DNA from: a virus
Lineage: Duplodnaviria > Heunggongvirae > Uroviricota > Caudoviricetes
Reading direction: 5' to 3' (one strand)
IMG/VR virus record: IMGVR_UViG_3300009095_001812
Coordinates: 56,990-120,989 of that record
DNA length: 64,000 nt
Shown one piece after another: positions 1 through 64,000 of this stretch. Positions within the stretch are counted from its first letter, which is position 1. Each line of letters opens with the position of its first letter. The notes beneath the pieces were generated by a model. The model was not told where the DNA came from and did not search any database. It saw nothing but the letters and a program-made list of their open reading frames with translations. The translations under genes were made by a program, and so were the position numbers.

Positions 1-4
1 TCGA

Positions 5-505
5 ATGAAGAAATACAGACAAGATAATAAAAAACTGTTACGTAAAAAAGAGAAAGAGTGGAGATTGAAAAATCCTGAAAAAGCTAAGGTTATAACAAGA
101 CGTAAAAATCAAAAAAGAATGAAAAACCCAATGGTTCGTATTAGAATAAATATGAGTCGTGGTATATCTTTAGCTCTCAATAGAGTTGGTTCATCAAAAG
201 CTGGTGACTCAGTAATGAATCATTTTGAATTCACAATTGATGAATTAAAACATCATTTAAAGTCACAGTTTGAATCGTGGATGAATTGGGAAAATTATGG
301 TTCATATACAAACAAATGGGTCGATGATGATAAATCTACATGGAAATGGCAGATAGATCATATTATACCACATTCAGAATTTAAGTATGACTCTATGGAT
401 CATCCAAATTTTAAAGAGTGTTGGAAACTTAGTAATCTAAGACCATTATCAGCAAAGAAAAATTGTTTGGATGGATGTAATAGAACAAGACATAGGAAAA
501 TATGA
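5..505 (+). CDS. HNH endonuclease (homing-endonuclease-like; may extend upstream of window)
   Basis: IDHIIP...CWKLSNLRPLSAKKN HNH motif; basic N-terminus; AT-rich; ATGA overlap with the next gene. Confidence 0.8.
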   Translation: MKKYRQDNKKLLRKKEKEWRLKNPEKAKVITRRKNQKRMKNPMVRIRINMSRGISLALNRVGSSKAGDSVMNHFEFTIDELKHHLKSQFESWMNWENYGSYTNKWVDDDKSTWKWQIDHIIPHSEFKYDSMDHPNFKECWKLSNLRPLSAKKNCLDGCNRTRHRKI

Positions 506-1653
506 GAATTAAGATACAGCAATTTTTATTCGGAGCCAATCATAGTTGGTCGCTGGTCGGTCAAAATATAGGTAGGGCACTACTTAAACTTGGTCATGAT
601 GTTGATTTTGTATCAACAGATGGTTTTGTAGATAAGTATTGCCCTAATGATATTAGACAACATGCAAAGTTAGTTGGGGTTCCGCAGAACCAAATATTAA
701 ATGAAGTTAAAAAACTTGGTATTTATGATTGTCAAATATCATATACAGCACCTCATAATTGGCCAGCTTATTTGATGAATGGAACTCATAATAGATTTGG
801 TATTTGGAACTACGAATATAACAATAAAAAAGATGCAAAAGATTCTTTGTTACAGGGATTTGCAAAATTCTATAGAGCAACAGATCTGGTTTTACCTTCA
901 TCTAATTTCACAAAAGAAGTTTTCTTATCAATGGGAATTCCAGAGGAAAAGATGAAGGTGATTCCTCATGGAATTAATCTAGAAGATTTTAAAAACATTG
1001 AAAAATACAAACTCAAGACTACAAAGTCTACTAAGATTCTTCTAAATATAGCTCAACCACATAGAAGGAAAGCTTTGCATTTAGCGCTGCAATCCTTTGG
1101 TCAAGCATTTACTAAAGATGATGATGTTGTATTGGTTGCAAAAGTATTTAAACAGAACAAGGGTCAAAACTTGTTTGATGTTGACTTCAATGACATATAT
1201 AAAACATTCGAAAAGAAGTTTCCCAAGCATGCTGAGGTTGAATTCATCTACGAATTCATTCCTAACATAGCTGATTTGTACCACTCATGTGATGTGAACT
1301 TCTCCGCGACGTATGCGGAATGCTGGCATCTTCCTTCTTTGGAAGCGTTGGCTGCCGGAATTGTGAATGTCGTACCCAGATATGGTGGGCAACTGGATTT
1401 CTGTACAGACTCTAATTCTTTACTAATTGATGGAAAACTTGTACGCGCTCCTAGAGATCACCAGTACTGGAAATTTAATCCATACGCAGTCCATTTTGAG
1501 ATTGATACCCATGACGCGGCCAAAAAGCTTCGTAAAGCTGTATTTGATAACACAAAACTGAAGGATGAGTTTCAATCTAGTATGACTGATACTGCTAATA
1601 AGTTCACCTGGGAATCGGCAGCGGAGCAAATTTTGTCGCTCTGTGTGAAGTGA
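502..1653 (+). CDS. Glycosyltransferase, GT4/GT-B family
   Basis: VIPHGI motif and C-terminal SATYAECWHLPSLEALAAG (ExF..EA-like) GT4 signature. Confidence 0.85.
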   Translation: MRIKIQQFLFGANHSWSLVGQNIGRALLKLGHDVDFVSTDGFVDKYCPNDIRQHAKLVGVPQNQILNEVKKLGIYDCQISYTAPHNWPAYLMNGTHNRFGIWNYEYNNKKDAKDSLLQGFAKFYRATDLVLPSSNFTKEVFLSMGIPEEKMKVIPHGINLEDFKNIEKYKLKTTKSTKILLNIAQPHRRKALHLALQSFGQAFTKDDDVVLVAKVFKQNKGQNLFDVDFNDIYKTFEKKFPKHAEVEFIYEFIPNIADLYHSCDVNFSATYAECWHLPSLEALAAGIVNVVPRYGGQLDFCTDSNSLLIDGKLVRAPRDHQYWKFNPYAVHFEIDTHDAAKKLRKAVFDNTKLKDEFQSSMTDTANKFTWESAAEQILSLCVK

Positions 1654-1693
1654 ATAGATTTGTTAATCGATAAATAACCATGCCAATACGGTA

Positions 1694-1732
1694 ATGAAGC
1701 TGTCATATTTAAGTATAAAAAGATATATATGA
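1694..1732 (+). pseudogene. Possible orphan N-terminal stump (MKLS-YLSIKRYI*) of a GT2 gene
   Basis: aag ctg tca (KLS) matches synonymous aaa ctt tca (KLS) at the start of the downstream GT2; ATGA overlap at 1729-1732. Only 3-4 residues match. Confidence 0.35.
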
Positions 1733-2406
1733 ATTATAAACTTTCAATAGTAATACCTGTATATAATAATTTTAAGTTCACAAATTCAGTTTTGAAATGG
1801 TTTAAAAATAGAAACGATTTTGAAATTATAATTGTAAATAACGCATCAACAGATAATACAAAAACAGAGTTAGAAAATATGAAGTTATCTATGGATAATT
1901 TGATATCAATCCATAATGAAATTAATATTGGTTTTGGAGGGGCCGTAAACCTGGGTATAAGTAAGGCTAAATCAGATTATGTTTTGATATTAAATAATGA
2001 TATTATGATTGCTACATCTAGTGATAGTTGGCTGTTAAGTCTTATAAGTAATGATGCTTTAGTTGGTCCTACAGGTGGTTTTTTAGATAACAATTTGAAT
2101 TTTAAATATGAAACAGAAAATCCTAATGATAAAATTAATTATATGTCAGGGTGGTGTCTTTGTGCTCATAAAATGATTTGGAACAAATTAATATTACCAG
2201 AGTGTTCTGGTCCATTTGATAATAAAACTTATTTTTGTTATTTTGAAGATACAGATTTATCATTTAGAGCAGCAAAGCTTGGTATACCATTTAAAATGGT
2301 AAAAATACCAGTTTTTCATATTGGAAAACAAACATCCAAAAAATTAAATACAACACAGTTATTTACTGAATCTAAAAAAAAGTTTATAAAGAAATGGAAG
2401 AAATAA
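1729..2406 (+). CDS. Glycosyltransferase, GT2 family
   Basis: KLSIVIPVYN, IIVNNASTD, LILNND and FEDTDLSFR motifs. Confidence 0.9.
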   Translation: MNYKLSIVIPVYNNFKFTNSVLKWFKNRNDFEIIIVNNASTDNTKTELENMKLSMDNLISIHNEINIGFGGAVNLGISKAKSDYVLILNNDIMIATSSDSWLLSLISNDALVGPTGGFLDNNLNFKYETENPNDKINYMSGWCLCAHKMIWNKLILPECSGPFDNKTYFCYFEDTDLSFRAAKLGIPFKMVKIPVFHIGKQTSKKLNTTQLFTESKKKFIKKWKK

Positions 2407-3443
2407 TACGTAAAATAGATAATTTTTTGAAAATTAATGATGGAAAATTAATTTCTAAAATATCTGAATATAAAAATGCTAAAACCAAATTAAAATGGAT
2501 GTGTAAGTTTCATCATGAATTTGAATCTTCATGGAATAAAGTGCAACAGGGCAGATGGTGTCCTTATTGCGCAGGTAAATATTTAAGCATATTAGATGCA
2601 AAAAACATAGCACAAAGTAGGGGAGGGTATTGTTTATCAGATACATATATAAAATGTATTGATAAATTATTATGGGAATGTGAAATGGGGCATCAATGGA
2701 AGGCTTCTTTGAATAGTGTAAAAAATTCAAAAACATGGTGTCCATATTGTTCTACAAGCATTGGAGAGAGTGTTTGTAGATTATTTTTAGAAAAACTTTT
2801 TAATGAAAAGTTTCCAAAAATACGCCCACCATGGTTAAAAACAAAAAATTCTTCATTAGAGTTAGATGGTTACAGTGAAAAACTTGGTATAGCTTTTGAG
2901 TATCAAGGAGCACATCACTTTGAAAAATCATATAAAAAACAAAATTTAGAAAAAGTAAAAAAACATGATTGGTACAAAAAAAGTATATGTCAGAAAATGG
3001 GAATAAAATTATTAATAATAAATGATTGTGAAAATAATAAGGTTGAAAATATTAGATCGCAAATAATTAATAATATTGATGTTAAATATATTGATACTTT
3101 AAAAAAAATTAATATTTCTGATATTGATTTATATAAGAGAAATTATATGGAAAATTTACATTTATTAGCTAATAATAATGATGGTGAATGTTTATCTGAT
3201 AAGTTTATTGGTTCTAAAGAAAAATATAGGTGGAAATGTAAAAATAATCATATATGGGAATCAAGTTTATATTCAGTAAAAACAGGTTCGTGGTGTAAAA
3301 AGTGTAAAAATATAAATTTAATGGATAATTTAGATATAGCCAGAGAAATCGGTATTATACGAGATGTAGAAACTGATGTTTATAAAAAAAAGATATTACA
3401 AAAAGCAATTAAATATCTAAGTGTATCTAAAACAAGGAAGTAA
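2394..3443 (+). CDS. Zinc-ribbon-repeat PD-(D/E)XK endonuclease (homing-endonuclease-like)
   Basis: Three W.C..[GH]H.W.(A)S...V..G.WCP.C repeats plus LELDGYSEKLGIAFEYQGAHH nuclease motif; very AT-rich. Confidence 0.75.
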   Translation: MEEIIRKIDNFLKINDGKLISKISEYKNAKTKLKWMCKFHHEFESSWNKVQQGRWCPYCAGKYLSILDAKNIAQSRGGYCLSDTYIKCIDKLLWECEMGHQWKASLNSVKNSKTWCPYCSTSIGESVCRLFLEKLFNEKFPKIRPPWLKTKNSSLELDGYSEKLGIAFEYQGAHHFEKSYKKQNLEKVKKHDWYKKSICQKMGIKLLIINDCENNKVENIRSQIINNIDVKYIDTLKKINISDIDLYKRNYMENLHLLANNNDGECLSDKFIGSKEKYRWKCKNNHIWESSLYSVKTGSWCKKCKNINLMDNLDIAREIGIIRDVETDVYKKKILQKAIKYLSVSKTRK

Positions 3444-3447
3444 ATTA

Positions 3448-4248
3448 ATGAAAATATATACAATGTGTTTAAATTGGAACGGATCTGATTTGTTACAACA
3501 AATGCTTCCTGGTTTATTTAAAAATTTAAATAATACAGGTTTAGATTATCATGTTGTTATTAGAGATAATGGATCAAAAGATAATTCATTGGATATTTTA
3601 AAACAATTTGATATTGAAATTCTCCAAATTAATCATAATAGAGACTCTTTTTCCAAGGGTATGAATTCGATATTTAATATTGCAAATGTATCAGATAATG
3701 ATGTAATTTTATTAATTAATAATGACATCATTTTTAATGATGAAATATCATTATCATATATGATTGAAACAAAACAAAAATCTAATGCTTCGATTTGTGG
3801 TGCAAGACTTATGTATGAAGATGGGACCATAAGTCATAATGGAGTTATATTTTCAGAAAAACATAACAATATGCCATGGCACTTTAGAGATCGTTGTAAG
3901 GTTGAAGATAAAGATAAAAAAGACAGGTATTTTCAGGCAGTAACAGCTGCTTGTATGTTAATTGATGTGAAATCTTTTAAAGAAAGTTGCGGTTTTGATG
4001 AATCTTTTATATGGGCTTTCGAAGATGTAGACTTAAATTTACAAGTTGGAATTAACCAAAGAAAAAAAATTGTATGTTGTGGTAAAACAGAAATAACACA
4101 TATAACATCAAAAACTTTACAAAGAAACCCTGTAAATAAAATGTTTTTGCATAAGAATGTTGCTCGTTTTAGGGAGAAATGGTCTGGTAAGTACAAAATT
4201 GACCACGAGTTGTACCTAGGTAATCCTTTACACAATGAAATCAAGTAA
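3448..4248 (+). CDS. Glycosyltransferase, GT2 family
   Basis: LNWNG, DNGSKD, LLINNDI, AVTAACM and FEDVDLNL motifs; start moved to ATG 3448. Confidence 0.9.
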   Translation: MKIYTMCLNWNGSDLLQQMLPGLFKNLNNTGLDYHVVIRDNGSKDNSLDILKQFDIEILQINHNRDSFSKGMNSIFNIANVSDNDVILLINNDIIFNDEISLSYMIETKQKSNASICGARLMYEDGTISHNGVIFSEKHNNMPWHFRDRCKVEDKDKKDRYFQAVTAACMLIDVKSFKESCGFDESFIWAFEDVDLNLQVGINQRKKIVCCGKTEITHITSKTLQRNPVNKMFLHKNVARFREKWSGKYKIDHELYLGNPLHNEIK

Positions 4249-5206
4249 AGAAAACAAGTACAAATCTAAGTTCTTTCCGTTTTCCGCAGGTATTCCTTGG
4301 AAAATAGAGCGAGGTAAGTACATCATCCCTAGTATAGACAGGGAAACGTGGCATAAAGTGCTTGATGATAAATGTATTATTATTACAGCTTTCGGTTCTT
4401 ATCTTGAATCATACTTTTCTTTGTCTGTTGCAGAGATGTTTGCAACCACAGATTCAAAGCGAAAGGTGTATTGGTTAGGTAATCCTGAGTTTGAAACACT
4501 AGTAAAACTACAAGGATTATGTAAACCATGTAAGATCAATCTTACAAAAAGTGATCTTGAGCATTATCCAACTCCAATCTTCTTTGATAAAAATGAAAAT
4601 GCATACTTCAATGTTTTGAATAACTACTTAATCAAGACATCGTATTGGGGTTTGCATCCAGAAACTGTAAATGATCCTGTTCTTAAACAAATATTTGCTA
4701 ATGTTATGGTTCCTTGGAACGGTTATTTCCCAAAAATGAGGAATCTTGGCAGCGAATTCTTTGAAGAACTCATTCGAACAGGCAGAATAAGAGATCGTTC
4801 GCGCATTATAACTCTTATTTTAAATGATAAAATAGAAGATATACTGAAATGGAATCTTCATAACATCAAAGAGTTTGCTCAGTTGATTGCAAACAAGGGT
4901 ATTCGGGTTGTTGTATTCAGCAAACACTCTAATTTGTTCCATGGAACCAAGATTATAGCTTTTGATTTTAATATCAGAAATATATTACAACTGATAAATA
5001 GGTCTTGGATGGTACTTTCTAATGATATCAATTTATTATTGATATCTATGATGTCTTCTGATTGTAAAATAATGGGTCCATCTATAGATGGACCCATGAA
5101 CTTATTAAAAAATGCCGAGTTCCTTGAAGTTCAGAACGATATATTTAGTTCTCGGAACTGGATTTCACCAATAGAAGCATATACAATTTGCGAGGGTCTT
5201 TTATGA
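4235..5206 (+). CDS. Divergent GT9 (heptosyltransferase-like) GT-B fold protein
   Basis: C-terminal LQLINRSWMVLSND resembles the GT9 segment; canonical motifs are degenerate. Confidence 0.45.
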   Translation: MKSSKENKYKSKFFPFSAGIPWKIERGKYIIPSIDRETWHKVLDDKCIIITAFGSYLESYFSLSVAEMFATTDSKRKVYWLGNPEFETLVKLQGLCKPCKINLTKSDLEHYPTPIFFDKNENAYFNVLNNYLIKTSYWGLHPETVNDPVLKQIFANVMVPWNGYFPKMRNLGSEFFEELIRTGRIRDRSRIITLILNDKIEDILKWNLHNIKEFAQLIANKGIRVVVFSKHSNLFHGTKIIAFDFNIRNILQLINRSWMVLSNDINLLLISMMSSDCKIMGPSIDGPMNLLKNAEFLEVQNDIFSSRNWISPIEAYTICEGLL

Positions 5207-5940
5207 TAGATACAACACTGATGATGGTCACTTACAATAGGCTTGATTTGACCAAAGAAACACTAGACTCTTTGTGGAATACAACAAAAGATCCGTTTCA
5301 ACTAGTGGTAGTAGATAATGGATCTTCTGATGGTACTATAGAATACCTAAAAAGTATTGAAAAGAAGGCCCCTATGAAGATTCATATAGTACCCCTAGAT
5401 GAGAATAAGGGAATCGCTGTAGGGCGTAACTTAGCTTTGCAAAAAGCCAATCAAATAGGTACAAAATGGTACTGTACAATAGACAATGATGTCCAGATGC
5501 CTGAGGGGTGGTTGGGGGAGTGTGTAGATATATTAACCACCAATAAAGGGTATGGTGCTATTGGTGTCAATATGGAGATTCGTCCGTACCCTATCGTAAA
5601 TAAGGGCGGGTTCAGATTTCAAGACAAGCCACAAGGAAATCTTGGGACGGCTTGTATGGTTTTTAGAAAACAACTTCACCAAATGATTGGGTATTTCACC
5701 ACAGAGTACGGCAAGTACGGCGAGGAGGATGCTGACTTTGGTATGCGAGCAAGGGTTGCAGGATTCAAACTAGGATACATCGAGAGAATGGGAAATCATC
5801 TTGGCGCTGATGAAGAAGATAAAAACGAATATAGAGAATTTAAAACCAAACAACATGCTGACAATCTAGCATTATTCCAGAAGAATTGTGCATTGTATGC
5901 CCAGCGTAAAAAGGCTTTGTACATTCCGTTTAAGATGTAA
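5203..5940 (+). CDS. Glycosyltransferase, GT2 family
   Basis: TYNRLDLT, VVDNGSSDGT, TIDND and YGEEDADFGMR motifs. Confidence 0.9.
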   Translation: MIDTTLMMVTYNRLDLTKETLDSLWNTTKDPFQLVVVDNGSSDGTIEYLKSIEKKAPMKIHIVPLDENKGIAVGRNLALQKANQIGTKWYCTIDNDVQMPEGWLGECVDILTTNKGYGAIGVNMEIRPYPIVNKGGFRFQDKPQGNLGTACMVFRKQLHQMIGYFTTEYGKYGEEDADFGMRARVAGFKLGYIERMGNHLGADEEDKNEYREFKTKQHADNLALFQKNCALYAQRKKALYIPFKM

Positions 5941-5948
5941 AGGAAAGA

Positions 5949-7976
5949 ATGGTAACATCTTTGATAAAGAAAATTATTCCGGAGGAATTTCAACCTTTAT
6001 TACAAACAACCAAGAACGCTTATGTTTCTGGTAACTCTCTGATCATTCAACCCAAACTTGGACAGGTTGTTTTTAATTTCAAAGATGTTCGTTGTGATAC
6101 CTGTGTCGTTCGGTTGAAAAGAGACTCTGGAAATGGAATTTTAATGATCTCAGCCAATGGGATTAGTCGTGGATATCAAATCAACTCCAGAATTTCTCAG
6201 AGTATATCATTTCCCGTTGGTGATGATGGATTAGTTCAGGTACATAGAACCAACCGAAGCAGGGGAGATATCTCTATTTTAGATGTGTCCCTTTATGCCG
6301 AAACTATGGATGCTACAGATTGGAATGTGCAAATTAACAAATGTGATAAGCATCACTGTTTGCGATTGATTGGTGATAATCTCCATGCTTCTGATGGTGC
6401 TTTTATTCAGGGCAATATACTAAGAATCCAAACAGAACCAAACAACATGTTTACAAATAAAGATGGTATTGTTCGGTTCTTGGGATCTTGTAAAATCATT
6501 GACTTGGAGGTTGGTGGCGAAAATATAAGAAGAGATATTGATCCTGTTTTAAACCTACCTGTAGAACCCGAAAGGGTGAGGTCAGATCTTCTTGTAGAAG
6601 ATGTTAGATTAGGTAATAAGGAAGAGCCTGTTGTACCTGCTGGTTTATTTGACACAAACGCAACTGGATTTTCTCCAGTCTATGGAAGTAATGATTCTGT
6701 CGTTAATGTTTCAGGGGTTGTTTTAGATCGTCACGGAAGTTACAATATTCCACTCAAGAATATAAATCATGGTAAGAAGTACAGGGTAGATATAACAGTT
6801 TCCAGAATAGATGGTAATGGAAAGTTTATGTTTAACATACTTCCAAATCCTTCTGGATCTGTTGTTAAAATGGCCTCAAATGAAGATAGGACATTCAGCA
6901 TAGAAACGGCACCATCAGTTTCTTCAAGTTATTCACTGAGTGTTTGGAGACATCCATCATCGAAGGGTCGTATTAGAATTTCTCGCATTGTAGTTTCTGG
7001 GGGGGTGGAATCAGTTCTGGAGCCAGAGATAATTAAACATCGTCAAATACGACCAATTCAAAATCGAGCGCCAGAACCTCCCAAACCGGTAGTAAAACCA
7101 TTACCTCCACCATCTATTATTAATTATAGTGATGATTATGTAATGAGAGATGTCATTCGGTTTGCTGATTATAATTTCAGCAAACCAAGTCATCAAAGCC
7201 GTCCGATTTCTATCTCTACTACCTCGGGAATGCGTTGGCTTTCGAAGATTCAAAGTTCAACGAATAATTTTCACATTGATGATAAATCTGATGTATTAAT
7301 TTGCTCTATTGATAGTATTAAGGAAGCTAAGAAGGTTTTTCTTGATTCTTTTACAGAAGATAAGATTACAGATAAAATTATTGAAAGTCTTAGTAAGACT
7401 GATGTCATTTACACCCCAACAGAACAAGGTGTATCAGCTCTTATGAATAAGCTTGATGGAAAGGATATAAGGTGCCTTGCCAGAGTTTGGCCCTATACTC
7501 AGCCTGTTAGTATACCATTCTTAGAGACTAAAGATTTTATTGTACTTCCTAACAGAAACGATCAGGTAACTAGGCTTGTTATTGATGCGCTTCATGGTTT
7601 GAATATTGTCGTTCTAGGCGCGCGAGGACGATATCCTCAAAATGTCATACCAGTGAATGAATATCTACAATACAATAAACTTCTTTGGTTGATTCAAAAG
7701 GCCAAGACTGTCGTGGACTTTCATAATGTTGAAGATCATAAATCCGGACTACTTGATATCACTATGAATCTCGGAACACCCATAGTTACATCTTCTTGGA
7801 ATTACATGAATTTTGCAAACATTATATTTGTTGATTCATCTCAAGAAGTCGGTGATTATAGAGTTCCGTCACAAGCTGATATCACCGAGGCTGTTTATAA
7901 TGCAAAAGACAAAGGATTAGAAAACATACAAGCACAAAAAGATGCGTTCGAATCATTCATTAAAGAAATGACTTAA
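5949..7976 (+). CDS. Large hypothetical protein: beta-rich N-terminal domains, Pro-rich linker, degenerate GT-B-like C-terminus
   Basis: 675 aa ORF; PEPPKPVVKPLPPP linker; LLWLIQKAKTVVDF...MNLGTPIVTS resembles the GT4 C-terminal segment. Confidence 0.5.
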   Translation: MVTSLIKKIIPEEFQPLLQTTKNAYVSGNSLIIQPKLGQVVFNFKDVRCDTCVVRLKRDSGNGILMISANGISRGYQINSRISQSISFPVGDDGLVQVHRTNRSRGDISILDVSLYAETMDATDWNVQINKCDKHHCLRLIGDNLHASDGAFIQGNILRIQTEPNNMFTNKDGIVRFLGSCKIIDLEVGGENIRRDIDPVLNLPVEPERVRSDLLVEDVRLGNKEEPVVPAGLFDTNATGFSPVYGSNDSVVNVSGVVLDRHGSYNIPLKNINHGKKYRVDITVSRIDGNGKFMFNILPNPSGSVVKMASNEDRTFSIETAPSVSSSYSLSVWRHPSSKGRIRISRIVVSGGVESVLEPEIIKHRQIRPIQNRAPEPPKPVVKPLPPPSIINYSDDYVMRDVIRFADYNFSKPSHQSRPISISTTSGMRWLSKIQSSTNNFHIDDKSDVLICSIDSIKEAKKVFLDSFTEDKITDKIIESLSKTDVIYTPTEQGVSALMNKLDGKDIRCLARVWPYTQPVSIPFLETKDFIVLPNRNDQVTRLVIDALHGLNIVVLGARGRYPQNVIPVNEYLQYNKLLWLIQKAKTVVDFHNVEDHKSGLLDITMNLGTPIVTSSWNYMNFANIIFVDSSQEVGDYRVPSQADITEAVYNAKDKGLENIQAQKDAFESFIKEMT

Positions 7977-8865
7977 TAATATCTCTATAAGCTCTTTTAT
8001 TGGAGATTATATAGTACAAACCATCTTCTCTGTTCATAAATTCATTTGTAGCGTGAATCATGTTTGTATAATCATTTTCTCTAAATGAATTAATCTTGTT
8101 ATGAAGTTCTGAGTATAGAATTTTTGTCTTTTCTTTTGTTTTTTTAACAAAATCCCTCAAGTCTATGTAGCATTCTTTTGGAATATTGAGTTCATCTATG
8201 TTGTAGCATCCTATATACAGAGGTACGCAACCTCCAAACCAAGCGTCTGGCATTTTTTCCGAGAAGTATCCGTGAGAGTAAACTTCATCGTAGCAATTTT
8301 CTGGACAGATACAAAACCTAGCTTTTTGTAAAACTTCTAATTTGTTTTTTGCAGGTCCTTTGTAGTATGGGCGATCAATTGATTCTTGACCGTACCAGGA
8401 CACATCAAATTTTTTAGCGTATAAATAGTCTGCGATCTTTATTCTTACTTCATAAATGTTAGAATAGTGATCTGATGTTTTATTATTGGAAACAACAACA
8501 AAGCCCTGTCGCTCTGACCATTTGGGTCGGACGAGGGTTTCGTACTTAGGTGGGTCCTCCCAGGATGGATGGTTGATAATGTGTAATTTTTGATCTGGAA
8601 TGAAATTCATTCCAGGTTTACACCACGAAAATACCTTGTGGAACTTTTTGATTTCTTCAGAATAGTCGAGAGCTGTTACACATCTTGGCTCTAAACATAA
8701 GATAGAATCTTGGTCAAGAGGCCTTCTATTAGCTAAGTACCCAAGGGCAACATTTATATGTTTCGGGTCTTTTATTTTAGATCTATAAATTATTCCGTTT
8801 TCATCTTCGTAAATTTTCTCAATGCCCTTTTGTGGAAGATAGATAAAGTTGATTTCAATACCCAT
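7960..8865 (-). CDS. GT10-family (alpha-1,3/4-fucosyltransferase-like) glycosyltransferase
   Basis: NKLEVLQKARFCICPENC...GYFSEKMPDAWFGGCVPLYIG matches the GT10 motif. Confidence 0.75.
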   Translation of the reverse strand: MGIEINFIYLPQKGIEKIYEDENGIIYRSKIKDPKHINVALGYLANRRPLDQDSILCLEPRCVTALDYSEEIKKFHKVFSWCKPGMNFIPDQKLHIINHPSWEDPPKYETLVRPKWSERQGFVVVSNNKTSDHYSNIYEVRIKIADYLYAKKFDVSWYGQESIDRPYYKGPAKNKLEVLQKARFCICPENCYDEVYSHGYFSEKMPDAWFGGCVPLYIGCYNIDELNIPKECYIDLRDFVKKTKEKTKILYSELHNKINSFRENDYTNMIHATNEFMNREDGLYYIISNKRAYRDIIKSFL

Positions 8866-8881
8866 GTTATATAGTCCAAGT

Positions 8882-9631
8882 ATGCAAAAACAGTTTGTAA
8901 TAGTTATACCAAGCTACAATAATGCTAAGTGGTTTCGTAAAAATCTTAATTCGGCCCTAGCTCAAGATTATACCAACTATAGGATAATCTATACCGATGA
9001 TAATTCACCAGATGATACAGGTAAATTAGTACAGGAATTCCTTTCTTTGCATAAAAAGAAAGATAACATTATTCATCTTATAAGAAACACAGAAAGAAAG
9101 GGTGCTCTTCATAATCTCTATGATATGATTCACAGCTGTCAAGATGATGAAATTGTAGTAACTCTTGATGGAGATGATTGGTTCTATTCATCTAAAGTTC
9201 TATCCAAACTAAATGAAGTTTATTCTAATTCAGATGTATGGATGACATATGGTCAATATAGATCTTTTCCAGATAATCGTGTAGGTTGTTCTGGTAAAAT
9301 GCCAGACACAGTCATAGCCGAGGCTTCTTATAGAAGGTCGCAGTGGAGATCTTCTCATTTAAGAACGTTCTATTCTTGGCTATTCAAACAAATCAAGAAG
9401 GAAGATTTATTTTATGATGGTGAATTTTTCCCCACCGCTTGGGATTTGCCAATGATGTTTCCAATGCTTGAAATGGCCGGACAAAGACAGAAGTTCATTT
9501 CAGATATTCTGTACATTTATAATTGTGAAAATCCAATCAACGATTCAAAAGTAGATCTTGGAAAACAACAAGCGCTTGAACGAGTAGCTCGAAGCATGCC
9601 AAAGTACCCGTTACTGATTCAGCGTCCGTAG
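8882..9631 (+). CDS. Glycosyltransferase, GT2 family
   Basis: IVIPSYNN, DDNSPDDT and TLDGDDW motifs; start uncertain (8864 or 8882). Confidence 0.9.
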   Translation: MQKQFVIVIPSYNNAKWFRKNLNSALAQDYTNYRIIYTDDNSPDDTGKLVQEFLSLHKKKDNIIHLIRNTERKGALHNLYDMIHSCQDDEIVVTLDGDDWFYSSKVLSKLNEVYSNSDVWMTYGQYRSFPDNRVGCSGKMPDTVIAEASYRRSQWRSSHLRTFYSWLFKQIKKEDLFYDGEFFPTAWDLPMMFPMLEMAGQRQKFISDILYIYNCENPINDSKVDLGKQQALERVARSMPKYPLLIQRP

Positions 9632-10501
9632 CATTGTCTCATAAGCTGTGTGATATGAAACCCGATGGAACAACCCATTGGGTTTTTGTATTTCTCCATA
9701 CATCTCCTCTCTGTATGTATTGTAATCAAACTGATTGAAGTTTCGGATACGCTCGGCTAAAGTGTCAATTTGAAACTGGGCATTAGGCGGAACCTTAACG
9801 TATTTTCTAAGGTCAATCATTGTCTTGTTGCCCATACCAAAATCTTCGACATTATGACAGCCGATGTATAAAGGAACGCAACCAGAGATTAGGACATGAG
9901 GAAGCTTTTCGGTAAGGTAATTCCTGGAGTACAAAGGATCATATGTGTTCTCAGAACAAATTGAAAACCGAGCCTTTCTAAGAATGTTGTATTTATCTCC
10001 AATAGAGCCAACAAAGTATGGTTTACGCATCTTTTGCTGACCATACCAAGATATCTTGAAACCTCTTTGGTAAAGCTCATCTGCAAGTTTCTCTCGAAGA
10101 GAATAAATTGAAGCTTCATGAGATGATTTTTTTGGGTTTGCGATGATTATAATTTCATCATTACGTTCGTCCCAAGACGGGTTAGATTTTAGATTATCTA
10201 GTGTTGGATCGTATAATATAGATGGGAAATCAATCTTGACAATGTTAGGTAAATCGAAGCCCTCATACCATGTAAAAACCTTGTGAAACCCTCTTACATT
10301 TTCAGGATTAAAATCCTGAGGTCTGACAACTATCGGCTCTTGCATAAAGAAGCAATCACTTCCTTGAGGCTCTATTATTTGCGTGAATACATTGAATTTA
10401 TTAGGATCTCTTTGATTCCATACATGAACCGCTCCTAGTGCGCTTTTGTGGTGTTCGCTTGGAGGTCCAGAATGACCGCTATAAACTATATTTATGTCCA
10501 T
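9611..10501 (-). CDS. GT10-family glycosyltransferase (paralog of 7960-8865)
   Basis: DKYNILRKARFSICSEN...NYLTEKLPHVLISGCVPLYIG; start ATG 10501 with AAGGA RBS. Confidence 0.75.
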   Translation of the reverse strand: MDINIVYSGHSGPPSEHHKSALGAVHVWNQRDPNKFNVFTQIIEPQGSDCFFMQEPIVVRPQDFNPENVRGFHKVFTWYEGFDLPNIVKIDFPSILYDPTLDNLKSNPSWDERNDEIIIIANPKKSSHEASIYSLREKLADELYQRGFKISWYGQQKMRKPYFVGSIGDKYNILRKARFSICSENTYDPLYSRNYLTEKLPHVLISGCVPLYIGCHNVEDFGMGNKTMIDLRKYVKVPPNAQFQIDTLAERIRNFNQFDYNTYREEMYGEIQKPNGLFHRVSYHTAYETMLRTLNQ

Positions 10502-10534
10502 ACTTTCCTTTTGAGATATATAACAAAACTGATT

Positions 10535-10588
10535 ATGACTGTAACATTTAAACAGCTTGGAAAGTATGGAAGAAAAACTGATTTTTGA
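10535..10588 (+). pseudogene. Orphan N-terminal stump of GT11 fucosyltransferase (MTVTFKQLGKYGR-KTDF*)
   Basis: Near-identical to MIVTFKELGKYG at 11504; matches the GT11 N-terminal LGxxGRxGN region. Confidence 0.8.
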
Positions 10589-11507
10589 AATTTGGAATAA
10601 ACACTCTAGTGGGAAATCTGTCGCCAGTCTTGCAAAAGAGTATGGTATACATAGAAGTACTATTTTTATGGGTTTCAAAAAACATAATCTAAAAACACTA
10701 AGGAAAAATGATATTTACAATGAAATGTTTTCAAATCAAATATTGAAAATGTATACTGATGGATATTCGATGAATCGAATATCTAGTTATTTTGGAATTT
10801 CAACAAGAATTATTCATTCAATATTGCACAGTAATAACATCACTATAAAAAAACTATGGGAATATGATTCATATCAAAAACACAATATAAATGAGTTATT
10901 TGATAAAATTGATACTCCGGAAAAAGCTTATTTTTTAGGATTTTTATATGCTGATGGTAATGTTAATAAAAATTTGAATCAAGTAACATTAAAATTGAAA
11001 GAATCAGATATTCATATATTAAATGATATTAAAAAAACATTTGAAATTGGGAACAAGTTATATTTTGATCGGCCTGCAAATATAAATGCAGAAAATCAAT
11101 ATTCTTTGAAAATCATTAATAAGAAAATTCGAGATAATTTTGTAAAACATGGAGTAATTCCAAGAAAAACCTGGAAACTAAGTTATCCGTTTTGGTTGGA
11201 AAAACATTTACATTCTCATTTTGTTCGTGGTTATTTTGATGGTGATGGTTGTTTATCAATTGATTACAAAAGAAACAATGCTACTATTTCTATTTGTGGA
11301 ACATGGCAAATGTGTTCAGATTTAAAATTTATATTTGAAAATTATGTTGGAGTCAAATCTGTGATATCATCAGATAGAAAAATATTTAGGATAAGAATTA
11401 GAAGATATAGTAGTGTACTGGATACATGCGCCTGGATGTATAAAGGGGCCAATTTGAAGTTAAATCGAAAATATGAAAAATATCAATGTGTTATGGAGAT
11501 GAAATGA
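10566..11507 (+). CDS. Free-standing LAGLIDADG homing endonuclease with N-terminal HTH repeats
   Basis: AYFLGFLYADG and HFVRGYFDGDG motifs; the ATG lies inside the stump (t|ATG GAA GA). Confidence 0.9.
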   Translation: MEEKLIFEIWNKHSSGKSVASLAKEYGIHRSTIFMGFKKHNLKTLRKNDIYNEMFSNQILKMYTDGYSMNRISSYFGISTRIIHSILHSNNITIKKLWEYDSYQKHNINELFDKIDTPEKAYFLGFLYADGNVNKNLNQVTLKLKESDIHILNDIKKTFEIGNKLYFDRPANINAENQYSLKIINKKIRDNFVKHGVIPRKTWKLSYPFWLEKHLHSHFVRGYFDGDGCLSIDYKRNNATISICGTWQMCSDLKFIFENYVGVKSVISSDRKIFRIRIRRYSSVLDTCAWMYKGANLKLNRKYEKYQCVMEMK

Positions 11508-12255
11508 TTGTAACATTTAAAGAATTGGGAAAATATGGCAGTTGATGGGTAATGGCCTTTTTCAAATAGCCGCAACTATTGGGTATGCAAAGAAGCACAA
11601 TGTTAATTGTGTGCTCCCAAAATGGGAGCACACTCATGCTTTTCAGTTACCTCTAGATATGTTCAAGGACTTGAATACTATCAAAAGTACGACAAATTAT
11701 GAAGAGCCTAGATTTGCCTATTCTGAAATTCCTTTCAAACAGAATTGTAACTTACATGGGTATTTTCAAAGCTGGAGGTATTTTGGACATTGCGAGGAAT
11801 ACATTCGACATGTCCTAGCTCCCAATCATAAAACTTACAGTACAGAAAACTTTTCCGGGGTTTGTTCTATTCATGTAAGGAGAACGGATTATCTAAAATT
11901 TCCAGATCATCATCCAACACTGGATATGCAGTACTATGAAGCGGCAATGGATAGGGTTCCGGTATCTGATTTTATTGTATTCTCTGATGATATAGAGTGG
12001 TGTAAGAGTAATTTCAAGAACAGGAATGGAAAGAACATCGTAATTCAAAGTGCAAATGATCATTATACTGATTTTAGCCTTATGACATCAATGGAGCATT
12101 CAATTATTGCGAATTCATCCTTTTCCTGGTGGACAGCGTGGCTGGGCATCTCTTTGGATAAGGTTGTGATTGCTCCAAAAAATTGGTTTGGACCAGCTCT
12201 GAAGTCAACTCATCCTATAGATGACTTGATTCCTCCAGAGTGGATTTTGATTTAA
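11504..12255 (+). CDS. Alpha-1,2-fucosyltransferase (GT11), split in two frames: 11504-11545 (MIVTFKELGKYGS*) and 11545-12255 (MGNGLFQ...)
   Basis: GNGLFQIAA, GYFQSWRYF, SIHVRRTDY, FSDDIEWC and IIANSSFSWW GT11 motifs; TGATG overlap at 11543-11547. Confidence 0.85.
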
Positions 12256-12266
12256 GGTGAGGTGTT

Positions 12267-13247
12267 ATGGTAAGGGTTATGTATGCACCATTGAATTTTG
12301 GAGATATCGTTCAAGATGGCGTTTATGACGCTTTCGAACAGGCTGGTTGTGAATTGAAAGTATTTGACTACATGACTAAGTATGTTCATACAAAAAACAA
12401 CAGAAAAATTCGAACCGATTTCGTCACTGAGGTAAAGAATTTTCAACCTGATATGTTGTTTCTTCAGATTCAGCACACATCGGTAATTGATGCTAACACC
12501 ATCTCTGATGCAAAGCGAGCCTGTCCTAAGGTCAAGGTGGTGAATTGGACTGGTGATGTGCGTAATAATGTACCTCACACATACAGAAAGATTGGTACTG
12601 TTTCTGATTACAATCTAATTTCAAGTACTGGTCAGCTCAATATGTTTAGGCAGGCTATGCAAAATGTAGATTATCTACAAATAGGATACAATCCTAAACT
12701 ATATTTTCCACCAGAAACGCAGAGAGTAACATTCAAAAATGATGCTCTTTTCATTGGACATTATAATACAAGGGAAAGCTATCCCGGAACAGAGGCTCGT
12801 TTAAGAGCGTGTAAATTGTTGAGGGCTAGATTTGGTGAGCGTTTTGCTCTTTATGGTTTTGGGTGGCCAAAAGAAATCAAAACACTCGGCTCAATCAACC
12901 AAAGGCATGTTGCCTCAGAGTATCAAAACTCGGTATGTTCAATTTCTGTATCACACTATAATGAGATTGATCATTATTTCTCTGATCGGCTCTTAATGTG
13001 TTTGGCTTCTGGAAGGCCGTGTGTTGTTTTAGCATTCCCAAAATGGGAATCTTATTTCACAAATATGTCTGATCTCGTTATAGTGGACTCAGTAAACGAG
13101 ATCCCAGATGCTGTAGATATGCTTAAATCGAATCCTGAGTTGGCAAATTTTATAGGTGAACAGGGCGCAGCAAAGGTATTGGCTGAACATACTTATTACA
13201 GTAGAATTAAAGAGCTTTTAAATATGGTTGGTCTAAACGGAGAATGA
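12267..13247 (+). CDS. CgeB-like glycosyltransferase (GT-B, spore-maturation type)
   Basis: NWTGD, GYNPKLY and YFSDRL...LASGR...HTYYSRIKELL motifs. Confidence 0.75.
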   Translation: MVRVMYAPLNFGDIVQDGVYDAFEQAGCELKVFDYMTKYVHTKNNRKIRTDFVTEVKNFQPDMLFLQIQHTSVIDANTISDAKRACPKVKVVNWTGDVRNNVPHTYRKIGTVSDYNLISSTGQLNMFRQAMQNVDYLQIGYNPKLYFPPETQRVTFKNDALFIGHYNTRESYPGTEARLRACKLLRARFGERFALYGFGWPKEIKTLGSINQRHVASEYQNSVCSISVSHYNEIDHYFSDRLLMCLASGRPCVVLAFPKWESYFTNMSDLVIVDSVNEIPDAVDMLKSNPELANFIGEQGAAKVLAEHTYYSRIKELLNMVGLNGE

Positions 13248-13331
13248 AGAGATACATTCAATATTACCTGGTATGGTTGAGTTAAATAAAATAGCAAAAT
13301 GGAATATTGATGTTTTGCTACAAAGGATAAT

Positions 13332-13898
13332 ATGACAATTTCACGAGAAGTTTTAAAAAAATATAGTAAATTTTCTGATGTTTTTATAGAAACAGGAACC
13401 CATATTGGAAACACAACACAAATGGCTTTTGATGTTGGGTTTAAAAAGGTATACACAATAGAATTATCAAAGCACTTTTATGATGAGGCTTTGAAAAGAT
13501 TTTCATCAAATGAAAATATAATTTGTATCTTAGGAGATAGTACAGAAAAGCTTGAAGAAATACTTAATGAACTTGATGTTCCTGCTGTTTTTTGGTTAGA
13601 TGGACATTGGAGCATGGGAAATACAGCAAAGGGTAATAAAGCTGTCCCTATACTCGAAGAACTAGAGGTTATAAAGAAACATCACATAAAGAATCATGTA
13701 ATTTTAATTGATGATTTAAGACTTATGGGAAATATAGAAGAACCTATAAAAGAGTGGAGTTCTATATCGTTAGAAGATGTTAAAAATAAATGTTTGGAAA
13801 TCAATTCGGATTACAAATTTTCTTTAGAAAATGGTCATGTACCTAACGATATATTGGTGGTTAATTATGAGGGATGTATATCTGCTATCTTACCCTAG
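13332..13898 (+). CDS. Class I SAM-dependent methyltransferase-like protein
   Basis: FIETGT.IG, TIELS, GDSTE, FWLDGH and ILIDD motifs. Confidence 0.75.
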   Translation: MTISREVLKKYSKFSDVFIETGTHIGNTTQMAFDVGFKKVYTIELSKHFYDEALKRFSSNENIICILGDSTEKLEEILNELDVPAVFWLDGHWSMGNTAKGNKAVPILEELEVIKKHHIKNHVILIDDLRLMGNIEEPIKEWSSISLEDVKNKCLEINSDYKFSLENGHVPNDILVVNYEGCISAILP

Positions 13899-14535
13899 AT
13901 CGGGAAATTTTTGGACACGCTATATTATAGAGTTTATTTCAAAGAGGCCAACTCAGGGTTATGATTCTGAGTTAGATGGACCTATTGGGGCAAGACATAA
14001 TTTAGGTGTAGATCTTAGTGCCAAACCAATAGTTATAAAATCACATGCAGAAGTTGGTGGTCCCGATGATGGGATTATTATGATTTTAAGGGACTATAAA
14101 GAAGCTATTACAAGACATGCAAAGTCTAGTAACCTTAAAACGCCACAAGAACAGAAAGAGCATTTTATCCAAGAGACACAAGGAAGCTCCAACCAAGGGG
14201 TTGATTACATTTCTATAATTGAAACATATGATAAATTTCCAGGTAATAAAATGTTTATATACTATGAGGATCTTATTACAAATCCTGGAAAGGAAATCTC
14301 TAAAATTGTAAAATTCTTACAACTTGATGAGAAAAATTTGAGAGATTTTTTAAGTGAATACAGCATTCACCACGAAAGATCTGCCAGCTCTTATCATGCA
14401 GGGTCTTACACTAGAGGTAAAAACATACATTATCACATTTCTTCATTATCAAATGATTATATTTCATTTATGGATGATTATATAAAAAACCTTCATCCAA
14501 AAATATATGAACAGTATTTGAAGAGATATAGATAA
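13867..14535 (+). CDS. Sulfotransferase-domain protein
   Basis: LLSYPRSGNFW (5'-PSB loop), KSH, ILRD, YYEDL. Confidence 0.75.
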   Translation: MRDVYLLSYPRSGNFWTRYIIEFISKRPTQGYDSELDGPIGARHNLGVDLSAKPIVIKSHAEVGGPDDGIIMILRDYKEAITRHAKSSNLKTPQEQKEHFIQETQGSSNQGVDYISIIETYDKFPGNKMFIYYEDLITNPGKEISKIVKFLQLDEKNLRDFLSEYSIHHERSASSYHAGSYTRGKNIHYHISSLSNDYISFMDDYIKNLHPKIYEQYLKRYR

Positions 14536-14574
14536 GACGTATCGAGAAGACATAGAAAGATTTGGACTTAAAGT

Positions 14575-15192
14575 ATGCTTAGATTTATTGGTGATTCTCA
14601 TGTTTCTGTTTTTGGTGGGAAAGATTATATGCAACCCACATGGCCTAACATTATAGATTCTGGTGCTGATCCTTCTTCAATTAGACAGAATCTAATCAAA
14701 GATATTGAGCAGTATAGGCTTGGACCACAGACTGCATTTAACTTTCATAAAATTTTAGGTACAGTAAAGAATGTTCTTGATATTTGTGATATCGAAAATG
14801 ATACTATTTTCTTTTCGGCCGGAGAAATAGATATCAGAGAGCATATAATAAGGGTTGCAAACAAAGATAAAATATCAAATGAAACATCTGTAATAAATAC
14901 AGTTGATAGTTACTTTGGTTTTTTGGATAAAGTAAAGATTCTGGGATATAAAGTTGGTGTTTTAAGACCTCACTTGTCTTTTTGTGATTTATTAAATTCT
15001 GAAAAGAATGATGTTGCAAGTTTATTTAACCAATTATGTAAAGATTTATGTGTTCAAAATGGATATTATGATATAGGTGCGTCCGATTTTATTACACAGG
15101 ACGAATCTTTTTATTTTGATGGTCTACATTTGTCTCAAAAATGCATACCATTTTTTCTTGAACAACTAAAAAGCATTAATTTGTATGAATGA
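14575..15192 (+). CDS. SGNH/GDSL hydrolase-like protein
   Basis: FIGDSH N-terminal motif, GEIDIREH and C-terminal DGLH. Confidence 0.65.
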   Translation: MLRFIGDSHVSVFGGKDYMQPTWPNIIDSGADPSSIRQNLIKDIEQYRLGPQTAFNFHKILGTVKNVLDICDIENDTIFFSAGEIDIREHIIRVANKDKISNETSVINTVDSYFGFLDKVKILGYKVGVLRPHLSFCDLLNSEKNDVASLFNQLCKDLCVQNGYYDIGASDFITQDESFYFDGLHLSQKCIPFFLEQLKSINLYE

Positions 15193-15934
15193 TTTTCATG
15201 TTTCGTTTGGAATCATCACTTATTCGAAAGATGGGGTGAGTGATCATTTACTAAATGTAGTTTCTTCTATTCGTAATCTTAAAATTCCAAAATATGAAAT
15301 AATAATTGTTGGAACTAAACATACGATTATCAAATCTATCTCAGGAGATGATGTTGTAGTTGTTGATTTTGATGAAGATCGAAAGAAAGCGTGGATAACA
15401 AGAAAGAAAAATCTTATAACTCAAATTGCGAAGTACGAAAATATAGTTTACCAGCACGATTACATTATTTATGATGACAATTGGTATGAATCGTGGAGAA
15501 ATTTTGGTAATTACGCAATAGGTATGAATAGAATTTTCAATGTTGATGGCTCTAGATATAGAGATTGGTTGTTGTTCCCTAATGGAGGCTTGATAGAGAG
15601 GGTTAAAAGACTCTCTGGGTACATAGATGAAGAGAGGGGGTGTTTGCTACCATACGATGAAACAGGAATGAGCAAACTTATGTATATCTCAGGTTCTTGG
15701 TGGATTGCTAAGAAGCATGTGATGCAAGAATTTCCATTAAATGAATCTTTGAGCTGGGGTCACGGAGAGGATGTTGAGTGGTCTTATAATGTAAGAAATA
15801 AATACAAGTTTTCCATAAATGAATCAGCATCTGTACGCTTATTGAAACATAATGGTGTAGTTTTTGCCCCAATTAGAGCAGAGGTTCTAGCTAAAATGCG
15901 TGAATTTCTGATCAGTAAAAACATGTATGGATAG
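15185..15934 (+). CDS. Glycosyltransferase, GT2-like
   Basis: YEIIIVG, VYQHDYI and WGHGEDVEWS motifs. Confidence 0.7.
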   Translation: MNDFHVSFGIITYSKDGVSDHLLNVVSSIRNLKIPKYEIIIVGTKHTIIKSISGDDVVVVDFDEDRKKAWITRKKNLITQIAKYENIVYQHDYIIYDDNWYESWRNFGNYAIGMNRIFNVDGSRYRDWLLFPNGGLIERVKRLSGYIDEERGCLLPYDETGMSKLMYISGSWWIAKKHVMQEFPLNESLSWGHGEDVEWSYNVRNKYKFSINESASVRLLKHNGVVFAPIRAEVLAKMREFLISKNMYG

Positions 15935-15936
15935 TT

Positions 15937-16560
15937 ATGGTTCGATGTGTTCTTTTTGATTTGGATGGTGTTCTAGTTGAAGCAAGAGATTGGCATTATC
16001 ATGCTTTAAATAAAGCTCTAATGAATGTTTCGGGTACAGAGATATCTCTTGATGAACACTTGACATCTTTTAATGGTCTGCCCACGGCGAAAAAGCTGGA
16101 TATGCTTGAGAATATGGGCAGGCTTAAAGAGGAACATAAAGATAGAATCTGGAAACTCAAACAAGATTTTACTATTGAGACCATAAAGGAAATGGGTCAT
16201 GTTGATGATGAGAAAGTCAGCATGATGAGCTATTTAAAAGAAAGACAAATAAAGATTGCCTGCGTTACTAACTCAATTAGAAAAACTGCATCTTTGATGT
16301 TAGAGGTAACTGGTCAGTTGGAATTTGTTGACCTTCTTGTTTCTAATGAGGATGTGAAAAAACCAAAACCAGACCCAGAGGGATACGTCAATGCACTAAA
16401 TGTTTTTGGTTGCTTACCTCATAATGCGTTAATTGTGGAAGATTCTGAATACGGTTTGGAAGCCGCTTCTAAAACCGGTGCAAGAATCATGAAAGTTAGT
16501 TGTGCAGAGGATGTAACAAAGGATGCTGTCAAAAGATGCTTGGAGAAATATGAATTTTGA
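15937..16560 (+). CDS. HAD-superfamily phosphatase
   Basis: LFDLDGVL, VTNS, KPKPDPEGY and VEDS motifs. Confidence 0.9.
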   Translation: MVRCVLFDLDGVLVEARDWHYHALNKALMNVSGTEISLDEHLTSFNGLPTAKKLDMLENMGRLKEEHKDRIWKLKQDFTIETIKEMGHVDDEKVSMMSYLKERQIKIACVTNSIRKTASLMLEVTGQLEFVDLLVSNEDVKKPKPDPEGYVNALNVFGCLPHNALIVEDSEYGLEAASKTGARIMKVSCAEDVTKDAVKRCLEKYEF

Positions 16561-17266
16561 TCTAGAAAGAATACTTACACAGGATATTGTTCCAACCCTC
16601 ACTGATATGAAGAACAACCAGTATGCTTTCTGGGATGCCTTCAAGTATGCGCATGAGAATGGAACTCCAATCAAGACAATCTTGGAGCTTGGAGTGATGA
16701 GAATTATTCCTGGGGCTTTTCCTCCTGATTATCCTGGTCAAACAACAAAGATGTTTATGGCCTTGCTTCATGAGTATGGAGCAGAGAAGCATATTTCCTT
16801 GGATTTGGATAAAGAATGTAAAGGAACCATTGATCGTTGTAAGCTTTGGATGGCAAATCATGGTTTGACAGTTACAAATCATGAGTTTGTTGTATCAAAT
16901 TCTGTTAAGTTTGATGTGCGTAGTCATTTTTCAGAAGGTGTGGACTTGATCTTGCTCGATACCAATCACGATCATGATTACCCAGAAAAAACCCTAGGAT
17001 TTAAGGGAACTGGTGGTGCTGGAATGACTTACAAAGAGATTTGTTATTATGCTCCACATCTATCAGAGAATGGGCGGTTGTTTTTACATGACACTAAGAT
17101 GTATTACGTTCCAAGAGGATATGGGGTTAATACAGAAGGTGCGATTCAAAGATTCATAGATGAAAATCCAGATTTTGAGTTCTATGAGCATGCAAAAAAC
17201 AATATAGGTCTTGGTGAGATTTATAGAAAAGGTTCAAATGTCGCAAAGCAATACAAGAAAAGTTAA
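16550..17266 (+). CDS. Class I SAM-dependent methyltransferase (Methyltransf_24-like)
   Basis: ILELGV, SLDLD, DLILLDTNH and LFLHDT motifs. Confidence 0.7.
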   Translation: MNFDLERILTQDIVPTLTDMKNNQYAFWDAFKYAHENGTPIKTILELGVMRIIPGAFPPDYPGQTTKMFMALLHEYGAEKHISLDLDKECKGTIDRCKLWMANHGLTVTNHEFVVSNSVKFDVRSHFSEGVDLILLDTNHDHDYPEKTLGFKGTGGAGMTYKEICYYAPHLSENGRLFLHDTKMYYVPRGYGVNTEGAIQRFIDENPDFEFYEHAKNNIGLGEIYRKGSNVAKQYKKS

Positions 17267-18200
17267 TATTGTATACTTACCACATAGAAGACTTGAATTT
17301 AGCTCCAGCCTATTAAATATACTGTCTAGAGCAGACAAATCAAAATTTCATCTAAGCATTATGATCTATGGTGAGCGTATAGATCAATTTAAACTAATGT
17401 TAGAGACGGCTCAATCCTATGGAATATCGGCTAGCATTGAAGTTGCGTGTCATACGAACATAAAAAATTATTTACACAAAACAGTGCATGCTACTAACAT
17501 GCCGTATGAGTATTCTATAAAACTTGATGAGGATATTTTTCTTTCTCATCATGTTTTTAACTTTTTATTTACCAAAGGTTGTGAATTTTTAGATGATTCT
17601 CAAAATCTATTCGTTACTCCTGCGTTATCTAATGGAATTCCGTCTATACAAAATTTTATGGATTCGTATTTGATGGATGATGAAAAGAGAGCGTTGGTTG
17701 ATGTGTTTTCCAAATCAAAAATTCCCAAAAGACTATGGGGAGTGAATTGGGAAAATGAGCAGCATGTTTTGGATGGAGGGTATAATCACGATTCTTGGTT
17801 CAATACGGTGGCAAGGAATCCACACTACTACAAAGGCCTTCATCCGGTTCGTTATGATTGGGATTCACAATTAATGATGAACGAATTTGTGAAAAAGTAT
17901 ATTGGTATGTTTAATGATCCGGTTGATTTTACTATTGATGAAATCACTCGTCCATATTTTTGTAACTCTGTATTTTTAATAAAGACATCTGAATGGAAGA
18001 GCATAATAAATGACAAGTCTCTGTTTGTTGATGATTTTGAAGAAGTACCACTCAACAGGTACTGGAAAAACACACAAAAGAAAGCTTTATGTCTAACTAA
18101 TTCTTTTGGTATACATACAATGTATAACACCTTGGAAGATGTTCCTAAAAGAGATGCCGCAGAGCATGCATTTTACAGATCTATAAAGGATTCTCTATGA
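17238..18200 (+). CDS. Hypothetical protein, possible GT-A fold
   Basis: SIKLDEDIFL DxD-like motif; glycan-cluster context. Confidence 0.45.
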   Translation: MSQSNTRKVNIVYLPHRRLEFSSSLLNILSRADKSKFHLSIMIYGERIDQFKLMLETAQSYGISASIEVACHTNIKNYLHKTVHATNMPYEYSIKLDEDIFLSHHVFNFLFTKGCEFLDDSQNLFVTPALSNGIPSIQNFMDSYLMDDEKRALVDVFSKSKIPKRLWGVNWENEQHVLDGGYNHDSWFNTVARNPHYYKGLHPVRYDWDSQLMMNEFVKKYIGMFNDPVDFTIDEITRPYFCNSVFLIKTSEWKSIINDKSLFVDDFEEVPLNRYWKNTQKKALCLTNSFGIHTMYNTLEDVPKRDAAEHAFYRSIKDSL

Positions 18201-19069
18201 AGACGGCTGGTGTTATTGGTGTGCTCGGATCAAAACGCCAGAACGAGTGTTTTTGGCCAACCTACAAAGCAAAAAACGCCGGGGTTGATCATGACTTGAT
18301 TGTGGTAAATAGGGGGATGGTCGGTGTTCCCGAGAGCGCTTCATCTCAATCCGGAGATACTATCTTCGAGGATAAAATGAAGCTTGTTGATGGCGGAGAG
18401 CTTCCTTATAAAGCGTTTGGCGCTTATAGATACTTTGGACTCAAGTATGCAGATCGGTATGAGTACTTAGCTTTCGTTTCTGATGATGTTTTGTTTCAGG
18501 TAGATGGATGGTTATTGGAAGCTATAGAAATGCTTTCAAAGTTTGACAAGCTTGGGGTTGTTGGAACTCAGATATTTAACGGTGAACGTGGAGAGTACCC
18601 ACATCCATCTCATATAAGAGCGCCTATTTGGTTTGCAAAGACATCTGCGCTCAAGAAACTAAACTGGGAGTTTAGTTCCGATCATGACGGGGAGATGACT
18701 CTAGCTCCAACGTTCCTTAGAGCTGGGTATTTTGCAGCCCAAGTTGGGAACAAGATTGACATAGCTTATGACGCCCTAGAAGCGGGTCAGTTCGGGATAG
18801 GAGATCATATCTCCGCTATATTTTCAAAGGAAATTTCTTTTGATATCAATAGAAGAAATGAAATAAATAAAACCTTGTTTGGTAAGTTGATAGATGGTGA
18901 AGATGTTGATTTAGTAACATCACCATACAAACATATAGGTAAAAGAAAAGTGGTTTCTCAAATTCAACCATTCAATGGTCTTGTTATAGATACAGGGTTA
19001 GATTTGGCGAATGGTTATTATAATTCATTCAATTTTAATATTCATATACTAAAAGGTTACTGTGATTAA
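18197..19069 (+). CDS. Hypothetical protein, possible GT-A fold
   Basis: FVSDDVLF followed by GWLL...LGVVG, typical of GT2-like proteins. Confidence 0.5.
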   Translation: MKTAGVIGVLGSKRQNECFWPTYKAKNAGVDHDLIVVNRGMVGVPESASSQSGDTIFEDKMKLVDGGELPYKAFGAYRYFGLKYADRYEYLAFVSDDVLFQVDGWLLEAIEMLSKFDKLGVVGTQIFNGERGEYPHPSHIRAPIWFAKTSALKKLNWEFSSDHDGEMTLAPTFLRAGYFAAQVGNKIDIAYDALEAGQFGIGDHISAIFSKEISFDINRRNEINKTLFGKLIDGEDVDLVTSPYKHIGKRKVVSQIQPFNGLVIDTGLDLANGYYNSFNFNIHILKGYCD

Positions 19070-20816
19070 TATTGTTATACCAATGGCTGGGCGTGGAAGT
19101 AGATTTGCACAAGCTGGATATACTTTTCCAAAACCACTAATCGATGTAGAAAACAAACCAATGATTCAAGTTGTTGTTGACAACATTGGAATTCAAGCGA
19201 GATACATTTTTTTAGTTCTAAAAGAACATTATGACGCCTATGCGCTGAAGTATCTTCTTCCTTTAATTTGTGGAAAGAACCCTTGTGAAATTGTTATTGT
19301 AGATCAGGTGACGGAGGGAGCTGCTTGCACAGTTTTACTATCTGAAAAACTCATCAACAACGATGATGAATTGATTCTCGCAAACTCAGATCAATGGATC
19401 AATTGGGACAACGACCACTTCTTGAATTTCATGCGCTCAAAGAAAGCGGATGGTGGAATTGTAACATTCAACGCTTGTTTTAGTTATAAAACTTTAATTG
19501 ATACAAAAGAATTTGGAAAAATACCATTAGGAAAAATAGTAAATCAAAAAATTGATTGTTCTGTAATGTCATACAGTGAATCAAAAAAAATGTTTGAATA
19601 TTCAAAGGTAAAAGATTTTATTAAAATTCCAGGAAAAGATCTGCAATGGAAAAAAATTGTAACACCATGGAAAAATACAACATATGTTACTTCTGATCAT
19701 TTGTTCTTAACAGAAAATGATTCCTGGCACGATATTGCATCTATGGATAATAGAAAAATTTTAACAAATCATAATGTAATGTCTAAAATGCAGCGTGAAG
19801 TATTTGATGGAACAATGCTTGGAGACGGTTCTATTTCAATTGCAAGAGGGCGTGTTAATTCTGGTTTGAAATTTTCTCATTCTTTAAAACAAAGAAGATG
19901 GGCTGAATTTAAACTAGGTACTTTTAGTAGCTTAGGAACAAACTCTGATATTGTTAAAATTGGAAAGTATGATGCAATTGCGTGCCGTGTAAATATTAAT
20001 GAAGAGTTTAAAAATGAAAGGATTAGATGGTATCCTAATGATAAAAAATCTATTCCAAATGATTTAAAGTTAACACCACGAACTATAGCTGTTTGGTATA
20101 TGGATGATGGTGGTTTAACAACAAATAAAACACAAACTCCAAGATTTGCTACAAATTCATTCACGCTAAGAGATATAGAGTTTTTACAAGAAAAATTCAA
20201 TGAATTGAACATATCAACATATACTGTAAGAGATAATAATCAATATAGGCTTATCGTATCCGCTGAAAGTGAATCTATTATATTCAATATGATTAAAGAG
20301 TATATTTTACCTGAAATGCAATATAAATTACCGGAAAAATATCGTGGTTTTTTTGACTCTTCATTATATGCTCTCGATAATTGTGATTTTTATTATTCAT
20401 CGGTTAATGTATCAGATTATGATGAGTTGAAAGCTGATAATAAATATGCTTTTTGTATTCAAACAGAAAATGAAAATTTTATTGTAGATAATTTAGTGGC
20501 GCATAATTGCCACCCTAAATGGTCTTTTGCAAAGGTCGATGAAGACGGTTTGGTAACTGAAGTGGCGGAGAAGAAGCCTATATCAAATATTGCAACTGTT
20601 GGTGTTTACTATTTTAGTAAAGGAAAGTTCTTTGTTGATGGTGCAAAGCAAATGATTTCAAAAAATATTAGAACCAACAATGAGTTCTATGTATGTCCAG
20701 TGTTCAATGAACTAATTGGTGATGGAAAGAAAGTATTGAATTATCCAATTGCTGAAATGAAAGGTTTGGGAACTCCAGAAGACCTTGATAAATTTCTAAA
20801 GGATAAAGTTGTATGA
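19062..20816 (+). CDS. Sugar-phosphate nucleotidyltransferase containing an intein
   Basis: IVIPMAGRGSRF...PKPLI, GAACT, ANSDQ, HPKWSF, ATVGVYYF and LGTPEDL motifs. Confidence 0.9.
   Translation: MINIVIPMAGRGSRFAQAGYTFPKPLIDVENKPMIQVVVDNIGIQARYIFLVLKEHYDAYALKYLLPLICGKNPCEIVIVDQVTEGAACTVLLSEKLINNDDELILANSDQWINWDNDHFLNFMRSKKADGGIVTFNACFSYKTLIDTKEFGKIPLGKIVNQKIDCSVMSYSESKKMFEYSKVKDFIKIPGKDLQWKKIVTPWKNTTYVTSDHLFLTENDSWHDIASMDNRKILTNHNVMSKMQREVFDGTMLGDGSISIARGRVNSGLKFSHSLKQRRWAEFKLGTFSSLGTNSDIVKIGKYDAIACRVNINEEFKNERIRWYPNDKKSIPNDLKLTPRTIAVWYMDDGGLTTNKTQTPRFATNSFTLRDIEFLQEKFNELNISTYTVRDNNQYRLIVSAESESIIFNMIKEYILPEMQYKLPEKYRGFFDSSLYALDNCDFYYSSVNVSDYDELKADNKYAFCIQTENENFIVDNLVAHNCHPKWSFAKVDEDGLVTEVAEKKPISNIATVGVYYFSKGKFFVDGAKQMISKNIRTNNEFYVCPVFNELIGDGKKVLNYPIAEMKGLGTPEDLDKFLKDKVV
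19476..20507 (+). mobile_element. Intein with LAGLIDADG endonuclease (344 aa) in nucleotidyltransferase
   Basis: FNA/CFSY ... NLVAHN/CHPKW junctions; GTMLGDGS and WYMDDG endonuclease blocks. Confidence 0.9.
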
Positions 20817-21265
20817 AACTAATTGCTCACAGGGGCAACTTCAAAGGTATGTTTATTGATTTGGAGAATTCTCCACAGTACATAGATCAAGCTTTAGATC
20901 TTGGGTATGAGGCAGAAATAGATGTCTGGTATGTTGATGGTAACTTTGTACTGGGTCACGACAATCCTCAATACCCAACCGATGAAACATGGCTATTAAA
21001 AAGAAGAGACAAGCTCTGGTGTCACGCAAAGAACGTTGAAGCCTTGCTGCCCTTAATGAAAATTGGGATGCATTGTTTCTTTCACGGAACAGATGAGGTT
21101 ACACTTACGTCGAAAGGGATTTTATGGACTTATCCCGGTAAAACCCTCACTCCTAAGTCAATCGCTGTTATGCCAGACATACTTGGCTTGATAGAAGGAA
21201 GGTTCTGGATAGCTAAAAAAGACTTTTTGGGAATATGTTCTGACGATTTTAATCAGTACATTTGA
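20813..21265 (+). CDS. Short GDPD-like (PLC-like phosphodiesterase) protein
   Basis: MKLIAHRG, EN and EIDVW...LGHD motifs. Confidence 0.65.
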   Translation: MKLIAHRGNFKGMFIDLENSPQYIDQALDLGYEAEIDVWYVDGNFVLGHDNPQYPTDETWLLKRRDKLWCHAKNVEALLPLMKIGMHCFFHGTDEVTLTSKGILWTYPGKTLTPKSIAVMPDILGLIEGRFWIAKKDFLGICSDDFNQYI

Positions 21266-21287
21266 CATTTGATATATTCCTGTATGT

Positions 21288-22259
21288 ATGAAGAAAGCAT
21301 GCATAACAGGGATAACGGGTCAGACTGGAAGTTACTTAGCTGAAATCCTCTTAGAAAAGGGTTATGAAGTTCATGGCCTTGTAAGAAGATCTTCTTCTTT
21401 TAACACAGATAGAATAGAGCATATCTTCAAAGATCTTCATTTAGCATACGGGGATCTTTCTGACTATGGATCTATTGCCAATTGGGTTCGTAAAGTCCAA
21501 CCAGATGAGTTCTATAATTTAGGTGCGATGTCTCATGTACGTGTGAGCTTTGATATTCCAGAGTACACAATGGATATTGGTGCAACTGGAGTTGTTCGTT
21601 GTCTTGAAGCGCTCACAAACTTTTCCGATCATACCCATTTCGTTCAGGCGAGTACGTCAGAGATGTTTGGCTCTGTTCCTCCGCCTCAAAACGAACAAAC
21701 TGTACTTCACCCTCGCTCTCCTTATGGAGCTGCGAAGATTGCGGGGTATTGGTCTACTGTGAACTACAGAGAAGCTGGTAAGTTGTTCGCCTCAAACTCA
21801 ATGTCATTCAATCACGAATCTCCGCGAAGAGGGGAGACGTTCGTAACCAAAAAAATTACAAGGGCGGCAACTCGAATTAAGGTTGGTATACAAGATAAAC
21901 TCTATCTTGGTAATCTTGATTCTCGAAGAGACTGGAACCATGCCTGGGATGTTGCACAAGCCATTCATCTTATGGCTACAGCTCCTGAGGCGGATGATTG
22001 GGTTGTTGGGTCTGGTGAAATGCATTCGGTCAGAGAATTCGTTCAGCTTGTATTTGATAAGCTTGATTTGGATTGGCACCAGTACGTTGAATTTGATGCA
22101 CGTTATCTCAGACCAACTGAAGTTGATGCTTTGTGTGGTGATTCTACAAAGATTCGTACCAAACTTGGATGGAAGCCAAAATATACATTTGAACAACTTA
22201 TCGATGAGATGGTTGAGCATGATCTTCAGAGAGCTGAAGTAGAAAAGGCGTTTCAATGA
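21288..22259 (+). CDS. gmd: GDP-mannose 4,6-dehydratase
   Basis: ITGITGQTGSYL, SHVRVSF, SPYGAAK, NHESPRRGETFVTKKI and YLRPTEVD motifs. Confidence 0.95.
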   Translation: MKKACITGITGQTGSYLAEILLEKGYEVHGLVRRSSSFNTDRIEHIFKDLHLAYGDLSDYGSIANWVRKVQPDEFYNLGAMSHVRVSFDIPEYTMDIGATGVVRCLEALTNFSDHTHFVQASTSEMFGSVPPPQNEQTVLHPRSPYGAAKIAGYWSTVNYREAGKLFASNSMSFNHESPRRGETFVTKKITRAATRIKVGIQDKLYLGNLDSRRDWNHAWDVAQAIHLMATAPEADDWVVGSGEMHSVREFVQLVFDKLDLDWHQYVEFDARYLRPTEVDALCGDSTKIRTKLGWKPKYTFEQLIDEMVEHDLQRAEVEKAFQ

Positions 22260-23185
22260 ATAAAGATGATAGAATTTATGTCGCAGGCCACCGAGGTCTT
22301 GTTGGTTCTGCTGTTGTAAGAGCCCTTGAAGCTCGTGGGTATACAAATATTGTCAAGCAAACGTCATCTGATTTGGATCTTACCAATCAAGAACTTGTAG
22401 ATCTCTTTTTTGAAAAGAATGAGATTGATTATGTAATTTTGTGCGCTGCAAAGGTCGGCGGCATACTAAGTAATAAGACTTATCCTGCCGATTTTATTTA
22501 CAAAAACTTAATGATACAGACAAACGTGATACACAGCGCGTATACACATGGTGTCAAGAAACTTTGCTTTCTGGGATCATCCTGTATCTATCCTAAGTTT
22601 TGTGAGCAACCAATAAAGGAAGAATACCTTTTGAATGGGGATTTAGAACCTACTAACGATGCGTATGCAGTAGCTAAGATAGCCGGCATCAAGATGTGTC
22701 AGGTATACAGGCGTCAGTATGGTTTTGATTGTATTTCTCTTATGCCAACTAATCTGTTTGGAATAAATGATAATTTTGATTTGCAAAACTCTCATGTTTT
22801 GCCAGCTCTAATAGCCAAGTTTGTTTCCGCTACACAACAGGGACAAAAAGTTACTATCTGGGGAACTGGAACTCCTAGAAGAGAGTTTCTATTTTCAGAT
22901 GATCTTGCTGATGCTGTTATATTCTTGATGAATAATTATTCAAGTGAAGATATAATAAATGTAGGTACAGGAAATGATATTTCTATTATGGAATTAGCAA
23001 CAAAAATAGCTAACATAGTAGGTTATCAAAAAAGCATGATAGAGTTGGATACATCTAAACCAGATGGAACACCAAGAAAATTATTAGATGTTTCTAAGAT
23101 AAATGATTTGGGTTGGCATGCGAAAACATCCCTTGATGAAGGTTTAAGAAAGACTATTAAATGGTATAATGACCAAGGAAAATAA
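22256..23185 (+). CDS. fcl: GDP-L-fucose synthase
   Basis: AGHRGLVGSA, AAKVGGI, LGSSCIYP, YAVAKIAG, WGTGTPRREF and KPDGTPRK motifs. Confidence 0.95.
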   Translation: MNKDDRIYVAGHRGLVGSAVVRALEARGYTNIVKQTSSDLDLTNQELVDLFFEKNEIDYVILCAAKVGGILSNKTYPADFIYKNLMIQTNVIHSAYTHGVKKLCFLGSSCIYPKFCEQPIKEEYLLNGDLEPTNDAYAVAKIAGIKMCQVYRRQYGFDCISLMPTNLFGINDNFDLQNSHVLPALIAKFVSATQQGQKVTIWGTGTPRREFLFSDDLADAVIFLMNNYSSEDIINVGTGNDISIMELATKIANIVGYQKSMIELDTSKPDGTPRKLLDVSKINDLGWHAKTSLDEGLRKTIKWYNDQGK

Positions 23186-23186
23186 C

Positions 23187-24167
23187 ATGGGATTAGATAG
23201 ACAGAAAATTCATGAGCACATTGATGATGCTCTACCAACGCACTTGGATGTTTCAAAGTTTGAAATAACCAGAAAAGACAATTGTTTTAGTGTAACAATT
23301 GAAATGAGCGAACCTCAAAAAGAGGAACAGATATTTGTAAAAGCCTGTAAGCTACCTGAGGAAAAGAGAGAGGTTTTTGTTGATGAACAAACACTCCGTA
23401 AGATTATTTCAAATTCAAACAAAAAGGTCAAAGAAACATTTGACATAGATTTTGATCATCATCTTCGTACATCATCTTCTTTCACACCAGAGGAGAAAAA
23501 GAATCTTCAGGATACAGCATCGAATATTGCTGCTAACGAAAAAAAGAATCTTCAGGATGATACTAAGGAAAATGATAAATTTTTTTCTAATACTTATTAT
23601 AAGCATAAGCTTTCACCAAAACCAACTTTAAAAGAATTGAGTGGGCGTGGCGCTTTCACAAGAAAAGGGTCTGAGTTTGACGATGACGCAGTCCGTAATG
23701 TGAAGTCTCCGGTTGAAGCGGAAAATACGTGGGCCAAGGCTAAGGAAAGGTATGAGTCTGTACACAAACGTAAATGTAATATAAGCATACACAAAAAGAC
23801 ACCAGGCCTTTTTATGAGATCAGAGGTTTCTGAAACGGAAATAATGGCTGATAGTATCATGCCAAAAATTAAGTTAAAAGACGGGTATGCTGGTAGTTCT
23901 TTCATACCAAAAACTAAGCTAAGCGACGGGTATGTTGGTGGTTCATTTTGGGAGTCCAAAGCCGAAACAAAACCTAGTGATGTGAATAACATTAGTGTCG
24001 AGGATGATGTTTTAAATTATCTAGAAATTACAAAGAGTTTTGTCAATAGAAATATTGATAAAGCAATTTCATGGATAAAGAAAAAGAAATCTGAACCTAA
24101 AAAATCAGATACATCAAAGATTAAAGAAGTTCTTGATGAACATTTTAATAGACATAAGTTTTTTTAA
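23187..24167 (+). CDS. Hypothetical charged protein with two internal tandem duplications
   Basis: Long ORF; EKKNLQD x2 and PK.KL.DGY.G.SF x2; RBS favours ATG 23187. Confidence 0.55.
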   Translation: MGLDRQKIHEHIDDALPTHLDVSKFEITRKDNCFSVTIEMSEPQKEEQIFVKACKLPEEKREVFVDEQTLRKIISNSNKKVKETFDIDFDHHLRTSSSFTPEEKKNLQDTASNIAANEKKNLQDDTKENDKFFSNTYYKHKLSPKPTLKELSGRGAFTRKGSEFDDDAVRNVKSPVEAENTWAKAKERYESVHKRKCNISIHKKTPGLFMRSEVSETEIMADSIMPKIKLKDGYAGSSFIPKTKLSDGYVGGSFWESKAETKPSDVNNISVEDDVLNYLEITKSFVNRNIDKAISWIKKKKSEPKKSDTSKIKEVLDEHFNRHKFF

Positions 24168-24169
24168 GT

Positions 24170-24235
24170 ATGAGTAAGTCAAGAAAGATATTAGTTACTG
24201 GGTCTGGTGGTCTCTGTCAATATTTAGATATCTAA
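24170..24235 (+). pseudogene. Orphan N-terminal stump of NAD-dependent epimerase/dehydratase (MSKSRKILVTGSGG-LCQYLDI*)
   Basis: Matches MVKKINVLITGSGG at 25127 and breaks right after the TGSGG Rossmann motif. Confidence 0.8.
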
Positions 24236-24237
24236 AT

Positions 24238-25134
24238 ATGGTCATAAAAAGGAAAATAGGAATTGGTAGATTTGGAAGAGATGTTTTTGAATTTTTAATA
24301 AAGTGTCATACGTGTGATAAAGAGCAGTGGTTAAGTGGTAAAAATTGTAATTTTGGGGCCCGAAAATACTGTTCCAGATCATGTATAAACAAAGGAAGAA
24401 AGCATACAGATAAATGGAAAGAAACAATATCAAAAAGAAATACTGGACATGATAATCCTTTTTTTGGAAAAAAGCATTCAAAAAAATCGAAAAAGATAAT
24501 GTCAGAGTCGCATACTTGTGAAAATTCATTGAAGGCCGTAAAAACAAAAGAGTTATCAGAGATTGATTTCAAAAAATATTGGGCATCTTATGTATCAAAA
24601 TTTACAGGTGAAAATAATCATTTTTTCGGCAAAACTCATACAAAAGAAACAAGAGAACATTTATCAAAAACCAGATCAAAACTTATATCAAATGGAGTTT
24701 TAAATTTGAAACCGAACCATTATGGATTAAAGGGTTATTATACCTCAAAGAAGTCTGGAGAAACTTTTAGGTTCGATTCGTTTGTTGAATATTTAAGAAT
24801 GATTATCATTGATAATGATGCTGGGGTTTTAACCTGGACTAAAAGACACGGTATAAGAATACCATATGAAATGGATGGAATAACTAAAAATTATGTTCCA
24901 GATTTTCTAATAACGTTAATTGATGGATACATAACTATCGAAGAGGTAAAGGGTTATGAAAATACCCAAAAAAAAGAGGCAAAGTTCAATGCGTTAAAGT
25001 CTTATTGCAAAGATAAAGAAATTGGATGTAGTATAGTGTTATACAAAGATGTAAAAGATATATGTCCCCACCATTTTGGTAAAAGCATTGATACTTTGAG
25101 AAGTATGTATAAAAAGGGGCTTTTTAATGGTTAA
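24238..25134 (+). CDS. Homing-endonuclease-like protein: NUMOD3 repeats plus TnsA-like PD-(D/E)XK nuclease
   Basis: NPFFGKKHS and NHFFGKTHT NUMOD3 motifs; FDS..E...YVPDFLI...EEVKG nuclease motif. Confidence 0.8.
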   Translation: MVIKRKIGIGRFGRDVFEFLIKCHTCDKEQWLSGKNCNFGARKYCSRSCINKGRKHTDKWKETISKRNTGHDNPFFGKKHSKKSKKIMSESHTCENSLKAVKTKELSEIDFKKYWASYVSKFTGENNHFFGKTHTKETREHLSKTRSKLISNGVLNLKPNHYGLKGYYTSKKSGETFRFDSFVEYLRMIIIDNDAGVLTWTKRHGIRIPYEMDGITKNYVPDFLITLIDGYITIEEVKGYENTQKKEAKFNALKSYCKDKEIGCSIVLYKDVKDICPHHFGKSIDTLRSMYKKGLFNG

Positions 25135-26065
25135 AAAAATCAATGTATTGATAACGGGGTCGGGTGGTTTTGTTTTTGGAAACTTCATTAGACAAGCATT
25201 CTATTCAAAGAAGCCTTACAACATATCCAGTATAGATATGGTTCGTGAGTCTCACATTATACACAACATATATGTGAACTCAGATCATCAGTTTTACATA
25301 GCTGATATCAAGGACCCTCACATCTTGCATGTGATCTTTCAAAAAGAACGACCAGATATTGTAATACATGGGGCGGCGGAGAGTGTTGGTAATGCTCTCC
25401 CCGCCAATAATGTTGTAGGTACCCAAAACGTGATTGAGGAATGTCTAAAGTTAGGATCAGACCTCATCTATATTTCAACTAATGAGGTTTATGCTCCGCT
25501 GGATCAGAATCAAAATGCATGGACCGAAGACGGCCCTTTAGATCCTAAAAATCTCTATTCAGCTACCAAAGCGGCGGGTGAATTGTTAGTCAAGGCAGTG
25601 GCTAGTTCTCATGGATTGAAGTATTCAATTGTACGTCCAAGCTCTTGCTATGGACCTTGGCAGACCAAGGATAAACTCATCCCCTCTATCATCTCGTCTA
25701 TTCTTAATAGGCGCGATATTAGTATACGCGGCACAGGACAGCAGATGACGGATTGGTTGCATGTCTTTGACCTGTGCAAAGCTATATTCCAAATAATTGA
25801 TACTGGCGTAGATAACAATATATACAACGTTACAGCAAATCAAGAGTTTATGTCATTAGAAGTAGCTCAAATTGTTTGTAATATTCTTGGTGAAGGACAT
25901 GATTTAATCAAACATGTCGAGAGCGATCCTAAGTATGATTTTAGATTCGCAATGACCAATGACAAGATAAAATCTCTTGGTTGGGAGCCTGAGTTTAAAT
26001 TCAGGGGAGGAATCAAGGAAGTTTGTCAGTGGTATATCACAAATAAGTACGTCCTGGATTTGTAA
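25127..26065 (+). CDS. NAD-dependent nucleotide-sugar epimerase/dehydratase (RmlB-like SDR)
   Basis: ITGSGG, HGAAES, ISTNEVY, YSATK and DWLHVFD motifs. Confidence 0.85.
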   Translation: MVKKINVLITGSGGFVFGNFIRQAFYSKKPYNISSIDMVRESHIIHNIYVNSDHQFYIADIKDPHILHVIFQKERPDIVIHGAAESVGNALPANNVVGTQNVIEECLKLGSDLIYISTNEVYAPLDQNQNAWTEDGPLDPKNLYSATKAAGELLVKAVASSHGLKYSIVRPSSCYGPWQTKDKLIPSIISSILNRRDISIRGTGQQMTDWLHVFDLCKAIFQIIDTGVDNNIYNVTANQEFMSLEVAQIVCNILGEGHDLIKHVESDPKYDFRFAMTNDKIKSLGWEPEFKFRGGIKEVCQWYITNKYVLDL

Positions 26066-26454
26066 TGCCTGAAGATTTTAAACTAAATATAAAAGCTTAT
26101 ATTCGCTCATATTCTAGTGGTCCAAGTGGATCTGTTATTGAGCTTGTTTCCTCTGGAAAACACCTTGAATTTATAGATCCAAATCCTTATTATGATAGGC
26201 TGATAAGGCGAGATCAGTCTATCACATTGAAGAACTTCGATATTCATAACTTAGCAGAGCGTTATAATCAAGGTATTATAGATGTAGATATATCTATACC
26301 AATATTTACAGATTGTGAGTTGAAGAAAAGCAGGTTAAAATCTGAAATACGAGATATAGAAAAGAGACTAGAAAAGTTATCTCCAATGAAAAACGAGATA
26401 GCAGCATTAGAATCTAAACTAAAAGAAATAAAAGAGGATTGTAGTGGGAACTGA
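26065..26454 (+). CDS. Hypothetical protein with C-terminal coiled coil
   Basis: Tiled ORF with overlaps on both sides. Confidence 0.5.
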   Translation: MPEDFKLNIKAYIRSYSSGPSGSVIELVSSGKHLEFIDPNPYYDRLIRRDQSITLKNFDIHNLAERYNQGIIDVDISIPIFTDCELKKSRLKSEIRDIEKRLEKLSPMKNEIAALESKLKEIKEDCSGN

Positions 26455-27826
26455 AACTAAAACAGAAAGTGTAGAGAGAGAGGTTGTTGTAGATGACATG
26501 GATACGAAACCTCAGGTTGATGAAGATAAATTGGCTAAATTGAAAGCGCGAGCTGCGCAGAAAAGAGCCGAAGAAGAAGCTGCAAAACAAGAAGTTGTTC
26601 AGGAGGAAGAGATGCCACCACGTATAGTTGAAGATCGTAAAAGATCGCTTCGATTTGGAGTGATTGGTTCTGGCCAAGCTGGTTCACGTTTGGCTGAGCA
26701 ATTTGCTGAGATTGGGTATCCAGCTATTGTTTTGAATACCGCCCCACAGGATTTAGAAGATATCAAAGTACCAGAACAGAATAAATTGTTACTTGATTTT
26801 GGATTGGGCGGAGCGGGTAAAGATTTGAGTATCGGCTATGACGCTGCTGACGCTTACAGAGCGGCTATCAATCAGCTTGTGCAGACAAAACTTGGAGATG
26901 CTCAGGTATTTATCTTTTGCACTTCTTTGGGCGGCGGCTCTGGCGCTGGTTCTGTTGAGGTTGTTGTTGACATCCTTGCGCAGATTGGAAAGCCAGTTGT
27001 TGTTCTAACAGTGCTTCCAAAAGCATCCGAAGACGCTCAGCTCAAACACAATGCTTGGCAGACTCTCTCGAAATTCACAAAGATGTTCAATGAAGGAAAG
27101 ATTGATAACATCATTACGGTGGACAACGCTAAGATTGAATCTCTGTATTCTGATGTTGGTCCATTTAACTTCTTTAAAGTTTCTAACAAGGCAATTGTTA
27201 GTCCCCTTGATGTATTCAATACCATGTCCAGGCGTAAGGACGAAGGTCTAAAGGTTTTAGACTCCACTGAATTTGGCAAGCTCTTTATCGATGGTAAAGG
27301 CTTTACAGTATACGGTGAGATGTCTGTAGAAGACTATGAGGACGAGATGGCAATTGCTACCGCAATTGTAGAATCCTTGAAAGGTAATTTACTCGCATCT
27401 GGTTTTGATATTCGCCAGGCACGCTATGCTGGTTTTATGCTTGTAGCTCCAAAGGAAGTTTGGGACAAGGTCTCAAGTGTGAGTTTGGATTACGCACAGA
27501 GGATGATCAACGACGCTTGTGATTCGCCAATGGCAATCTTCCAAGGTGTTTACCCAGAAGAGAATGGAGAGGATTGTGTGAAGGTGTACTCTATGTTCTC
27601 TGGTTTAGGTTTGCCTGAAGAGCGTATTGATCAGCTCAAAACCGAAGCTCAGATGAAGATGGCTAACGCCGAGCGTAAGGACAACGAACGTAAGCTTCAT
27701 ATGAAAGTCGATGTTGGTAATGAAACGGTGAATAAGGTTGATGAGATTAAGAAGAAGATTGAGTCCAGAAAGTCCTCGTTCAACAAGTTGCATGGCGGAG
27801 CTGTTCAGGACCGGAGAAAGAAATGA
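26444..27826 (+). CDS. Tubulin/FtsZ-family GTPase (phage TubZ/PhuZ-like)
   Basis: GVIGSGQAGSR, LNT..QDL, GAGKD, SLGGGSGAG signature, VLP and VDN motifs; charged N- and C-terminal extensions. Confidence 0.85.
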   Translation: MGTETKTESVEREVVVDDMDTKPQVDEDKLAKLKARAAQKRAEEEAAKQEVVQEEEMPPRIVEDRKRSLRFGVIGSGQAGSRLAEQFAEIGYPAIVLNTAPQDLEDIKVPEQNKLLLDFGLGGAGKDLSIGYDAADAYRAAINQLVQTKLGDAQVFIFCTSLGGGSGAGSVEVVVDILAQIGKPVVVLTVLPKASEDAQLKHNAWQTLSKFTKMFNEGKIDNIITVDNAKIESLYSDVGPFNFFKVSNKAIVSPLDVFNTMSRRKDEGLKVLDSTEFGKLFIDGKGFTVYGEMSVEDYEDEMAIATAIVESLKGNLLASGFDIRQARYAGFMLVAPKEVWDKVSSVSLDYAQRMINDACDSPMAIFQGVYPEENGEDCVKVYSMFSGLGLPEERIDQLKTEAQMKMANAERKDNERKLHMKVDVGNETVNKVDEIKKKIESRKSSFNKLHGGAVQDRRKK

Positions 27827-28377
27827 TAGAAGCCAAGTCTTTGGTGCTTTCTATTAAAGGTCCGTACGCAAAAGATGTTGGTATTTATCTAACAGACGTA
27901 AAAAATATAAGCGATACCGATAATCGTTGGTGGTCAATAGGTCAGGTACAGGATTTGAGATTTGAAGTATCAACCGAATCACTACCTATTTTATCTATGA
28001 GTTTTCTTGGTTTTAGGATTAATGAAATCCGGAAGCCAGAATTTGAAGATGGTTTAATTATATTTGTTAGAAATTACATTGATAGTGTACCATCAATGAA
28101 TGATACAATCATCTTAAAGAATGATTCAGGTAAAAACCCCAAAGCCTTGGGCTGTGTTCAACATTTCTTACTTGAGACATCTGTTAATAGTTCAGAGAAC
28201 AATGTTGAAATTACCGGAATTGACTCAAGATTTTTCGATCATAGATTGATGAAAGATGTAAGAGACTGGATGAGGGAGATGCCATCTTGGGTAACTGTAC
28301 ATAAAAAGAACATAGACTTTTTACAAGAAGTTGGAACCGATGGTGTTATTGACACTTTAGGAATTCGAAGTGAGTAA
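27823..28377 (+). CDS. Hypothetical protein
   Basis: Tiled ORF with ATGA overlap. Confidence 0.5.
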   Translation: MIEAKSLVLSIKGPYAKDVGIYLTDVKNISDTDNRWWSIGQVQDLRFEVSTESLPILSMSFLGFRINEIRKPEFEDGLIIFVRNYIDSVPSMNDTIILKNDSGKNPKALGCVQHFLLETSVNSSENNVEITGIDSRFFDHRLMKDVRDWMREMPSWVTVHKKNIDFLQEVGTDGVIDTLGIRSE

Positions 28378-28477
28378 GTGGGCATCAATTATCTGGGATG
28401 GCGAAAAGATTACAATCGTTTATGTAAGTGGACTTTGGGATCCTGTTCCGCCAGAAAATGAAATCATTTGGCACTAA
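28370..28477 (+). CDS. Small hypothetical protein (35 aa, GTG start)
   Basis: Fills the gap and overlaps the upstream stop: MSKWASIIWDGEKITIVYVSGLWDPVPPENEIIWH. Confidence 0.35.
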   Translation: MSKWASIIWDGEKITIVYVSGLWDPVPPENEIIWH

Positions 28478-28486
28478 CAGGAAAGC

Positions 28487-31258
28487 ATGACCTCGATCAT
28501 AAGGTTTGATAATTCGTGTAAAATTGTAGATGAAGACGAAGACGTACTCAGGCTCCTAGATAAAGAGCTTTCCTTCAGAATCGAAGGAGCCGAGTTCTCT
28601 GCGGCGTTTCAGGGTTATGTCAATGATGCCGGTGAATTCGTAACATGGGATGGAAGAAGACACCTTCTAACAAGTACAGGGAAATTTCCTGTAGGTTTAC
28701 TTCCAAGAGTACAGGAATTCTTCGCAAGAAGAAATCAATACATAGATATTATCGACCAGAGAACAGATAAAGGAAAACCAACACCTATAGATATCTCTGG
28801 TAATCTAAATAGCCTGGGTATGACTGTTAGGCCATATCAGGAGCTTGCTGCGAACACAGCTGTCAAAACAGATCGTGGAGTGATTCGATTAGCAACTGGT
28901 GGTGGTAAGTGCGAATCAATTGATTCGTTGCATATCACAGAGGATGGGCTTCTTGATTATGAAGAAATGCTAAATGGTGTTAAGCTAAATGATGGGGATG
29001 TTATTGAATATAAAAAATCTATTAGTACCTCACCTAAATTTGGAGGTAAAGATGAAACTTCTATGATTTATAGAGATGGATATGGCCCATCCAGAAAGAT
29101 AACTACATCATTTGGCTACACTCAAACTGCTACACCAAATCATAAAATACAAGTAATTTCACAAAATGGATTTGTTGAGTGGAAAAAATTCAAAGATCTC
29201 AAAGAAGGAGATTATGCTGCTATTTCATATGGCAATATGATGTTTGGTAAAAATGATATGCCTTTAGATGAGGCATATTGGTATGGTTTGTTATTTGGTG
29301 ATGGTTCTTTAACACTTGATCATTCTATTAGTTTTACAAGTATGGACACTCACTTACTAGATTTTTCTAAAAATTATCTGGTAAAAATTGGTCTAAAATT
29401 TAGTGAGTATGATACTAAAAGTAAAGCTAAAGACATTAAAGTTTATAGTAAAGAGTACAGAGATCGTTTAATTTTACTTGGTTTAAAAAAAGAAAAATCA
29501 ACAACTAAAACAATTCCACGTTCAATTAGAAGTTTACAAAAAGAACCTTTAAAAATGTTTTTAAGAGGACTTTTCGAAACGGATGGATGGGTTGGTAAAG
29601 AAAAGTCAAAACCTGTTGTTTGTATAGGGCTTTCAAATAAAAAAGCTATAGATCAATTACATCTTATACTTCTTAATTTTGGAATAATATCGTCTAGGCG
29701 AGTGAAAAAAACTACCCATGAGGATAGTCATATATTAACAATATACAGAAGTCATCTGGATTGTTTTATTGAAAGAATTGGATTTGATCCAAAGGGTAGA
29801 AAATATAAAGAGCTTAATGATGGTGTAGCTAATTTACCAAAACAAAACTCAAATATCTTTATACCTTATCTTTCAAAAAGATTAAAAATAATAACTGACA
29901 GAATAACTAGTGATGACAGGGAAAATTGTCCAATACCCTGGAATACTGTTCGGTCTTGGATAGGCGATTCTTCTTGGAGAAACCCTACAAAAGAAAATTT
30001 AGTTAAGTTTTTATATTGGGTTGAATCTAGTTCAATATTGTTAAGATCAGAAGCTCAGCATATACTTAATGATATTGATTGTGTATTTTTTGATAAAATA
30101 TCAAAAATTATAGAAACAATAACTGACAATTATGATTTTGTTGTTCCAAAAACTCATTCGTTTGTTTCTCAAGGTTTTGTAAATCATAATACGCTCATTG
30201 CTGCTTTGATTGCCGCAAAGCTTGGCAAGCCAACAATCATCTATGTAATTGGTCGTGACTTGCTTTATCAGCTTCAGAAGTTTTTCAAAAATATATTCGA
30301 TCAAGAAATAGGTATCATCGGAGATGGCAAGTGTGAAATTAAAGATATAAACATCGCAACTGTTTGGAGTGTTGGTCAGGCACTTGGTTTGAAGAAAAAT
30401 GCATCTCTGGATGATTCATCAGATAAGGAAAAGAATCTTGATCCGGAGAAGTTTCGGAAGGTCAAAGAAATGCTCTTGAACACTTCAGTCCACATCATGG
30501 ACGAATGTCATCTTGCAGCGTGCGATACCGTTCAAACGATCTCTCGCCACATCAAAGCTGAGTACGTCTACGGAATGTCTGCATCTCCATGGCGCGATGA
30601 TGGAGCAGACATGCTTATTGAGGCGTTCCTGGGGCCACGAATCATTGATATTTCAGCTCGCGAACTGATCAGTTCAGGATATCTTGTAGAGCCAGATATT
30701 CGTTTCCTTGCACCTACTCCTTACAAGTTCAAGTCAGGACAATATCAAAAAGTATATTCGAAGTACATCGTTGAAAACGAGCAACGAAACGGAATGATTG
30801 TGAAAGGAACTCTCAAGATGGTCGAGCAAGGCTTCGTACCATTGGTGTTGTTCCACACCATAAAACATGGCGATACTCTCTATGACCAATTGAAGAAACA
30901 TACTTCAGTTGCACTTCTGAGTGGAAAAGATAATTCCAACGTTCGAGAAAAGATAAAAGATCAGTTAGAAGAGGGGAAGATAAAGTGTATCGTTGCAAGT
31001 AAGATTTTTGATATTGGAATTGATCTTCCAATTTTATCAGGTCTTGTTATTGCGGGGGCGGGAAAGAGTTCGGTAAGAGCGCTTCAAAGGATTGGTAGGG
31101 TTATCAGGCCTTATAAAAACAAGAGCTTATCTGCCGTTCTCGACTTTGCCGATCAGGCACCTCATCTATTTGATCATGCAGAAGTTCGCCGCAAAATATA
31201 TGAGTCGGAGTTTAATGTAAAATGGCCGCTAAAAGGAAATGGACAGACGAACAGTTAA
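28487..31258 (+). CDS. Superfamily 2 DNA helicase (UvsW/Rad25-like) containing an intein
   Basis: RPYQ, ATGGGK/T, DECH, GMSASPWRDDG, IFDIGIDLP and QRIGRVIR motifs. Confidence 0.9.
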   Translation: MTSIIRFDNSCKIVDEDEDVLRLLDKELSFRIEGAEFSAAFQGYVNDAGEFVTWDGRRHLLTSTGKFPVGLLPRVQEFFARRNQYIDIIDQRTDKGKPTPIDISGNLNSLGMTVRPYQELAANTAVKTDRGVIRLATGGGKCESIDSLHITEDGLLDYEEMLNGVKLNDGDVIEYKKSISTSPKFGGKDETSMIYRDGYGPSRKITTSFGYTQTATPNHKIQVISQNGFVEWKKFKDLKEGDYAAISYGNMMFGKNDMPLDEAYWYGLLFGDGSLTLDHSISFTSMDTHLLDFSKNYLVKIGLKFSEYDTKSKAKDIKVYSKEYRDRLILLGLKKEKSTTKTIPRSIRSLQKEPLKMFLRGLFETDGWVGKEKSKPVVCIGLSNKKAIDQLHLILLNFGIISSRRVKKTTHEDSHILTIYRSHLDCFIERIGFDPKGRKYKELNDGVANLPKQNSNIFIPYLSKRLKIITDRITSDDRENCPIPWNTVRSWIGDSSWRNPTKENLVKFLYWVESSSILLRSEAQHILNDIDCVFFDKISKIIETITDNYDFVVPKTHSFVSQGFVNHNTLIAALIAAKLGKPTIIYVIGRDLLYQLQKFFKNIFDQEIGIIGDGKCEIKDINIATVWSVGQALGLKKNASLDDSSDKEKNLDPEKFRKVKEMLLNTSVHIMDECHLAACDTVQTISRHIKAEYVYGMSASPWRDDGADMLIEAFLGPRIIDISARELISSGYLVEPDIRFLAPTPYKFKSGQYQKVYSKYIVENEQRNGMIVKGTLKMVEQGFVPLVLFHTIKHGDTLYDQLKKHTSVALLSGKDNSNVREKIKDQLEEGKIKCIVASKIFDIGIDLPILSGLVIAGAGKSSVRALQRIGRVIRPYKNKSLSAVLDFADQAPHLFDHAEVRRKIYESEFNVKWPLKGNGQTNS
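28910..30190 (+). mobile_element. Intein with LAGLIDADG endonuclease (427 aa) in helicase Walker A
   Basis: GGGK/CESI ... GFVNHN/TLI junctions; YGLLFGDG and LRGLFETDG blocks. Confidence 0.92.
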
Positions 31259-31974
31259 TCGAAGCTGTTAAGACATCAAGATCTGTAACTGAAGTGCTCC
31301 AAAAACTGGATGTCAAAAGTAGACCATCTGTGATGAAGAGGATTCAAGAGCTTCATCTTGATACAACCAGGCTTCAGAAAATTTCATCTGGTTTGAATTT
31401 GAATTTCAAACCCAATGCGTATTGGCGTAGATTTAAAGAAAGACTTGAATCCTATTCTGAGGTTCCATCTGACCAATGGAAAGAAGAACAGTTCCTTGGT
31501 CACATTCTCAAAAGATACAGAGATCATATGGGTGTTGAATTTGGACTAAGCTACAGCGGTCCTCCAACAAAGTGCAAGGAGATCTATTGTATTAGAAAAG
31601 TTGTTCTTTTCCTTGGAACCGATGATGGATCAACTATAAAGAACTATATAGATTGGGTGTTTGATACAAACATCATACCAAATAAAGTAACAATCAAAAG
31701 CATTGCTTACTTTTTTACAACAAACCTTGTTTTGAAATTCAAGGCAGAGCTGCGTAAGATGAATAAGATAACAAGGGCAACTAAACTTCCAGAAAACTAC
31801 ATTGAGAAGGTTCATAACTTAGAGCTTGATGTGAAAACATATGGCGATCTTGCTTTTGCAAAAGCTGCTATAGATAACGATCCGGGAGATAATGATCTGG
31901 CAATTTACTTCAGGCTTTTTGAAGAACTCAAGACAGTGGGGTTTGATGAAAAGGTGTTGAAGTCTTTAGGTTGA
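31222..31974 (+). CDS. Hypothetical protein, possible replication initiator/organizer
   Basis: Located between the helicase and DnaC/DnaB-like genes; N-terminal WTDEQLIEAVKTS..V.EVL.KL helical motif. Confidence 0.45.
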   Translation: MAAKRKWTDEQLIEAVKTSRSVTEVLQKLDVKSRPSVMKRIQELHLDTTRLQKISSGLNLNFKPNAYWRRFKERLESYSEVPSDQWKEEQFLGHILKRYRDHMGVEFGLSYSGPPTKCKEIYCIRKVVLFLGTDDGSTIKNYIDWVFDTNIIPNKVTIKSIAYFFTTNLVLKFKAELRKMNKITRATKLPENYIEKVHNLELDVKTYGDLAFAKAAIDNDPGDNDLAIYFRLFEELKTVGFDEKVLKSLG

Positions 31975-31975
31975 T

Positions 31976-32395
31976 ATGAAAATTGATACGGGTTCAGTAA
32001 TAAAGATAATTTGCAAAGGAAATATAATAGAGAATGGCGTGGTCCTTGAATACAACAAGGACCAGATGGTTCTTGAGTTAATTGATAAGTCACTGGTAAT
32101 TATTCTGAACCCGCAAGAAAATATCATCGCAATTAAGATGTCCAAACAAGAAACGGAGTCGAGCCCGAGGGATCGTGTGTTTGTTGATGCTGAGCTAAAA
32201 CCTCATAAATACGAGCGTAGAGAAGATCTACGAGCGGCCTCTCTTGCAGAGCTGCACAAAATGCGCGCAAACGCAGAGCGTCAAAAAGCAAGAGAATTGA
32301 TGAATAGCTTTGAACTCAACAAACTACCCGAGGTTAGCTTTGGATACCCATCCCTCAAATCCCTTCCTAAACATACCAAGAAGAAAACTCGATGA
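31976..32395 (+). CDS. Hypothetical protein
   Basis: Tiled ORF. Confidence 0.55.
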   Translation: MKIDTGSVIKIICKGNIIENGVVLEYNKDQMVLELIDKSLVIILNPQENIIAIKMSKQETESSPRDRVFVDAELKPHKYERREDLRAASLAELHKMRANAERQKARELMNSFELNKLPEVSFGYPSLKSLPKHTKKKTR

Positions 32396-33059
32396 TGCTC
32401 TAGATGACATCATGAAATACCACTCTGCGAATGGTATTCTAACTCCCGATGGAGCAAGGCTCACAGAAGCCTTTCATAGATATTGGCTTTCAAATATACC
32501 AGTTGATTATTGGTACAGAGATATGATTGATTGGCATGGGCCAAACAATCTCAAGAAGTACTACAATGAAATTACAGAAGATGTGCGGGGATCTTTCAGG
32601 ACAGGAAAATCCGCTCTCTTTGCCGGAAAACACGGCGTAGGAAAGTCCCTTACTACAGCTTGTATACTTAAGCGCGCAGTTGAGTGCGGACAATACACAG
32701 CGTTGTATGTCAACTTGGTAGATATCATACATGTGATGCTAACCACTGCGCCAGAAGTCAAAACACAGGGCAGAGAATTTCTACTTAATGTAGACTTCTT
32801 GGTAATAGATGAAATGGATTCTCGTTTCATGGGTTCAGAAAATGCAGCCGATTTATTTGGCCGCATCCTTGAGCCAATTATGCGAACGAGGATTCAAAAC
32901 CGCATGCCTTCTTTCTTTTGCACTAATACCTCAAAGATTGAAGAGTCTTTCTCTGGACCTTTACAAGCATCTATCGAAAGCCTGATGAAACTTGTGAAAT
33001 TGATTACTGTAATTGGTGGGGAAGATGCTAGGGATAAGATTAAAAAGGGTGAGTTGTGA
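32310..33059 (+). CDS. DnaC/IstB-like AAA+ ATPase (helicase loader)
   Basis: GKHGVGKS Walker A, FLVIDEM Walker B, R.QNRMP..FCTN; start uncertain. Confidence 0.8.
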   Translation: MNSTNYPRLALDTHPSNPFLNIPRRKLDDALDDIMKYHSANGILTPDGARLTEAFHRYWLSNIPVDYWYRDMIDWHGPNNLKKYYNEITEDVRGSFRTGKSALFAGKHGVGKSLTTACILKRAVECGQYTALYVNLVDIIHVMLTTAPEVKTQGREFLLNVDFLVIDEMDSRFMGSENAADLFGRILEPIMRTRIQNRMPSFFCTNTSKIEESFSGPLQASIESLMKLVKLITVIGGEDARDKIKKGEL

Positions 33060-33074
33060 AATTTGGAGACATGT

Positions 33075-34520
33075 ATGAACGAAGAGCTTGATCTTAAAAT
33101 CCTCAAAGGGATTGTTGAGGATAAAGTAAATGCCCTTACTTATGCTTATCGATATGATAAGGATTTGTTTGATGAAGACTCCGCTTTTTTTGGTGGGCTT
33201 GTTCTCTCTTACATCAAGCATTACCGCGCACCTCCGACTCGTAGAACTCTCAAAGAACGTCACGCTGGAAGTGAAGAAACTCAGCGTGTCATTGATACTA
33301 CATGGGATGAGATTGAGAACCTTGATTATGATATCAAGGAATTTTCATTTGATTTGGAGGAACTAAAAACTCGATTTCGGCAAAGAGCTGTAGAAAAGAT
33401 TCGAGAAAGAGCGGCTTCGGATGATCCTGATAATCCAAAAAATCCAGAGCAATATTTTACATCTCTTGCTATGGAAATTTCCAAGGCAACATCCCTTGAT
33501 CTTGAGAGAACTCATACCCAAAAACCTGTTGGAGACTATATTGATGAGTTCAGGGAGAGTTACCAAACTCAGTTAGAAAATCCAGGAGATTCCCCAGAGA
33601 TAAAGACTGGGTATTCTATGATTGATTCCGTGGCAGGTGGAATTGCACCAGGCGAACTCATTATGATTGGCGGGGAGACCAATTCTGGTAAATCCATGTT
33701 GCTAAATAATATGGCAAAACAGATTTGGATGCAGGACAATACTTTAGAGAATCCCGATGCGGGTAGGGGTTATAACATCCTCTATTTTTCCTTGGAAATG
33801 CCATATAAAGATTGCTTCATACGCTTTTTAGCTTCTTTGGCCAATGTCCCACAGCGAGCGTTGGCCAAATCTACATTAGATACCCAAGAAAAGAAAAGAG
33901 TAGATCTAGCTTATGACTTCATCAAAAAATATCAGGAGAACGGCTATTATTTTGACATTGTAGATGTTCCGCGCAACCTTACCATTGAGGAGGTGGAGTT
34001 ACGATATCATGATGCGATGATGAGATACAGACCAGAAGTTGTAGTCGTTGATTACATGGGTTTGATGCATTCCAAGACCTTAGCCAAAGAACAAGACTGG
34101 TTAAAGCTTGGTGGAATCTCATCTTCACTTCATGAATTCGGCAGAGCATATGATAGTGCAGTTATTACAGCCGCTCAGCTGACAGATTTGAAACGAAGCT
34201 CACAAGGCTCTCAAGAGGAGGGTAAGCGAGTTGGCGTTCATCGCTGGGGGCGTTCAAGTCTTATCATGCACAATGTGAATTTGGGTATTCAAATTGAGAC
34301 GAGACCCAATGAGCGTTCTTTTCCAGACTTAAAGATCCATGTAGTTAAAAACAGAAAGGGCCCTCTTGGGCAGGGCTCCCTAATTAAGAATTTCGCAAAT
34401 GCTTCTCTGGTTGATGTTCCATATGATCAGAATGAGATACCGGGAGATGTATCTGCAAACATACCGGCATTGATAAAAGCAATTCAAGAACAAAAGAATA
34501 AAGAAAATGAGGCTAAATGA
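33075..34520 (+). CDS. DnaB-like replicative DNA helicase
   Basis: GELIMIGGETNSGKS, YFSLEM, VVVDYMGL, AAQL and VVKNRKG motifs. Confidence 0.9.
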   Translation: MNEELDLKILKGIVEDKVNALTYAYRYDKDLFDEDSAFFGGLVLSYIKHYRAPPTRRTLKERHAGSEETQRVIDTTWDEIENLDYDIKEFSFDLEELKTRFRQRAVEKIRERAASDDPDNPKNPEQYFTSLAMEISKATSLDLERTHTQKPVGDYIDEFRESYQTQLENPGDSPEIKTGYSMIDSVAGGIAPGELIMIGGETNSGKSMLLNNMAKQIWMQDNTLENPDAGRGYNILYFSLEMPYKDCFIRFLASLANVPQRALAKSTLDTQEKKRVDLAYDFIKKYQENGYYFDIVDVPRNLTIEEVELRYHDAMMRYRPEVVVVDYMGLMHSKTLAKEQDWLKLGGISSSLHEFGRAYDSAVITAAQLTDLKRSSQGSQEEGKRVGVHRWGRSSLIMHNVNLGIQIETRPNERSFPDLKIHVVKNRKGPLGQGSLIKNFANASLVDVPYDQNEIPGDVSANIPALIKAIQEQKNKENEAK

Positions 34521-34696
34521 ACACTTATGATACAATCGCTAGAGGTATTAGAATGGAAATAGATCCAAATACCGGTGATTTATATTTAGTGTTCAAAGTT
34601 ATCGATGAAGACTTTAAAAAAAGAGTTCGAGAAAGTTGGAACGATGATGTACAATTACAAATCCTTGGAAAGGATTTGATAGAGAAACGGAGTTAA
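34517..34696 (+). CDS. Small hypothetical protein (59 aa)
   Basis: Overlaps the DnaB stop and fills the gap: MNTYDTIARGIRMEIDPNTGDLYLVFKVIDEDFKK... Confidence 0.55.
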   Translation: MNTYDTIARGIRMEIDPNTGDLYLVFKVIDEDFKKRVRESWNDDVQLQILGKDLIEKRS

Positions 34697-34698
34697 AT

Positions 34699-34959
34699 AT
34701 GCCAACTTATGAACATCTATGTAAATCATGTAAACACGAATGGAGTCAGGCCTATAGTATTCATGTAGACCCTCCAACTCAATGTCCTGAATGTAAAGAA
34801 GAAGGACATGTTCAAAGATTAATATCAAAGCCTGGTAGTGTTAGGGTAGAACTTCATGGTCGAGAACTTGTAGAAAAACTCTGGAAAGAAGGAAAGGATC
34901 TTGCTCGTAAAGCTCGCACAGATGAAAATGTTGCAGCGGATTTATACGGACATAAATAA
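34699..34959 (+). CDS. FmdB-family zinc-ribbon protein
   Basis: MPTYE..C..C...CP.C...RLIS motif. Confidence 0.8.
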   Translation: MPTYEHLCKSCKHEWSQAYSIHVDPPTQCPECKEEGHVQRLISKPGSVRVELHGRELVEKLWKEGKDLARKARTDENVAADLYGHK

Positions 34960-34975
34960 CCTTTATAGGAGAGTT

Positions 34976-35632
34976 TTGAAAAAAGAAGATGAAGTACAAG
35001 AAATAAACAATTTGTTAAACAAATTGGTAGACCTTCGTAGGAAGTGTTCTAAATCTAAGAGCAAGAAATTGCATAAAGAGTTTGATGACATGCAAGCTGT
35101 TTGTGCAAAGAGATTAGATTATTTAGTAGAGGCAAGAACTAGAAAATACAAAGGATTTTCTAACTATGACGATCTGAAGCAAGATGGAAGATTGGCATTG
35201 TATCTTGCCTTACAATCTTATGAGCCAGAAAAAGGTGACTTTTTTTGGTGGGCCAATAAGTACATAAAAACAAAGATTAGTCGAGAGGCCAATCGACATT
35301 CCACTATTAAAATACCACTCAAGCACACTAAGCACGTCACACCTTACAAAGTATCTCAGTTACCTGTAATTGTTGATAATACTCCTGACGCTTTTGATAC
35401 AATCAACAAGGATGAATCTTCTTGTATTGTACGATCTGCTGTAAGTAGATTACCAGATAATCAGCGTAGGGTAATAGAATTACATTACGAGATGAATCTT
35501 AGTAACCGCCGGGAATCTTTCTCAATTGGTAAGATTTGCGATAGGTTGAATATCTCACGCGGAAGTTGTGTGAAGCTGCTCAATGAGGCTAAGAAAACAT
35601 TGAAACAAGAGTTATCTGAATTAGGAATTTGA
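34976..35632 (+). CDS. Sigma-70 family RNA polymerase sigma factor
   Basis: Region 2 DDLKQDGRLAL..ALQSYEPEKG.F..WA; region 4 LPDNQRRVIELHY...HTH; probable TTG start after AGGAG. Confidence 0.8.
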   Translation: MKKEDEVQEINNLLNKLVDLRRKCSKSKSKKLHKEFDDMQAVCAKRLDYLVEARTRKYKGFSNYDDLKQDGRLALYLALQSYEPEKGDFFWWANKYIKTKISREANRHSTIKIPLKHTKHVTPYKVSQLPVIVDNTPDAFDTINKDESSCIVRSAVSRLPDNQRRVIELHYEMNLSNRRESFSIGKICDRLNISRGSCVKLLNEAKKTLKQELSELGI

Positions 35633-35634
35633 AT

Positions 35635-38600
35635 ATGACAATTAAGGATGTTGAACGCCAGGGAATATCTGATGAAGTTTGGGAACAAAACTATAAATCT
35701 CCAAAAGACCAATCATTAGATGATACTTGGACCAGACAAGCAAAAGCTTGTTCAAGTGTTGAAGAAAAATCTATAAGACAACAAGTTTATGAAGATTTCA
35801 AATGGCTTTTAACTGATTTCAAAGGAATTGCTGGTGGTCGTATTACAGCAAACCTTGGAGTGGAGGGTAGAGAGGCTACCACACTCATGAATTGTTTTTT
35901 GCCAGGTACAAAAGTACTAACTGTAAATGGTTATGTATCAATTGAAAATATTTGTGTAGGAGATAAGGTACTTACACATACTGGTAATTGGCAAAGTGTT
36001 CATAATACTTTGTCAAGGTATTATGAAGGCGAAGTTGATTCTTACAAATCAAGTTTGCTAAATAATACTGTTGTTTGTACTACTAATCATGAATTTTATC
36101 AAGGAAATAATGAATGGACAAAATCTCATAATAATAAAATTCTTGCACTACCATTTGTAGAAGATTGTGGTGAATATTTTACAATTGATATTCAAAGTTA
36201 TTTAGATGAAAATATAATACATAATAAACTTGGTACGTATTTGGTACAAATAAAAAATGATGATGATAAAGTTTGGCATGAAAAAGATTTTATAGGTGGT
36301 AATGGAGCCAGAGGGACAAAATCTTCTGTACCTATAAATAAAAAATTTCGTTTAGACGAAGATGCCGCTTATCTTTTTGGTAGATTTATTGGAGACGGAT
36401 CTGTTTATTCAACACAAGGAAATGAGGTTATTAATGGTGTGAATATAGTATTTTCAGATCTTGAAAAAGATCATATGAAAAAATGTAATTCAATAATAGA
36501 AAATACATTTGGAATTTCATTTAATGAAAATATGGGTGATTCTTTTCATTATTTACGAAAAGCAAATATTGTGCTGGCAAGTTTTTTTGCGTCTGTTTGC
36601 GGGATTGGTGTTGATAAAAAACGTGTTCCTTCTTTTATCATGGAATCAAAAGAGTCTGTACGAAAATCCTTCTTACTTGGACTTCTTGACTCTGATGGTA
36701 TGGTTGGAAAAAATGGAGTTATAAAACTAACACTTTCTAATGAGAGTTTGATTGATGATGTTAAGTTTCTATTTAATTCTATAGGTTTAATTCCAAGAAA
36801 AAATGCTGCATATGTATCTCATGTCGAAAATGCAAAACCAGCATGGGTTTTGCAAGTAAGCGCATCGCAAAGCCAATCAATATTCTCAGATCTTTTAAAG
36901 GTTTATGCTGATGATAGGCTTTCGCAGAGTTTTGGATCTAAAAATAAATTCCATAAATATGGAAAGAACTTTATATCTTCTGATTTTGAAAAATCAACAT
37001 ATTCTTACAAAGGAATGGTTTATAACATATCTGTAAATAAAGATGAGAGTTATGTTGTAGAGGGAGTTGTTGTTCATAATTGTTTCGTTCATAACCCTTC
37101 GGACATTGGGTACGCAGACTCTGACTCTATTCATGGTATCTACAAGATGCTTGAATGTCAGGCTCAAACACTCAAGTCCGAGGGTGGTTATGGAATGAAT
37201 TTCTCATGGATTCGTCCTAATGGTTCGTACGTTGCCGGCATTGATTCTAGAACACCAGGCGTTCTAAACTTCATGGAGCTTTGGGATACATCTTCAAAAA
37301 TCATTACCATGGGCTCAGAGAAAGTTCTTGGTGAAAAGCGTCCAAACGAAAAGAAGAAAATTCGCAAAGGTGCTCAAATGGGTATTTTGGATTGCTGGCA
37401 TCCTGAAATTGAAGATTTCATTGAGGCAAAACTCGTAGAGGGTCGTCTATCCAAGTTCAATATCTCTGTTGGTATCACCGAAGGCTTCATGGAGGCTGTA
37501 CTCAATGATACAGACTGGGACTTGAAATTCCCTGATACAGAATGTAAAGAATACAAGAAACAATGGTTTGGTAATATCTACGACTGGGAAGCAAAAGGTC
37601 TTCCTGTTATTGTTCACAAAACCATCAGAGCAAAAGATCTTTGGACAAAGATTACAAAGTCTACATATACCAGAAACGATCCTGGTGTTTTGTTCTTCGA
37701 TCATATAAATAAGATGAATCCTCTGTACTATGCAGAGCGCATCGCTACAACAAATCCATGCTTTGCAGGATCTGAAAGGTTTTTAACAGAAACAGGATAC
37801 ATTCGATTTGATGAAAGCTCTCAACCGGCAAATATTTTGGTTGATGGTAGAATCTCTTATCATGATGATGGACCAGAGAAGCCTGATAATTGGAAAATAT
37901 CCAACGAATATTGTGGTACAGTTGTAAGAGAAGCAAGTTCTGCGTTTATTACCAAAGAATATTCTGATTTGCTATTATTAGAGTTTTCTAATGGACAAAC
38001 TCTTAAGTGTACTCCGGATCATCACATAGCTACTTCTGATGGTATGGTTGAGGCGCAGTATCTAACCCCTGAACATGAGATTTTAGTACCTAGAACAACA
38101 CCTCCTGTTTCAAGTATTTTCGGAAGCATTCCAAAATCTAAAAATGAAAAAGCTTCATTTCTTATGGGGCTTATTACAGGAGATGGTTGTATTCATAAAA
38201 ATACAGCTCATATAGATTTATGGGGTGATGATCGTGATAGGATGAAAAATATTTGTTGTGAGATTATCGATTCTTTACATGATGATTCTCCGGACTTGGT
38301 TGAAAAACCAAAAAATTGGAAAAACAGACAACTTTCGAAATATTACATATCAGAATCTGATAATAAAATAAGAATATCTTCGACATGGCTTAAGTATTTC
38401 CTGGAACAAATTTATGCATTTGATAAACGCGATGTTCCTGAGTTTGTAATTCAAAACGCAAGAACAAGTTCTGGACAGTTTTATTTAGCTGGTTTTTATT
38501 ACGCAGACGGAACTGTTTCTAAAAATAAACAAAAGGGAATATCTGTAAGATTAGCTCAAAGCAATAAAGAAATTCTTAGAAGCGTTCAGCTTATTTGTCA

Positions 38601-40509
38601 CGCAAATGGTATTTTGACATCAATATATAAACGGAGAGATGCTGGATTTTCTACATTTAAAACTGGAACATATGAACATAAAAAACAATATGAACTTATT
38701 ACAACTCATGGTTCATGGAAGGAATTTTGTTCTATCGGTTTTGCTGGACATCCAAATAAAGATTCTGTTTTGCTTTCATTGAAAAATGAGGTAATTAAAA
38801 ATTACCAAAAAAACAGTTATACCAATTTGGTTTCTATTGAACAAATTGAAGGTGATACTGTTTATTGTTTGAAAGAGCATGTATCAAGGGCATTGACCGT
38901 AAACGGCATTGCCGCTCGTAGATGTGGTGAGATCTCAATGTCTACTGGTGTTTGCTTGTTATTCTCTTTGAACCTTGTGAAGTTCATCAAGAAATCCGGT
39001 GGTAATTTTGTTTTTGACTACGATGAGTTCAAGAAGGCGGTAAAGATTGCTACTCGTTTTGCGGATAACATCAATGACATTTCCCGTGTTCCACTAGATG
39101 CGTATAAGAATTCCATGCAAGAAAAGCGCCGTCTTGGTATTGGTGTTCTTTCATTGGGTTCTTTGCACTACTGTTTAGGAATTCGTTTTGGATCCGAAGA
39201 GTCTCAGCAGCTTATTAGGGATATTTTCAAAGCAAAAGCTGAAACAGAGATTTTAACATCAGCAGAGCTTGGAGCAGAGAAGGGCTCTTTTAAGCTCTTT
39301 GATAAAGAAAAATATTTTAACTCTCATTGGTGGAAGACTCTTCCGATTTCAAAATTTGTCAAGAAGAAAGTTGAAGAAATTGGCGAGATGAGAAACTCTC
39401 ATCGTGCAGCCAATGCACCAACAGGAAATATGAGTATTTACTCGGGTGTTATGTCTGGTGGTATCGAACCAGTCTTTATGAAGGAGTATGCTCGCTGGGC
39501 TATTGTTCCTGAACGAGAACGCATGAATCTTAAAGAGGAAGGTTTTGAATTTCCCAACATTTTCTCTGGTGAGTGGTTTGAGACAAAGCACCTCAAAGCA
39601 TCCAAAGCTGGGGCTGATGATTGTTTGCTTGGAAAATTCAATGGTATTGATTACCAAGTAGACAAGAACCGTGGTCTTACAAAGAGAACTGTTGTACAGG
39701 ATTGGGGTTGGATGTTTGTTCAGGCAAATTATTCCGAAGAAGAAATTGCACAGATGGAAGCTCGGGGTGTTTTCGTTACTACAGAAGATTTAAGTGTTGA
39801 AGAGCATCTTAAGACACTTGAAATCATTGCTCCGTTTGTAGATCAAAATTCTTCTAAGACCATAAATGTCCCTAATGATTATTCTTATGAGAAGTTTGAG
39901 AGTGTATATTTAGATGCGTGGAAAGCTGGTATTAAAGGAATCACAACCTATCGTGCCGGTACAATGACAGCTGTTCTTGAAGCTGTAGATAAATCAACGG
40001 AATCTGTTGGAAAGGCGTCTGCACCGAAGAGACCAAAAGAACTTCCTTGTGAACTTCATAGAACAAAGATCAAGGGTAAAGAATGGGCTGTTGTTGTTGG
40101 TTTGTATAACGGTAAACCATATGAGGTTTTTGCCGGTCCTATTAGTGGTATCGAGTTCCCACAAAAGGGATTTGGACAATTGGTCAAAAAGAAAAAAGGT
40201 CAATACTCGCTTATAATGCCTGATATGACAATTGATAATATCGTTGACTATATCAATGATGAGGATTCTGCCTGGGCAACAAGAATGATTTCCATGTCTA
40301 TGAGACACGGAATTCCATTGGAGTTTATATACGACCAGCTATCAAAAGACGGAACAGTCGTAGATGTAAACAATATTCTGGCAAGAATACTAAAGAAATA
40401 CATCAATCTCTCTGGTAAACTAAAGTGCCCTCAGTGCGGATCTGAGAGTGTTGTTCTTGAACAGGCATGCATGAAGTGCCTCCAGTGTAATTTTGGAAAA
40501 TGTGGATAA
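35635..40509 (+). CDS. nrdJ: Class II (adenosylcobalamin-dependent) ribonucleotide reductase with two inteins
   Basis: AGGRI, LMN/C, RKGAQM, FNISV, TNP/CGEI, RRLGIG, APTG, GIEP and KGITTYR motifs; C-terminal TSCPD-like and Zn-ribbon domains. Confidence 0.9.
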   Translation: MTIKDVERQGISDEVWEQNYKSPKDQSLDDTWTRQAKACSSVEEKSIRQQVYEDFKWLLTDFKGIAGGRITANLGVEGREATTLMNCFLPGTKVLTVNGYVSIENICVGDKVLTHTGNWQSVHNTLSRYYEGEVDSYKSSLLNNTVVCTTNHEFYQGNNEWTKSHNNKILALPFVEDCGEYFTIDIQSYLDENIIHNKLGTYLVQIKNDDDKVWHEKDFIGGNGARGTKSSVPINKKFRLDEDAAYLFGRFIGDGSVYSTQGNEVINGVNIVFSDLEKDHMKKCNSIIENTFGISFNENMGDSFHYLRKANIVLASFFASVCGIGVDKKRVPSFIMESKESVRKSFLLGLLDSDGMVGKNGVIKLTLSNESLIDDVKFLFNSIGLIPRKNAAYVSHVENAKPAWVLQVSASQSQSIFSDLLKVYADDRLSQSFGSKNKFHKYGKNFISSDFEKSTYSYKGMVYNISVNKDESYVVEGVVVHNCFVHNPSDIGYADSDSIHGIYKMLECQAQTLKSEGGYGMNFSWIRPNGSYVAGIDSRTPGVLNFMELWDTSSKIITMGSEKVLGEKRPNEKKKIRKGAQMGILDCWHPEIEDFIEAKLVEGRLSKFNISVGITEGFMEAVLNDTDWDLKFPDTECKEYKKQWFGNIYDWEAKGLPVIVHKTIRAKDLWTKITKSTYTRNDPGVLFFDHINKMNPLYYAERIATTNPCFAGSERFLTETGYIRFDESSQPANILVDGRISYHDDGPEKPDNWKISNEYCGTVVREASSAFITKEYSDLLLLEFSNGQTLKCTPDHHIATSDGMVEAQYLTPEHEILVPRTTPPVSSIFGSIPKSKNEKASFLMGLITGDGCIHKNTAHIDLWGDDRDRMKNICCEIIDSLHDDSPDLVEKPKNWKNRQLSKYYISESDNKIRISSTWLKYFLEQIYAFDKRDVPEFVIQNARTSSGQFYLAGFYYADGTVSKNKQKGISVRLAQSNKEILRSVQLICHANGILTSIYKRRDAGFSTFKTGTYEHKKQYELITTHGSWKEFCSIGFAGHPNKDSVLLSLKNEVIKNYQKNSYTNLVSIEQIEGDTVYCLKEHVSRALTVNGIAARRCGEISMSTGVCLLFSLNLVKFIKKSGGNFVFDYDEFKKAVKIATRFADNINDISRVPLDAYKNSMQEKRRLGIGVLSLGSLHYCLGIRFGSEESQQLIRDIFKAKAETEILTSAELGAEKGSFKLFDKEKYFNSHWWKTLPISKFVKKKVEEIGEMRNSHRAANAPTGNMSIYSGVMSGGIEPVFMKEYARWAIVPERERMNLKEEGFEFPNIFSGEWFETKHLKASKAGADDCLLGKFNGIDYQVDKNRGLTKRTVVQDWGWMFVQANYSEEEIAQMEARGVFVTTEDLSVEEHLKTLEIIAPFVDQNSSKTINVPNDYSYEKFESVYLDAWKAGIKGITTYRAGTMTAVLEAVDKSTESVGKASAPKRPKELPCELHRTKIKGKEWAVVVGLYNGKPYEVFAGPISGIEFPQKGFGQLVKKKKGQYSLIMPDMTIDNIVDYINDEDSAWATRMISMSMRHGIPLEFIYDQLSKDGTVVDVNNILARILKKYINLSGKLKCPQCGSESVVLEQACMKCLQCNFGKCG
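35893..37080 (+). mobile_element. RNR intein 1 with LAGLIDADG endonuclease (396 aa)
   Basis: TLMN/CFLPGT ... GVVVHN/CFV junctions; GRFIGDG and LLGLLDSDG blocks. Confidence 0.92.
37759..38922 (+). mobile_element. RNR intein 2 with LAGLIDADG endonuclease (388 aa) and non-canonical C-terminal Arg
   Basis: TTNP/CFAG ... TPDHHI block B ... LTVNGIAARR/CGEI; GLITGDG and LAGFYYADG blocks. Confidence 0.88.
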
Positions 40510-40879
40510 TGTATCTGAAAGAAGCATTTTTTTAGATAGAGAAGATGCTTATGATATAGAAGAGGAAGAAAGGAATCTTTTTCTAAGGAGTATCCTTGAA
40601 GAAATAGGAGTTCCTATTGATGAGATTTGGCCCGATATATCTCTGAGTGTTGAACAAAAAATTCATCTCAGGGATATGTTATCTAAGCTAGAAATTGATA
40701 TTTTAGATATAGGAAATCGAGAGTATGAATTATATCATAGAGATGATCTATTAGCTAAATGGTACAAACCAAGATACATACTCAAAAGAGATTTGAAGGC
40801 GAGAACTTTAAATAAGAAATTGTTTTATGAAATGGTAATAAAGACATGGAGTGTCTTTGAAAAGGAGAATAATGAGTAA
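40493..40879 (+). CDS. Hypothetical protein
   Basis: Tiled acidic ORF; start uncertain. Confidence 0.55.
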   Translation: MENVDNVSERSIFLDREDAYDIEEEERNLFLRSILEEIGVPIDEIWPDISLSVEQKIHLRDMLSKLEIDILDIGNREYELYHRDDLLAKWYKPRYILKRDLKARTLNKKLFYEMVIKTWSVFEKENNE

Positions 40880-41138
40880 GCCAACTACACTTGATAAAGA
40901 ATCAATTAAACTAATCGCAGACTCAAGAGCTAAAGCTCTTGAGTTATCTCAAACCGCACAGGCTGCAATAAAAGATGCTAAGATTGCAGAGCTTGAATTT
41001 AAGAATACAATTCAGCAAGTTTACATTGAGAAAGGGCTTGATCCTAAGTGCAATATAGATCTGTCTACGGGTGGTGTTACATGGCCTGAGGATCAGGAAG
41101 TTTCTAAAGAAACCAAAGAAGAGGCTATTGTAGAATGA
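40872..41138 (+). CDS. Hypothetical protein
   Basis: AAGGAG RBS before ATG 40872. Confidence 0.6.
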   Translation: MSKPTTLDKESIKLIADSRAKALELSQTAQAAIKDAKIAELEFKNTIQQVYIEKGLDPKCNIDLSTGGVTWPEDQEVSKETKEEAIVE

Positions 41139-41809
41139 AGGTTGAAGAGTTAGCTGCGTTGGTAGCTGTAAGAAATCATATCTTTACAGTTATTAACGAC
41201 AAAAGCGTTACAGGAAGAGATGACTTTCGTCCTCTTGAAGCAAAGAGAAGAGAACTTGATCTCAAGTTTGTCCAAATTATAAAGGATACGGATGTTGAAG
41301 ATTTATTCACCAACGAAGTAACCGTGATCAAGGTGGGCGGAAATCCTTCAGCTCAAGATCTTGATTTTTGGCGACAAATATTTGAGCAGGCTAAGAACGA
41401 TTCTGATTTCAAGATCATTACACACGATGCCGTTGAAATTGAAAAGATTGATGCTTCGGATGTACAAGTTGTCTCAAAAGAAGATGATCAGTTGGTATTA
41501 TCTTTTTCAAATCCAATAGATGATTCTTCTTTAGAGAAAGAAATTCAAGAGAAGGTTGCAGAGGTTGCTCAGGGAAAAGTCGAGGAACTCGAAGAGAAAC
41601 TGGAAGAAGATGGAGTAACTCTTGAAAAGTCCGCAATTGCCCCTGATGCAAAGCTAGCTCTTGAGGAGAAAAAGAAGGCAGAGGCGGCAAAGAAGGCTTC
41701 GCTGGACCCAGATATTGCTGCGGCAATTCAAAGACAAAAAGAAGCCCTAAATAAAGAGGGTCGAAAGACAGCTAAGAAAGTGATTAAAGCAAATGGAACG
41801 ACGGGGTGA
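41135..41809 (+). CDS. Hypothetical acidic coiled-coil protein
   Basis: Tiled ORF with native codon usage. Confidence 0.6.
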   Translation: MKVEELAALVAVRNHIFTVINDKSVTGRDDFRPLEAKRRELDLKFVQIIKDTDVEDLFTNEVTVIKVGGNPSAQDLDFWRQIFEQAKNDSDFKIITHDAVEIEKIDASDVQVVSKEDDQLVLSFSNPIDDSSLEKEIQEKVAEVAQGKVEELEEKLEEDGVTLEKSAIAPDAKLALEEKKKAEAAKKASLDPDIAAAIQRQKEALNKEGRKTAKKVIKANGTTG

Positions 41810-42596
41810 TTTTGTTGTTTTGAAGGATGACCTCTGGATTAAGAGGCAGAAGCACGCAGGTCGTGTTGTTGCCAAATCACATCAAGAAATTTATCCAATG
41901 ATAAAGGGTATGTCTAAAGGACTAACCCTGAAACAAATTGGAGAGGTTGTAAATGAGGTTATCCAGAAGAATGACTGTACCCCTACATTCCTTGGTTACA
42001 ACGGCTTTCCAAGTGTTGTCTGTGCTTCAATCAATCATGAGCTGGTTCATGGATTTGCTCGTGATATAGAACTCCAACCCGGGGATGTGGTCAAGATAGA
42101 TATTGGAGCCACGTTCGAGGGGGCTATAGGGGATTGTGCTGTCACATATGTTTATGGAAAGCCAAAATCTGAGAAAATTCTTCAGATGCTTTTGGCATGT
42201 CAGGACTCTTTGAGAGATGCAATTGCTGTTGTGAAGCCCGGAAACCGTCTAGGTGAGATAGGAAAGGCAATTTGGGAAAAATCTAGAACCTCAGGGTTTG
42301 GAGTGATTACTGATTTTGGTGGTCATGGAATTGACTATCACAAACTCCATTCTCATCCTTTTGTAAAGAACAAAGGAAAGTCAGATGAGGGAATCGTCAT
42401 GGAGCCCGGGCTTTCAATTGCTATAGAACCAATGTTTGTTCTTGGTAAAAATACCAATACAAAATTGCTAAAAGATAAATGGACAGTCGTGACAAAAGAT
42501 ATTGGTTGCCACTATGAGCATTCCGTGACAATTGATAAAAACGGTCATACACATATCATGACCGATCATGATATAGATGTTAAAGATTTTGTGTAA
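41793..42596 (+). CDS. map: Type I methionine aminopeptidase
   Basis: FLGYNGFP..VCASIN...VHG, DVVKIDIG, GDCAVT, GHGI...H, EPM and HYEH metal-ligand motifs. Confidence 0.92.
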   Translation: MERRGDFVVLKDDLWIKRQKHAGRVVAKSHQEIYPMIKGMSKGLTLKQIGEVVNEVIQKNDCTPTFLGYNGFPSVVCASINHELVHGFARDIELQPGDVVKIDIGATFEGAIGDCAVTYVYGKPKSEKILQMLLACQDSLRDAIAVVKPGNRLGEIGKAIWEKSRTSGFGVITDFGGHGIDYHKLHSHPFVKNKGKSDEGIVMEPGLSIAIEPMFVLGKNTNTKLLKDKWTVVTKDIGCHYEHSVTIDKNGHTHIMTDHDIDVKDFV

Positions 42597-42614
42597 AATG
42601 TAAAGGGGTCGAGA

Positions 42615-42851
42615 GTGCGATTTTCGTTTGATGATGGTGGTTACATTGAGTTTCAGCGCTCGAAAAAAGCACATCATGCTCATGTGATTGTGGCAGTTAG
42701 AAAGCCAAACAATCCACTAGAGTTATTGGTGAACTCCGCAGAAATTCATATAAAGCAATTAATACAGGGTGTAGAATCTGTTTCTGGCCCGATCATATTA
42801 AAAAAGGAAGACCAAAATGAACACAGCAATTCAGACAATTCAGAATATTAA
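42615..42851 (+). CDS. Hypothetical protein
   Basis: Tiled ORF with GTG start. Confidence 0.5.
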   Translation: MRFSFDDGGYIEFQRSKKAHHAHVIVAVRKPNNPLELLVNSAEIHIKQLIQGVESVSGPIILKKEDQNEHSNSDNSEY

Positions 42852-43122
42852 GAATAACAATTTGACAAACAATACCCAGAGAGTTGGCTTGCGCCTGCTC
42901 ACCGCAGATGGTGATTGGATTCCGCGCTCACGCCTTGCTCGCATCCCGTCCGCTACTTCTCGTATCCGAGATCTTCGGAAAGAAGAATTTGGTGGGTTTC
43001 AGGTTGAATGTAAGTCATCTGACGAATTGAATAAGAAAGCCTCCAAGAGGACTTATTATTACAGAATCAATCCCAATAAGGTTACAAAAAAGCAGATTAG
43101 CACTCTTTTTAATCAGATCTGA
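42817..43122 (+). CDS. Putative winged-helix DNA-binding protein
   Basis: SATSRIRDLRK...GFQVEC...YYYRI pattern. Confidence 0.5.
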   Translation: MNTAIQTIQNIKNNNLTNNTQRVGLRLLTADGDWIPRSRLARIPSATSRIRDLRKEEFGGFQVECKSSDELNKKASKRTYYYRINPNKVTKKQISTLFNQI

Positions 43123-43149
43123 AATAAGAGCTGCTCCTCTCCTTTAAAG

Positions 43150-43183
43150 AAACCCCTGAAGAAAATTCTTCAGGGGTTTTTTT
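43150..43183 (+). terminator. Intrinsic (Rho-independent) terminator
   Basis: AAACCCCTGAAGA-AAAT-TCTTCAGGGGTTT perfect 13-bp stem followed by a T run. Confidence 0.9.
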
Positions 43184-43233
43184 ATAGCGCATAATCCGGA
43201 ATAAATATGAAAAACCTTCGAGATTGAGGACTG

Positions 43234-44034
43234 ATGGTAACACCAATTAACAACCCATGTGATCTTGGAACGCCAGAACCATGCGGGGTAAACCCAGCTT
43301 TTAAATATACTCGTTACCCTTGCGATTTTGACGATCCTAGGCCAACGGATACTCGTGGTTTGCCATTAATTGTTGATTTGCAAACTCCCGTTAAAGCTGA
43401 GGTTGCAAACCGCCACAGGGAATCTATTTTAGCTCTTGAAGCCGAATTAGGTATCCAGCCATCTGGTTCATATACGACTGTTAGGAACCGTCTAGATGTC
43501 TTAGAGAACTTCCTTTGTACACTCTATAACTCAGGTGGTATTGGTGGCGGTGGTGGTGGTACGGGAGGGTATGAACCCGTCCATGAGGCTCTAACTGTAT
43601 CATCTAATGGGCAGGTTAATTTTACACTTTCACAAGAACCAACAATTGATGTTTTGTTGTTTTGGATTGGTGGAATCAAGCAGGCAATCGGAGAATATAC
43701 TTTAACAGATGATCAGGTTACTTGGACGGGAAGCACTGTCTTACAGACAACAGACATTGTTGAAGTTTTGTATTTTGTTGGTCCCGGTACCGGAGGTGGG
43801 GACGGGGGTGGAGGTCTTGCAAACTTTACTCAACAAGTATTTACAGCAGTTGCTGCACAAACCAATTTTGTTGTTAGTAATCCCCCTCAAAGTTTGGAGA
43901 CAACACAATTGTACATTGATGGTATATCACAGACTGTTGGTACGGATTATTCTGTGTTTGGTTCAACAGTCATCTATGCAGGATCTCCGGCTCTTACTGG
44001 TGGTGAAGAGGTCGTTGTCAAATACTTCTTTTGA
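43234..44034 (+). CDS. Putative virion structural protein with two tandem beta-sandwich repeats
   Basis: Gly-rich linkers; two ~75 aa repeats (Q.NF.(L/V)S..P......L.I.GI.Q....Y...G..V...G...L...(D/E).V.V.YF). Confidence 0.6.
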   Translation: MVTPINNPCDLGTPEPCGVNPAFKYTRYPCDFDDPRPTDTRGLPLIVDLQTPVKAEVANRHRESILALEAELGIQPSGSYTTVRNRLDVLENFLCTLYNSGGIGGGGGGTGGYEPVHEALTVSSNGQVNFTLSQEPTIDVLLFWIGGIKQAIGEYTLTDDQVTWTGSTVLQTTDIVEVLYFVGPGTGGGDGGGGLANFTQQVFTAVAAQTNFVVSNPPQSLETTQLYIDGISQTVGTDYSVFGSTVIYAGSPALTGGEEVVVKYFF

Positions 44035-44056
44035 TACTATCTAATATGGGATATTT

Positions 44057-44752
44057 ATGAAAATGTTTTCTACTTTAAAAGAAGACTTAAAGAAAAACTA
44101 TTCCTTTACTATAAAGTATAAGAATGAGTCTTTTTTTATGAAGATGATTGGATTTGTTCTTTTCTTTAATAAAGCATTTATGAAAGATTTTATTACAACA
44201 ATTGGTAATACAATCTATTTTCCAAGCCGAAAGTTTATAGAGGAAAATGAAATATCAGCGATGATAACGCTTTGTCATGAACTGATTCATATCAAACAAG
44301 CAAAGAAACACGGGCGTGTTCTTTTTTCATTGATGTATTTATTTCCTCAGTGTCTTGTTTTACTATCACTTCTAGCATTTTTAAGTTTTGTATGGTTTCA
44401 TTTTATATGGTTTTTGGCTTTCTTAATTTTTGCTGCGCCAATTCCAGCTCCATTTAGAAAAAATTTTGAACTTGAAGCATATTATATGAGTTTGTTCATT
44501 TACTATACAAATATGAAAAGAAACAATCTTCCAGCCGATGAAATTCAAAGAAATATGTCTATTTGGGTGTTCGATTTAAACCTACATAACTTCCGTGGTT
44601 CTAACTATTATTTTATGTGGCCATTCGGTGTTGTAAAAGAACTTGGAAATAAAGTAAAAGAGATTAGAGAGCGCGATATATCAGATACAGATGAAACTTA
44701 TAGCTTGATGAAAAAGCTATATTTAAAATCTGTGTCAGCTTATGAATTATGA
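44057..44752 (+). CDS. Membrane protein with HExxH zinc-metalloprotease motif
   Basis: LCHELIH motif, hydrophobic hairpin, downstream FELEAY. Confidence 0.55.
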   Translation: MKMFSTLKEDLKKNYSFTIKYKNESFFMKMIGFVLFFNKAFMKDFITTIGNTIYFPSRKFIEENEISAMITLCHELIHIKQAKKHGRVLFSLMYLFPQCLVLLSLLAFLSFVWFHFIWFLAFLIFAAPIPAPFRKNFELEAYYMSLFIYYTNMKRNNLPADEIQRNMSIWVFDLNLHNFRGSNYYFMWPFGVVKELGNKVKEIRERDISDTDETYSLMKKLYLKSVSAYEL

Positions 44753-45983
44753 TATTGGAATTATCGGTGCTGGTATATCAGGTGTCTTCGCAGCTTTAAG
44801 GTTAGCGGAAAAACATCAAGATTTAAAGATTGTTGTTTTTGAGTTTGGGCCTCCGCCACCAAACTGTCTAAGACAAGATCCTATTCGTGTAAAACGAAGA
44901 CGACGCCAGCTTGAAGGCTGGCTCGGTTGCTTTCCAACAGGTGATGGAAAGATCTATCTGGATGAAGATGCAGATAAGGTTTTAGAGATCGCTGATGGTA
45001 GGCGTGTTCGTGTTATTAGGGATTGGTTTGCATCTCAGCTTACTGAGGTAAGTGCAACAAAACTAATAACTCCAAAACAACCATCAGCAACTGCTAAGAA
45101 AAGAGTTGCTAATAGCAATTTTGATTTACATGTTCACTCTTACGATCAGTGGATACCAGATCAGATTCATCAACTCGCAAAAATATCAGCGGAAAAGATT
45201 GAGGCAGCTGGTAATGTTTATTTAAGTTTTGATACTGAGGTTGATTCTTTTTATAAGAACGGCCGCAAGTTTCATGTAAATACATCACAGGGTGAATTTA
45301 AATGTAAAAAACTCATTCTTGCTGTTGGTCGCTCTGGGTGGAAGTGGGTAAATCAACAGTATAAAGATTTAGGTATTCTTCAAGAAAACAGAACAGCAAG
45401 ATATGGTATTAGAGTAGAAATGCCATCTTCAGCTTTAAAAGAATTTAACAAGTCTCATTGCACCATATCTAAAGAAGGTATTGAAATAGGTCCGTTGAGC
45501 TGGATGGGTTCTGTAATCCAAGAAGATCATGATGACATGACCATTGCCGCATTCAGATCAAATGAAGACAGATGGAAATCAGATAAGGTATTTTTCTCCC
45601 TAATAAAAGATATAGAGATTGAAACTGATGTGTGCGCTTATGTTGATAGAATAGCTAAGTTATCACACCTACTATCTGGTGATAGGGTTGGAAGAGAAAA
45701 GATAAAAAATTTCATTAAAGGTATTGGCGATCTTGCTGAAATGCCAGAGTACAAATGGATATCTAACACACTACGAGAAGTTGAATCTATCTTTCCAAAT
45801 TTGATTAGTCGAGGTTATTTCCACGTTCCTGAAATTGACACAAATATAAATAATATTAATGTTGCTAATAATTTAGAAACAGAGATAGATGGTTTATTTG
45901 TGGCCGGTGAATGTGCCGGTGTTAAAGGAATTGCAGCCGCTGGAATTATGGGTGCAATTGCTGCTGATGGAGCTGCTAAATGA
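44742..45983 (+). CDS. FAD-dependent oxidoreductase
   Basis: IGIIGAGISG, LILAVGRSG and GLFVAGECAG.KGI..A motifs. Confidence 0.8.
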   Translation: MNYDIGIIGAGISGVFAALRLAEKHQDLKIVVFEFGPPPPNCLRQDPIRVKRRRRQLEGWLGCFPTGDGKIYLDEDADKVLEIADGRRVRVIRDWFASQLTEVSATKLITPKQPSATAKKRVANSNFDLHVHSYDQWIPDQIHQLAKISAEKIEAAGNVYLSFDTEVDSFYKNGRKFHVNTSQGEFKCKKLILAVGRSGWKWVNQQYKDLGILQENRTARYGIRVEMPSSALKEFNKSHCTISKEGIEIGPLSWMGSVIQEDHDDMTIAAFRSNEDRWKSDKVFFSLIKDIEIETDVCAYVDRIAKLSHLLSGDRVGREKIKNFIKGIGDLAEMPEYKWISNTLREVESIFPNLISRGYFHVPEIDTNINNINVANNLETEIDGLFVAGECAGVKGIAAAGIMGAIAADGAAK

Positions 45984-46327
45984 ATAATCACGAAAATTCT
46001 TATAATAAATACATTGAAAACGATCAGTTTTTTTATGACGAGAGCGCATCTAAAAAAGGTTTTATCCTAAAACAGGACACTGAACTTTTCAATGAAGAAG
46101 ATTATATTCCTGGTAAATCAATTCAAGTGAAAAGAATTGCAGAGCCAGAGGACTGGAAAGTTCTAGTAAATGGAAAAGAACATTTTTTTCTGAAAGGTTC
46201 TAGATTTACAACAAGGGAAAGAGAGTTTTTACGCACAGCAAAAGGTATTCTTTTTATCGTTGATGGAGTTAAGCAAGGATGGAAATCAGTTTCTGAGTTC
46301 AAAAGACAAATGAAGGATCTGATATGA
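45980..46327 (+). CDS. Hypothetical protein
   Basis: Tiled ORF. Confidence 0.55.
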   Translation: MNNHENSYNKYIENDQFFYDESASKKGFILKQDTELFNEEDYIPGKSIQVKRIAEPEDWKVLVNGKEHFFLKGSRFTTREREFLRTAKGILFIVDGVKQGWKSVSEFKRQMKDLI

Positions 46328-46515
46328 TTATTTTTCATAAAACAAAAAAAGTTGGAATTCAATCATTTCTTGTTTTCATGAACGAAGGCGGTTCTCTTAT
46401 TGATATTCCCGTAGATGATAAAATCCAGAATATGTTTCTTCATTACTTTGATCGTTTGTCTCCTGGGGTGAAGCTGGTCGAGACACAGACTCAAAAGGGC
46501 TTAGAGGACAGCTGA
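46324..46515 (+). CDS. Hypothetical protein
   Basis: Tiled ORF. Confidence 0.5.
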   Translation: MIIFHKTKKVGIQSFLVFMNEGGSLIDIPVDDKIQNMFLHYFDRLSPGVKLVETQTQKGLEDS

Positions 46516-46531
46516 AAAGGAGTTGTCCTGC

Positions 46532-47179
46532 ATGAGTTACGTTCAGTACGTTTGTGACGTTGAAACAACTGGTAGAGATCCAGAAAAACACGATATTATA
46601 GAAGTTTGTTTTTGGAGGATTGGAGATCCCGAGGCTAAAACTTGGCGACTTACTCCTCTATCTCCTGAAAATATAGAAGATGATGCTTTGAGAATCAATA
46701 AACATCTTAGAGAAGATATTCTTCACCAAACAGAAGAGGGAAGGGTTAAGTACAGACACCCCTCGGAAGTTCTTCCTGAAATAGAAATGTGGATGATGGA
46801 AGATGGAGCCGCAGCTGAAGAGCGTGTGTTTATCGGACAAAACCCAGACTTCGATTACGGTTTTCTTCTTGCTCTTTGGAAGAAGATGAATGCCGAAGAT
46901 GACTTCCCTTTTGGTTTCTGGATTGAAGGTAAAGACGAAAAACGTAACCAGGGCTACATCATCGATACGATTCAACTCGCACGCCTCATTGATATTTGTA
47001 CTGGTAAGAAGCGCACACGTTATGGTCTAGGTGCTCTTCAGAAAGCCTTTGGCGTTACCAAGGCTACAGCCCACAGAGCTGATGGAGACGTAAAAATGAC
47101 AAAGGAAATCTTTGAAAAGATATTTGTAGTTCTCAAAGATCCGTTGGCCGAAGCATTTATGAACTCATATACAGAGTAG
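46532..47179 (+). CDS. DEDDh 3'-5' exonuclease (DnaQ-like)
   Basis: CDVETTG, GQNPDFD, IDT and AHRADGD motifs. Confidence 0.88.
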   Translation: MSYVQYVCDVETTGRDPEKHDIIEVCFWRIGDPEAKTWRLTPLSPENIEDDALRINKHLREDILHQTEEGRVKYRHPSEVLPEIEMWMMEDGAAAEERVFIGQNPDFDYGFLLALWKKMNAEDDFPFGFWIEGKDEKRNQGYIIDTIQLARLIDICTGKKRTRYGLGALQKAFGVTKATAHRADGDVKMTKEIFEKIFVVLKDPLAEAFMNSYTE

Positions 47180-47184
47180 ATTTT

Positions 47185-47496
47185 ATGGGACTCGATGCAA
47201 GACTACGACAAGTAATAGACACTCCAGAAATTTCGAATATGGTTATTTTTGTAGATGGGGAGATCTACAATGGTCATGTGGTTTTTGATTGTCTAACAGG
47301 TATTGGTTGGAAACATGGCAGGCCAGTTACCATTGAGCTTGCTGTTCCACGTTGGTGTAGTGTTGTTCTGTTGGATTTAACTTATGGAAAAATTCGCCCT
47401 TTGGTATTTAATAATGAAGGAAAGAATCTTAAAGATATTTTAAAATCTAAGACAACTAAATGGGATGTTGTTGTTTATCCACAGGATTTAACATGA
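47185..47496 (+). CDS. Hypothetical protein
   Basis: Tiled ORF. Confidence 0.5.
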   Translation: MGLDARLRQVIDTPEISNMVIFVDGEIYNGHVVFDCLTGIGWKHGRPVTIELAVPRWCSVVLLDLTYGKIRPLVFNNEGKNLKDILKSKTTKWDVVVYPQDLT

Positions 47497-47666
47497 GCAT
47501 TAAAAAAGAAGTAATAGCAGAGATTGTAAATTGCTTGGAATGGTATGTCGAAAATGATGATACTAATAATTTCCCAAGCAATGAGTTTTGGCTCGATGGG
47601 CTTGAGCGGGCACGCAGGGCGCTTCAAGAGTATCATGAGGAAGAGATAGCAGAGAAACTTAAATGA
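47493..47666 (+). CDS. Small hypothetical protein
   Basis: ATGA overlaps on both sides (MSIKKEVIAE...). Confidence 0.5.
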   Translation: MSIKKEVIAEIVNCLEWYVENDDTNNFPSNEFWLDGLERARRALQEYHEEEIAEKLK

Positions 47667-48535
47667 AGATTTTTTATGGTTCTGGAAATTATATAGGCTC
47701 AAACATTACCACTTCTAGATTTCTGAACAATGTGCGGAATCATGAAGTACGTGTCGCTGCCCATTATCAGAACCATAGATTTCTTCGTTCATTTGATTGG
47801 TGCCTTGATGCATTGTATCAGGTAAAATTTGGATCTCATAATTATTTCAAGAAACACCATGGTGTTTCTGGTCCTCATGTTGATCATGATATTGCGGACA
47901 TGGTTGTCACCGACTTATTAGAGTGGGGACCAGATCTTGTTATCTCAGATTGTGAGTTTTTCACAGCAATGATTGCAAAGGTTCTTGAAGTACCTCTTTG
48001 GTACTGCTCTCCTATGCTTCAGCTTGTTGGTTTGGAGAGAGAGAGAAAAGAAATCTATGCTAAAGCATTTGAGAGATTTAGAGTATATTTTGATAGGCTT
48101 CCTATAGGTGATAGTTATTTTATCTACTCCCCTTTGTGTGATGTACAGGGAAGGCCTCATATCAAACAAGGTTTTGAGTGGGTTAGGCCGTATGCGATAA
48201 AACCTGATGCATTTACTTCAGAAGATATTGATTTCTCCATTGTTGAGAAGGCAATACCCAAGAGTTGTTTGCTAACAACTGGCGAAACTTCTTTTGTTTC
48301 AGACTGTCTTTACTCAGGTAAATTTATGTTCGTATCTCCTAACCCAAAAGAAATTGAGCAAAATCTTAATGCTCAATTTTTAGAATGGTACGGTTTAGGT
48401 AAAAACATTGGAAGATCCAATTCTTTGAGTTTTGTAAAAAAGCTTGTCGAGAAACCTCATCCTAAACCGATGTTATCAGTGCAGAACTGGAAGCTGCTTG
48501 ATGAGAAAATAGATGTTTATAAAAACGGAAAATAA
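47663..48535 (+). CDS. Degenerate GT1-like (MJ1255/VC2487-type) glycosyltransferase
   Basis: MKIFYG, DLVISDCE..TA.IA..L.VP, G..S..S.CL..GK and EQ.LNA..LE..GLG motifs. Confidence 0.6.
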   Translation: MKIFYGSGNYIGSNITTSRFLNNVRNHEVRVAAHYQNHRFLRSFDWCLDALYQVKFGSHNYFKKHHGVSGPHVDHDIADMVVTDLLEWGPDLVISDCEFFTAMIAKVLEVPLWYCSPMLQLVGLERERKEIYAKAFERFRVYFDRLPIGDSYFIYSPLCDVQGRPHIKQGFEWVRPYAIKPDAFTSEDIDFSIVEKAIPKSCLLTTGETSFVSDCLYSGKFMFVSPNPKEIEQNLNAQFLEWYGLGKNIGRSNSLSFVKKLVEKPHPKPMLSVQNWKLLDEKIDVYKNGK

Positions 48536-49133
48536 ACGAGTATGTTTTGATATAGGAAATGTGCTTTGTCATGTGGATTTTGAAAACTTCTTCAACTTTC
48601 TCGTAGAGCAAGATATTGTCAAAGATCATGAAACAGCCATTGAATTTTTAAGTGGAATTCAACATCCTCAAGATCTTGGTTTGTACAATATAAGACAAGG
48701 ATTTTACAGATTCTATCCACATATAAACAAACAAACTCTTCATGAGTTACATGACATATGGGACTCTGTTGTAGAACCATCTGATTCTATGCTTGGTCTT
48801 TTAGATGATCTTTTATCTAAAGGTTATGAGATTGCCATACTATCAAATATAGGTTTTGATCACTCATCTATTCTTCGGCATAGATGTGAAGTGTTTAAAA
48901 ACTGTCATCAGCATTTCTCTTGTGAGGTTGGAGCAAGAAAACCAACAAAACTATTTTATCAAAGTTTTTTACTTCAGTTTGGGTGGCCATCTAATGTTTT
49001 GTTCTTTGATGATATAGAAGAGAATGTAAAGGGAGCGAGTGGATATCTTAGTGGTGTTCTCTTTAACTTAAATAATTTTGAAAATGATGACATTGCAGCA
49101 AACTTTGTTAAAGAACGCCTAGAAGCAAAATAG
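48513..49133 (+). CDS. HAD-superfamily hydrolase (YihX-like)
   Basis: FDIGNVL, ILSN, SCEVGARKP and FFDD..ENV motifs. Confidence 0.85.
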   Translation: MFIKTENKRVCFDIGNVLCHVDFENFFNFLVEQDIVKDHETAIEFLSGIQHPQDLGLYNIRQGFYRFYPHINKQTLHELHDIWDSVVEPSDSMLGLLDDLLSKGYEIAILSNIGFDHSSILRHRCEVFKNCHQHFSCEVGARKPTKLFYQSFLLQFGWPSNVLFFDDIEENVKGASGYLSGVLFNLNNFENDDIAANFVKERLEAK

Positions 49134-49158
49134 CCGATATATTCCAGTAGGGTGCTTT

Positions 49159-49434
49159 ATGCATGATTCAAAAGATTCAAAAGTAGTAGACCTTGAAGCT
49201 TGGAAGTCTAAGCGAAAAACAAAGCAAAAATCCTATTGGAGAGTTATGACTGATATCACACGTCACAAAACACTAACCGTTAAAGAAGTTCTTGAGTACG
49301 TTGCCTTTGCTATTTGGACAAAAGATTTACCAGATGAATTTGATGGTGAAATTACATGCGAAATGAATGACGATGGTTCTGTTGACGTATATGCAATCGA
49401 AAAAGATACATCAGTGGAGACGCCTCTAAATTAG
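49159..49434 (+). CDS. Hypothetical protein
   Basis: ORF between HAD and oxygenase genes. Confidence 0.55.
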   Translation: MHDSKDSKVVDLEAWKSKRKTKQKSYWRVMTDITRHKTLTVKEVLEYVAFAIWTKDLPDEFDGEITCEMNDDGSVDVYAIEKDTSVETPLN

Positions 49435-49447
49435 AAAGAAATTATAT

Positions 49448-50083
49448 ATGCTTTTCAACAGAGATGATTATGATAAACTGAGTACACTATTTGATCCGGA
49501 GCTTAAATATGCTGGATTTAAGCCTGATGTATTTGAAAGACCAAATGGTAATGGTGGTGTGGATTATGAGAAAAAGTATTTGCATATTGCCTTGAAATAC
49601 AATCCACCAGATTTTGCAATCAACTATTTGGCACGGGCTCATTTTGAGGCGTGCAAGGTTGCAGAGAGTTTAAAACTCGGTAATGTATATCCTAAAGTTG
49701 AAAATGGAACTCTTAGAGTTCTTGAATATCCAGCTGGGGCTGGTACAGAAGTTCATTGCGATTTCGATCTTTTTACAATCAACTGCTATAGAGAGACCCC
49801 TGAGGATTGTGAAGAGTTTATAGAGACTTGGCAGCCAATGCAGAGACAAATGCATATGGGTGAAATAGGAAGGCTTTTTAATTTGGGTCCAGCTACCCCG
49901 CACAGGGTTCAGGGAAAACCATACATACAAAGATCAATAGTTTATTTTGCAAGTCCTTCTTTAGATACCCCACTACTTTCGGAATACAAGTTTCCAAGCA
50001 CTGATCAGGATCCGGAAGTTATCGTTAGAACAACTGGGGAGTGGCAAATGGAAAGAGTCAAAAGATCGCGTACGTATTCTTGA
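49448..50083 (+). CDS. 2-oxoglutarate/Fe(II)-dependent oxygenase (IPNS-like)
   Basis: LRVLEYP, HCDFDLFT (HxD), TPHRV (distal H) and RSIVYF (RxS) motifs. Confidence 0.8.
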   Translation: MLFNRDDYDKLSTLFDPELKYAGFKPDVFERPNGNGGVDYEKKYLHIALKYNPPDFAINYLARAHFEACKVAESLKLGNVYPKVENGTLRVLEYPAGAGTEVHCDFDLFTINCYRETPEDCEEFIETWQPMQRQMHMGEIGRLFNLGPATPHRVQGKPYIQRSIVYFASPSLDTPLLSEYKFPSTDQDPEVIVRTTGEWQMERVKRSRTYS

Positions 50084-50113
50084 TATCGAAAATATTCATC
50101 TGCGTAAGATTCT

Positions 50114-50145
50114 AAGTCGAGGATTTTCCTCGACTTTTCTTTTTT
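50114..50145 (+). terminator. Probable intrinsic terminator
   Basis: AAGTCGAGG-ATTTT-CCTCGACTT 9-bp stem followed by TTCTTTTTT. Confidence 0.65.
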
Positions 50146-50148
50146 ACT

Positions 50149-50343
50149 GTGAGTGTTGATGATGTCAAAGAGCAGGTCATAGAACTTGCTCGCGAAGGTT
50201 TTCTCTTGCCTTTATGCCCTTGCTGTGGTATCGTCCTGAGCATTGAGGAAGAAGCATTACTTGAAAAATGTATCTCATGTAATTCGAAGTTCAAGTTTGA
50301 GCTGATTCCTTGGACAATAGCTAGTTCATTTCCAGATGCATAA
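50149..50343 (+). CDS. Small zinc-ribbon protein
   Basis: CPCC...CISC motifs; GTG start. Confidence 0.45.
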   Translation: MSVDDVKEQVIELAREGFLLPLCPCCGIVLSIEEEALLEKCISCNSKFKFELIPWTIASSFPDA

Positions 50344-50360
50344 GGACATAGACAGTTCCA

Positions 50361-51875
50361 ATGGCGGCAGTTAAAGTAAAGACTGATAAATCTCCAACCA
50401 TTAAAAATTATCAAGTTCCAGCGGAGTGGGTCAAGGATCTAAACTTCTTTGACATGACTGGTTCTAAAGCTAAGACCAAAGGAACTTCAAACAAGTTCTA
50501 TCATATTGAGTTGCAAGAAGCCAATGATGGCAAATGTCAGCTTTATACAGAATACGGGCCCACGGGAACAGTACAGTGTCGTGAGTGGCGATATTTCGCT
50601 GATGATCGAGCCTCTGCGGAGAAAGAGTTCGAGCGCATCGTCAAGTCCAAGACCAAGAAAGGTTACGTCGTCATTGATGTAGCTCAGCGTGCCATCGGAT
50701 CTGCTGAAGCCCAAAAACATGTGAAGGCTGTTCAATTCAAGAATGCCGAAGTAATCGAAACCAAGATTTCCTCCCTAAACCATGCGCAGAAAAGCATCGT
50801 ATCTTTGTTCTTTGATGCGCAGGATACTTTCGTTGCTGAGACCCTAAAATGTCCATTGGGCCAGCTCTCTAATTCTCAAATTGATCTTGGACGAGAAGCA
50901 CTCGATAAAGCCAAGGTCATTGTGAACTCTGCAAAAAAACTTTCTGAAAAGAAGAAGGAAGAACTTGAAGTTCTCACAAATGAGTTCTACGGACTTATCC
51001 CACACAACCTTGGATCTGGAGCACGAGGACAACGAACAGATTTATTGTTGGACACCCTAGATAAGATTGTTGGTAAAGAATCCGATCTTGATACTTTGCT
51101 CGATGCAAAGCAAGTATCTTTGGTTCTCAAAGAAGACTCTACGGTTGATAACAAATACAAATCACTCAATTGTGATTTTGATGAGGTTGATTCCGCATCT
51201 CAGCTCTACCAATTTTTGGTAATGTATTTCAATGATACTAAGGTGAATGGCCACGGATATCAATCATCTAGAGTTTCTAAGATTTGGTCCATGCGAAGAA
51301 AAGATTCCAAGGAGGAATCTTTTCTTGGAAATGCTGAGCGTATTGCAAAGGATGCTGGCAATCATACATTCGCAACGGATACTTCATCTTTGTCAGGTGG
51401 CAAGTCCAAGCTTTGGACCCCAGATAAACGCCCAGACCTTACAAAAGAGCAAGTTGCTCTGTACAACAAAGCCAACGTTTGGCTTTCGTGGCACGGAACA
51501 AGGTCTGCAAACCTCGTTGGTATTACGCGCCGTGGGTTAATGATTCGTCCAGCTGGTGCTGTTCATACAGGTTCTTTATATGGAGATGGAAAATATTTTG
51601 CCTGGCAAAGTACCAAGTCTTTGAATTACTGTGACGGAGGTTATTGGACAGGGGGTCGTAAAAATAATAAAAAATATTTGTTTCTTTTGGATGTAGCATT
51701 TGGAAGAATGCATCAAGCATCGGGTGGTTTTTTCTATCAAAACCCACCAAAAGGATTTCATTCTGTTTATGCTAAAGCAAATAGGTCGGGGGTTCTTAAC
51801 GATGAAATGATTACTTATGATATTGAAGATAAAAACAACCAAAGCAGTATTAGATATCTTCTTGAGATTGTATAA
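50361..51875 (+). CDS. Poly(ADP-ribose) polymerase-like protein: WGR domain, regulatory helical domain, ART catalytic domain
   Basis: NKFYHIELQ...LYTEYGPTG (WGR-like); PLGQLS...LTNEFYGLIPH (regulatory domain); WHGT, LYGDGKYFA and NDEMITY (H-Y-E triad). Confidence 0.88.
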   Translation: MAAVKVKTDKSPTIKNYQVPAEWVKDLNFFDMTGSKAKTKGTSNKFYHIELQEANDGKCQLYTEYGPTGTVQCREWRYFADDRASAEKEFERIVKSKTKKGYVVIDVAQRAIGSAEAQKHVKAVQFKNAEVIETKISSLNHAQKSIVSLFFDAQDTFVAETLKCPLGQLSNSQIDLGREALDKAKVIVNSAKKLSEKKKEELEVLTNEFYGLIPHNLGSGARGQRTDLLLDTLDKIVGKESDLDTLLDAKQVSLVLKEDSTVDNKYKSLNCDFDEVDSASQLYQFLVMYFNDTKVNGHGYQSSRVSKIWSMRRKDSKEESFLGNAERIAKDAGNHTFATDTSSLSGGKSKLWTPDKRPDLTKEQVALYNKANVWLSWHGTRSANLVGITRRGLMIRPAGAVHTGSLYGDGKYFAWQSTKSLNYCDGGYWTGGRKNNKKYLFLLDVAFGRMHQASGGFFYQNPPKGFHSVYAKANRSGVLNDEMITYDIEDKNNQSSIRYLLEIV

Positions 51876-51929
51876 AGCATCTGGCAATATCGTTATAGGA
51901 CCATCTTTAGTTGAAAGTTTTAAATACAA

Positions 51930-52187
51930 ATGAAAATAGTAACGCATAGAGAATTTACTAGAAATTTTCGATATCTAAAAAGAGATATTCTTGATAGTTT
52001 TGGGTTCTATGATTTTGGATTGAACTTCCACTTAATCCAATCTCAAGTAGATAGTTTTGTTAGTCTTGTTCTAGATGTAGAACAAGGTTTAGGTAGGTAT
52101 GGTTTTAATGATTACAAATATGAACTTTTAGATAATCATGGTGGTTTGAATTGGGTTCGTGATAATGAAACATTCTTCAGAATATAA
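51930..52187 (+). CDS. Hypothetical protein
   Basis: Tiled ORF. Confidence 0.45.
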   Translation: MKIVTHREFTRNFRYLKRDILDSFGFYDFGLNFHLIQSQVDSFVSLVLDVEQGLGRYGFNDYKYELLDNHGGLNWVRDNETFFRI

Positions 52188-52410
52188 AGACCTTGCTGAT
52201 CAGGTCGGCAATCTTAAGTACGATGCCTTGGTAGAGTTCTTGGGTTGTTTATCAAACAAGCTGGCGCAAGACGCACAGGCTGATTTAGCTAGGGGCCGCC
52301 CTCTTCTTTCAAAAGCCCTCTTTAATGCAGCTATCAATGTATACCGAACACAGAAAGATATAGCTGATGCCTGGAAGATATCAGAACCATTCATGAAAGA
52401 AAATCAATGA
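52165..52410 (+). CDS. Hypothetical protein
   Basis: Tiled ORF with native codon usage. Confidence 0.55.
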   Translation: MKHSSEYKDLADQVGNLKYDALVEFLGCLSNKLAQDAQADLARGRPLLSKALFNAAINVYRTQKDIADAWKISEPFMKENQ

Positions 52411-52793
52411 GTTTGGAACGTATGTTTCTCAATACTAGCGCTAATATTTTTATTAATAAAGCAGAAGACCGTGCTTTTATGTATGGTATTCTTTTAGAGA
52501 AGCTCAGAAAATCTGAGGCTTCGATGAAAGCTGAAAAAACGCTTTCGTTGATATGTAGTTTCCTTGCTATTTGTGAGATGTTTTTTGGTAATTCAAAAAT
52601 TTCAGTTTACTTCTTGTGTTTTATTTCCATATTAACTTGGTTCATTTATAGAAATACAAATGAAGTGTATCTTACACTTTGCAATATAAGAGACTTATAT
52701 GTTAAAGAGTTTGTAAAAAATGATAAGCTCAATGTAAGAATATCTTTATTGGTCAAAGAGCTTTTGAAAGAAGATCGAGAAGATGACGATTGA
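52407..52793 (+). CDS. Hypothetical membrane protein
   Basis: Two hydrophobic segments. Confidence 0.5.
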   Translation: MSLERMFLNTSANIFINKAEDRAFMYGILLEKLRKSEASMKAEKTLSLICSFLAICEMFFGNSKISVYFLCFISILTWFIYRNTNEVYLTLCNIRDLYVKEFVKNDKLNVRISLLVKELLKEDREDDD

Positions 52794-53535
52794 GAACACA
52801 ATCAACAAAGAATTTTCAAAAGCTAGACGTAGAGGTTGGGATAAGATTTATGTCTTTGTAGATTTTCATGAAGTAATCATTGTACCCGACTATCAATCAA
52901 ATATACCAAAAGTTGAATATTATCCATTTGCAAAAGAACTTTTACAATACCTCACAAACAGAGATGATATTTGTTTGGTTACTTGGACATGCTCGCATCC
53001 TCATCAGATAGATTCTTATCTAAATAAAATGAGTAAGGATGGGATTGTTTTTGATTTTGTCAATTGCAATCCAGAGGTTACAACAGATTCGAAGTATGGC
53101 TTCTACGAAAAGAAACCTTACTACAACATCTTGCTTGATGATAAAGCAGGGGTTGAGCCCGATGAGTTAGAGCATATCCTAAAAGTTTTCTCTAACCAAC
53201 CTTTGTTGAGAACTACATCACAAATTGAAACGTTCAAAATCAATATGTATTGTGGTTCAATTTATACAATCGCACACGCTGTTTATGATGAGCGAAAAAG
53301 ACCAAAGCCGCCGTACAATACACTTAGAGTGAATGAAATCAAAGTCTCGGATTCAAGGCTCAAGATCGAAAAGATTGTCTTTGTTGGAAAGACATTCTAT
53401 CCACACGAATGCTTTGTAATTTGTTCTGGAATGCACTTTACTATCCACGGTAAATGGTCTGGTCCAATCGATCACTCTGTTCAAATTGAACTTGTTGGTG
53501 AGTTAATCGTTGGACCTAGTAGATATTCACTTTGA
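52783..53535 (+). CDS. HAD-like phage protein with extra C-terminal domain
   Basis: VFVDFHEV, WTC and YNILLDDKAG motifs. Confidence 0.65.
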   Translation: MTIENTINKEFSKARRRGWDKIYVFVDFHEVIIVPDYQSNIPKVEYYPFAKELLQYLTNRDDICLVTWTCSHPHQIDSYLNKMSKDGIVFDFVNCNPEVTTDSKYGFYEKKPYYNILLDDKAGVEPDELEHILKVFSNQPLLRTTSQIETFKINMYCGSIYTIAHAVYDERKRPKPPYNTLRVNEIKVSDSRLKIEKIVFVGKTFYPHECFVICSGMHFTIHGKWSGPIDHSVQIELVGELIVGPSRYSL

Positions 53536-53844
53536 TGGAACAACAGAAAGATGTTTAGCAGATACTGTTGCAATCACATCAGCCATATTACAGATAAAGT
53601 ATGTTTCCCCGTCAACCGTAATCGGTTCGGAATGGGATATGTCGAATATCACCTCATCTCCTTTTTTTAGATCACATTCTAAAAACTGACCCTGAACAAA
53701 CTCTCCCTTACCAGCCTCATGTATTTTTCCAAATCTTAAGGCTCCTTCTTTAGCTGTCTGAGGAATAAAAATACCTGATGGTGTTTTATCAGATGGGGAT
53801 AGTGGAATAATGGCTAGATTTCCATTTCTCATTTTTAGGTGCAT
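53527..53844 (-). CDS. groES: Co-chaperonin GroES
   Basis: KTPSGIFIPQTAKE, G.IHEAGKG, KKGDEVIF and DGETYFI...DVIA motifs; CAGGAG RBS. Confidence 0.9.
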   Translation of the reverse strand: MHLKMRNGNLAIIPLSPSDKTPSGIFIPQTAKEGALRFGKIHEAGKGEFVQGQFLECDLKKGDEVIFDISHSEPITVDGETYFICNMADVIATVSAKHLSVVPSK

Positions 53845-53916
53845 AATTTTCTCCTGAAAATTTCATATATCAACATATTGGCTGTCGAGCACGGTTAGAT
53901 TGAGTCGATACACTCT

Positions 53917-54060
53917 ATGTTCACGCAAGGATATACATTCGATGATGTGCTATTGATACCGAAACACAGCGAGGTTTCATCTCGTTCAAGTGTTGATCTG
54001 TCCGTAAAGCTCCCTTACGGACTATCTCTCGACATCCCTTTAATCTTGAGGGGAGGTTGA
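53917..54060 (+). pseudogene. Orphan N-terminal stump of IMPDH/GMP reductase (47 aa)
   Basis: MFTQGYTFDDVLLIPKHSEVSSRSSVDLSVKLPYGLSLDIPLI-LRGG* is the canonical GuaB/GuaC N-terminus, broken just before the xANM motif. Confidence 0.9.
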
Positions 54061-54061
54061 A

Positions 54062-55531
54062 ATGTTGCTTGAATCTGTGAATGGATTAAAAACAACATCT
54101 AAGATCAATGTTTTAGTTAGATGTGATAATTGTGAAGATGAATATAGTATTCAATATAGATCTATTTACATGTCAAGAAACCGTAGAGGTTCTGAAAAGG
54201 ATTTTTGTATTAAATGTGCAAGAAAACTGGCGTCAATAAATAATCGGCGAGGAACTGTTCATGACTCAAATGGATATTCTTATATTCAAAAAGGAACTGA
54301 AAGAATTTTTTTGCATACCAAAGTAGTTGAAGAAAATCTCGGCAGATCTTTAACACAAACTGAAGTAGTTCATCATATAAATGGAGATAAAAAAGATAAT
54401 AATTTTGAGAATTTGCATGTTTTTGAAAATCAAAAACAACATATGCTTTCTCATAATTCTTTAGAAGAATTATCCTTTTATCTTGTAAAGAATAATTATA
54501 TAAAATTTGATTCAAATTCAGCTAGATATTATTTAAATAAATCTAATAATAACTTTGAAAAAAGTTATGGTTTTGAAAATATAGCTATAAAACAAAAAAA
54601 GAATATTTGCAAATCAAGGCTTGATACAAATATAAGATCTGAGTTTGTTAGGGGTATATTTTTGGACGTACCATTAGTTGCTGCTAATATGTCTACGGTT
54701 ATCAATTCAAGCTTCTATTTGAAATTATATGAACTTGGAGCTATTGGAATTTTGCATCGGGCTCAGTCTATAGAATCACTTATAAATGAAGTGAATGTAG
54801 TTAGTAATAAATGTCATATAGTTGCGGCGTCAATAGGGGTTGGTGATAGTTCTTTAGAAGATGCGAAATCTCTTATACAAAATAATTGTAATGTTTTATG
54901 TATAGATATTGCTCATGGATATTCAAATGAGACAATCGAATTGGCAAAAAAAATAAAACAGTACTCTCGAACGACAAAAATTATATTAGGTAATTCTGTA
55001 AATACTGATATTTTGTTAGAGTCTAACGATTATGTTGATGCCATTAAGGTTGGAATAGCTCAAGGGTTTGCTTGTGAAACTAAAAATACCGCTGGTTGCA
55101 CAGAAAAACAATTTTCGGCTGTTTTAAAATTTAAAGATTTGGCACACAAGCTCGGAATGCCAATAATATCAGATGGTGGCATTCGAGAGGCCGCAGATTT
55201 TACAAAAGCTATAGCCGCTGGTGCTTCAAGCGTTATGGCTGGTAAAATATTTGCAGAGTGTGAGGAATCTGCTGGTGAAATAGTGTCTCATAATGATTCT
55301 AATAAAAAACTTTATGCTGGAATGGCTTCTTCTTATGTACAAGAATCATGGAAGGGTGGTTTAAAATTAGGAACTTGTGCCGAAGGTGGAATTAGATACT
55401 TAGAAATATCCGGAAGTGTTAAAGACATGATTGAAAGATATTCTGGAGCTTTAAGATCTGGTATAACTTATGCTGGTGCAGTTGATATAAAATCATTTCA
55501 TAGCAACGTAGAATTTATTGAATTGATATAA
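54062..55531 (+). CDS. Fusion of Zn-finger/HNH endonuclease and CBS-less IMPDH/GMP reductase family enzyme
   Basis: VVHHINGDKKDN..ENL HNH motif; then PLVAANM, IDIAHG, KVGIAQGFACET (catalytic Cys loop), ISDGGI, VMAG, YAGMAS and LRSGITYAG from about 54563. Confidence 0.88.
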   Translation: MLLESVNGLKTTSKINVLVRCDNCEDEYSIQYRSIYMSRNRRGSEKDFCIKCARKLASINNRRGTVHDSNGYSYIQKGTERIFLHTKVVEENLGRSLTQTEVVHHINGDKKDNNFENLHVFENQKQHMLSHNSLEELSFYLVKNNYIKFDSNSARYYLNKSNNNFEKSYGFENIAIKQKKNICKSRLDTNIRSEFVRGIFLDVPLVAANMSTVINSSFYLKLYELGAIGILHRAQSIESLINEVNVVSNKCHIVAASIGVGDSSLEDAKSLIQNNCNVLCIDIAHGYSNETIELAKKIKQYSRTTKIILGNSVNTDILLESNDYVDAIKVGIAQGFACETKNTAGCTEKQFSAVLKFKDLAHKLGMPIISDGGIREAADFTKAIAAGASSVMAGKIFAECEESAGEIVSHNDSNKKLYAGMASSYVQESWKGGLKLGTCAEGGIRYLEISGSVKDMIERYSGALRSGITYAGAVDIKSFHSNVEFIELI

Positions 55532-55538
55532 GGAAAAT

Positions 55539-55937
55539 ATGAAGCTAGTAATCAAAAGAAATAAGTGGGTCAATGGATCTAACGAAGATGACCCACGGGG
55601 TTCAGCAGAGTTGTTAAACTCTGAAGGTAATATGTGTTGCCTTGGTTTTTTTGCAAAAGCCTGTGGGTTCAAATCGAAAGAGATAAAGAATATGTGTACC
55701 CCTGGAAGTTTGTACAATGATAGAACATATTCCGATCAAGCGGAACGTGGTTTCTTAAAGAAAATTGAAAAGACACCATTTAAAGAACTACTCACAAAAG
55801 ATGGTAGAAATTCTCGCCTAGCAAATTCTCTCATAGATATAAATGATAGCTCAACAATGAAAAATGAAACGAGAGAAAAGAAGATTACAGAAAAATTAAC
55901 CAAAATTGGTGTAAAAGTAACATTTCTAGATAAGTAA
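55539..55937 (+). CDS. Hypothetical protein
   Basis: Tiled ORF with MCCLGF motif; AAGGA RBS. Confidence 0.55.
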   Translation: MKLVIKRNKWVNGSNEDDPRGSAELLNSEGNMCCLGFFAKACGFKSKEIKNMCTPGSLYNDRTYSDQAERGFLKKIEKTPFKELLTKDGRNSRLANSLIDINDSSTMKNETREKKITEKLTKIGVKVTFLDK

Positions 55938-55941
55938 GATT

Positions 55942-58140
55942 ATGTCAGATATAGAAAAAGCTAATTATGAAGCTAAGCAAGCAAGAAATAACGAATCAGC
56001 AGAGCAGCTTTTGGGATTGTACTTCCCAGTGCTTGACCACGGGTTTGTATCCCTTGTTGATTTTATGGGATCAGATGCTGGAATCGCACAAGCAGCTCGT
56101 TGTTCTTATGGTGCAGGAACTCGGGCTGTTAATGACGATAGGGCTCTTATCCGTTATCTCATTCGTCACAAGCATACCTCCCCATTGGAACAAGTGGAAC
56201 TCAAGTTCCATTGTGTTTCTGGCGATACTCGGATATCAACAAATTTAGGAGTTATTAAAATTGAAGATGCTATTAATGCTTCATACGCTCATAACACTGT
56301 AGATGTATCAGAGTGTGGGGTTATAAAATCTGGAAAGAAAAAGCTTTATAAGCTAAATCTTGACCGTGGTTTTTCTATTAAAATAACATCAGATCATAAA
56401 CTTAGGGTTCTAGATAATACTGCGTCTCTTGTTTGGAAATCTCTTGAAGAAATTTTGGATGATGATTATCTTTTATTATCATCTAAAGATACGTTTTTTT
56501 GTGAGGCTGACCATATTTTTAATAATTTTCACTACGATAAAAAAACGCACAAATCAAGAGTTATAAAATTTCCTAAAATATTAACCAAAGAACTCGCTGA
56601 ACTAGTGGGATATTATATGGGTGATGGTTCTTGCTCTAATGAAACATTGGAATTTCCAGTTTCAGATAAGTACCCACAAATTGTTACTAAAATTTCTAAT
56701 ATGATTAAGCAAGTTTTTGACGTAGAACCTTCTCAAAATTCATCTGATGGAATGATAAAGATTCGTCTTAACTCAGTTGAAGCGGTTGCTTGGTGGAGAG
56801 CTAATGGCCTGTCTAAAACAGAGGCTAGAGACGCTTTCATTCCAGAGTGTTTTTGGTCTTCTAAAAAAGAAATGGCGTTTGCTTTCTTTGCTGGTTTATT
56901 TGGGGCGGATGGTAGTGTTTCTGAAACTAATGGTGTTAGTTTAACAACTACATCAAAGAGATTGGCTGAAGAAACTCAAACGCTTATGGCTTTTCTTGGT
57001 ATTCCAATGACAAAGCTATATAGACCAGATAACTATATACTTTATACATTTACAAATAATGGCTTACAAAGATATCGTAAATATATAGGATTTACTTGTC
57101 AGTTAAAACAGGAGAAGCTTTCAAAGCTTGAATTGTTATTTTCTCGTACTGAAGCCATTCCACATGCTAAAGCTATAATTGAAAAATATGGGTTAAATCG
57201 TAATGAGCTGCATTCTCAATATTATTCGGGTTGTAATCTTCCTCGTAAACATTGCCCGGATGATTTGGATGAAAACATTTATTTATCAATTCAAAGTATA
57301 GAACCCTTGGGGGAAGAAGATGTTTGGGATATTTCAGTTCCAAAAACAGAAATGTTTCAGGCTAATGGTATAATTGTTCATAATTGCAAGATGCCAATCT
57401 TTGTTGCTCGTCAGTGGGTTCGGCATCGCACAGCTTCTTTGAATGAAATGTCTGGAAGGTATTCTGTAATGCCTCTTCAGTTCTATACTCCTAAGATGGA
57501 GAATTTTTCTTATCAATCAAAAGATAATAAACAAGGGCGCTCTGCTCAAACAGAAGCGAACTCTTATAATTCAGCAGTTACAAGATTTAATAACACTCGT
57601 GAACATATCAAAGATAATTATGAATGGTTATTAAAAGAAGATGTAGCGCGCGAACTGGCACGTATTGATCTTCCTCTCTCAACATACACAGAGTGGTATT
57701 GGAAGATTGATCTACACAACCTCATGCATTTCTTAAGATTGCGTTGTGATTCTCATGCACAGTATGAGATTCGTGTCTTTGCAGATATCATGGCTGGGAT
57801 GGTCAAGATGGTCACGCCTGCTGCGTACGAGGCTTGGTTGGACTACTCAATTGGATCTGAAAACTTCTCATTTCAAGAAATGCAGGCTCTTTACTCTACA
57901 ATGCAAAGCATGGCAAGTAGTGGAAGTATCTCTTGCATTGAAGAAGAATTTATGTTCAATTCAGATGAACATAAAAAAGAATGGGGTCAGAAGTTTGGGA
58001 TGACATTAAGAGAGACTAATGAATTCATTGATAAAATTTCTCAAAAGAAAACGCTTCCAAGCTTCAACCTGGACCTTTCAGTTGCGAAGACGCCCGAGTA
58101 TTTTCGACAAGAGGCGGAAAAATATGTACCGAGCGTTTGA
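55942..58140 (+). CDS. thyX: Flavin-dependent thymidylate synthase containing an intein
   Basis: LDHGFVSLVD.MG.D..I..AAR.SY, HTSPLEQ, RQWVRHR...NEMSGRY, ELAR..LP and LRLR...HAQYEIR motifs. Confidence 0.93.
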   Translation: MSDIEKANYEAKQARNNESAEQLLGLYFPVLDHGFVSLVDFMGSDAGIAQAARCSYGAGTRAVNDDRALIRYLIRHKHTSPLEQVELKFHCVSGDTRISTNLGVIKIEDAINASYAHNTVDVSECGVIKSGKKKLYKLNLDRGFSIKITSDHKLRVLDNTASLVWKSLEEILDDDYLLLSSKDTFFCEADHIFNNFHYDKKTHKSRVIKFPKILTKELAELVGYYMGDGSCSNETLEFPVSDKYPQIVTKISNMIKQVFDVEPSQNSSDGMIKIRLNSVEAVAWWRANGLSKTEARDAFIPECFWSSKKEMAFAFFAGLFGADGSVSETNGVSLTTTSKRLAEETQTLMAFLGIPMTKLYRPDNYILYTFTNNGLQRYRKYIGFTCQLKQEKLSKLELLFSRTEAIPHAKAIIEKYGLNRNELHSQYYSGCNLPRKHCPDDLDENIYLSIQSIEPLGEEDVWDISVPKTEMFQANGIIVHNCKMPIFVARQWVRHRTASLNEMSGRYSVMPLQFYTPKMENFSYQSKDNKQGRSAQTEANSYNSAVTRFNNTREHIKDNYEWLLKEDVARELARIDLPLSTYTEWYWKIDLHNLMHFLRLRCDSHAQYEIRVFADIMAGMVKMVTPAAYEAWLDYSIGSENFSFQEMQALYSTMQSMASSGSISCIEEEFMFNSDEHKKEWGQKFGMTLRETNEFIDKISQKKTLPSFNLDLSVAKTPEYFRQEAEKYVPSV
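56212..57384 (+). mobile_element. ThyX intein with LAGLIDADG endonuclease (391 aa)
   Basis: LKFH/CVSGDT ... ANGIIVHN/CKMP junctions; GYYMGDG and AGLFGADG blocks. Confidence 0.92.
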
Positions 58141-58300
58141 CAGCCAGTAAACTTTTTGTTACGATACCGAAACATTTGTGGTCGAGAGCTACGAATACTT
58201 CGGTATATGTGACATGGATGTTAGATTGTTGTTTCCAACATATGTGGGCAAACAAACAAAAGGCATCGGACAAGAGTCCGATGCCTTTTTGTCTTTTGAG

Positions 58301-59806
58301 TCAGAGAAGCGTTCTAGCAATTTGCAGAGCGCTTTCCCGGCTGAGAAGAGGGTCATCAAGTAACGCTTCGTCAATAGTGTTCATGATTTGACCCATAATT
58401 GGTCCCGGTTTGATTCCAAGACCTATAAGGTCGTGACCATTAATTGGTCTTGGAATTGTTGTAACAACTTTTCCCCCATCTCTTGGAAGCGCTTCCATAA
58501 TCTTCAAGCGTAAATCTTCATACTTTTGAACTTCAGACTTACTCTCTTCTTTATTGAAGTATTTCTTTCCAAGAGAATCAGCGATGGCAACATCTATTGA
58601 ATGATTCCAATCTTCGAAACCTCTCACGAATTTACGAAAAGCTCTAGAAGAACTTTGTTCTATGAAGATGTGAGGTCGAAGATGAACTTCGATCAGTTTA
58701 CAAACTCTTTTGACAATATTAAGTGGAGCGTGCAGTCGAGTAAGAACAACCTCAGTGATTTGCGCTGAAGTTTCTTCATGTCCGTGGTAGTTTGTGTGAC
58801 CTTTCGCAGACTTACCCTGAATCCCAACATAACGCTTGCCAATGTCATGTAGAAGCGCTACAAGGTTGCGCACAAGATATGTCTCATGGTCTTGGCGAAC
58901 GTCATCAGACGTTCTGTTCACCAAGTGTGAAAATACCAAGAGCGTGTGATTCCATATATCGAATGCGTGGTGCGGGTTGTCTTGATCCGTTTCCCACGGA
59001 ACCATTCTTTCGGAAAGTCCGAGAGCTTTCATCTCCTCTTCAGATGGATCGAAAATAGCCTCCATCAAACCTAGCTCTTTCAATAGAAAAACAGCTAAAG
59101 ATGGGTTAGGGCCAGTGAGCGCCCCGGGTTTCCATTTATCGCCTTCTTTCTTTCCAGCAAGTTCAGCCCAGATTCTCTCACTTGAGATTTTCGTTCTGAA
59201 AGCTTCTTGCACATCAGGGCGTTGAGCAGCTGAAATTAAGTCCAGATCAATTGCCAGACCAAACCTCGCTGCAAACCTTACGGTGCGCAGAATCCGCAAA
59301 GGATCATCGAGAAAGGTTTGAACAGGATCTGTTGGTGTTCGAGCGATCCTATTTTCCAGATCCTCGATACCTCCGACATAGTCTTCAATTTCTCCGGTAT
59401 TGATATTCCAAAAGAGTGAATTCAATGTCAAATCCCTGCGCATGGCGTCTTCTTCGGGTGTGCCCATTTGCATTTCTGGAATTCTAGAATCTGAATACGT
59501 TTCAGTTCTTAGGTTTACGAAGTCGATGGAAAGACCATGAAGTTCAATCATTGCAGTAGCAAGGTGTTTTGACTGATCGGGATTTGCCTTTACAATGGTA
59601 ACTCTTTTGGAATCAATCAATCGAGCAAATTGCTCACCTGTCATATTAGAGACGGTGATATCAATATCATTAGATTCTTTACCAAGGAGTTTATCTCGTA
59701 CAAACCCACCTGCAACTCGAAGAACTGTTTCAGGAGTCTTGGCGCTCACCACCTGCATGAGGTCAGCAAAGATTTTTGCTTCAGTTTTCGTTAGTGTAAT
59801 TTTCAT
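58301..59806 (-). CDS. cca: Class II tRNA nucleotidyltransferase (CCA-adding enzyme) with HD domain
   Basis: RVAGGFVRDKLLG..SNDID, EDAMRRDLT.N and DDPLRILR..RF motifs; H...LLHDIGK HD domain. Confidence 0.9.
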   Translation of the reverse strand: MKITLTKTEAKIFADLMQVVSAKTPETVLRVAGGFVRDKLLGKESNDIDITVSNMTGEQFARLIDSKRVTIVKANPDQSKHLATAMIELHGLSIDFVNLRTETYSDSRIPEMQMGTPEEDAMRRDLTLNSLFWNINTGEIEDYVGGIEDLENRIARTPTDPVQTFLDDPLRILRTVRFAARFGLAIDLDLISAAQRPDVQEAFRTKISSERIWAELAGKKEGDKWKPGALTGPNPSLAVFLLKELGLMEAIFDPSEEEMKALGLSERMVPWETDQDNPHHAFDIWNHTLLVFSHLVNRTSDDVRQDHETYLVRNLVALLHDIGKRYVGIQGKSAKGHTNYHGHEETSAQITEVVLTRLHAPLNIVKRVCKLIEVHLRPHIFIEQSSSRAFRKFVRGFEDWNHSIDVAIADSLGKKYFNKEESKSEVQKYEDLRLKIMEALPRDGGKVVTTIPRPINGHDLIGLGIKPGPIMGQIMNTIDEALLDDPLLSRESALQIARTLL

Positions 59807-59866
59807 ATGCTTTCCTCAGCAAATAAAGATATGTAGCGGTATATATCAGAAGAAGGAAACGATATT

Positions 59867-60133
59867 ATGACAGAAGAAGAAAATAAAGTCAAGACTCCAG
59901 AGAAACCAAAAGTCAAGAAGAGGTATATCCTTGATGTTGAAGGGGTTGCGCCAGTTCAGCTTCAGCTGGAAACATGGGCTTATGATGAAGAAGAAGCTTT
60001 GGAGCAACTCAATAATCCGAGGTTGCTCAATTTGCGCCAACGCCCAGATATTGATCTTCCAAGACTTCGCAGACAAAAGGTAATAGTAAAAGACGCAACT
60101 ACTTCTTTGGTAAAGATAGTCAAGAATTTTTAG
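59867..60133 (+). CDS. Hypothetical protein
   Basis: AAGGA RBS; divergent from cca. Confidence 0.6.
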   Translation: MTEEENKVKTPEKPKVKKRYILDVEGVAPVQLQLETWAYDEEEALEQLNNPRLLNLRQRPDIDLPRLRRQKVIVKDATTSLVKIVKNF

Positions 60134-60146
60134 GGGTTCTGAAAAA

Positions 60147-60176
60147 ATGTACACATACCTCGATATCGAGGTATGA
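60147..60176 (+). pseudogene. Orphan N-terminal stump of DEDDh exonuclease (MYTYLDIE-V*)
   Basis: Matches the ExoI motif FYILDVET of the gene at 61035; its stop overlaps the endonuclease ATG (ATGA). Confidence 0.7.
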
Positions 60177-61057
60177 CAATGTTAGTACAGATTCCAACAA
60201 GTTGTGAGAAAAAAGTCTTAATAGAATGTGATTTTAAAATATCATCTAAATGTAAATTACAATATACAAAAGTATATAAAAATGTTTTAAAGGGTAGAGA
60301 AAACAATAATGGAAAAGATCGTTGTTGTTATTGTTTTAACACAATTACAAAACGGGGAGAAAATAATTTTAATTTCAAATATTTAAAAAATGAATCATTT
60401 TTTAAAGATATTGATTCTGAGTTGAAAGCATATTTATTAGGGTGGGTTGCTGGTGATGGGAGTCTCAAAAAACGCAGTTTACAATTATCAGTGCATAAAA
60501 AAGATAAAGAGATTATATATTTGTTTCAGCGCTCAATTACTCCAGATGGTCCGATATATGAGCGCGATTATGATAATACTATAAATATAATAATCAACTC
60601 AATTGTTTTAGTTAATGATTTATGTAAACAATTAAATGTGAGAATTGGTAAAAAATCAGATAAAATTTCACTACCAAATTTATCTGATGAATTACTAATA
60701 CACTTTATAAGAGGTCTTATAGATAGTGATGGTCATATAGGTAAAATAAATACATCTATAAGAAGACCTCCAAATTGTAGTTATTGCTCAACATCATCAT
60801 TAATTAAAGATCAAATTATTGAGTTTTGCAAATCAAAAAATATAAAATATTATCAAAGTAAATTTTCTTTACATTGGCAAGGGGCTTATGCTTTGGTTTT
60901 CATGAAAATGATTTATGAAAATGCAAACTTCTTCTTAAAAAGAAAATATGATCTTTATTTAGAGTGGTCTACTTGGGTTCCATATCGAGGAACGTTAAAT
61001 TTTCCTCCTTCTTATAAGAAGAAAAAGGAAAATAATGATAAAATTTTATATTCTTGA
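60173..61057 (+). CDS. Free-standing LAGLIDADG homing endonuclease with N-terminal Zn finger
   Basis: AYLLGWVAGDG and HFIRGLIDSDG motifs. Confidence 0.9.
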   Translation: MTMLVQIPTSCEKKVLIECDFKISSKCKLQYTKVYKNVLKGRENNNGKDRCCYCFNTITKRGENNFNFKYLKNESFFKDIDSELKAYLLGWVAGDGSLKKRSLQLSVHKKDKEIIYLFQRSITPDGPIYERDYDNTINIIINSIVLVNDLCKQLNVRIGKKSDKISLPNLSDELLIHFIRGLIDSDGHIGKINTSIRRPPNCSYCSTSSLIKDQIIEFCKSKNIKYYQSKFSLHWQGAYALVFMKMIYENANFFLKRKYDLYLEWSTWVPYRGTLNFPPSYKKKKENNDKILYS

Positions 61058-61712
61058 TGTAGAAACTGTTGGCTTATCTGTTGACGTACATGAAATCAAT
61101 CAACTCTCAGTCCGTAGGGTTGAAGATGGGGAACAGATTAATTTACAGATCAAAGTAAAAAAACCTCATATCTTCAATCCTCAAGCTTTGGAGATTCAGG
61201 GGATTACTCCAGCCGATCTAAGACAGGGAATCTCAATTGAAGAAGCTGTTGAGTCTGTAGATATTTTTCTAAAAGAAGACGGTAAGACTAAGGGTCATAG
61301 ATGTATTGTGGCTCACAACGCACCTTTTGATAGAAAATTTGTTCATAGAGCTTGGGATAATATAAATAAAGAATTTCTAGCTGATTTGTGGATGTGTACA
61401 CAGTCATTTGGAAAACGATATGTTAAAAAACACGGTGGTGAGAAGATTGCCAAAGCGCAACTTGCTGCCGGTATAGATATCAAGAAAGACAAGTCTGGAA
61501 AGCTCAAGCCTAAATTTGGTTTGAACAACCTCATGATTGGGGTGGGTCTTCAACCAAAGCTGGGCGCTCACCAAGCTTCTGTTGACGTGGAGAATACACA
61601 ATATCTGTATGATTGGTTGATGAAATCAAACACAGAACACGTATCTCTTATTGAAAGAATTCCACACAAGCAGTTAAAAACAGTCGAGCTGGACGTAAAT
61701 GATGCTTGGTGA
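61035..61712 (+). CDS. DEDDh 3'-5' exonuclease
   Basis: LDVETVG, AHNAPFD, W.CT and AHQASVD motifs. Confidence 0.88.
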   Translation: MIKFYILDVETVGLSVDVHEINQLSVRRVEDGEQINLQIKVKKPHIFNPQALEIQGITPADLRQGISIEEAVESVDIFLKEDGKTKGHRCIVAHNAPFDRKFVHRAWDNINKEFLADLWMCTQSFGKRYVKKHGGEKIAKAQLAAGIDIKKDKSGKLKPKFGLNNLMIGVGLQPKLGAHQASVDVENTQYLYDWLMKSNTEHVSLIERIPHKQLKTVELDVNDAW

Positions 61713-61715
61713 TGT

Positions 61716-61952
61716 ATGTCTTTGGTTGACAAATGGCAATCTCAAATTGATTTGCATCAATTTGAGATTAATAAGATAAAAATAAAAATATCTGAGGTTC
61801 AGAAGTCCTGTACTCATCCAGAGGAATATAAAATACGCACGGGTGGCGGAGCTAATACTGGCAATTATGATCCTTCCAGTGATTGTTATTGGTCAAATTA
61901 TCATTGTGAATTATGCAATAAGAAATGGACTGAATATTATGATGCAAAATAA
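61716..61952 (+). CDS. Hypothetical small Cys/His protein
   Basis: CTHP...C..C..C; tiled ORF. Confidence 0.5.
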   Translation: MSLVDKWQSQIDLHQFEINKIKIKISEVQKSCTHPEEYKIRTGGGANTGNYDPSSDCYWSNYHCELCNKKWTEYYDAK

Positions 61953-62061
61953 TTAGAGGTCGAGAAATTTTTTTAATTACACTACGCATATAAGAACATA
62001 AAATATTCTTTGTTGCACTTGAAAGGTATCCATCAACCTACGAATGATGCGATGAGGTAAG

Positions 62062-62217
62062 ATGAACTCTATATATTTAGATCAACTATTACAAGAGGCC
62101 GCGCAGGCCCTTGAATCAGAAGAAGATCTCAAGAGAAAGCTCCGAAACAAATTGAAAGCTGAGCGCCAGTCTCAAAGACCTCGTGGTAGGGGTCGTAAAA
62201 AGAAAGCTCTTAAATAA
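62062..62217 (+). CDS. Small basic hypothetical protein (51 aa)
   Basis: GAGGT RBS; MNSIYLDQLLQEAAQALE...RGRGRKKKALK; stop overlaps the next ATG. Confidence 0.6.
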   Translation: MNSIYLDQLLQEAAQALESEEDLKRKLRNKLKAERQSQRPRGRGRKKKALK

Positions 62218-62642
62218 TGTCAGAAAATAAATCCGAGATAATTCCGCCGGGTTTTATTTATACGCTTTCCGAACCTGAGAGTTTTGGGCGAATGCCAATT
62301 CGTACAGAATTAACCGTACTTCCGGCAGATGATCCTAATAATCTTAAATTAGGTTTTGGAATTCAGTGTTATTCCGGTATTGAAATCCATCCTGTTATAA
62401 ATGGAGATGTTCAAAAAGAAAGTATCAAAGATGAAAATGGCCTTTATGATGGAATGAATGTTGAAGCCTGGGGTGTTGTTTGGACTGTAAGGTTTGATAA
62501 AGATGGTTCACCTTATTTGGACTCATTAAAAACATCTGGGTTTTTAGAGTTCAATATAGACGATAGAGAGTGTTGGGTATGTGGTGGTTTGATTAACAAA
62601 CGATGCTATATGAAACCAAAGAAGATTTCGATTGTTAAATAA
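62217..62642 (+). CDS. Hypothetical protein
   Basis: Tiled ORF. Confidence 0.55.
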   Translation: MSENKSEIIPPGFIYTLSEPESFGRMPIRTELTVLPADDPNNLKLGFGIQCYSGIEIHPVINGDVQKESIKDENGLYDGMNVEAWGVVWTVRFDKDGSPYLDSLKTSGFLEFNIDDRECWVCGGLINKRCYMKPKKISIVK

Positions 62643-62683
62643 CAATCATTTTCGCACCTATAAGTGCGCGTAAGGAGAATAAT

Positions 62684-64000
62684 ATGTCTAGTGCAAATTT
62701 TGTAAAGCAAATGTTGGGTTCTTCACATCCAAACGTGAAGGTTGATTCGTACCTATCAAAGAACGAGTTGCCAGAAGAGGCAGTTGCTCGTGTTCTGTTG
62801 ACTGGTATTTTGAAGAATCAGTTTTACCGTTCGGCTGATGATGCCGCAAAAGAAGCTCTACCACTCCTTATAGAGCGTGCACAAAAGGATCCTGAGTTCC
62901 TACTCAAGGCTGCCTGCTTGGCGCGTAATACTCATATGAAGGGTATGGTGAAGGTTGCCTTGGCAGCTATTGCTGGATCTTCTGATGAAAGATTCCTTGT
63001 AAAGGATATCAATCGTAACGCAGCTGTGGCGTTGCTTGCAACGTTCCATCCAGGTCAATTGATTCAGTTCGTTGAATTGATGAAGTCTAAGTCATTCGGT
63101 CGTGGTTTCGGTTCTCGTCCACAGAAGTGGGTGCGTTCTGCCATGGAAGCATGGGGCTACAACAAGCTTGAAGATTATACCCTTAAGTATCCAACAGCTT
63201 TGAACCAATTAGTACGTCTTGTTCACCCAAGATACACTGATGGTCGTGCTGGTTTGATTAAATATGTTCTTGATGGTCGAAAGGCTGAAGGAACTGGTAA
63301 CAAGCAAAAGATTGTTGAGGAATTAAAGGTTCTTCCAATTGGTCAGGAAAAAATCATCGCAAACATGATGCTTGATCATTCTATTCCATGGGATGTCGTA
63401 AAAGGTTTTGCTGGCCTTAAGGGCGAGATTGCAACTGCATCTATGACGCAAATGGGTCTTACCGCTTTGCTACTCAATATCAAGTCTCTTGAGCAACACA
63501 ATGTGTTTAACTCAAACGAGGGTCTTACAGCTCTAAAACTTAAGATGAATGAGGTGGTAAACGGTAGATCGATCCCATTGGATTTCGCCAAGCCATATAT
63601 CCATACTTCTAATCAGCGTGTAAAGGAAATCCTCCTTGATGCAATGGTTAGTGTATTGGATGTAGACATGGGCCCAATCGAAGGGCTGGATGTTGCTGTC
63701 AGCGTTGACATTTCAGGATCTATGAATGGTGAAACTCTTCAAACCGCAGGTCTACTTGCAGTTCCATTTTTGAAGGCAAAGAGCCTTTGGTTTACAACCT
63801 TCGACACCAACCTCTATGAGGAGGGTGTAGATCGCGGATCATCTCGCAGCATGTGGGGTGGTGAACACGGCGGATACTGCCCGAAGATTAAGGGACTGCC
63901 ACGCAAGACTCAGGTAAAGAACCTTCTTTCAATGAGAATTGCTGGTGGTACCGATGTGTCTCAACCGATTATTCACGCAATTCGTCAGAATAGAAAAGTT
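62684..64000 (+). CDS. TROVE-vWA domain protein (Ro60/Rsr-like), 3'-truncated by the window edge (not in the supplied ORF track)
   Basis: AAGGAG RBS; open frame to the end; QFYRSAD...AQKDPEFLLKAACLAR, LVRLVHP, IPWD, M..TALLLN and vWA MIDAS DISGSM...GGTD motifs. Confidence 0.85.
   Translation, partial: MSSANFVKQMLGSSHPNVKVDSYLSKNELPEEAVARVLLTGILKNQFYRSADDAAKEALPLLIERAQKDPEFLLKAACLARNTHMKGMVKVALAAIAGSSDERFLVKDINRNAAVALLATFHPGQLIQFVELMKSKSFGRGFGSRPQKWVRSAMEAWGYNKLEDYTLKYPTALNQLVRLVHPRYTDGRAGLIKYVLDGRKAEGTGNKQKIVEELKVLPIGQEKIIANMMLDHSIPWDVVKGFAGLKGEIATASMTQMGLTALLLNIKSLEQHNVFNSNEGLTALKLKMNEVVNGRSIPLDFAKPYIHTSNQRVKEILLDAMVSVLDVDMGPIEGLDVAVSVDISGSMNGETLQTAGLLAVPFLKAKSLWFTTFDTNLYEEGVDRGSSRSMWGGEHGGYCPKIKGLPRKTQVKNLLSMRIAGGTDVSQPIIHAIRQNRKV

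What the first reader, a model, noticed from the sequence alone, without database searches (positions are those of the whole stretch)
10535..11570. Fucosyltransferase cassette: precise insertion with an out-of-frame replacement N-terminus
Seen: joining stump codon AGA (10573) directly to ATG 11545 gives MTVTFKQLGKYGR-MGNGLFQIAA, a clean GT11 N-terminus, so the element may have inserted without deleting target sequence. The element's own copy (MIVTFKELGKYGS*) stops in a TGATG overlap and is out of frame with the rest of the gene. Inference: possible explanations are reinitiation giving a 13-aa-shorter enzyme, a -1 frameshift at AGT TGA, RNA-level excision, or a sequencing error. The LAGLIDADG ORF fills the whole insert, leaving no room for a group I intron core.
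Basis: partly seen in the sequence, partly recalled or inferred. Interest (0 to 1): 0.7.

Follow-up and report, generated by a model that had tools for sequence, protein, structure and literature searches.

The report
Homing-endonuclease cassette breaks phage fucosyltransferase gene
A selfish DNA-cutting-enzyme gene has landed 13 codons into a huge phage's fucosyltransferase gene and brought its own copy of those codons, and the 2-base frame break after that copy looks real, because a second phage with a related endonuclease has a break at the same codon boundary.

Summary
Stump (10535-10573), LAGLIDADG endonuclease ORF (10566-11507), second copy of the 13 N-terminal codons (11504-11542, stop 11543-45) and GT11 body (11545-12255) lie as described. 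Stump plus body gives the 249-aa family-consensus protein.

This is a free-standing homing-endonuclease (HE) cassette, not an intron. GC is 26% against 38% in the flanks. No Rfam intron hit and no junction pairing were found.

Related huge-phage contigs repeatedly carry a LAGLIDADG gene immediately 5' of GT11 (L164, L245, L354, relic in L328). L324/L325 are the empty-site form matching L164.

In L164 (HE 56% identical) the N-terminus is also out of frame with the body. It has one extra base at the same GR|xGN codon boundary. Of 207 distinct GT11 loci checked, only these two are broken.

A sequencing error is therefore unlikely. The break most likely marks the HE cleavage site and travels with the HE as a self-immunity lesion or repair scar.

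No frameshift or bypass signal is present. GT11 is probably made, if at all, as a protein lacking strand beta1, by reinitiation at TGATG.

The kind is known: fungal mitochondrial mORF gene hybrids and the T4 MobA/gene 60 element. This scan has noted mirror-image cases on other DNA. The recurrent frame break is the new part.

The parts
9611..10501 (-). Divergently transcribed GT10-like glycosyltransferase gene. It is the left neighbour, and only 33 nt separate its ATG from the stump ATG.
   Evidence: ORF list. Pfam PF00852, E 6e-5, just under the family cut-off.
10535..10573 (+). Stump: the resident first 13 codons of GT11 (MTVTFKQLGKYGR). No Shine-Dalgarno sequence lies upstream.
   Evidence: It matches the family N-terminus in 11/13 residues of P0001.
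10574..10588 (+). Out-of-family tail of the stump ORF (KTDF, then TGA). This is the first part of the insert.
10566..11507 (+). Free-standing double-motif LAGLIDADG homing endonuclease with two N-terminal HTH modules, 313 aa. The catalytic Asp codons are at 10953-55 (D130) and 11244-46 (D227). Its ATG lies inside the stump.
   Evidence: Pfam PF14528, E 1.5e-8, plus HTH hits. phrog_4645, E 4e-55. The motifs are invariant in 10 homologues. GC is 26.4% against 38% in the flanks.
11504..11545 (+). Cassette-borne copy of the 13 N-terminal codons (MIVTFKELGKYGS, then TGA). GGAG lies 5 nt upstream (11495-98).
11543..11544 (+). The 2 extra bases (TG) at the codon 13/14 boundary that break the frame. 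This is the presumed centre of the endonuclease target site.
   Evidence: Codon alignment with the stump, L164, L324, L245 and L328. Survey of 207 loci.
11545..12255 (+). GT11 fucosyltransferase body, 236 aa, starting at the M of GR-M-GN. All family-invariant residues are kept.
   Evidence: Pfam PF01531, E 3e-30. Alignment A2 invariants. No rate acceleration against P0001.
11609..11633 (+). Perfect 11-bp hairpin inside the GT11 body, over the VLPKWEH codons, followed by a weak T tract. Its relation to the cassette is unknown.
   Evidence: Fold -20.5 kcal/mol, z -3.98.

Best explanation
**What it is.** Bases 10574-11544 (971 nt) are a free-standing LAGLIDADG homing-endonuclease cassette. It entered a huge phage's GT11 (alpha-1,2-fucosyltransferase family) gene by repair of a double-strand break at the codon 13/14 boundary (GR|MGN).

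**How it got there.** In donor genomes the endonuclease gene sits immediately upstream of GT11, with its stop overlapping the GT11 start.
- The right side of the break was repaired by homology in the GT11 body. This copied in the donor's first 13 codons and the endonuclease gene.
- The left side was joined without homology, possibly through the short ATGGAAGAA match. The recipient's own first 13 codons were therefore left behind as a stump, and that stump now supplies the endonuclease's ATG.

**The frame break.** The 2 extra bases between the donor-type N-terminus and the body are real. They mark the endonuclease's cleavage site. They are either the lesion that makes endonuclease-carrying alleles uncuttable or a repair scar. 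Because they lie between the endonuclease gene and the body, they are inherited with the endonuclease.

**Consequence.** The phage no longer encodes a contiguous GT11. Ribosomes that start at the well-placed GGAG/ATG of the 13-codon mini-ORF stop at TGA and can restart at the overlapping ATG. The product would be a 236-aa enzyme without strand beta1, probably weakened or inactive. The endonuclease's drive offsets that cost.

**Shown:** the anatomy, the duplication, the foreign composition, the recurrence of endonucleases 5' of GT11, and the second break at the same boundary.

**Inferred:** the position of the cleavage site, the immunity role of the break, the mode of left-junction joining, and reinitiation.
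For: - **Anatomy and duplication:**
- **Endonuclease identity and intact catalytic motifs:**
- **Foreign composition:** 26% GC against 38% in the flanks.
- **No intron:**
- **Same gene order in relatives, with a LAGLIDADG gene directly 5' of GT11:**
  - L164: GT2, then HE, then GT11.
  - L245: GT2, HE, GT11, then a GT1_2 gene, syntenic with the window.
  - L354.
  - L328: an 80-aa HE relic.
  - L324/L325: empty site, GT2 directly followed by an intact GT11.
- **Second break at the same boundary:** L164 reads CAT GGT CGT [G] CTG GGC AAT. That is 1 extra base after the Arg codon, the same boundary as the window's AGT [TG] ATG GGT AAT and as the stump/insert junction.
- **Break is specific to this HE clade:** only the window and L164 are broken among 207 distinct GT11 loci, of which 121 are clearly in frame.
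- **Likely further cases:** two more partners of this HE clade are called as truncated GT11s starting MEELGN and MEEWGN. MEE is the +1 reading of TAT GGA AGA (YGR). They share contig lengths with their HEs and occur on up to 12 contigs.
- **The cassette moves between diverged GT11 genes:** broken alleles are each closest to an intact allele. The window is 74% identical to P0001, and L164 is 76-77% identical to P0006/P0007.
- **Normal outcome of the process in the same window:** a second cassette at 24170-26065 has the same stump, nuclease and replacement-N-terminus layout, in frame.
- **Translation signals:** GGAG lies before the mini-ORF and the stump has none.
- **Structural role of the lost residues:** in the AlphaFold model of P0001 (pLDDT 96), residues 2-4 form strand beta1 and the helix starts at the GN motif. 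The fold matches FUT8, NodZ and POFUT1.
- **Precedent:** in the T4 MobA element, a homologous replacement segment plus an insert in the target blocks self-cleavage (bioRxiv 10.1101/2022.08.31.505936).
Against: - Cleavage specificity is untested. The position of the cut is inferred only from three coinciding boundaries.
- Only two broken loci could be read as DNA.
- The extra bases differ between the two loci (+2 and +1), so a single inherited lesion is not proven.
- The body keeps every invariant residue and shows no rate acceleration (16 against 15 unique changes).
- The cassette-borne mini-ORFs of the window and L164 keep the family residues T, F, E, L, G, G despite synonymous differences.
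- Together, the last two points could mean that the whole protein is still needed and is somehow made, which plain truncation does not explain.
- In L164 the mini-ORF runs 38 codons past the body start, so TGATG-type coupling is not general.
Confidence: 0.6

Rival explanations
1. Assembly or sequencing error. The true sequence is in frame and this is an ordinary replacement-N-terminus cassette, like the one at 24170-26065.
For: The sequence is a metagenome assembly. The sister cassette in the same window is in frame. Three other endonuclease-linked GT11 genes are in frame.
Against: - An independent contig has a break at the same codon boundary, while its empty-site relative is intact.
- Only these 2 of 207 loci are broken, and both carry this endonuclease clade.
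- P0018, called from a +1-frame ATG, recurs on 12 contigs.
- There is no long homopolymer at the site.
- Adding one base would put an extra residue into a motif whose spacing never varies in the family.
Confidence: 0.08
2. Programmed recoding. Ribosomes shift frame (-1/+2 in the window, +1 in L164) or hop over the extra bases and make a full-length enzyme. This would be a minimal analogue of T4 gene 60 bypassing.
For: - The mini-ORF has a good Shine-Dalgarno sequence and keeps family residues in both loci.
- The body is intact and not accelerated.
- In the window a stop codon directly follows the last sense codon.
- MobA/gene 60 is a precedent.
Against: - Neither site allows re-pairing (AGU to CAG or GUU; CGU to GUG).
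- The two loci need different shifts, and L164 has no stop at the site.
- There is no downstream structure (z 0.2 to 0.8).
- The only heptamer (G GGA AAA, 11527-33) would give GK-IWQL-MGN, losing YGR and adding a residue.
- A Gly-to-Gly or Ser-to-GGU hop would delete conserved residues.
Confidence: 0.07
3. Split enzyme. The 13-aa (or 17-aa stump) peptide is made separately and supplies strand beta1 in trans to the 236-aa body. This would be a genes-in-pieces solution, like Aeh1 NrdA split by mobE.
For: - Both pieces have start signals.
- The N-terminal peptide sequence is conserved in both broken loci.
- The body is intact.
- There is a precedent for endonuclease-split phage enzymes that reassemble (PMC3045599, listed).
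Against: - A 13-residue peptide is unlikely to be stable or to bind tightly.
- No added interaction domains are present, unlike the Aeh1 and MobA cases.
- In L164 the N-terminal ORF runs on into 25 unrelated residues.
Confidence: 0.08
4. RNA-level excision. Bases 10574-11544 are an intron (group I, or archaeal bulge-helix-bulge type) and splicing joins the stump to the body.
For: Joining 10573 to 11545 gives a perfect family N-terminus. Archaeal introns can be filled almost wholly by a LAGLIDADG ORF.
Against: - No Rfam intron match, even at E up to 10.
- The 5' exon ends in A, not U.
- There is no pairing between the two junctions (z -0.06).
- The genes are phage-like, with overlapping starts and stops and PHROG replication genes.
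- It does not explain the cassette-borne N-terminal copy, or the L164 break, where there is no stump.
Confidence: 0.03

Closest known systems
Fungal mitochondrial mobile endonuclease ORFs (mORFs) that create gene hybrids: Allomyces macrogynus atp6; Glomus atp6, atp9, cox2 and nad3 (PMC3630166)
   Same: An endonuclease ORF (often LAGLIDADG) lies inside a host gene together with a foreign copy of the gene's terminus. The native terminus is displaced as a diverged duplicate.
   Different: - Here the N-terminus is replaced, not the C-terminus.
- The host is a huge phage glycosyltransferase gene.
- The foreign terminus is out of frame with the gene core, whereas the mORF-borne termini are in phase.
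Phage T4 MobA / gene 39-gene 60 mobile cassette (bioRxiv 10.1101/2022.08.31.505936 and the Bonocora et al. work it cites)
   Same: - A free-standing endonuclease sits next to its target gene.
- The element encodes a segment homologous to the target region (HomR), as the second N-terminal copy does here.
- Extra bases in the target of endonuclease-carrying alleles block self-cleavage.
- The host gene is split.
   Different: - MobA is an HNH nickase.
- Its insert is 50 nt and is bypassed by a defined signal (matched GGA codons, a stop, a stem-loop and a nascent peptide). None of these is present here.
- The break here is 1-2 nt.
Intronless homing of T4 seg/mob endonucleases, and the Aeh1 mobE insertion that splits nrdA (PMC2988022, PMC3045599)
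   Same: - A promoter-less endonuclease gene sits between or within conserved genes.
- It spreads by break repair with co-conversion of flanks.
- It can leave a gene in pieces.
   Different: - T4 free-standing enzymes are GIY-YIG or HNH and often cut hundreds of bases away.
- Here the enzyme is LAGLIDADG, and the inferred cut is about 40 nt from its gene.
- Here the left junction left a stump.
Second cassette in the same window (24170-26065): NUMOD3/PD-(D/E)xK-like nuclease in a nucleotide-sugar epimerase/dehydratase gene
   Same: It has the same layout: a stump ending at a conserved motif (GSGG), then the nuclease, then a replacement N-terminus whose ATG overlaps the nuclease stop.
   Different: The nuclease family is different, and the replacement N-terminus is in frame.

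Membership tests
LAGLIDADG homing endonuclease, free-standing | Two LAGLIDADG motifs, each with its catalytic acidic residue | tested here: met
   PF14528, E 1.5e-8. LGFLYADGN (D130) and GYFDGDGC (D227) are invariant in 10 homologues.
LAGLIDADG homing endonuclease, free-standing | Not inside an intron or an intein | tested here: met
   No Rfam intron. The ORF is in a different frame from both GT11 parts.
LAGLIDADG homing endonuclease, free-standing | Presence/absence polymorphism at a fixed site among related genomes | tested here: met
   L164 carries the HE, and L324/L325 show the empty GT2|GT11 junction. For the window's own closest relative (P0001) no DNA could be fetched.
LAGLIDADG homing endonuclease, free-standing | Site-specific cleavage of the endonuclease-free allele, with the carrying allele resistant | not testable with these tools
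   Inferred only from the coinciding boundaries at codon 13/14.
mORF-type endonuclease plus replacement-terminus gene hybrid | Endonuclease ORF within a host gene, flanked by a diverged duplicate of the gene's terminus | tested here: met
   31/39 nt duplicate, unique in the genome.
mORF-type endonuclease plus replacement-terminus gene hybrid | The element-borne terminus is in phase with the gene core | tested here: not met
   2 extra bases at 11543-44.
T4 MobA/gene 60-type cassette with translational bypass | Element-encoded homologous segment, plus extra bases in the target of carrier alleles | tested here: met
   The second N-terminal copy, with a +2 (window) or +1 (L164) insert at the same boundary. 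That this boundary is the target is an inference.
T4 MobA/gene 60-type cassette with translational bypass | Bypass signals: matched take-off and landing codons, a stop after take-off, a stem-loop | tested here: not met
   No matched codons would keep the conserved sequence. There is no structure. A stop follows only in the window.
Group I intron with LAGLIDADG ORF | Conserved ribozyme core; U before the 5' splice site | tested here: not met
   No Rfam hit at E up to 10. The ORF fills 942 of 971 nt. The 5' exon ends in A.
-1 programmed ribosomal frameshift site | Slippery heptamer with a downstream structure, giving the conserved protein | tested here: not met
   G GGA AAA (11527-33) would replace YGR by IWQL. 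The fold z-score is 0.56. There is no equivalent in L164.
Glycosyltransferase family 11 (PF01531) | Profile match and family-invariant residues, including the HxRRxD and NSSFSWW motifs | tested here: met
   E 3e-30. Invariant columns are kept in the window body. The fold of the intact relative matches FUT8, NodZ and POFUT1.
Glycosyltransferase family 11 (PF01531) | Contiguous N-terminal strand beta1 plus the GRxGN motif | tested here: not met
   Residues 1-13 are encoded in another frame and as a separate stump.

The most novel reading that the evidence does not exclude
This endonuclease lineage protects itself with a 1-2-base insertion in the middle of the enzyme's most conserved motif, and the phage still makes active fucosyltransferase. 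It would do so either by an unrecognised short-range recoding event or by assembling the enzyme from a 13-residue beta-strand peptide and the body. That would be a minimal counterpart of the T4 gene 60/MobA arrangement, arising in an unrelated endonuclease family.
Probability: 0.13. Interest if true: 0.8.

Novelty: new variant of a known kind. Interest (0 to 1): 0.5.

Why it matters
- **Homing without upstream homology.** It gives a clean natural snapshot of a free-standing homing endonuclease invading a gene when the upstream flank has no homology. The result is a stump, a borrowed N-terminus and an exact breakpoint.
- **A hot spot for selfish elements.** The 5' end of GT11 is repeatedly occupied by LAGLIDADG genes in huge phages. 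Some GT11 relatives also carry inteins.
- **How carriers avoid self-cleavage.** Two carriers of one endonuclease clade are frame-broken at the same codon boundary. This bears on what self-protection costs the host gene. If the enzyme is still made, it would add a second, independent case to the single known example of recoding tied to endonuclease immunity.
- **Annotation.** Gene callers report these genes as short GT11s starting MGN, MEELGN or MVVLGN, and miss the break.

Tried and rejected
- **Intron:** an Rfam scan of 9500-13000 at E up to 10 found no intron family.
- **Junction pairing:** cofolding the two junctions to look for a bulge-helix-bulge gave z -0.06.
- **Frameshift stimulators:** folds of the break regions in the window and L164 gave z 0.2 to 0.8.
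- **Public phage records:** a blastn search found only short endonuclease matches.
- **DNA of the closest GT11 (P0001, P0002):** I could not read these contigs, nor those of the P0018/P0123 and P0025/P0128 pairs.
- **Collection scans that did not find those contigs:**
  - endonuclease as a single sequence in viral contigs;
  - endonuclease alignment in metagenome, viral and genome collections (only L164/L085 was close);
  - P0124 in genome contigs;
  - P0018, P0025 and P0032/P0022 in viral contigs;
  - the exact junction pattern in viral contigs.
- **Four apparent extra frame breaks** (L017, L027, L352, L380) were alignment offsets, and all four are in frame.
- **Co-conversion tract:** a sliding identity profile of the body against P0001 showed no mosaic boundary at protein level.
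- **P0242** (96% identical start, 118 aa) ends in translated sequencing adapter, by my recognition of the motif. It says nothing about the junction.
- **Deletion between the 39-nt repeats** was considered as a way to restore the gene and rejected, because the 2 extra bases lie downstream of the repeat.
Full report
**Setting.** The window is bases 56990-120989 of a 208-kb IMG/VR virus record that CheckV rates 49% complete. The same endonuclease protein is also on record on a 446-kb contig. Genes are densely packed on one strand with overlapping stops and starts. PHROG hits include a DnaB-like helicase, thymidylate synthase and other phage replication genes. This is a huge phage, so bacterial translation rules apply. 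The finding lies in a glycan-gene cluster: GT2 at 8849-9631, a GT10-like gene on the minus strand, GT11, a Glyco_trans_1_2 gene and a sulfotransferase.

- The stump is ATG 10535 to AGA 10573 (MTVTFKQLGKYGR). It then runs KTDF and stops.
- A 313-aa ORF runs from ATG 10566, inside the stump in another frame, to TGA 11505-07.
- ATG 11504 overlaps that stop and opens a second copy of the 13 codons (MIVTFKELGKYGS). It ends at TGA 11543-45.
- ATG 11545 overlaps that stop and opens the 236-aa GT11 body.
- The two 39-nt copies share 31 bases. Nothing else in the genome reaches 26/39. Identity ends exactly at the ATG and at codon 13.
- Full-length relatives start M[TI]VTF.xLG.YGR[LMI]GN.LFQ, and the closest two (74% and 62% identical) are 249 aa. 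That equals the 13 stump codons plus the 236-aa body.

**The insert is a free-standing homing endonuclease gene, not an intron.**
- The ORF has both LAGLIDADG motifs with their acidic residues. These are invariant across ten homologues of 45-58% identity. It also has two N-terminal HTH modules.
- Its GC content is 26%, against 38% for the flanking genes.
- The ORF fills 942 of the 971 inserted bases.
- Rfam finds no intron, even at E up to 10.
- The 5' and 3' junctions do not pair.
- The last base before the insert is A, not the U that group I splicing needs.

**Related loci show where this element normally lives.**
- L164 is a 131-kb viral contig whose endonuclease is 56% identical. Its order is GT2, endonuclease, GT11. 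The endonuclease starts 4 nt after the GT2 stop, and its last codons overlap the GT11 start.
- L324 and L325 have the same GT2-GT11 junction with no endonuclease and an intact GT11.
- More distant LAGLIDADG genes occupy the same place in L245, which is syntenic with the window through the next gene, and in L354. L328 keeps an 80-aa relic there. In all three the GT11 is in frame.
- The donor form is therefore endonuclease-then-GT11.

**How the stump arose (inference).** The window differs from the donor form only in having a stump and a different left neighbour. A break at codon 13/14 would explain this. It would have been repaired by homology on the body side and joined without homology on the upstream side. 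The recipient's first 13 codons would stay, and the donor's endonuclease and first 13 codons would be copied in. The nine bases ATGGAAGAA shared by the stump end (with the following A) and the endonuclease start may have guided that join. I cannot show this.

**A second cassette in the same window has the same layout.**
- The stump MSKSRKILVTGSGG... lies at 24170-24235.
- A NUMOD3/PD-(D/E)xK-like nuclease lies at 24238-25134.
- The replacement N-terminus MVKKINVLITGSGG... has an ATG that overlaps the nuclease stop. It is in frame with a nucleotide-sugar epimerase/dehydratase body at 25127-26065.
- This is what the process normally gives.

**The frame break is the unusual part, and it is not isolated.** A codon alignment shows three sequences:
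- window: TAT GGC AGT [TG] ATG GGT AAT
- L164: CAT GGT CGT [G] CTG GGC AAT
- empty-site L324: CAT GGT CGA TTT GGT AAT

L164 thus has one extra base directly after the Arg codon of GR|xGN. That is the same boundary as the window's two extra bases and as the stump/insert junction.

Of these, 121 have a recognisable N-terminus in frame and 85 have N-termini too divergent for my simple score. Only the window and L164 are broken. Four other candidates were alignment offsets.

Two further GT11 proteins share contig lengths with endonucleases of this clade. P0018 pairs with P0123 on a 32,801-nt contig, and P0025 pairs with P0128 on a 5,504-nt contig. Gene callers start them at MEELGN and MEEWGN. MEE is what TAT GGA AGA (YGR) reads in the +1 frame. 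P0018 recurs on 12 contigs. I could not read their DNA, so this remains an inference.

A random sequencing error in the window is unlikely. I put it at 0.08.

**What the break means.** Three independent boundaries coincide at one codon junction in the family's most conserved N-terminal motif. Such a motif is the kind of sequence homing endonucleases target. I infer that the enzyme cuts there. I also infer that the extra bases either block cutting of carrier alleles or are a repair scar. Because they lie between the endonuclease gene and the body, any homing event would copy them along. In the GT11 comparison each broken allele is closest to an intact one. The window is 74% identical to P0001, and L164 is 76-77% identical to P0006/P0007. 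P0025 is at most 57% identical to anything compared. The endonuclease, with its break, therefore moves among diverged GT11 genes. The T4 MobA element offers a close parallel. It carries a segment homologous to the target and a 50-nt insert that stops MobA from nicking its own genome (bioRxiv 10.1101/2022.08.31.505936).

**How GT11 is expressed, if at all.**
- No recoding signal is present. No re-pairing is possible at either site. The two loci need different shifts. There is no downstream structure. The only slippery-looking heptamer would remove the conserved YGR.
- The cassette-borne mini-ORF has GGAG five bases before its ATG, and the stump has nothing comparable. Its TGA overlaps the body's ATG. 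Termination-reinitiation is the simplest route, and it would give a protein that starts at MGNG.
- In the AlphaFold model of the intact relative P0001 (pLDDT 96), residues 2-4 are strand beta1 and the first helix starts at the GN motif. The fold matches FUT8, NodZ and POFUT1. From general knowledge of Rossmann-like domains, loss of beta1 should weaken or abolish the enzyme.

**Evidence against simple decay.**
- The body keeps all invariant residues.
- It shows no rate acceleration against P0001 (16 against 15 unique changes).
- The mini-ORFs of the window and L164 keep T, F, E, L, G and G through synonymous differences.

Recent invasion into intact genes explains the first two points but not clearly the third. 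I therefore keep recoding (0.07) and a two-piece enzyme (0.08) as live rivals.

**Comparison with what is known.** The architecture mirrors the fungal mitochondrial mORF gene hybrids, where an endonuclease ORF arrives with a foreign C-terminus and displaces the native one (PMC3630166). It is also related to intronless homing and to gene splitting by T4-type endonucleases (PMC2988022; PMC3045599). Earlier notes of this scan describe a mirror-image C-terminal case in another giant phage (e1-5406890) and a LAGLIDADG gene wedged between two glycosyltransferase genes elsewhere (e1-1611265). I did not re-test either note. The new points here are the N-terminal version with a retained stump, the repeated use of the GT11 5' end by LAGLIDADG genes in huge phages, and above all the frame break at one codon boundary in two carriers of one endonuclease clade.

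**Limits.** Only two broken loci could be read as DNA. The cleavage site, the immunity role and the expression route are inferences.

Noticed in passing
window 24170-26065: Second cassette with a stump, a nuclease and a replacement N-terminus. Stump MSKSRKILVTGSGG... (24170-24235); NUMOD3/PD-(D/E)xK-like nuclease (24238-25134); in-frame replacement N-terminus of a nucleotide-sugar epimerase/dehydratase (25127-26065).
   Followed up: partly
window 11609-11633: Perfect 11-bp hairpin (-20.5 kcal/mol, z -3.98) inside the GT11 body, over the VLPKWEH codons, followed by a weak T tract. It could be chance codon complementarity or an internal terminator or processing site.
   Followed up: partly
P0244, P0257, P0320 (GT11 relatives, 534-539 aa): These GT11 genes carry an insert of about 290 aa that looks like an intein (begins CQPTG, ends THN), placed just before the IIANSSFSWW motif. 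GT11 therefore hosts inteins as well as endonuclease cassettes.
   Followed up: no
window 54062-55531: A 489-aa ORF combines an HNH endonuclease domain (residues 12-172) with a dehydrogenase (residues 166-487). This may be an endonuclease fused to, or inserted at, the 5' end of another gene.
   Followed up: no
window 28487-31258 and 55942-58140: The helicase (923 aa) has a phrog_4645 endonuclease match at residues 244-402. The thymidylate synthase ORF (732 aa) has a long unrelated N-terminal or internal segment. Both probably contain inteins.
   Followed up: no
L002 1236-2687 (own genome C1:8993-10444): A LAGLIDADG paralogue (302 aa, phrog_4645) lies between two small ORFs (82 and 106 aa; the second has an HEVTH motif). 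Stops and starts overlap on both sides. This may be another gene split by an endonuclease. Neither small ORF has a PHROG match.
   Followed up: partly
window 60173-61057: A further LAGLIDADG paralogue (294 aa, phrog_4645, E 1e-28) with a Cys-rich N-terminus lies between an 88-aa ORF and an exonuclease-like gene.
   Followed up: no
L328 4735-4977: An 80-aa relic of a LAGLIDADG endonuclease (only the C-terminal ...YLYKDSSIHLDRKYKKY part remains) lies directly 5' of an intact GT11, with an ATGA overlap. This is a decaying stage of the same kind of element.
   Followed up: partly

Follow-up and report, generated by a model that had tools for sequence, protein, structure and literature searches.

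Arginine-ending inteins of phage ribonucleotide reductases probably finish protein splicing through a chemistry so far undescribed

The second of two inteins in the class II ribonucleotide reductase (RNR) of a jumbo phage ends in Arg-Arg in place of the usual His-Asn. We found that this intein (intein 2) is one member of a large phage-borne lineage of RNR inteins with Arg at the terminal position, a lineage that, judging from its sequences, is old, mobile and under selection. [quoted passage not shown] On balance, we favor the view that intein 2 is an active, mobile intein of class 1 build, in which the step-3 cleavage would depend on arginine. The window, that is, the whole 64-kb stretch of phage DNA that was analyzed, also encodes the genes and other inteins to which we refer below, and coordinates are collected in Table 1.

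The host protein of intein 2 leaves little doubt about where the intein begins and ends. Pfam detected the RNR barrel (PF02867) split by Hint and LAGLIDADG domains, and the best solved match of the protein was NrdJ of T. maritima (PDB 1XJE, E 3e-48). An ATG two codons into the open reading frame (35635) is a possible true start of the gene. In the alignment with 1XJE, the N-side ends at query residue 711 (Cys1), which falls on the radical Cys322 and is preceded by TNP; the C-side begins at query residue 1099 (Cys+1), which falls on Cys322 again and is followed by GEI. Since residues 711 and 1099 both map to Cys322, intein 2 lies exactly between Pro and the thiyl-radical Cys, and its removal restores precisely the NPCGE radical loop that marks the protein as a member of the NrdJ group. 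The same boundary match means that no extein residue is lost or gained and that the final intein residue is Arg1098 of the precursor, Arg388 of the intein. The full junctions read TTNP/CFAGSERFL...TVNGIAARR/CGEIS, and the codons at the C-terminal end are GCC GCT CGT AGA before TGT GGT GAG. The original prediction, made from the letters of the window, had proposed both the Arg-Arg/Cys ending and the identity of the +1 Cys with the thiyl-radical Cys; codons and the 1XJE alignment agree with it on both points. Its end coordinate of 38925 needs correction, as it takes in the codon of the +1 Cys and the intein proper spans 37759-38922.

Two further features of the RNR locus can be mentioned here. 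Directly 5' of the RNR gene, with a 4-base overlap, lies a gene for a sigma-70-like factor (34901-35632), in which regions 2 and 4 were recognized with weak scores. At its C-terminus, the RNR has a Cys-rich tail (40420-40506; CPQCGS...CMKCLQCNFGKCG); relatives have kept this tail, whose presumed role is that of a zinc or redox shuttle.

Table 1. Positions in the window of the RNR gene, its inteins and their motifs, and of the other inteins and the peptidase gene discussed in the text
Feature	Position	Strand	Remarks
Class II (B12-dependent, NrdJ-type) RNR gene	35629..40509	+	1626 codons, two inteins; PF02867 E 2e-95
RNR intein 1	35893..37080	+	aa 89-484, before NCF cysteine; LMN/CFLPGTK...VVHN/CFVHN; LAGLIDADG, canonical His-Asn/Cys
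RNR intein 2	37759..38922	+	aa 711-1098, 388 aa; Hint splicing domain and LAGLIDADG endonuclease, Arg-Arg end
Cys1, N-terminal nucleophile	37759..37761	+	Invariant in 44/44 close and 72/72 Arg-ending members
Block B TPDH	38011..38022	+	Thr85 and His88 invariant, 44/44 sequences
LAGLIDADG motif 1, LMGLITGDG	38161..38187	+	Asp142 at least 90% conserved
LAGLIDADG motif 2, LAGFYYADG	38485..38511	+	Asp250 at least 90% conserved
Block F:4, Cys370 (VYC)	38866..38868	+	Cys in 72/72 Arg-ending inteins
Arg377 (AGG), block F His position	38887..38889	+	Switches together with terminal residue
Arg387-Arg388 (CGT AGA), penultimate and terminal	38917..38922	+	Replacing His-Asn
+1 Cys, thiyl-radical Cys of NPCGE	38923..38925	+	Aligns to Cys322, T. 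maritima NrdJ
Intein in UvsW-like helicase	28487-31258		LAGLIDADG; NHN/T end
Intein in ThyX thymidylate synthase	55942-58140		LAGLIDADG; VHN/C end
Intein in sugar nucleotidyltransferase	19062-20816		LAGLIDADG; AHN/C end
M24 metallopeptidase (methionine-aminopeptidase-like)	41793-42596		PF00557 E 4e-36; 1.3 kb 3' of RNR

As the original prediction had it, Cys1, the block B TPDH motif and an intact LAGLIDADG endonuclease are all present in intein 2. The endonuclease is of the double-motif type (PF14528, E 7.5e-17), and both motifs keep their catalytic acidic residue. Pfam Intein_splicing gave 28.3 bits for intein 2 alone (cut-off 35.8) and 41.8 bits for the whole two-intein protein. The AlphaFold2 model, based on a 41-sequence alignment, has a mean pLDDT of 91.5 and a pTM of 0.91. 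The best Foldseek matches of this model are the solved inteins TliVMA (7QSU), PI-SceI (1EF0, 1VDE) and PI-PfuI (1DQ3), the last of which is a Pyrococcus RNR intein (E 3e-17 to 2e-13, probability 1.00). The similarity is confined to structure, as sequence identity is 10-14%, and, unlike intein 2, all three end in His-Asn. According to the model, intein 2 is an ordinary intein in its architecture.

The departure from the ordinary is concentrated in the residues of step 3. Intein 2 has Cys1, the block B Thr-x-x-His, the +1 Cys and the Hint fold that are expected of a class 1 intein. However, where such an intein has a cyclizable terminal residue, Asn or rarely Gln or Asp, it has Arg388 (AGA), and where the penultimate and block F His are expected, it has Arg387 and Arg377. 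According to the review by Mills, Johnson and Perler (PMC4031507), step 3 is carried out by Asn G:7 with the assistance of His F:13 and His G:6, and Asp and Gln are the only natural substitutes named for the terminal Asn. We took position 377 to be F:13 because it is located seven residues past F:4, where canonical relatives most often carry His. The arrangement of the three arginines is one that we infer by homology.

A word-indexed search with the intein region detected 44 RNRs that carry a homologous intein at the same site, and in this first set the terminal residue is Arg in 41 inteins, Asn in two and Gln in one. An exhaustive phmmer search over 1.84 billion representatives produced 1201 matches (E <= 0.001), and the best 150 of them together with the first set made up the family HMM alignment. 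Of 178 related RNR-site inteins, 72 end in Arg. The sequences aligned at both ends comprise these 72, another 48 that end in Asn or Gln and have Cys at F:4, and 45 that end in Asn or Gln and have Asp at F:4. The search for homologous RNR inteins ending in RR/C, which the original prediction had suggested, was thus productive, in that the penultimate residue is Arg in 65 of the 72 Arg-enders (A, T, V, S or Q in the other seven). Their terminal residue is never Lys. Position 377 is occupied by Arg in 70 of them and by Lys in two, compared with Arg or Lys in just two of 106 Asn/Gln-enders. In other words, the block F His has given way to Arg or Lys, the penultimate His mostly to Arg, and the terminal Asn to Arg. 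For comparison, a penultimate His is absent from about 5% of active inteins.

The sequence context at +1 varies in the lineage, which is found in RNRs of the CGE, CAE, CVE, CFE, CHE, CYE and CSE types. Because these RNR types are many, the lineage is probably distributed over many hosts. A locus search with intein 2 alone as the query returned no related loci. A search for genome contigs returned only two metagenome-assembled contigs. As for F:4, Cys at this position (VYC) is common family-wide and pairs with a non-His penultimate residue (G, S, A or R). Asp at F:4 pairs mostly with His-Asn in the RNR-site family alignment, His-Asn being the commonest ending of the 45-member group.

We constructed a tree of the 178 inteins from an alignment in which the trait columns were left out. 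The tree unites all 72 Arg-enders in a single clade, which comprises 79 rows, has an SH-like support of 97 and end branches of 0.1-1.6 changes per site, and has diverged down to about 30% identity. Four lineages with Asn or Gln at the end are nested within the Arg clade with starred support (P0008/P0010/P0048, P0054, P0038/P0056 and P0067), and all four carry His or Asn at position 377. No column conserved in Arg-enders other than 377 changes in all four nested lineages. Residue 377 and the terminal residue switched together in five out of five phylogenetically independent pairs, all in one direction (p 0.06, which is the floor for five pairs). The C-terminal site therefore looks like one that is held in two self-consistent settings, His or Asn at 377 with Asn or Gln at the end, and Arg or Lys at 377 with Arg at the end. 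Inteins appear to cross between the two settings, as expected if each of them works, and the fact that 377 switches with the terminal residue implies function in both states. Exchanges between Asn and Gln are frequent across the family tree (about 22 each way), so the site already admits six-membered ring closure.

Among known systems, class 1 inteins that end in a residue other than Asn offer a close precedent. Gln is found at the end of the Chilo iridescent virus RNR intein and of the Pol II inteins of Pyrococcus abyssi and Methanoculleus marisnigri, and Asp-ending class 1 inteins are known as well (PMC4031507). These inteins share with intein 2 the Cys1, the block B TxxH, the +1 nucleophile and the replacement of the terminal Asn. 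The presumed step 3 of these inteins is still the cyclization of a side chain, which for Gln yields a six-membered ring, and Gln is also the terminal residue of many close relatives that share the RNR site of intein 2. What sets intein 2 apart is that its terminal group is a cationic guanidinium rather than an amide or a carboxylate, and that Arg also takes the place of His in block F and at the penultimate position.

No Arg-ender was present in cultured phages, as judged by tblastn against 50,697 phage records, and the relatives that we checked there end in GN, GQ or MN. The bnrdE intein of Bacillus phage SPbeta (SPBc2) resembles intein 2 in being inserted into the RNR large subunit at the same point, immediately ahead of the radical Cys, and in having a LAGLIDADG endonuclease. 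Together with the corresponding inteins of Staphylococcus SPbeta-like, Rheinheimera Barba, Brochothrix A9 and Corynebacterium C3PO phages, it forms a set that is about 24% identical to intein 2 over the whole intein and likewise has a non-His penultimate residue. However, the endings of this set are Gly-Asn, Gly-Gln or Met-Asn, so that ordinary cyclization suffices for them.

The invariant Cys at F:4 of the Arg-ending lineage is also reminiscent of class 3 inteins. Class 3 inteins have a WCT motif (Trp B:12, Cys F:4 and Thr G:5), use the F:4 Cys as the first nucleophile and have no nucleophile at position 1. Unlike them, the Arg-ending lineage has Cys1, Ile at B:12 and a variable G:5 (A, T, V, S or M; Ala in intein 2), and class 3 inteins still end in Asn. 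We therefore rejected membership in class 3, of which the F:4 Cys is the only trait found here.

How might such an intein splice? The invariance of Cys1, the block B TxxH and Cys+1 suggests that steps 1, 2 and 4 proceed as in class 1 inteins. Step 3 would be an Arg-dependent cleavage of the Arg388-Cys bond, which would free the intein from the +1 Cys. The strict requirement for Arg at the terminus, the tolerance of Lys at 377 and the loose penultimate position argue for a direct role of the terminal guanidinium. The terminal Arg and residue 377 would in that case parallel Asn G:7 and His F:13. In the chemistry that we prefer, N-epsilon of the terminal Arg would attack its own backbone carbonyl and form a six-membered lactam, the same ring size as that of the glutarimide from Gln-ending relatives. 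The neighboring cationic residue of block F could lower the pKa of the guanidinium and stabilize the oxyanion. In peptide synthesis, activated arginine is well known to form a delta-lactam as a by-product. On the other hand, guanidinium has little nucleophilicity at physiological pH and, to our knowledge, Arg-mediated backbone cleavage has not been reported for any protein. The specific proposal that the terminal Arg is itself the step-3 nucleophile, closing a C-terminal six-membered lactam through N-epsilon with the assistance of the block F Arg or Lys, is put forward as tentative. Step 3 might alternatively consist of an N-to-S acyl shift at Cys+1 or of an Arg-assisted hydrolysis, and either would also free the Cys amine.

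The first competing explanation is that intein 2 is dead with respect to splicing. It would then be a selfish element that spread by homing and inactivated the phage RNR, the phage would use the RNR of its host, and the exteins would still be intact owing to a recent invasion. This explanation does draw on several observations: there is no known chemistry for cleavage by a terminal Arg, the three step-3 residues were lost together, the endonuclease motifs are intact such that homing could drive the spread, phages can draw on dNTP synthesis by the host, and the genome record to which the window belongs is just 49% complete. Nevertheless, we regard it as unlikely. Cys1, Thr85, His88 and Arg388 have stayed invariant throughout a clade as diverged as this one, and the co-switching of 377 with the terminal residue is likewise difficult to reconcile with a dead element. 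To examine the terminal Arg at the DNA level, we searched viral and metagenomic contigs with a degenerate nucleotide pattern that describes the block F-G junction. The search detected 35 distinct genuine junctions, in which the terminal Arg is encoded by AGA (22), AGG (6), CGA (4), CGG (2) or CGT (1). Since five different Arg codons occur at this position, selection acts on the amino acid, which is maintained across synonymous codon changes.

The exteins also speak against a dead intein. In the comparison of loci L020 and L021, the sole pair near enough to escape saturation, dN/dS is 0.06 for the flanking exteins and 0.09 for the intein. This was the test for purifying selection that had been suggested along with the original prediction; neither reads giving His-Asn nor decay of the extein sequences, which it had named as contrary outcomes, turned up. 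Moreover, the endonuclease has been lost or degraded in five lineages (P0041, with an intein of 263 aa, P0036, P0043, P0039 and P0040), and copies without endonuclease cannot spread via homing. All of these copies nonetheless retain Arg-Arg and last in full-length RNR open reading frames.

Finally, two viral genomes rated 100% complete (G001, 163.6 kb; G002, 138.5 kb with terminal repeats) encode the RNR with the Arg-ending intein as their only RNR, and they lack NrdD. No further PF02867 match was found in G000-G005, and the phage's own record (208 kb, about 49% complete) contains no second RNR and no NrdD. We therefore rejected a complementing second RNR, on the strength of G000-G005 and with the own record covering only 49% of its genome. 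Conserved exteins are strong evidence of function but fall short of proof, given that a phage does not strictly need its RNR. The original prediction had left the choice between an alternative splicing chemistry and a dead intein with an inactive or trans-complemented RNR. The retained Arg, the signs of selection, the endonuclease-free copies and the sole RNR of complete genomes favor the former, and the latter fits them poorly.

A second competing explanation retains splicing but assigns step 3 to outside help. After formation of the branched thioester, a protease of the host or the phage would cut behind Arg-Arg, and the ligation would be completed by the Cys amine released in this way. Arg-Arg does look like a dibasic protease site, and the M24 peptidase gene close to the RNR gene, which also adjoins the RNR in the related viral contig G004, would be a candidate. 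However, M24 enzymes are aminopeptidases and not endoproteases, and neither of the two complete Arg-ender genomes (G001 and G002) contains the gene, which led us to reject it as an obligate partner. The penultimate Arg of the presumed cleavage site is dispensable, as seen in the seven exceptions among 72, and a buried block F residue co-varies with the ending; both point to intramolecular chemistry. The occurrence of the lineage in many RNR types, and probably in many hosts, also speaks against outside help. We consider outside help improbable, somewhat more so than a dead intein.

We consider it very improbable that the ending is an artefact or a misreading, whether through an error in sequencing, a wrongly placed boundary, recoding of AGA or excision from the RNA, given that it recurs in 72 protein clusters and at 35 different junctions in DNA and that the open reading frame is under purifying selection and folds confidently into a Hint domain and an endonuclease. 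Most copies do have AGA or AGG as their last codon, and the first 15 loci all had AGR, but wider sampling added CGA, CGG and CGT, and recoding specific to AGA/AGG was rejected. An Asn is indeed present six residues upstream of the intein end (VN/G), but many members have S, Q, G, D, E or A there and 1XJE excludes this boundary, which was rejected as well. Removal at the RNA level was rejected because neither a group I/II intron nor any other Rfam match was found in the RNR gene. A single sequencing error had been discounted originally on the grounds that CGT and AGA differ from CAT and AAT at several positions. In fact, the differences amount to one base and two bases, respectively, and it is the 72 relatives that uphold the conclusion.

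The surroundings of intein 2 are themselves of interest. Five inteins within 64 kb represent an unusually high density, and the remaining four are all canonical His-Asn enders. With four canonical neighbors, the coding or assembly of this phage is not what produces odd intein ends. The phage is a jumbo phage, and its window contains a tubulin/TubZ-like gene (26444-27826; PF00091 and a TubZ-like C domain). Jumbo phages that assemble a spindle or a nucleus-like compartment typically have such genes. A poly(ADP-ribose) polymerase-like protein (50361-51875), unusual for a phage, combines a WGR domain with the regulatory and the catalytic domain of PARP. The IMP dehydrogenase (54062-55531) has an in-frame N-terminal HNH endonuclease domain, and this fusion may be the remnant of an endonuclease insertion. 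A nucleotidyltransferase of the CCA-adding/poly(A) polymerase type with an HD domain is encoded on the minus strand (58301-59806), and ARAGORN found no tRNA genes in the window.

We found no report of an Arg-ending intein in the full-text literature that can be searched without a subscription. Every splicing mechanism covered by the review cited above (PMC4031507) frees the intein by cyclization of a terminal Asn, Gln or Asp. A lineage of Arg-ending inteins under selection means either that this rule leaves out a further, new chemistry of self-cleavage, or that inteins can persist for long without splicing. [quoted passage not shown] A new chemistry, if true, might also provide protein engineering with a new type of cleavage module, one that responds differently to pH or redox conditions. 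Residue 377 and the terminal residue, which switch together, provide a precise two-residue hypothesis. Either answer would alter how inteins are recognized in genomes, where Arg-enders would otherwise be scored as dead.
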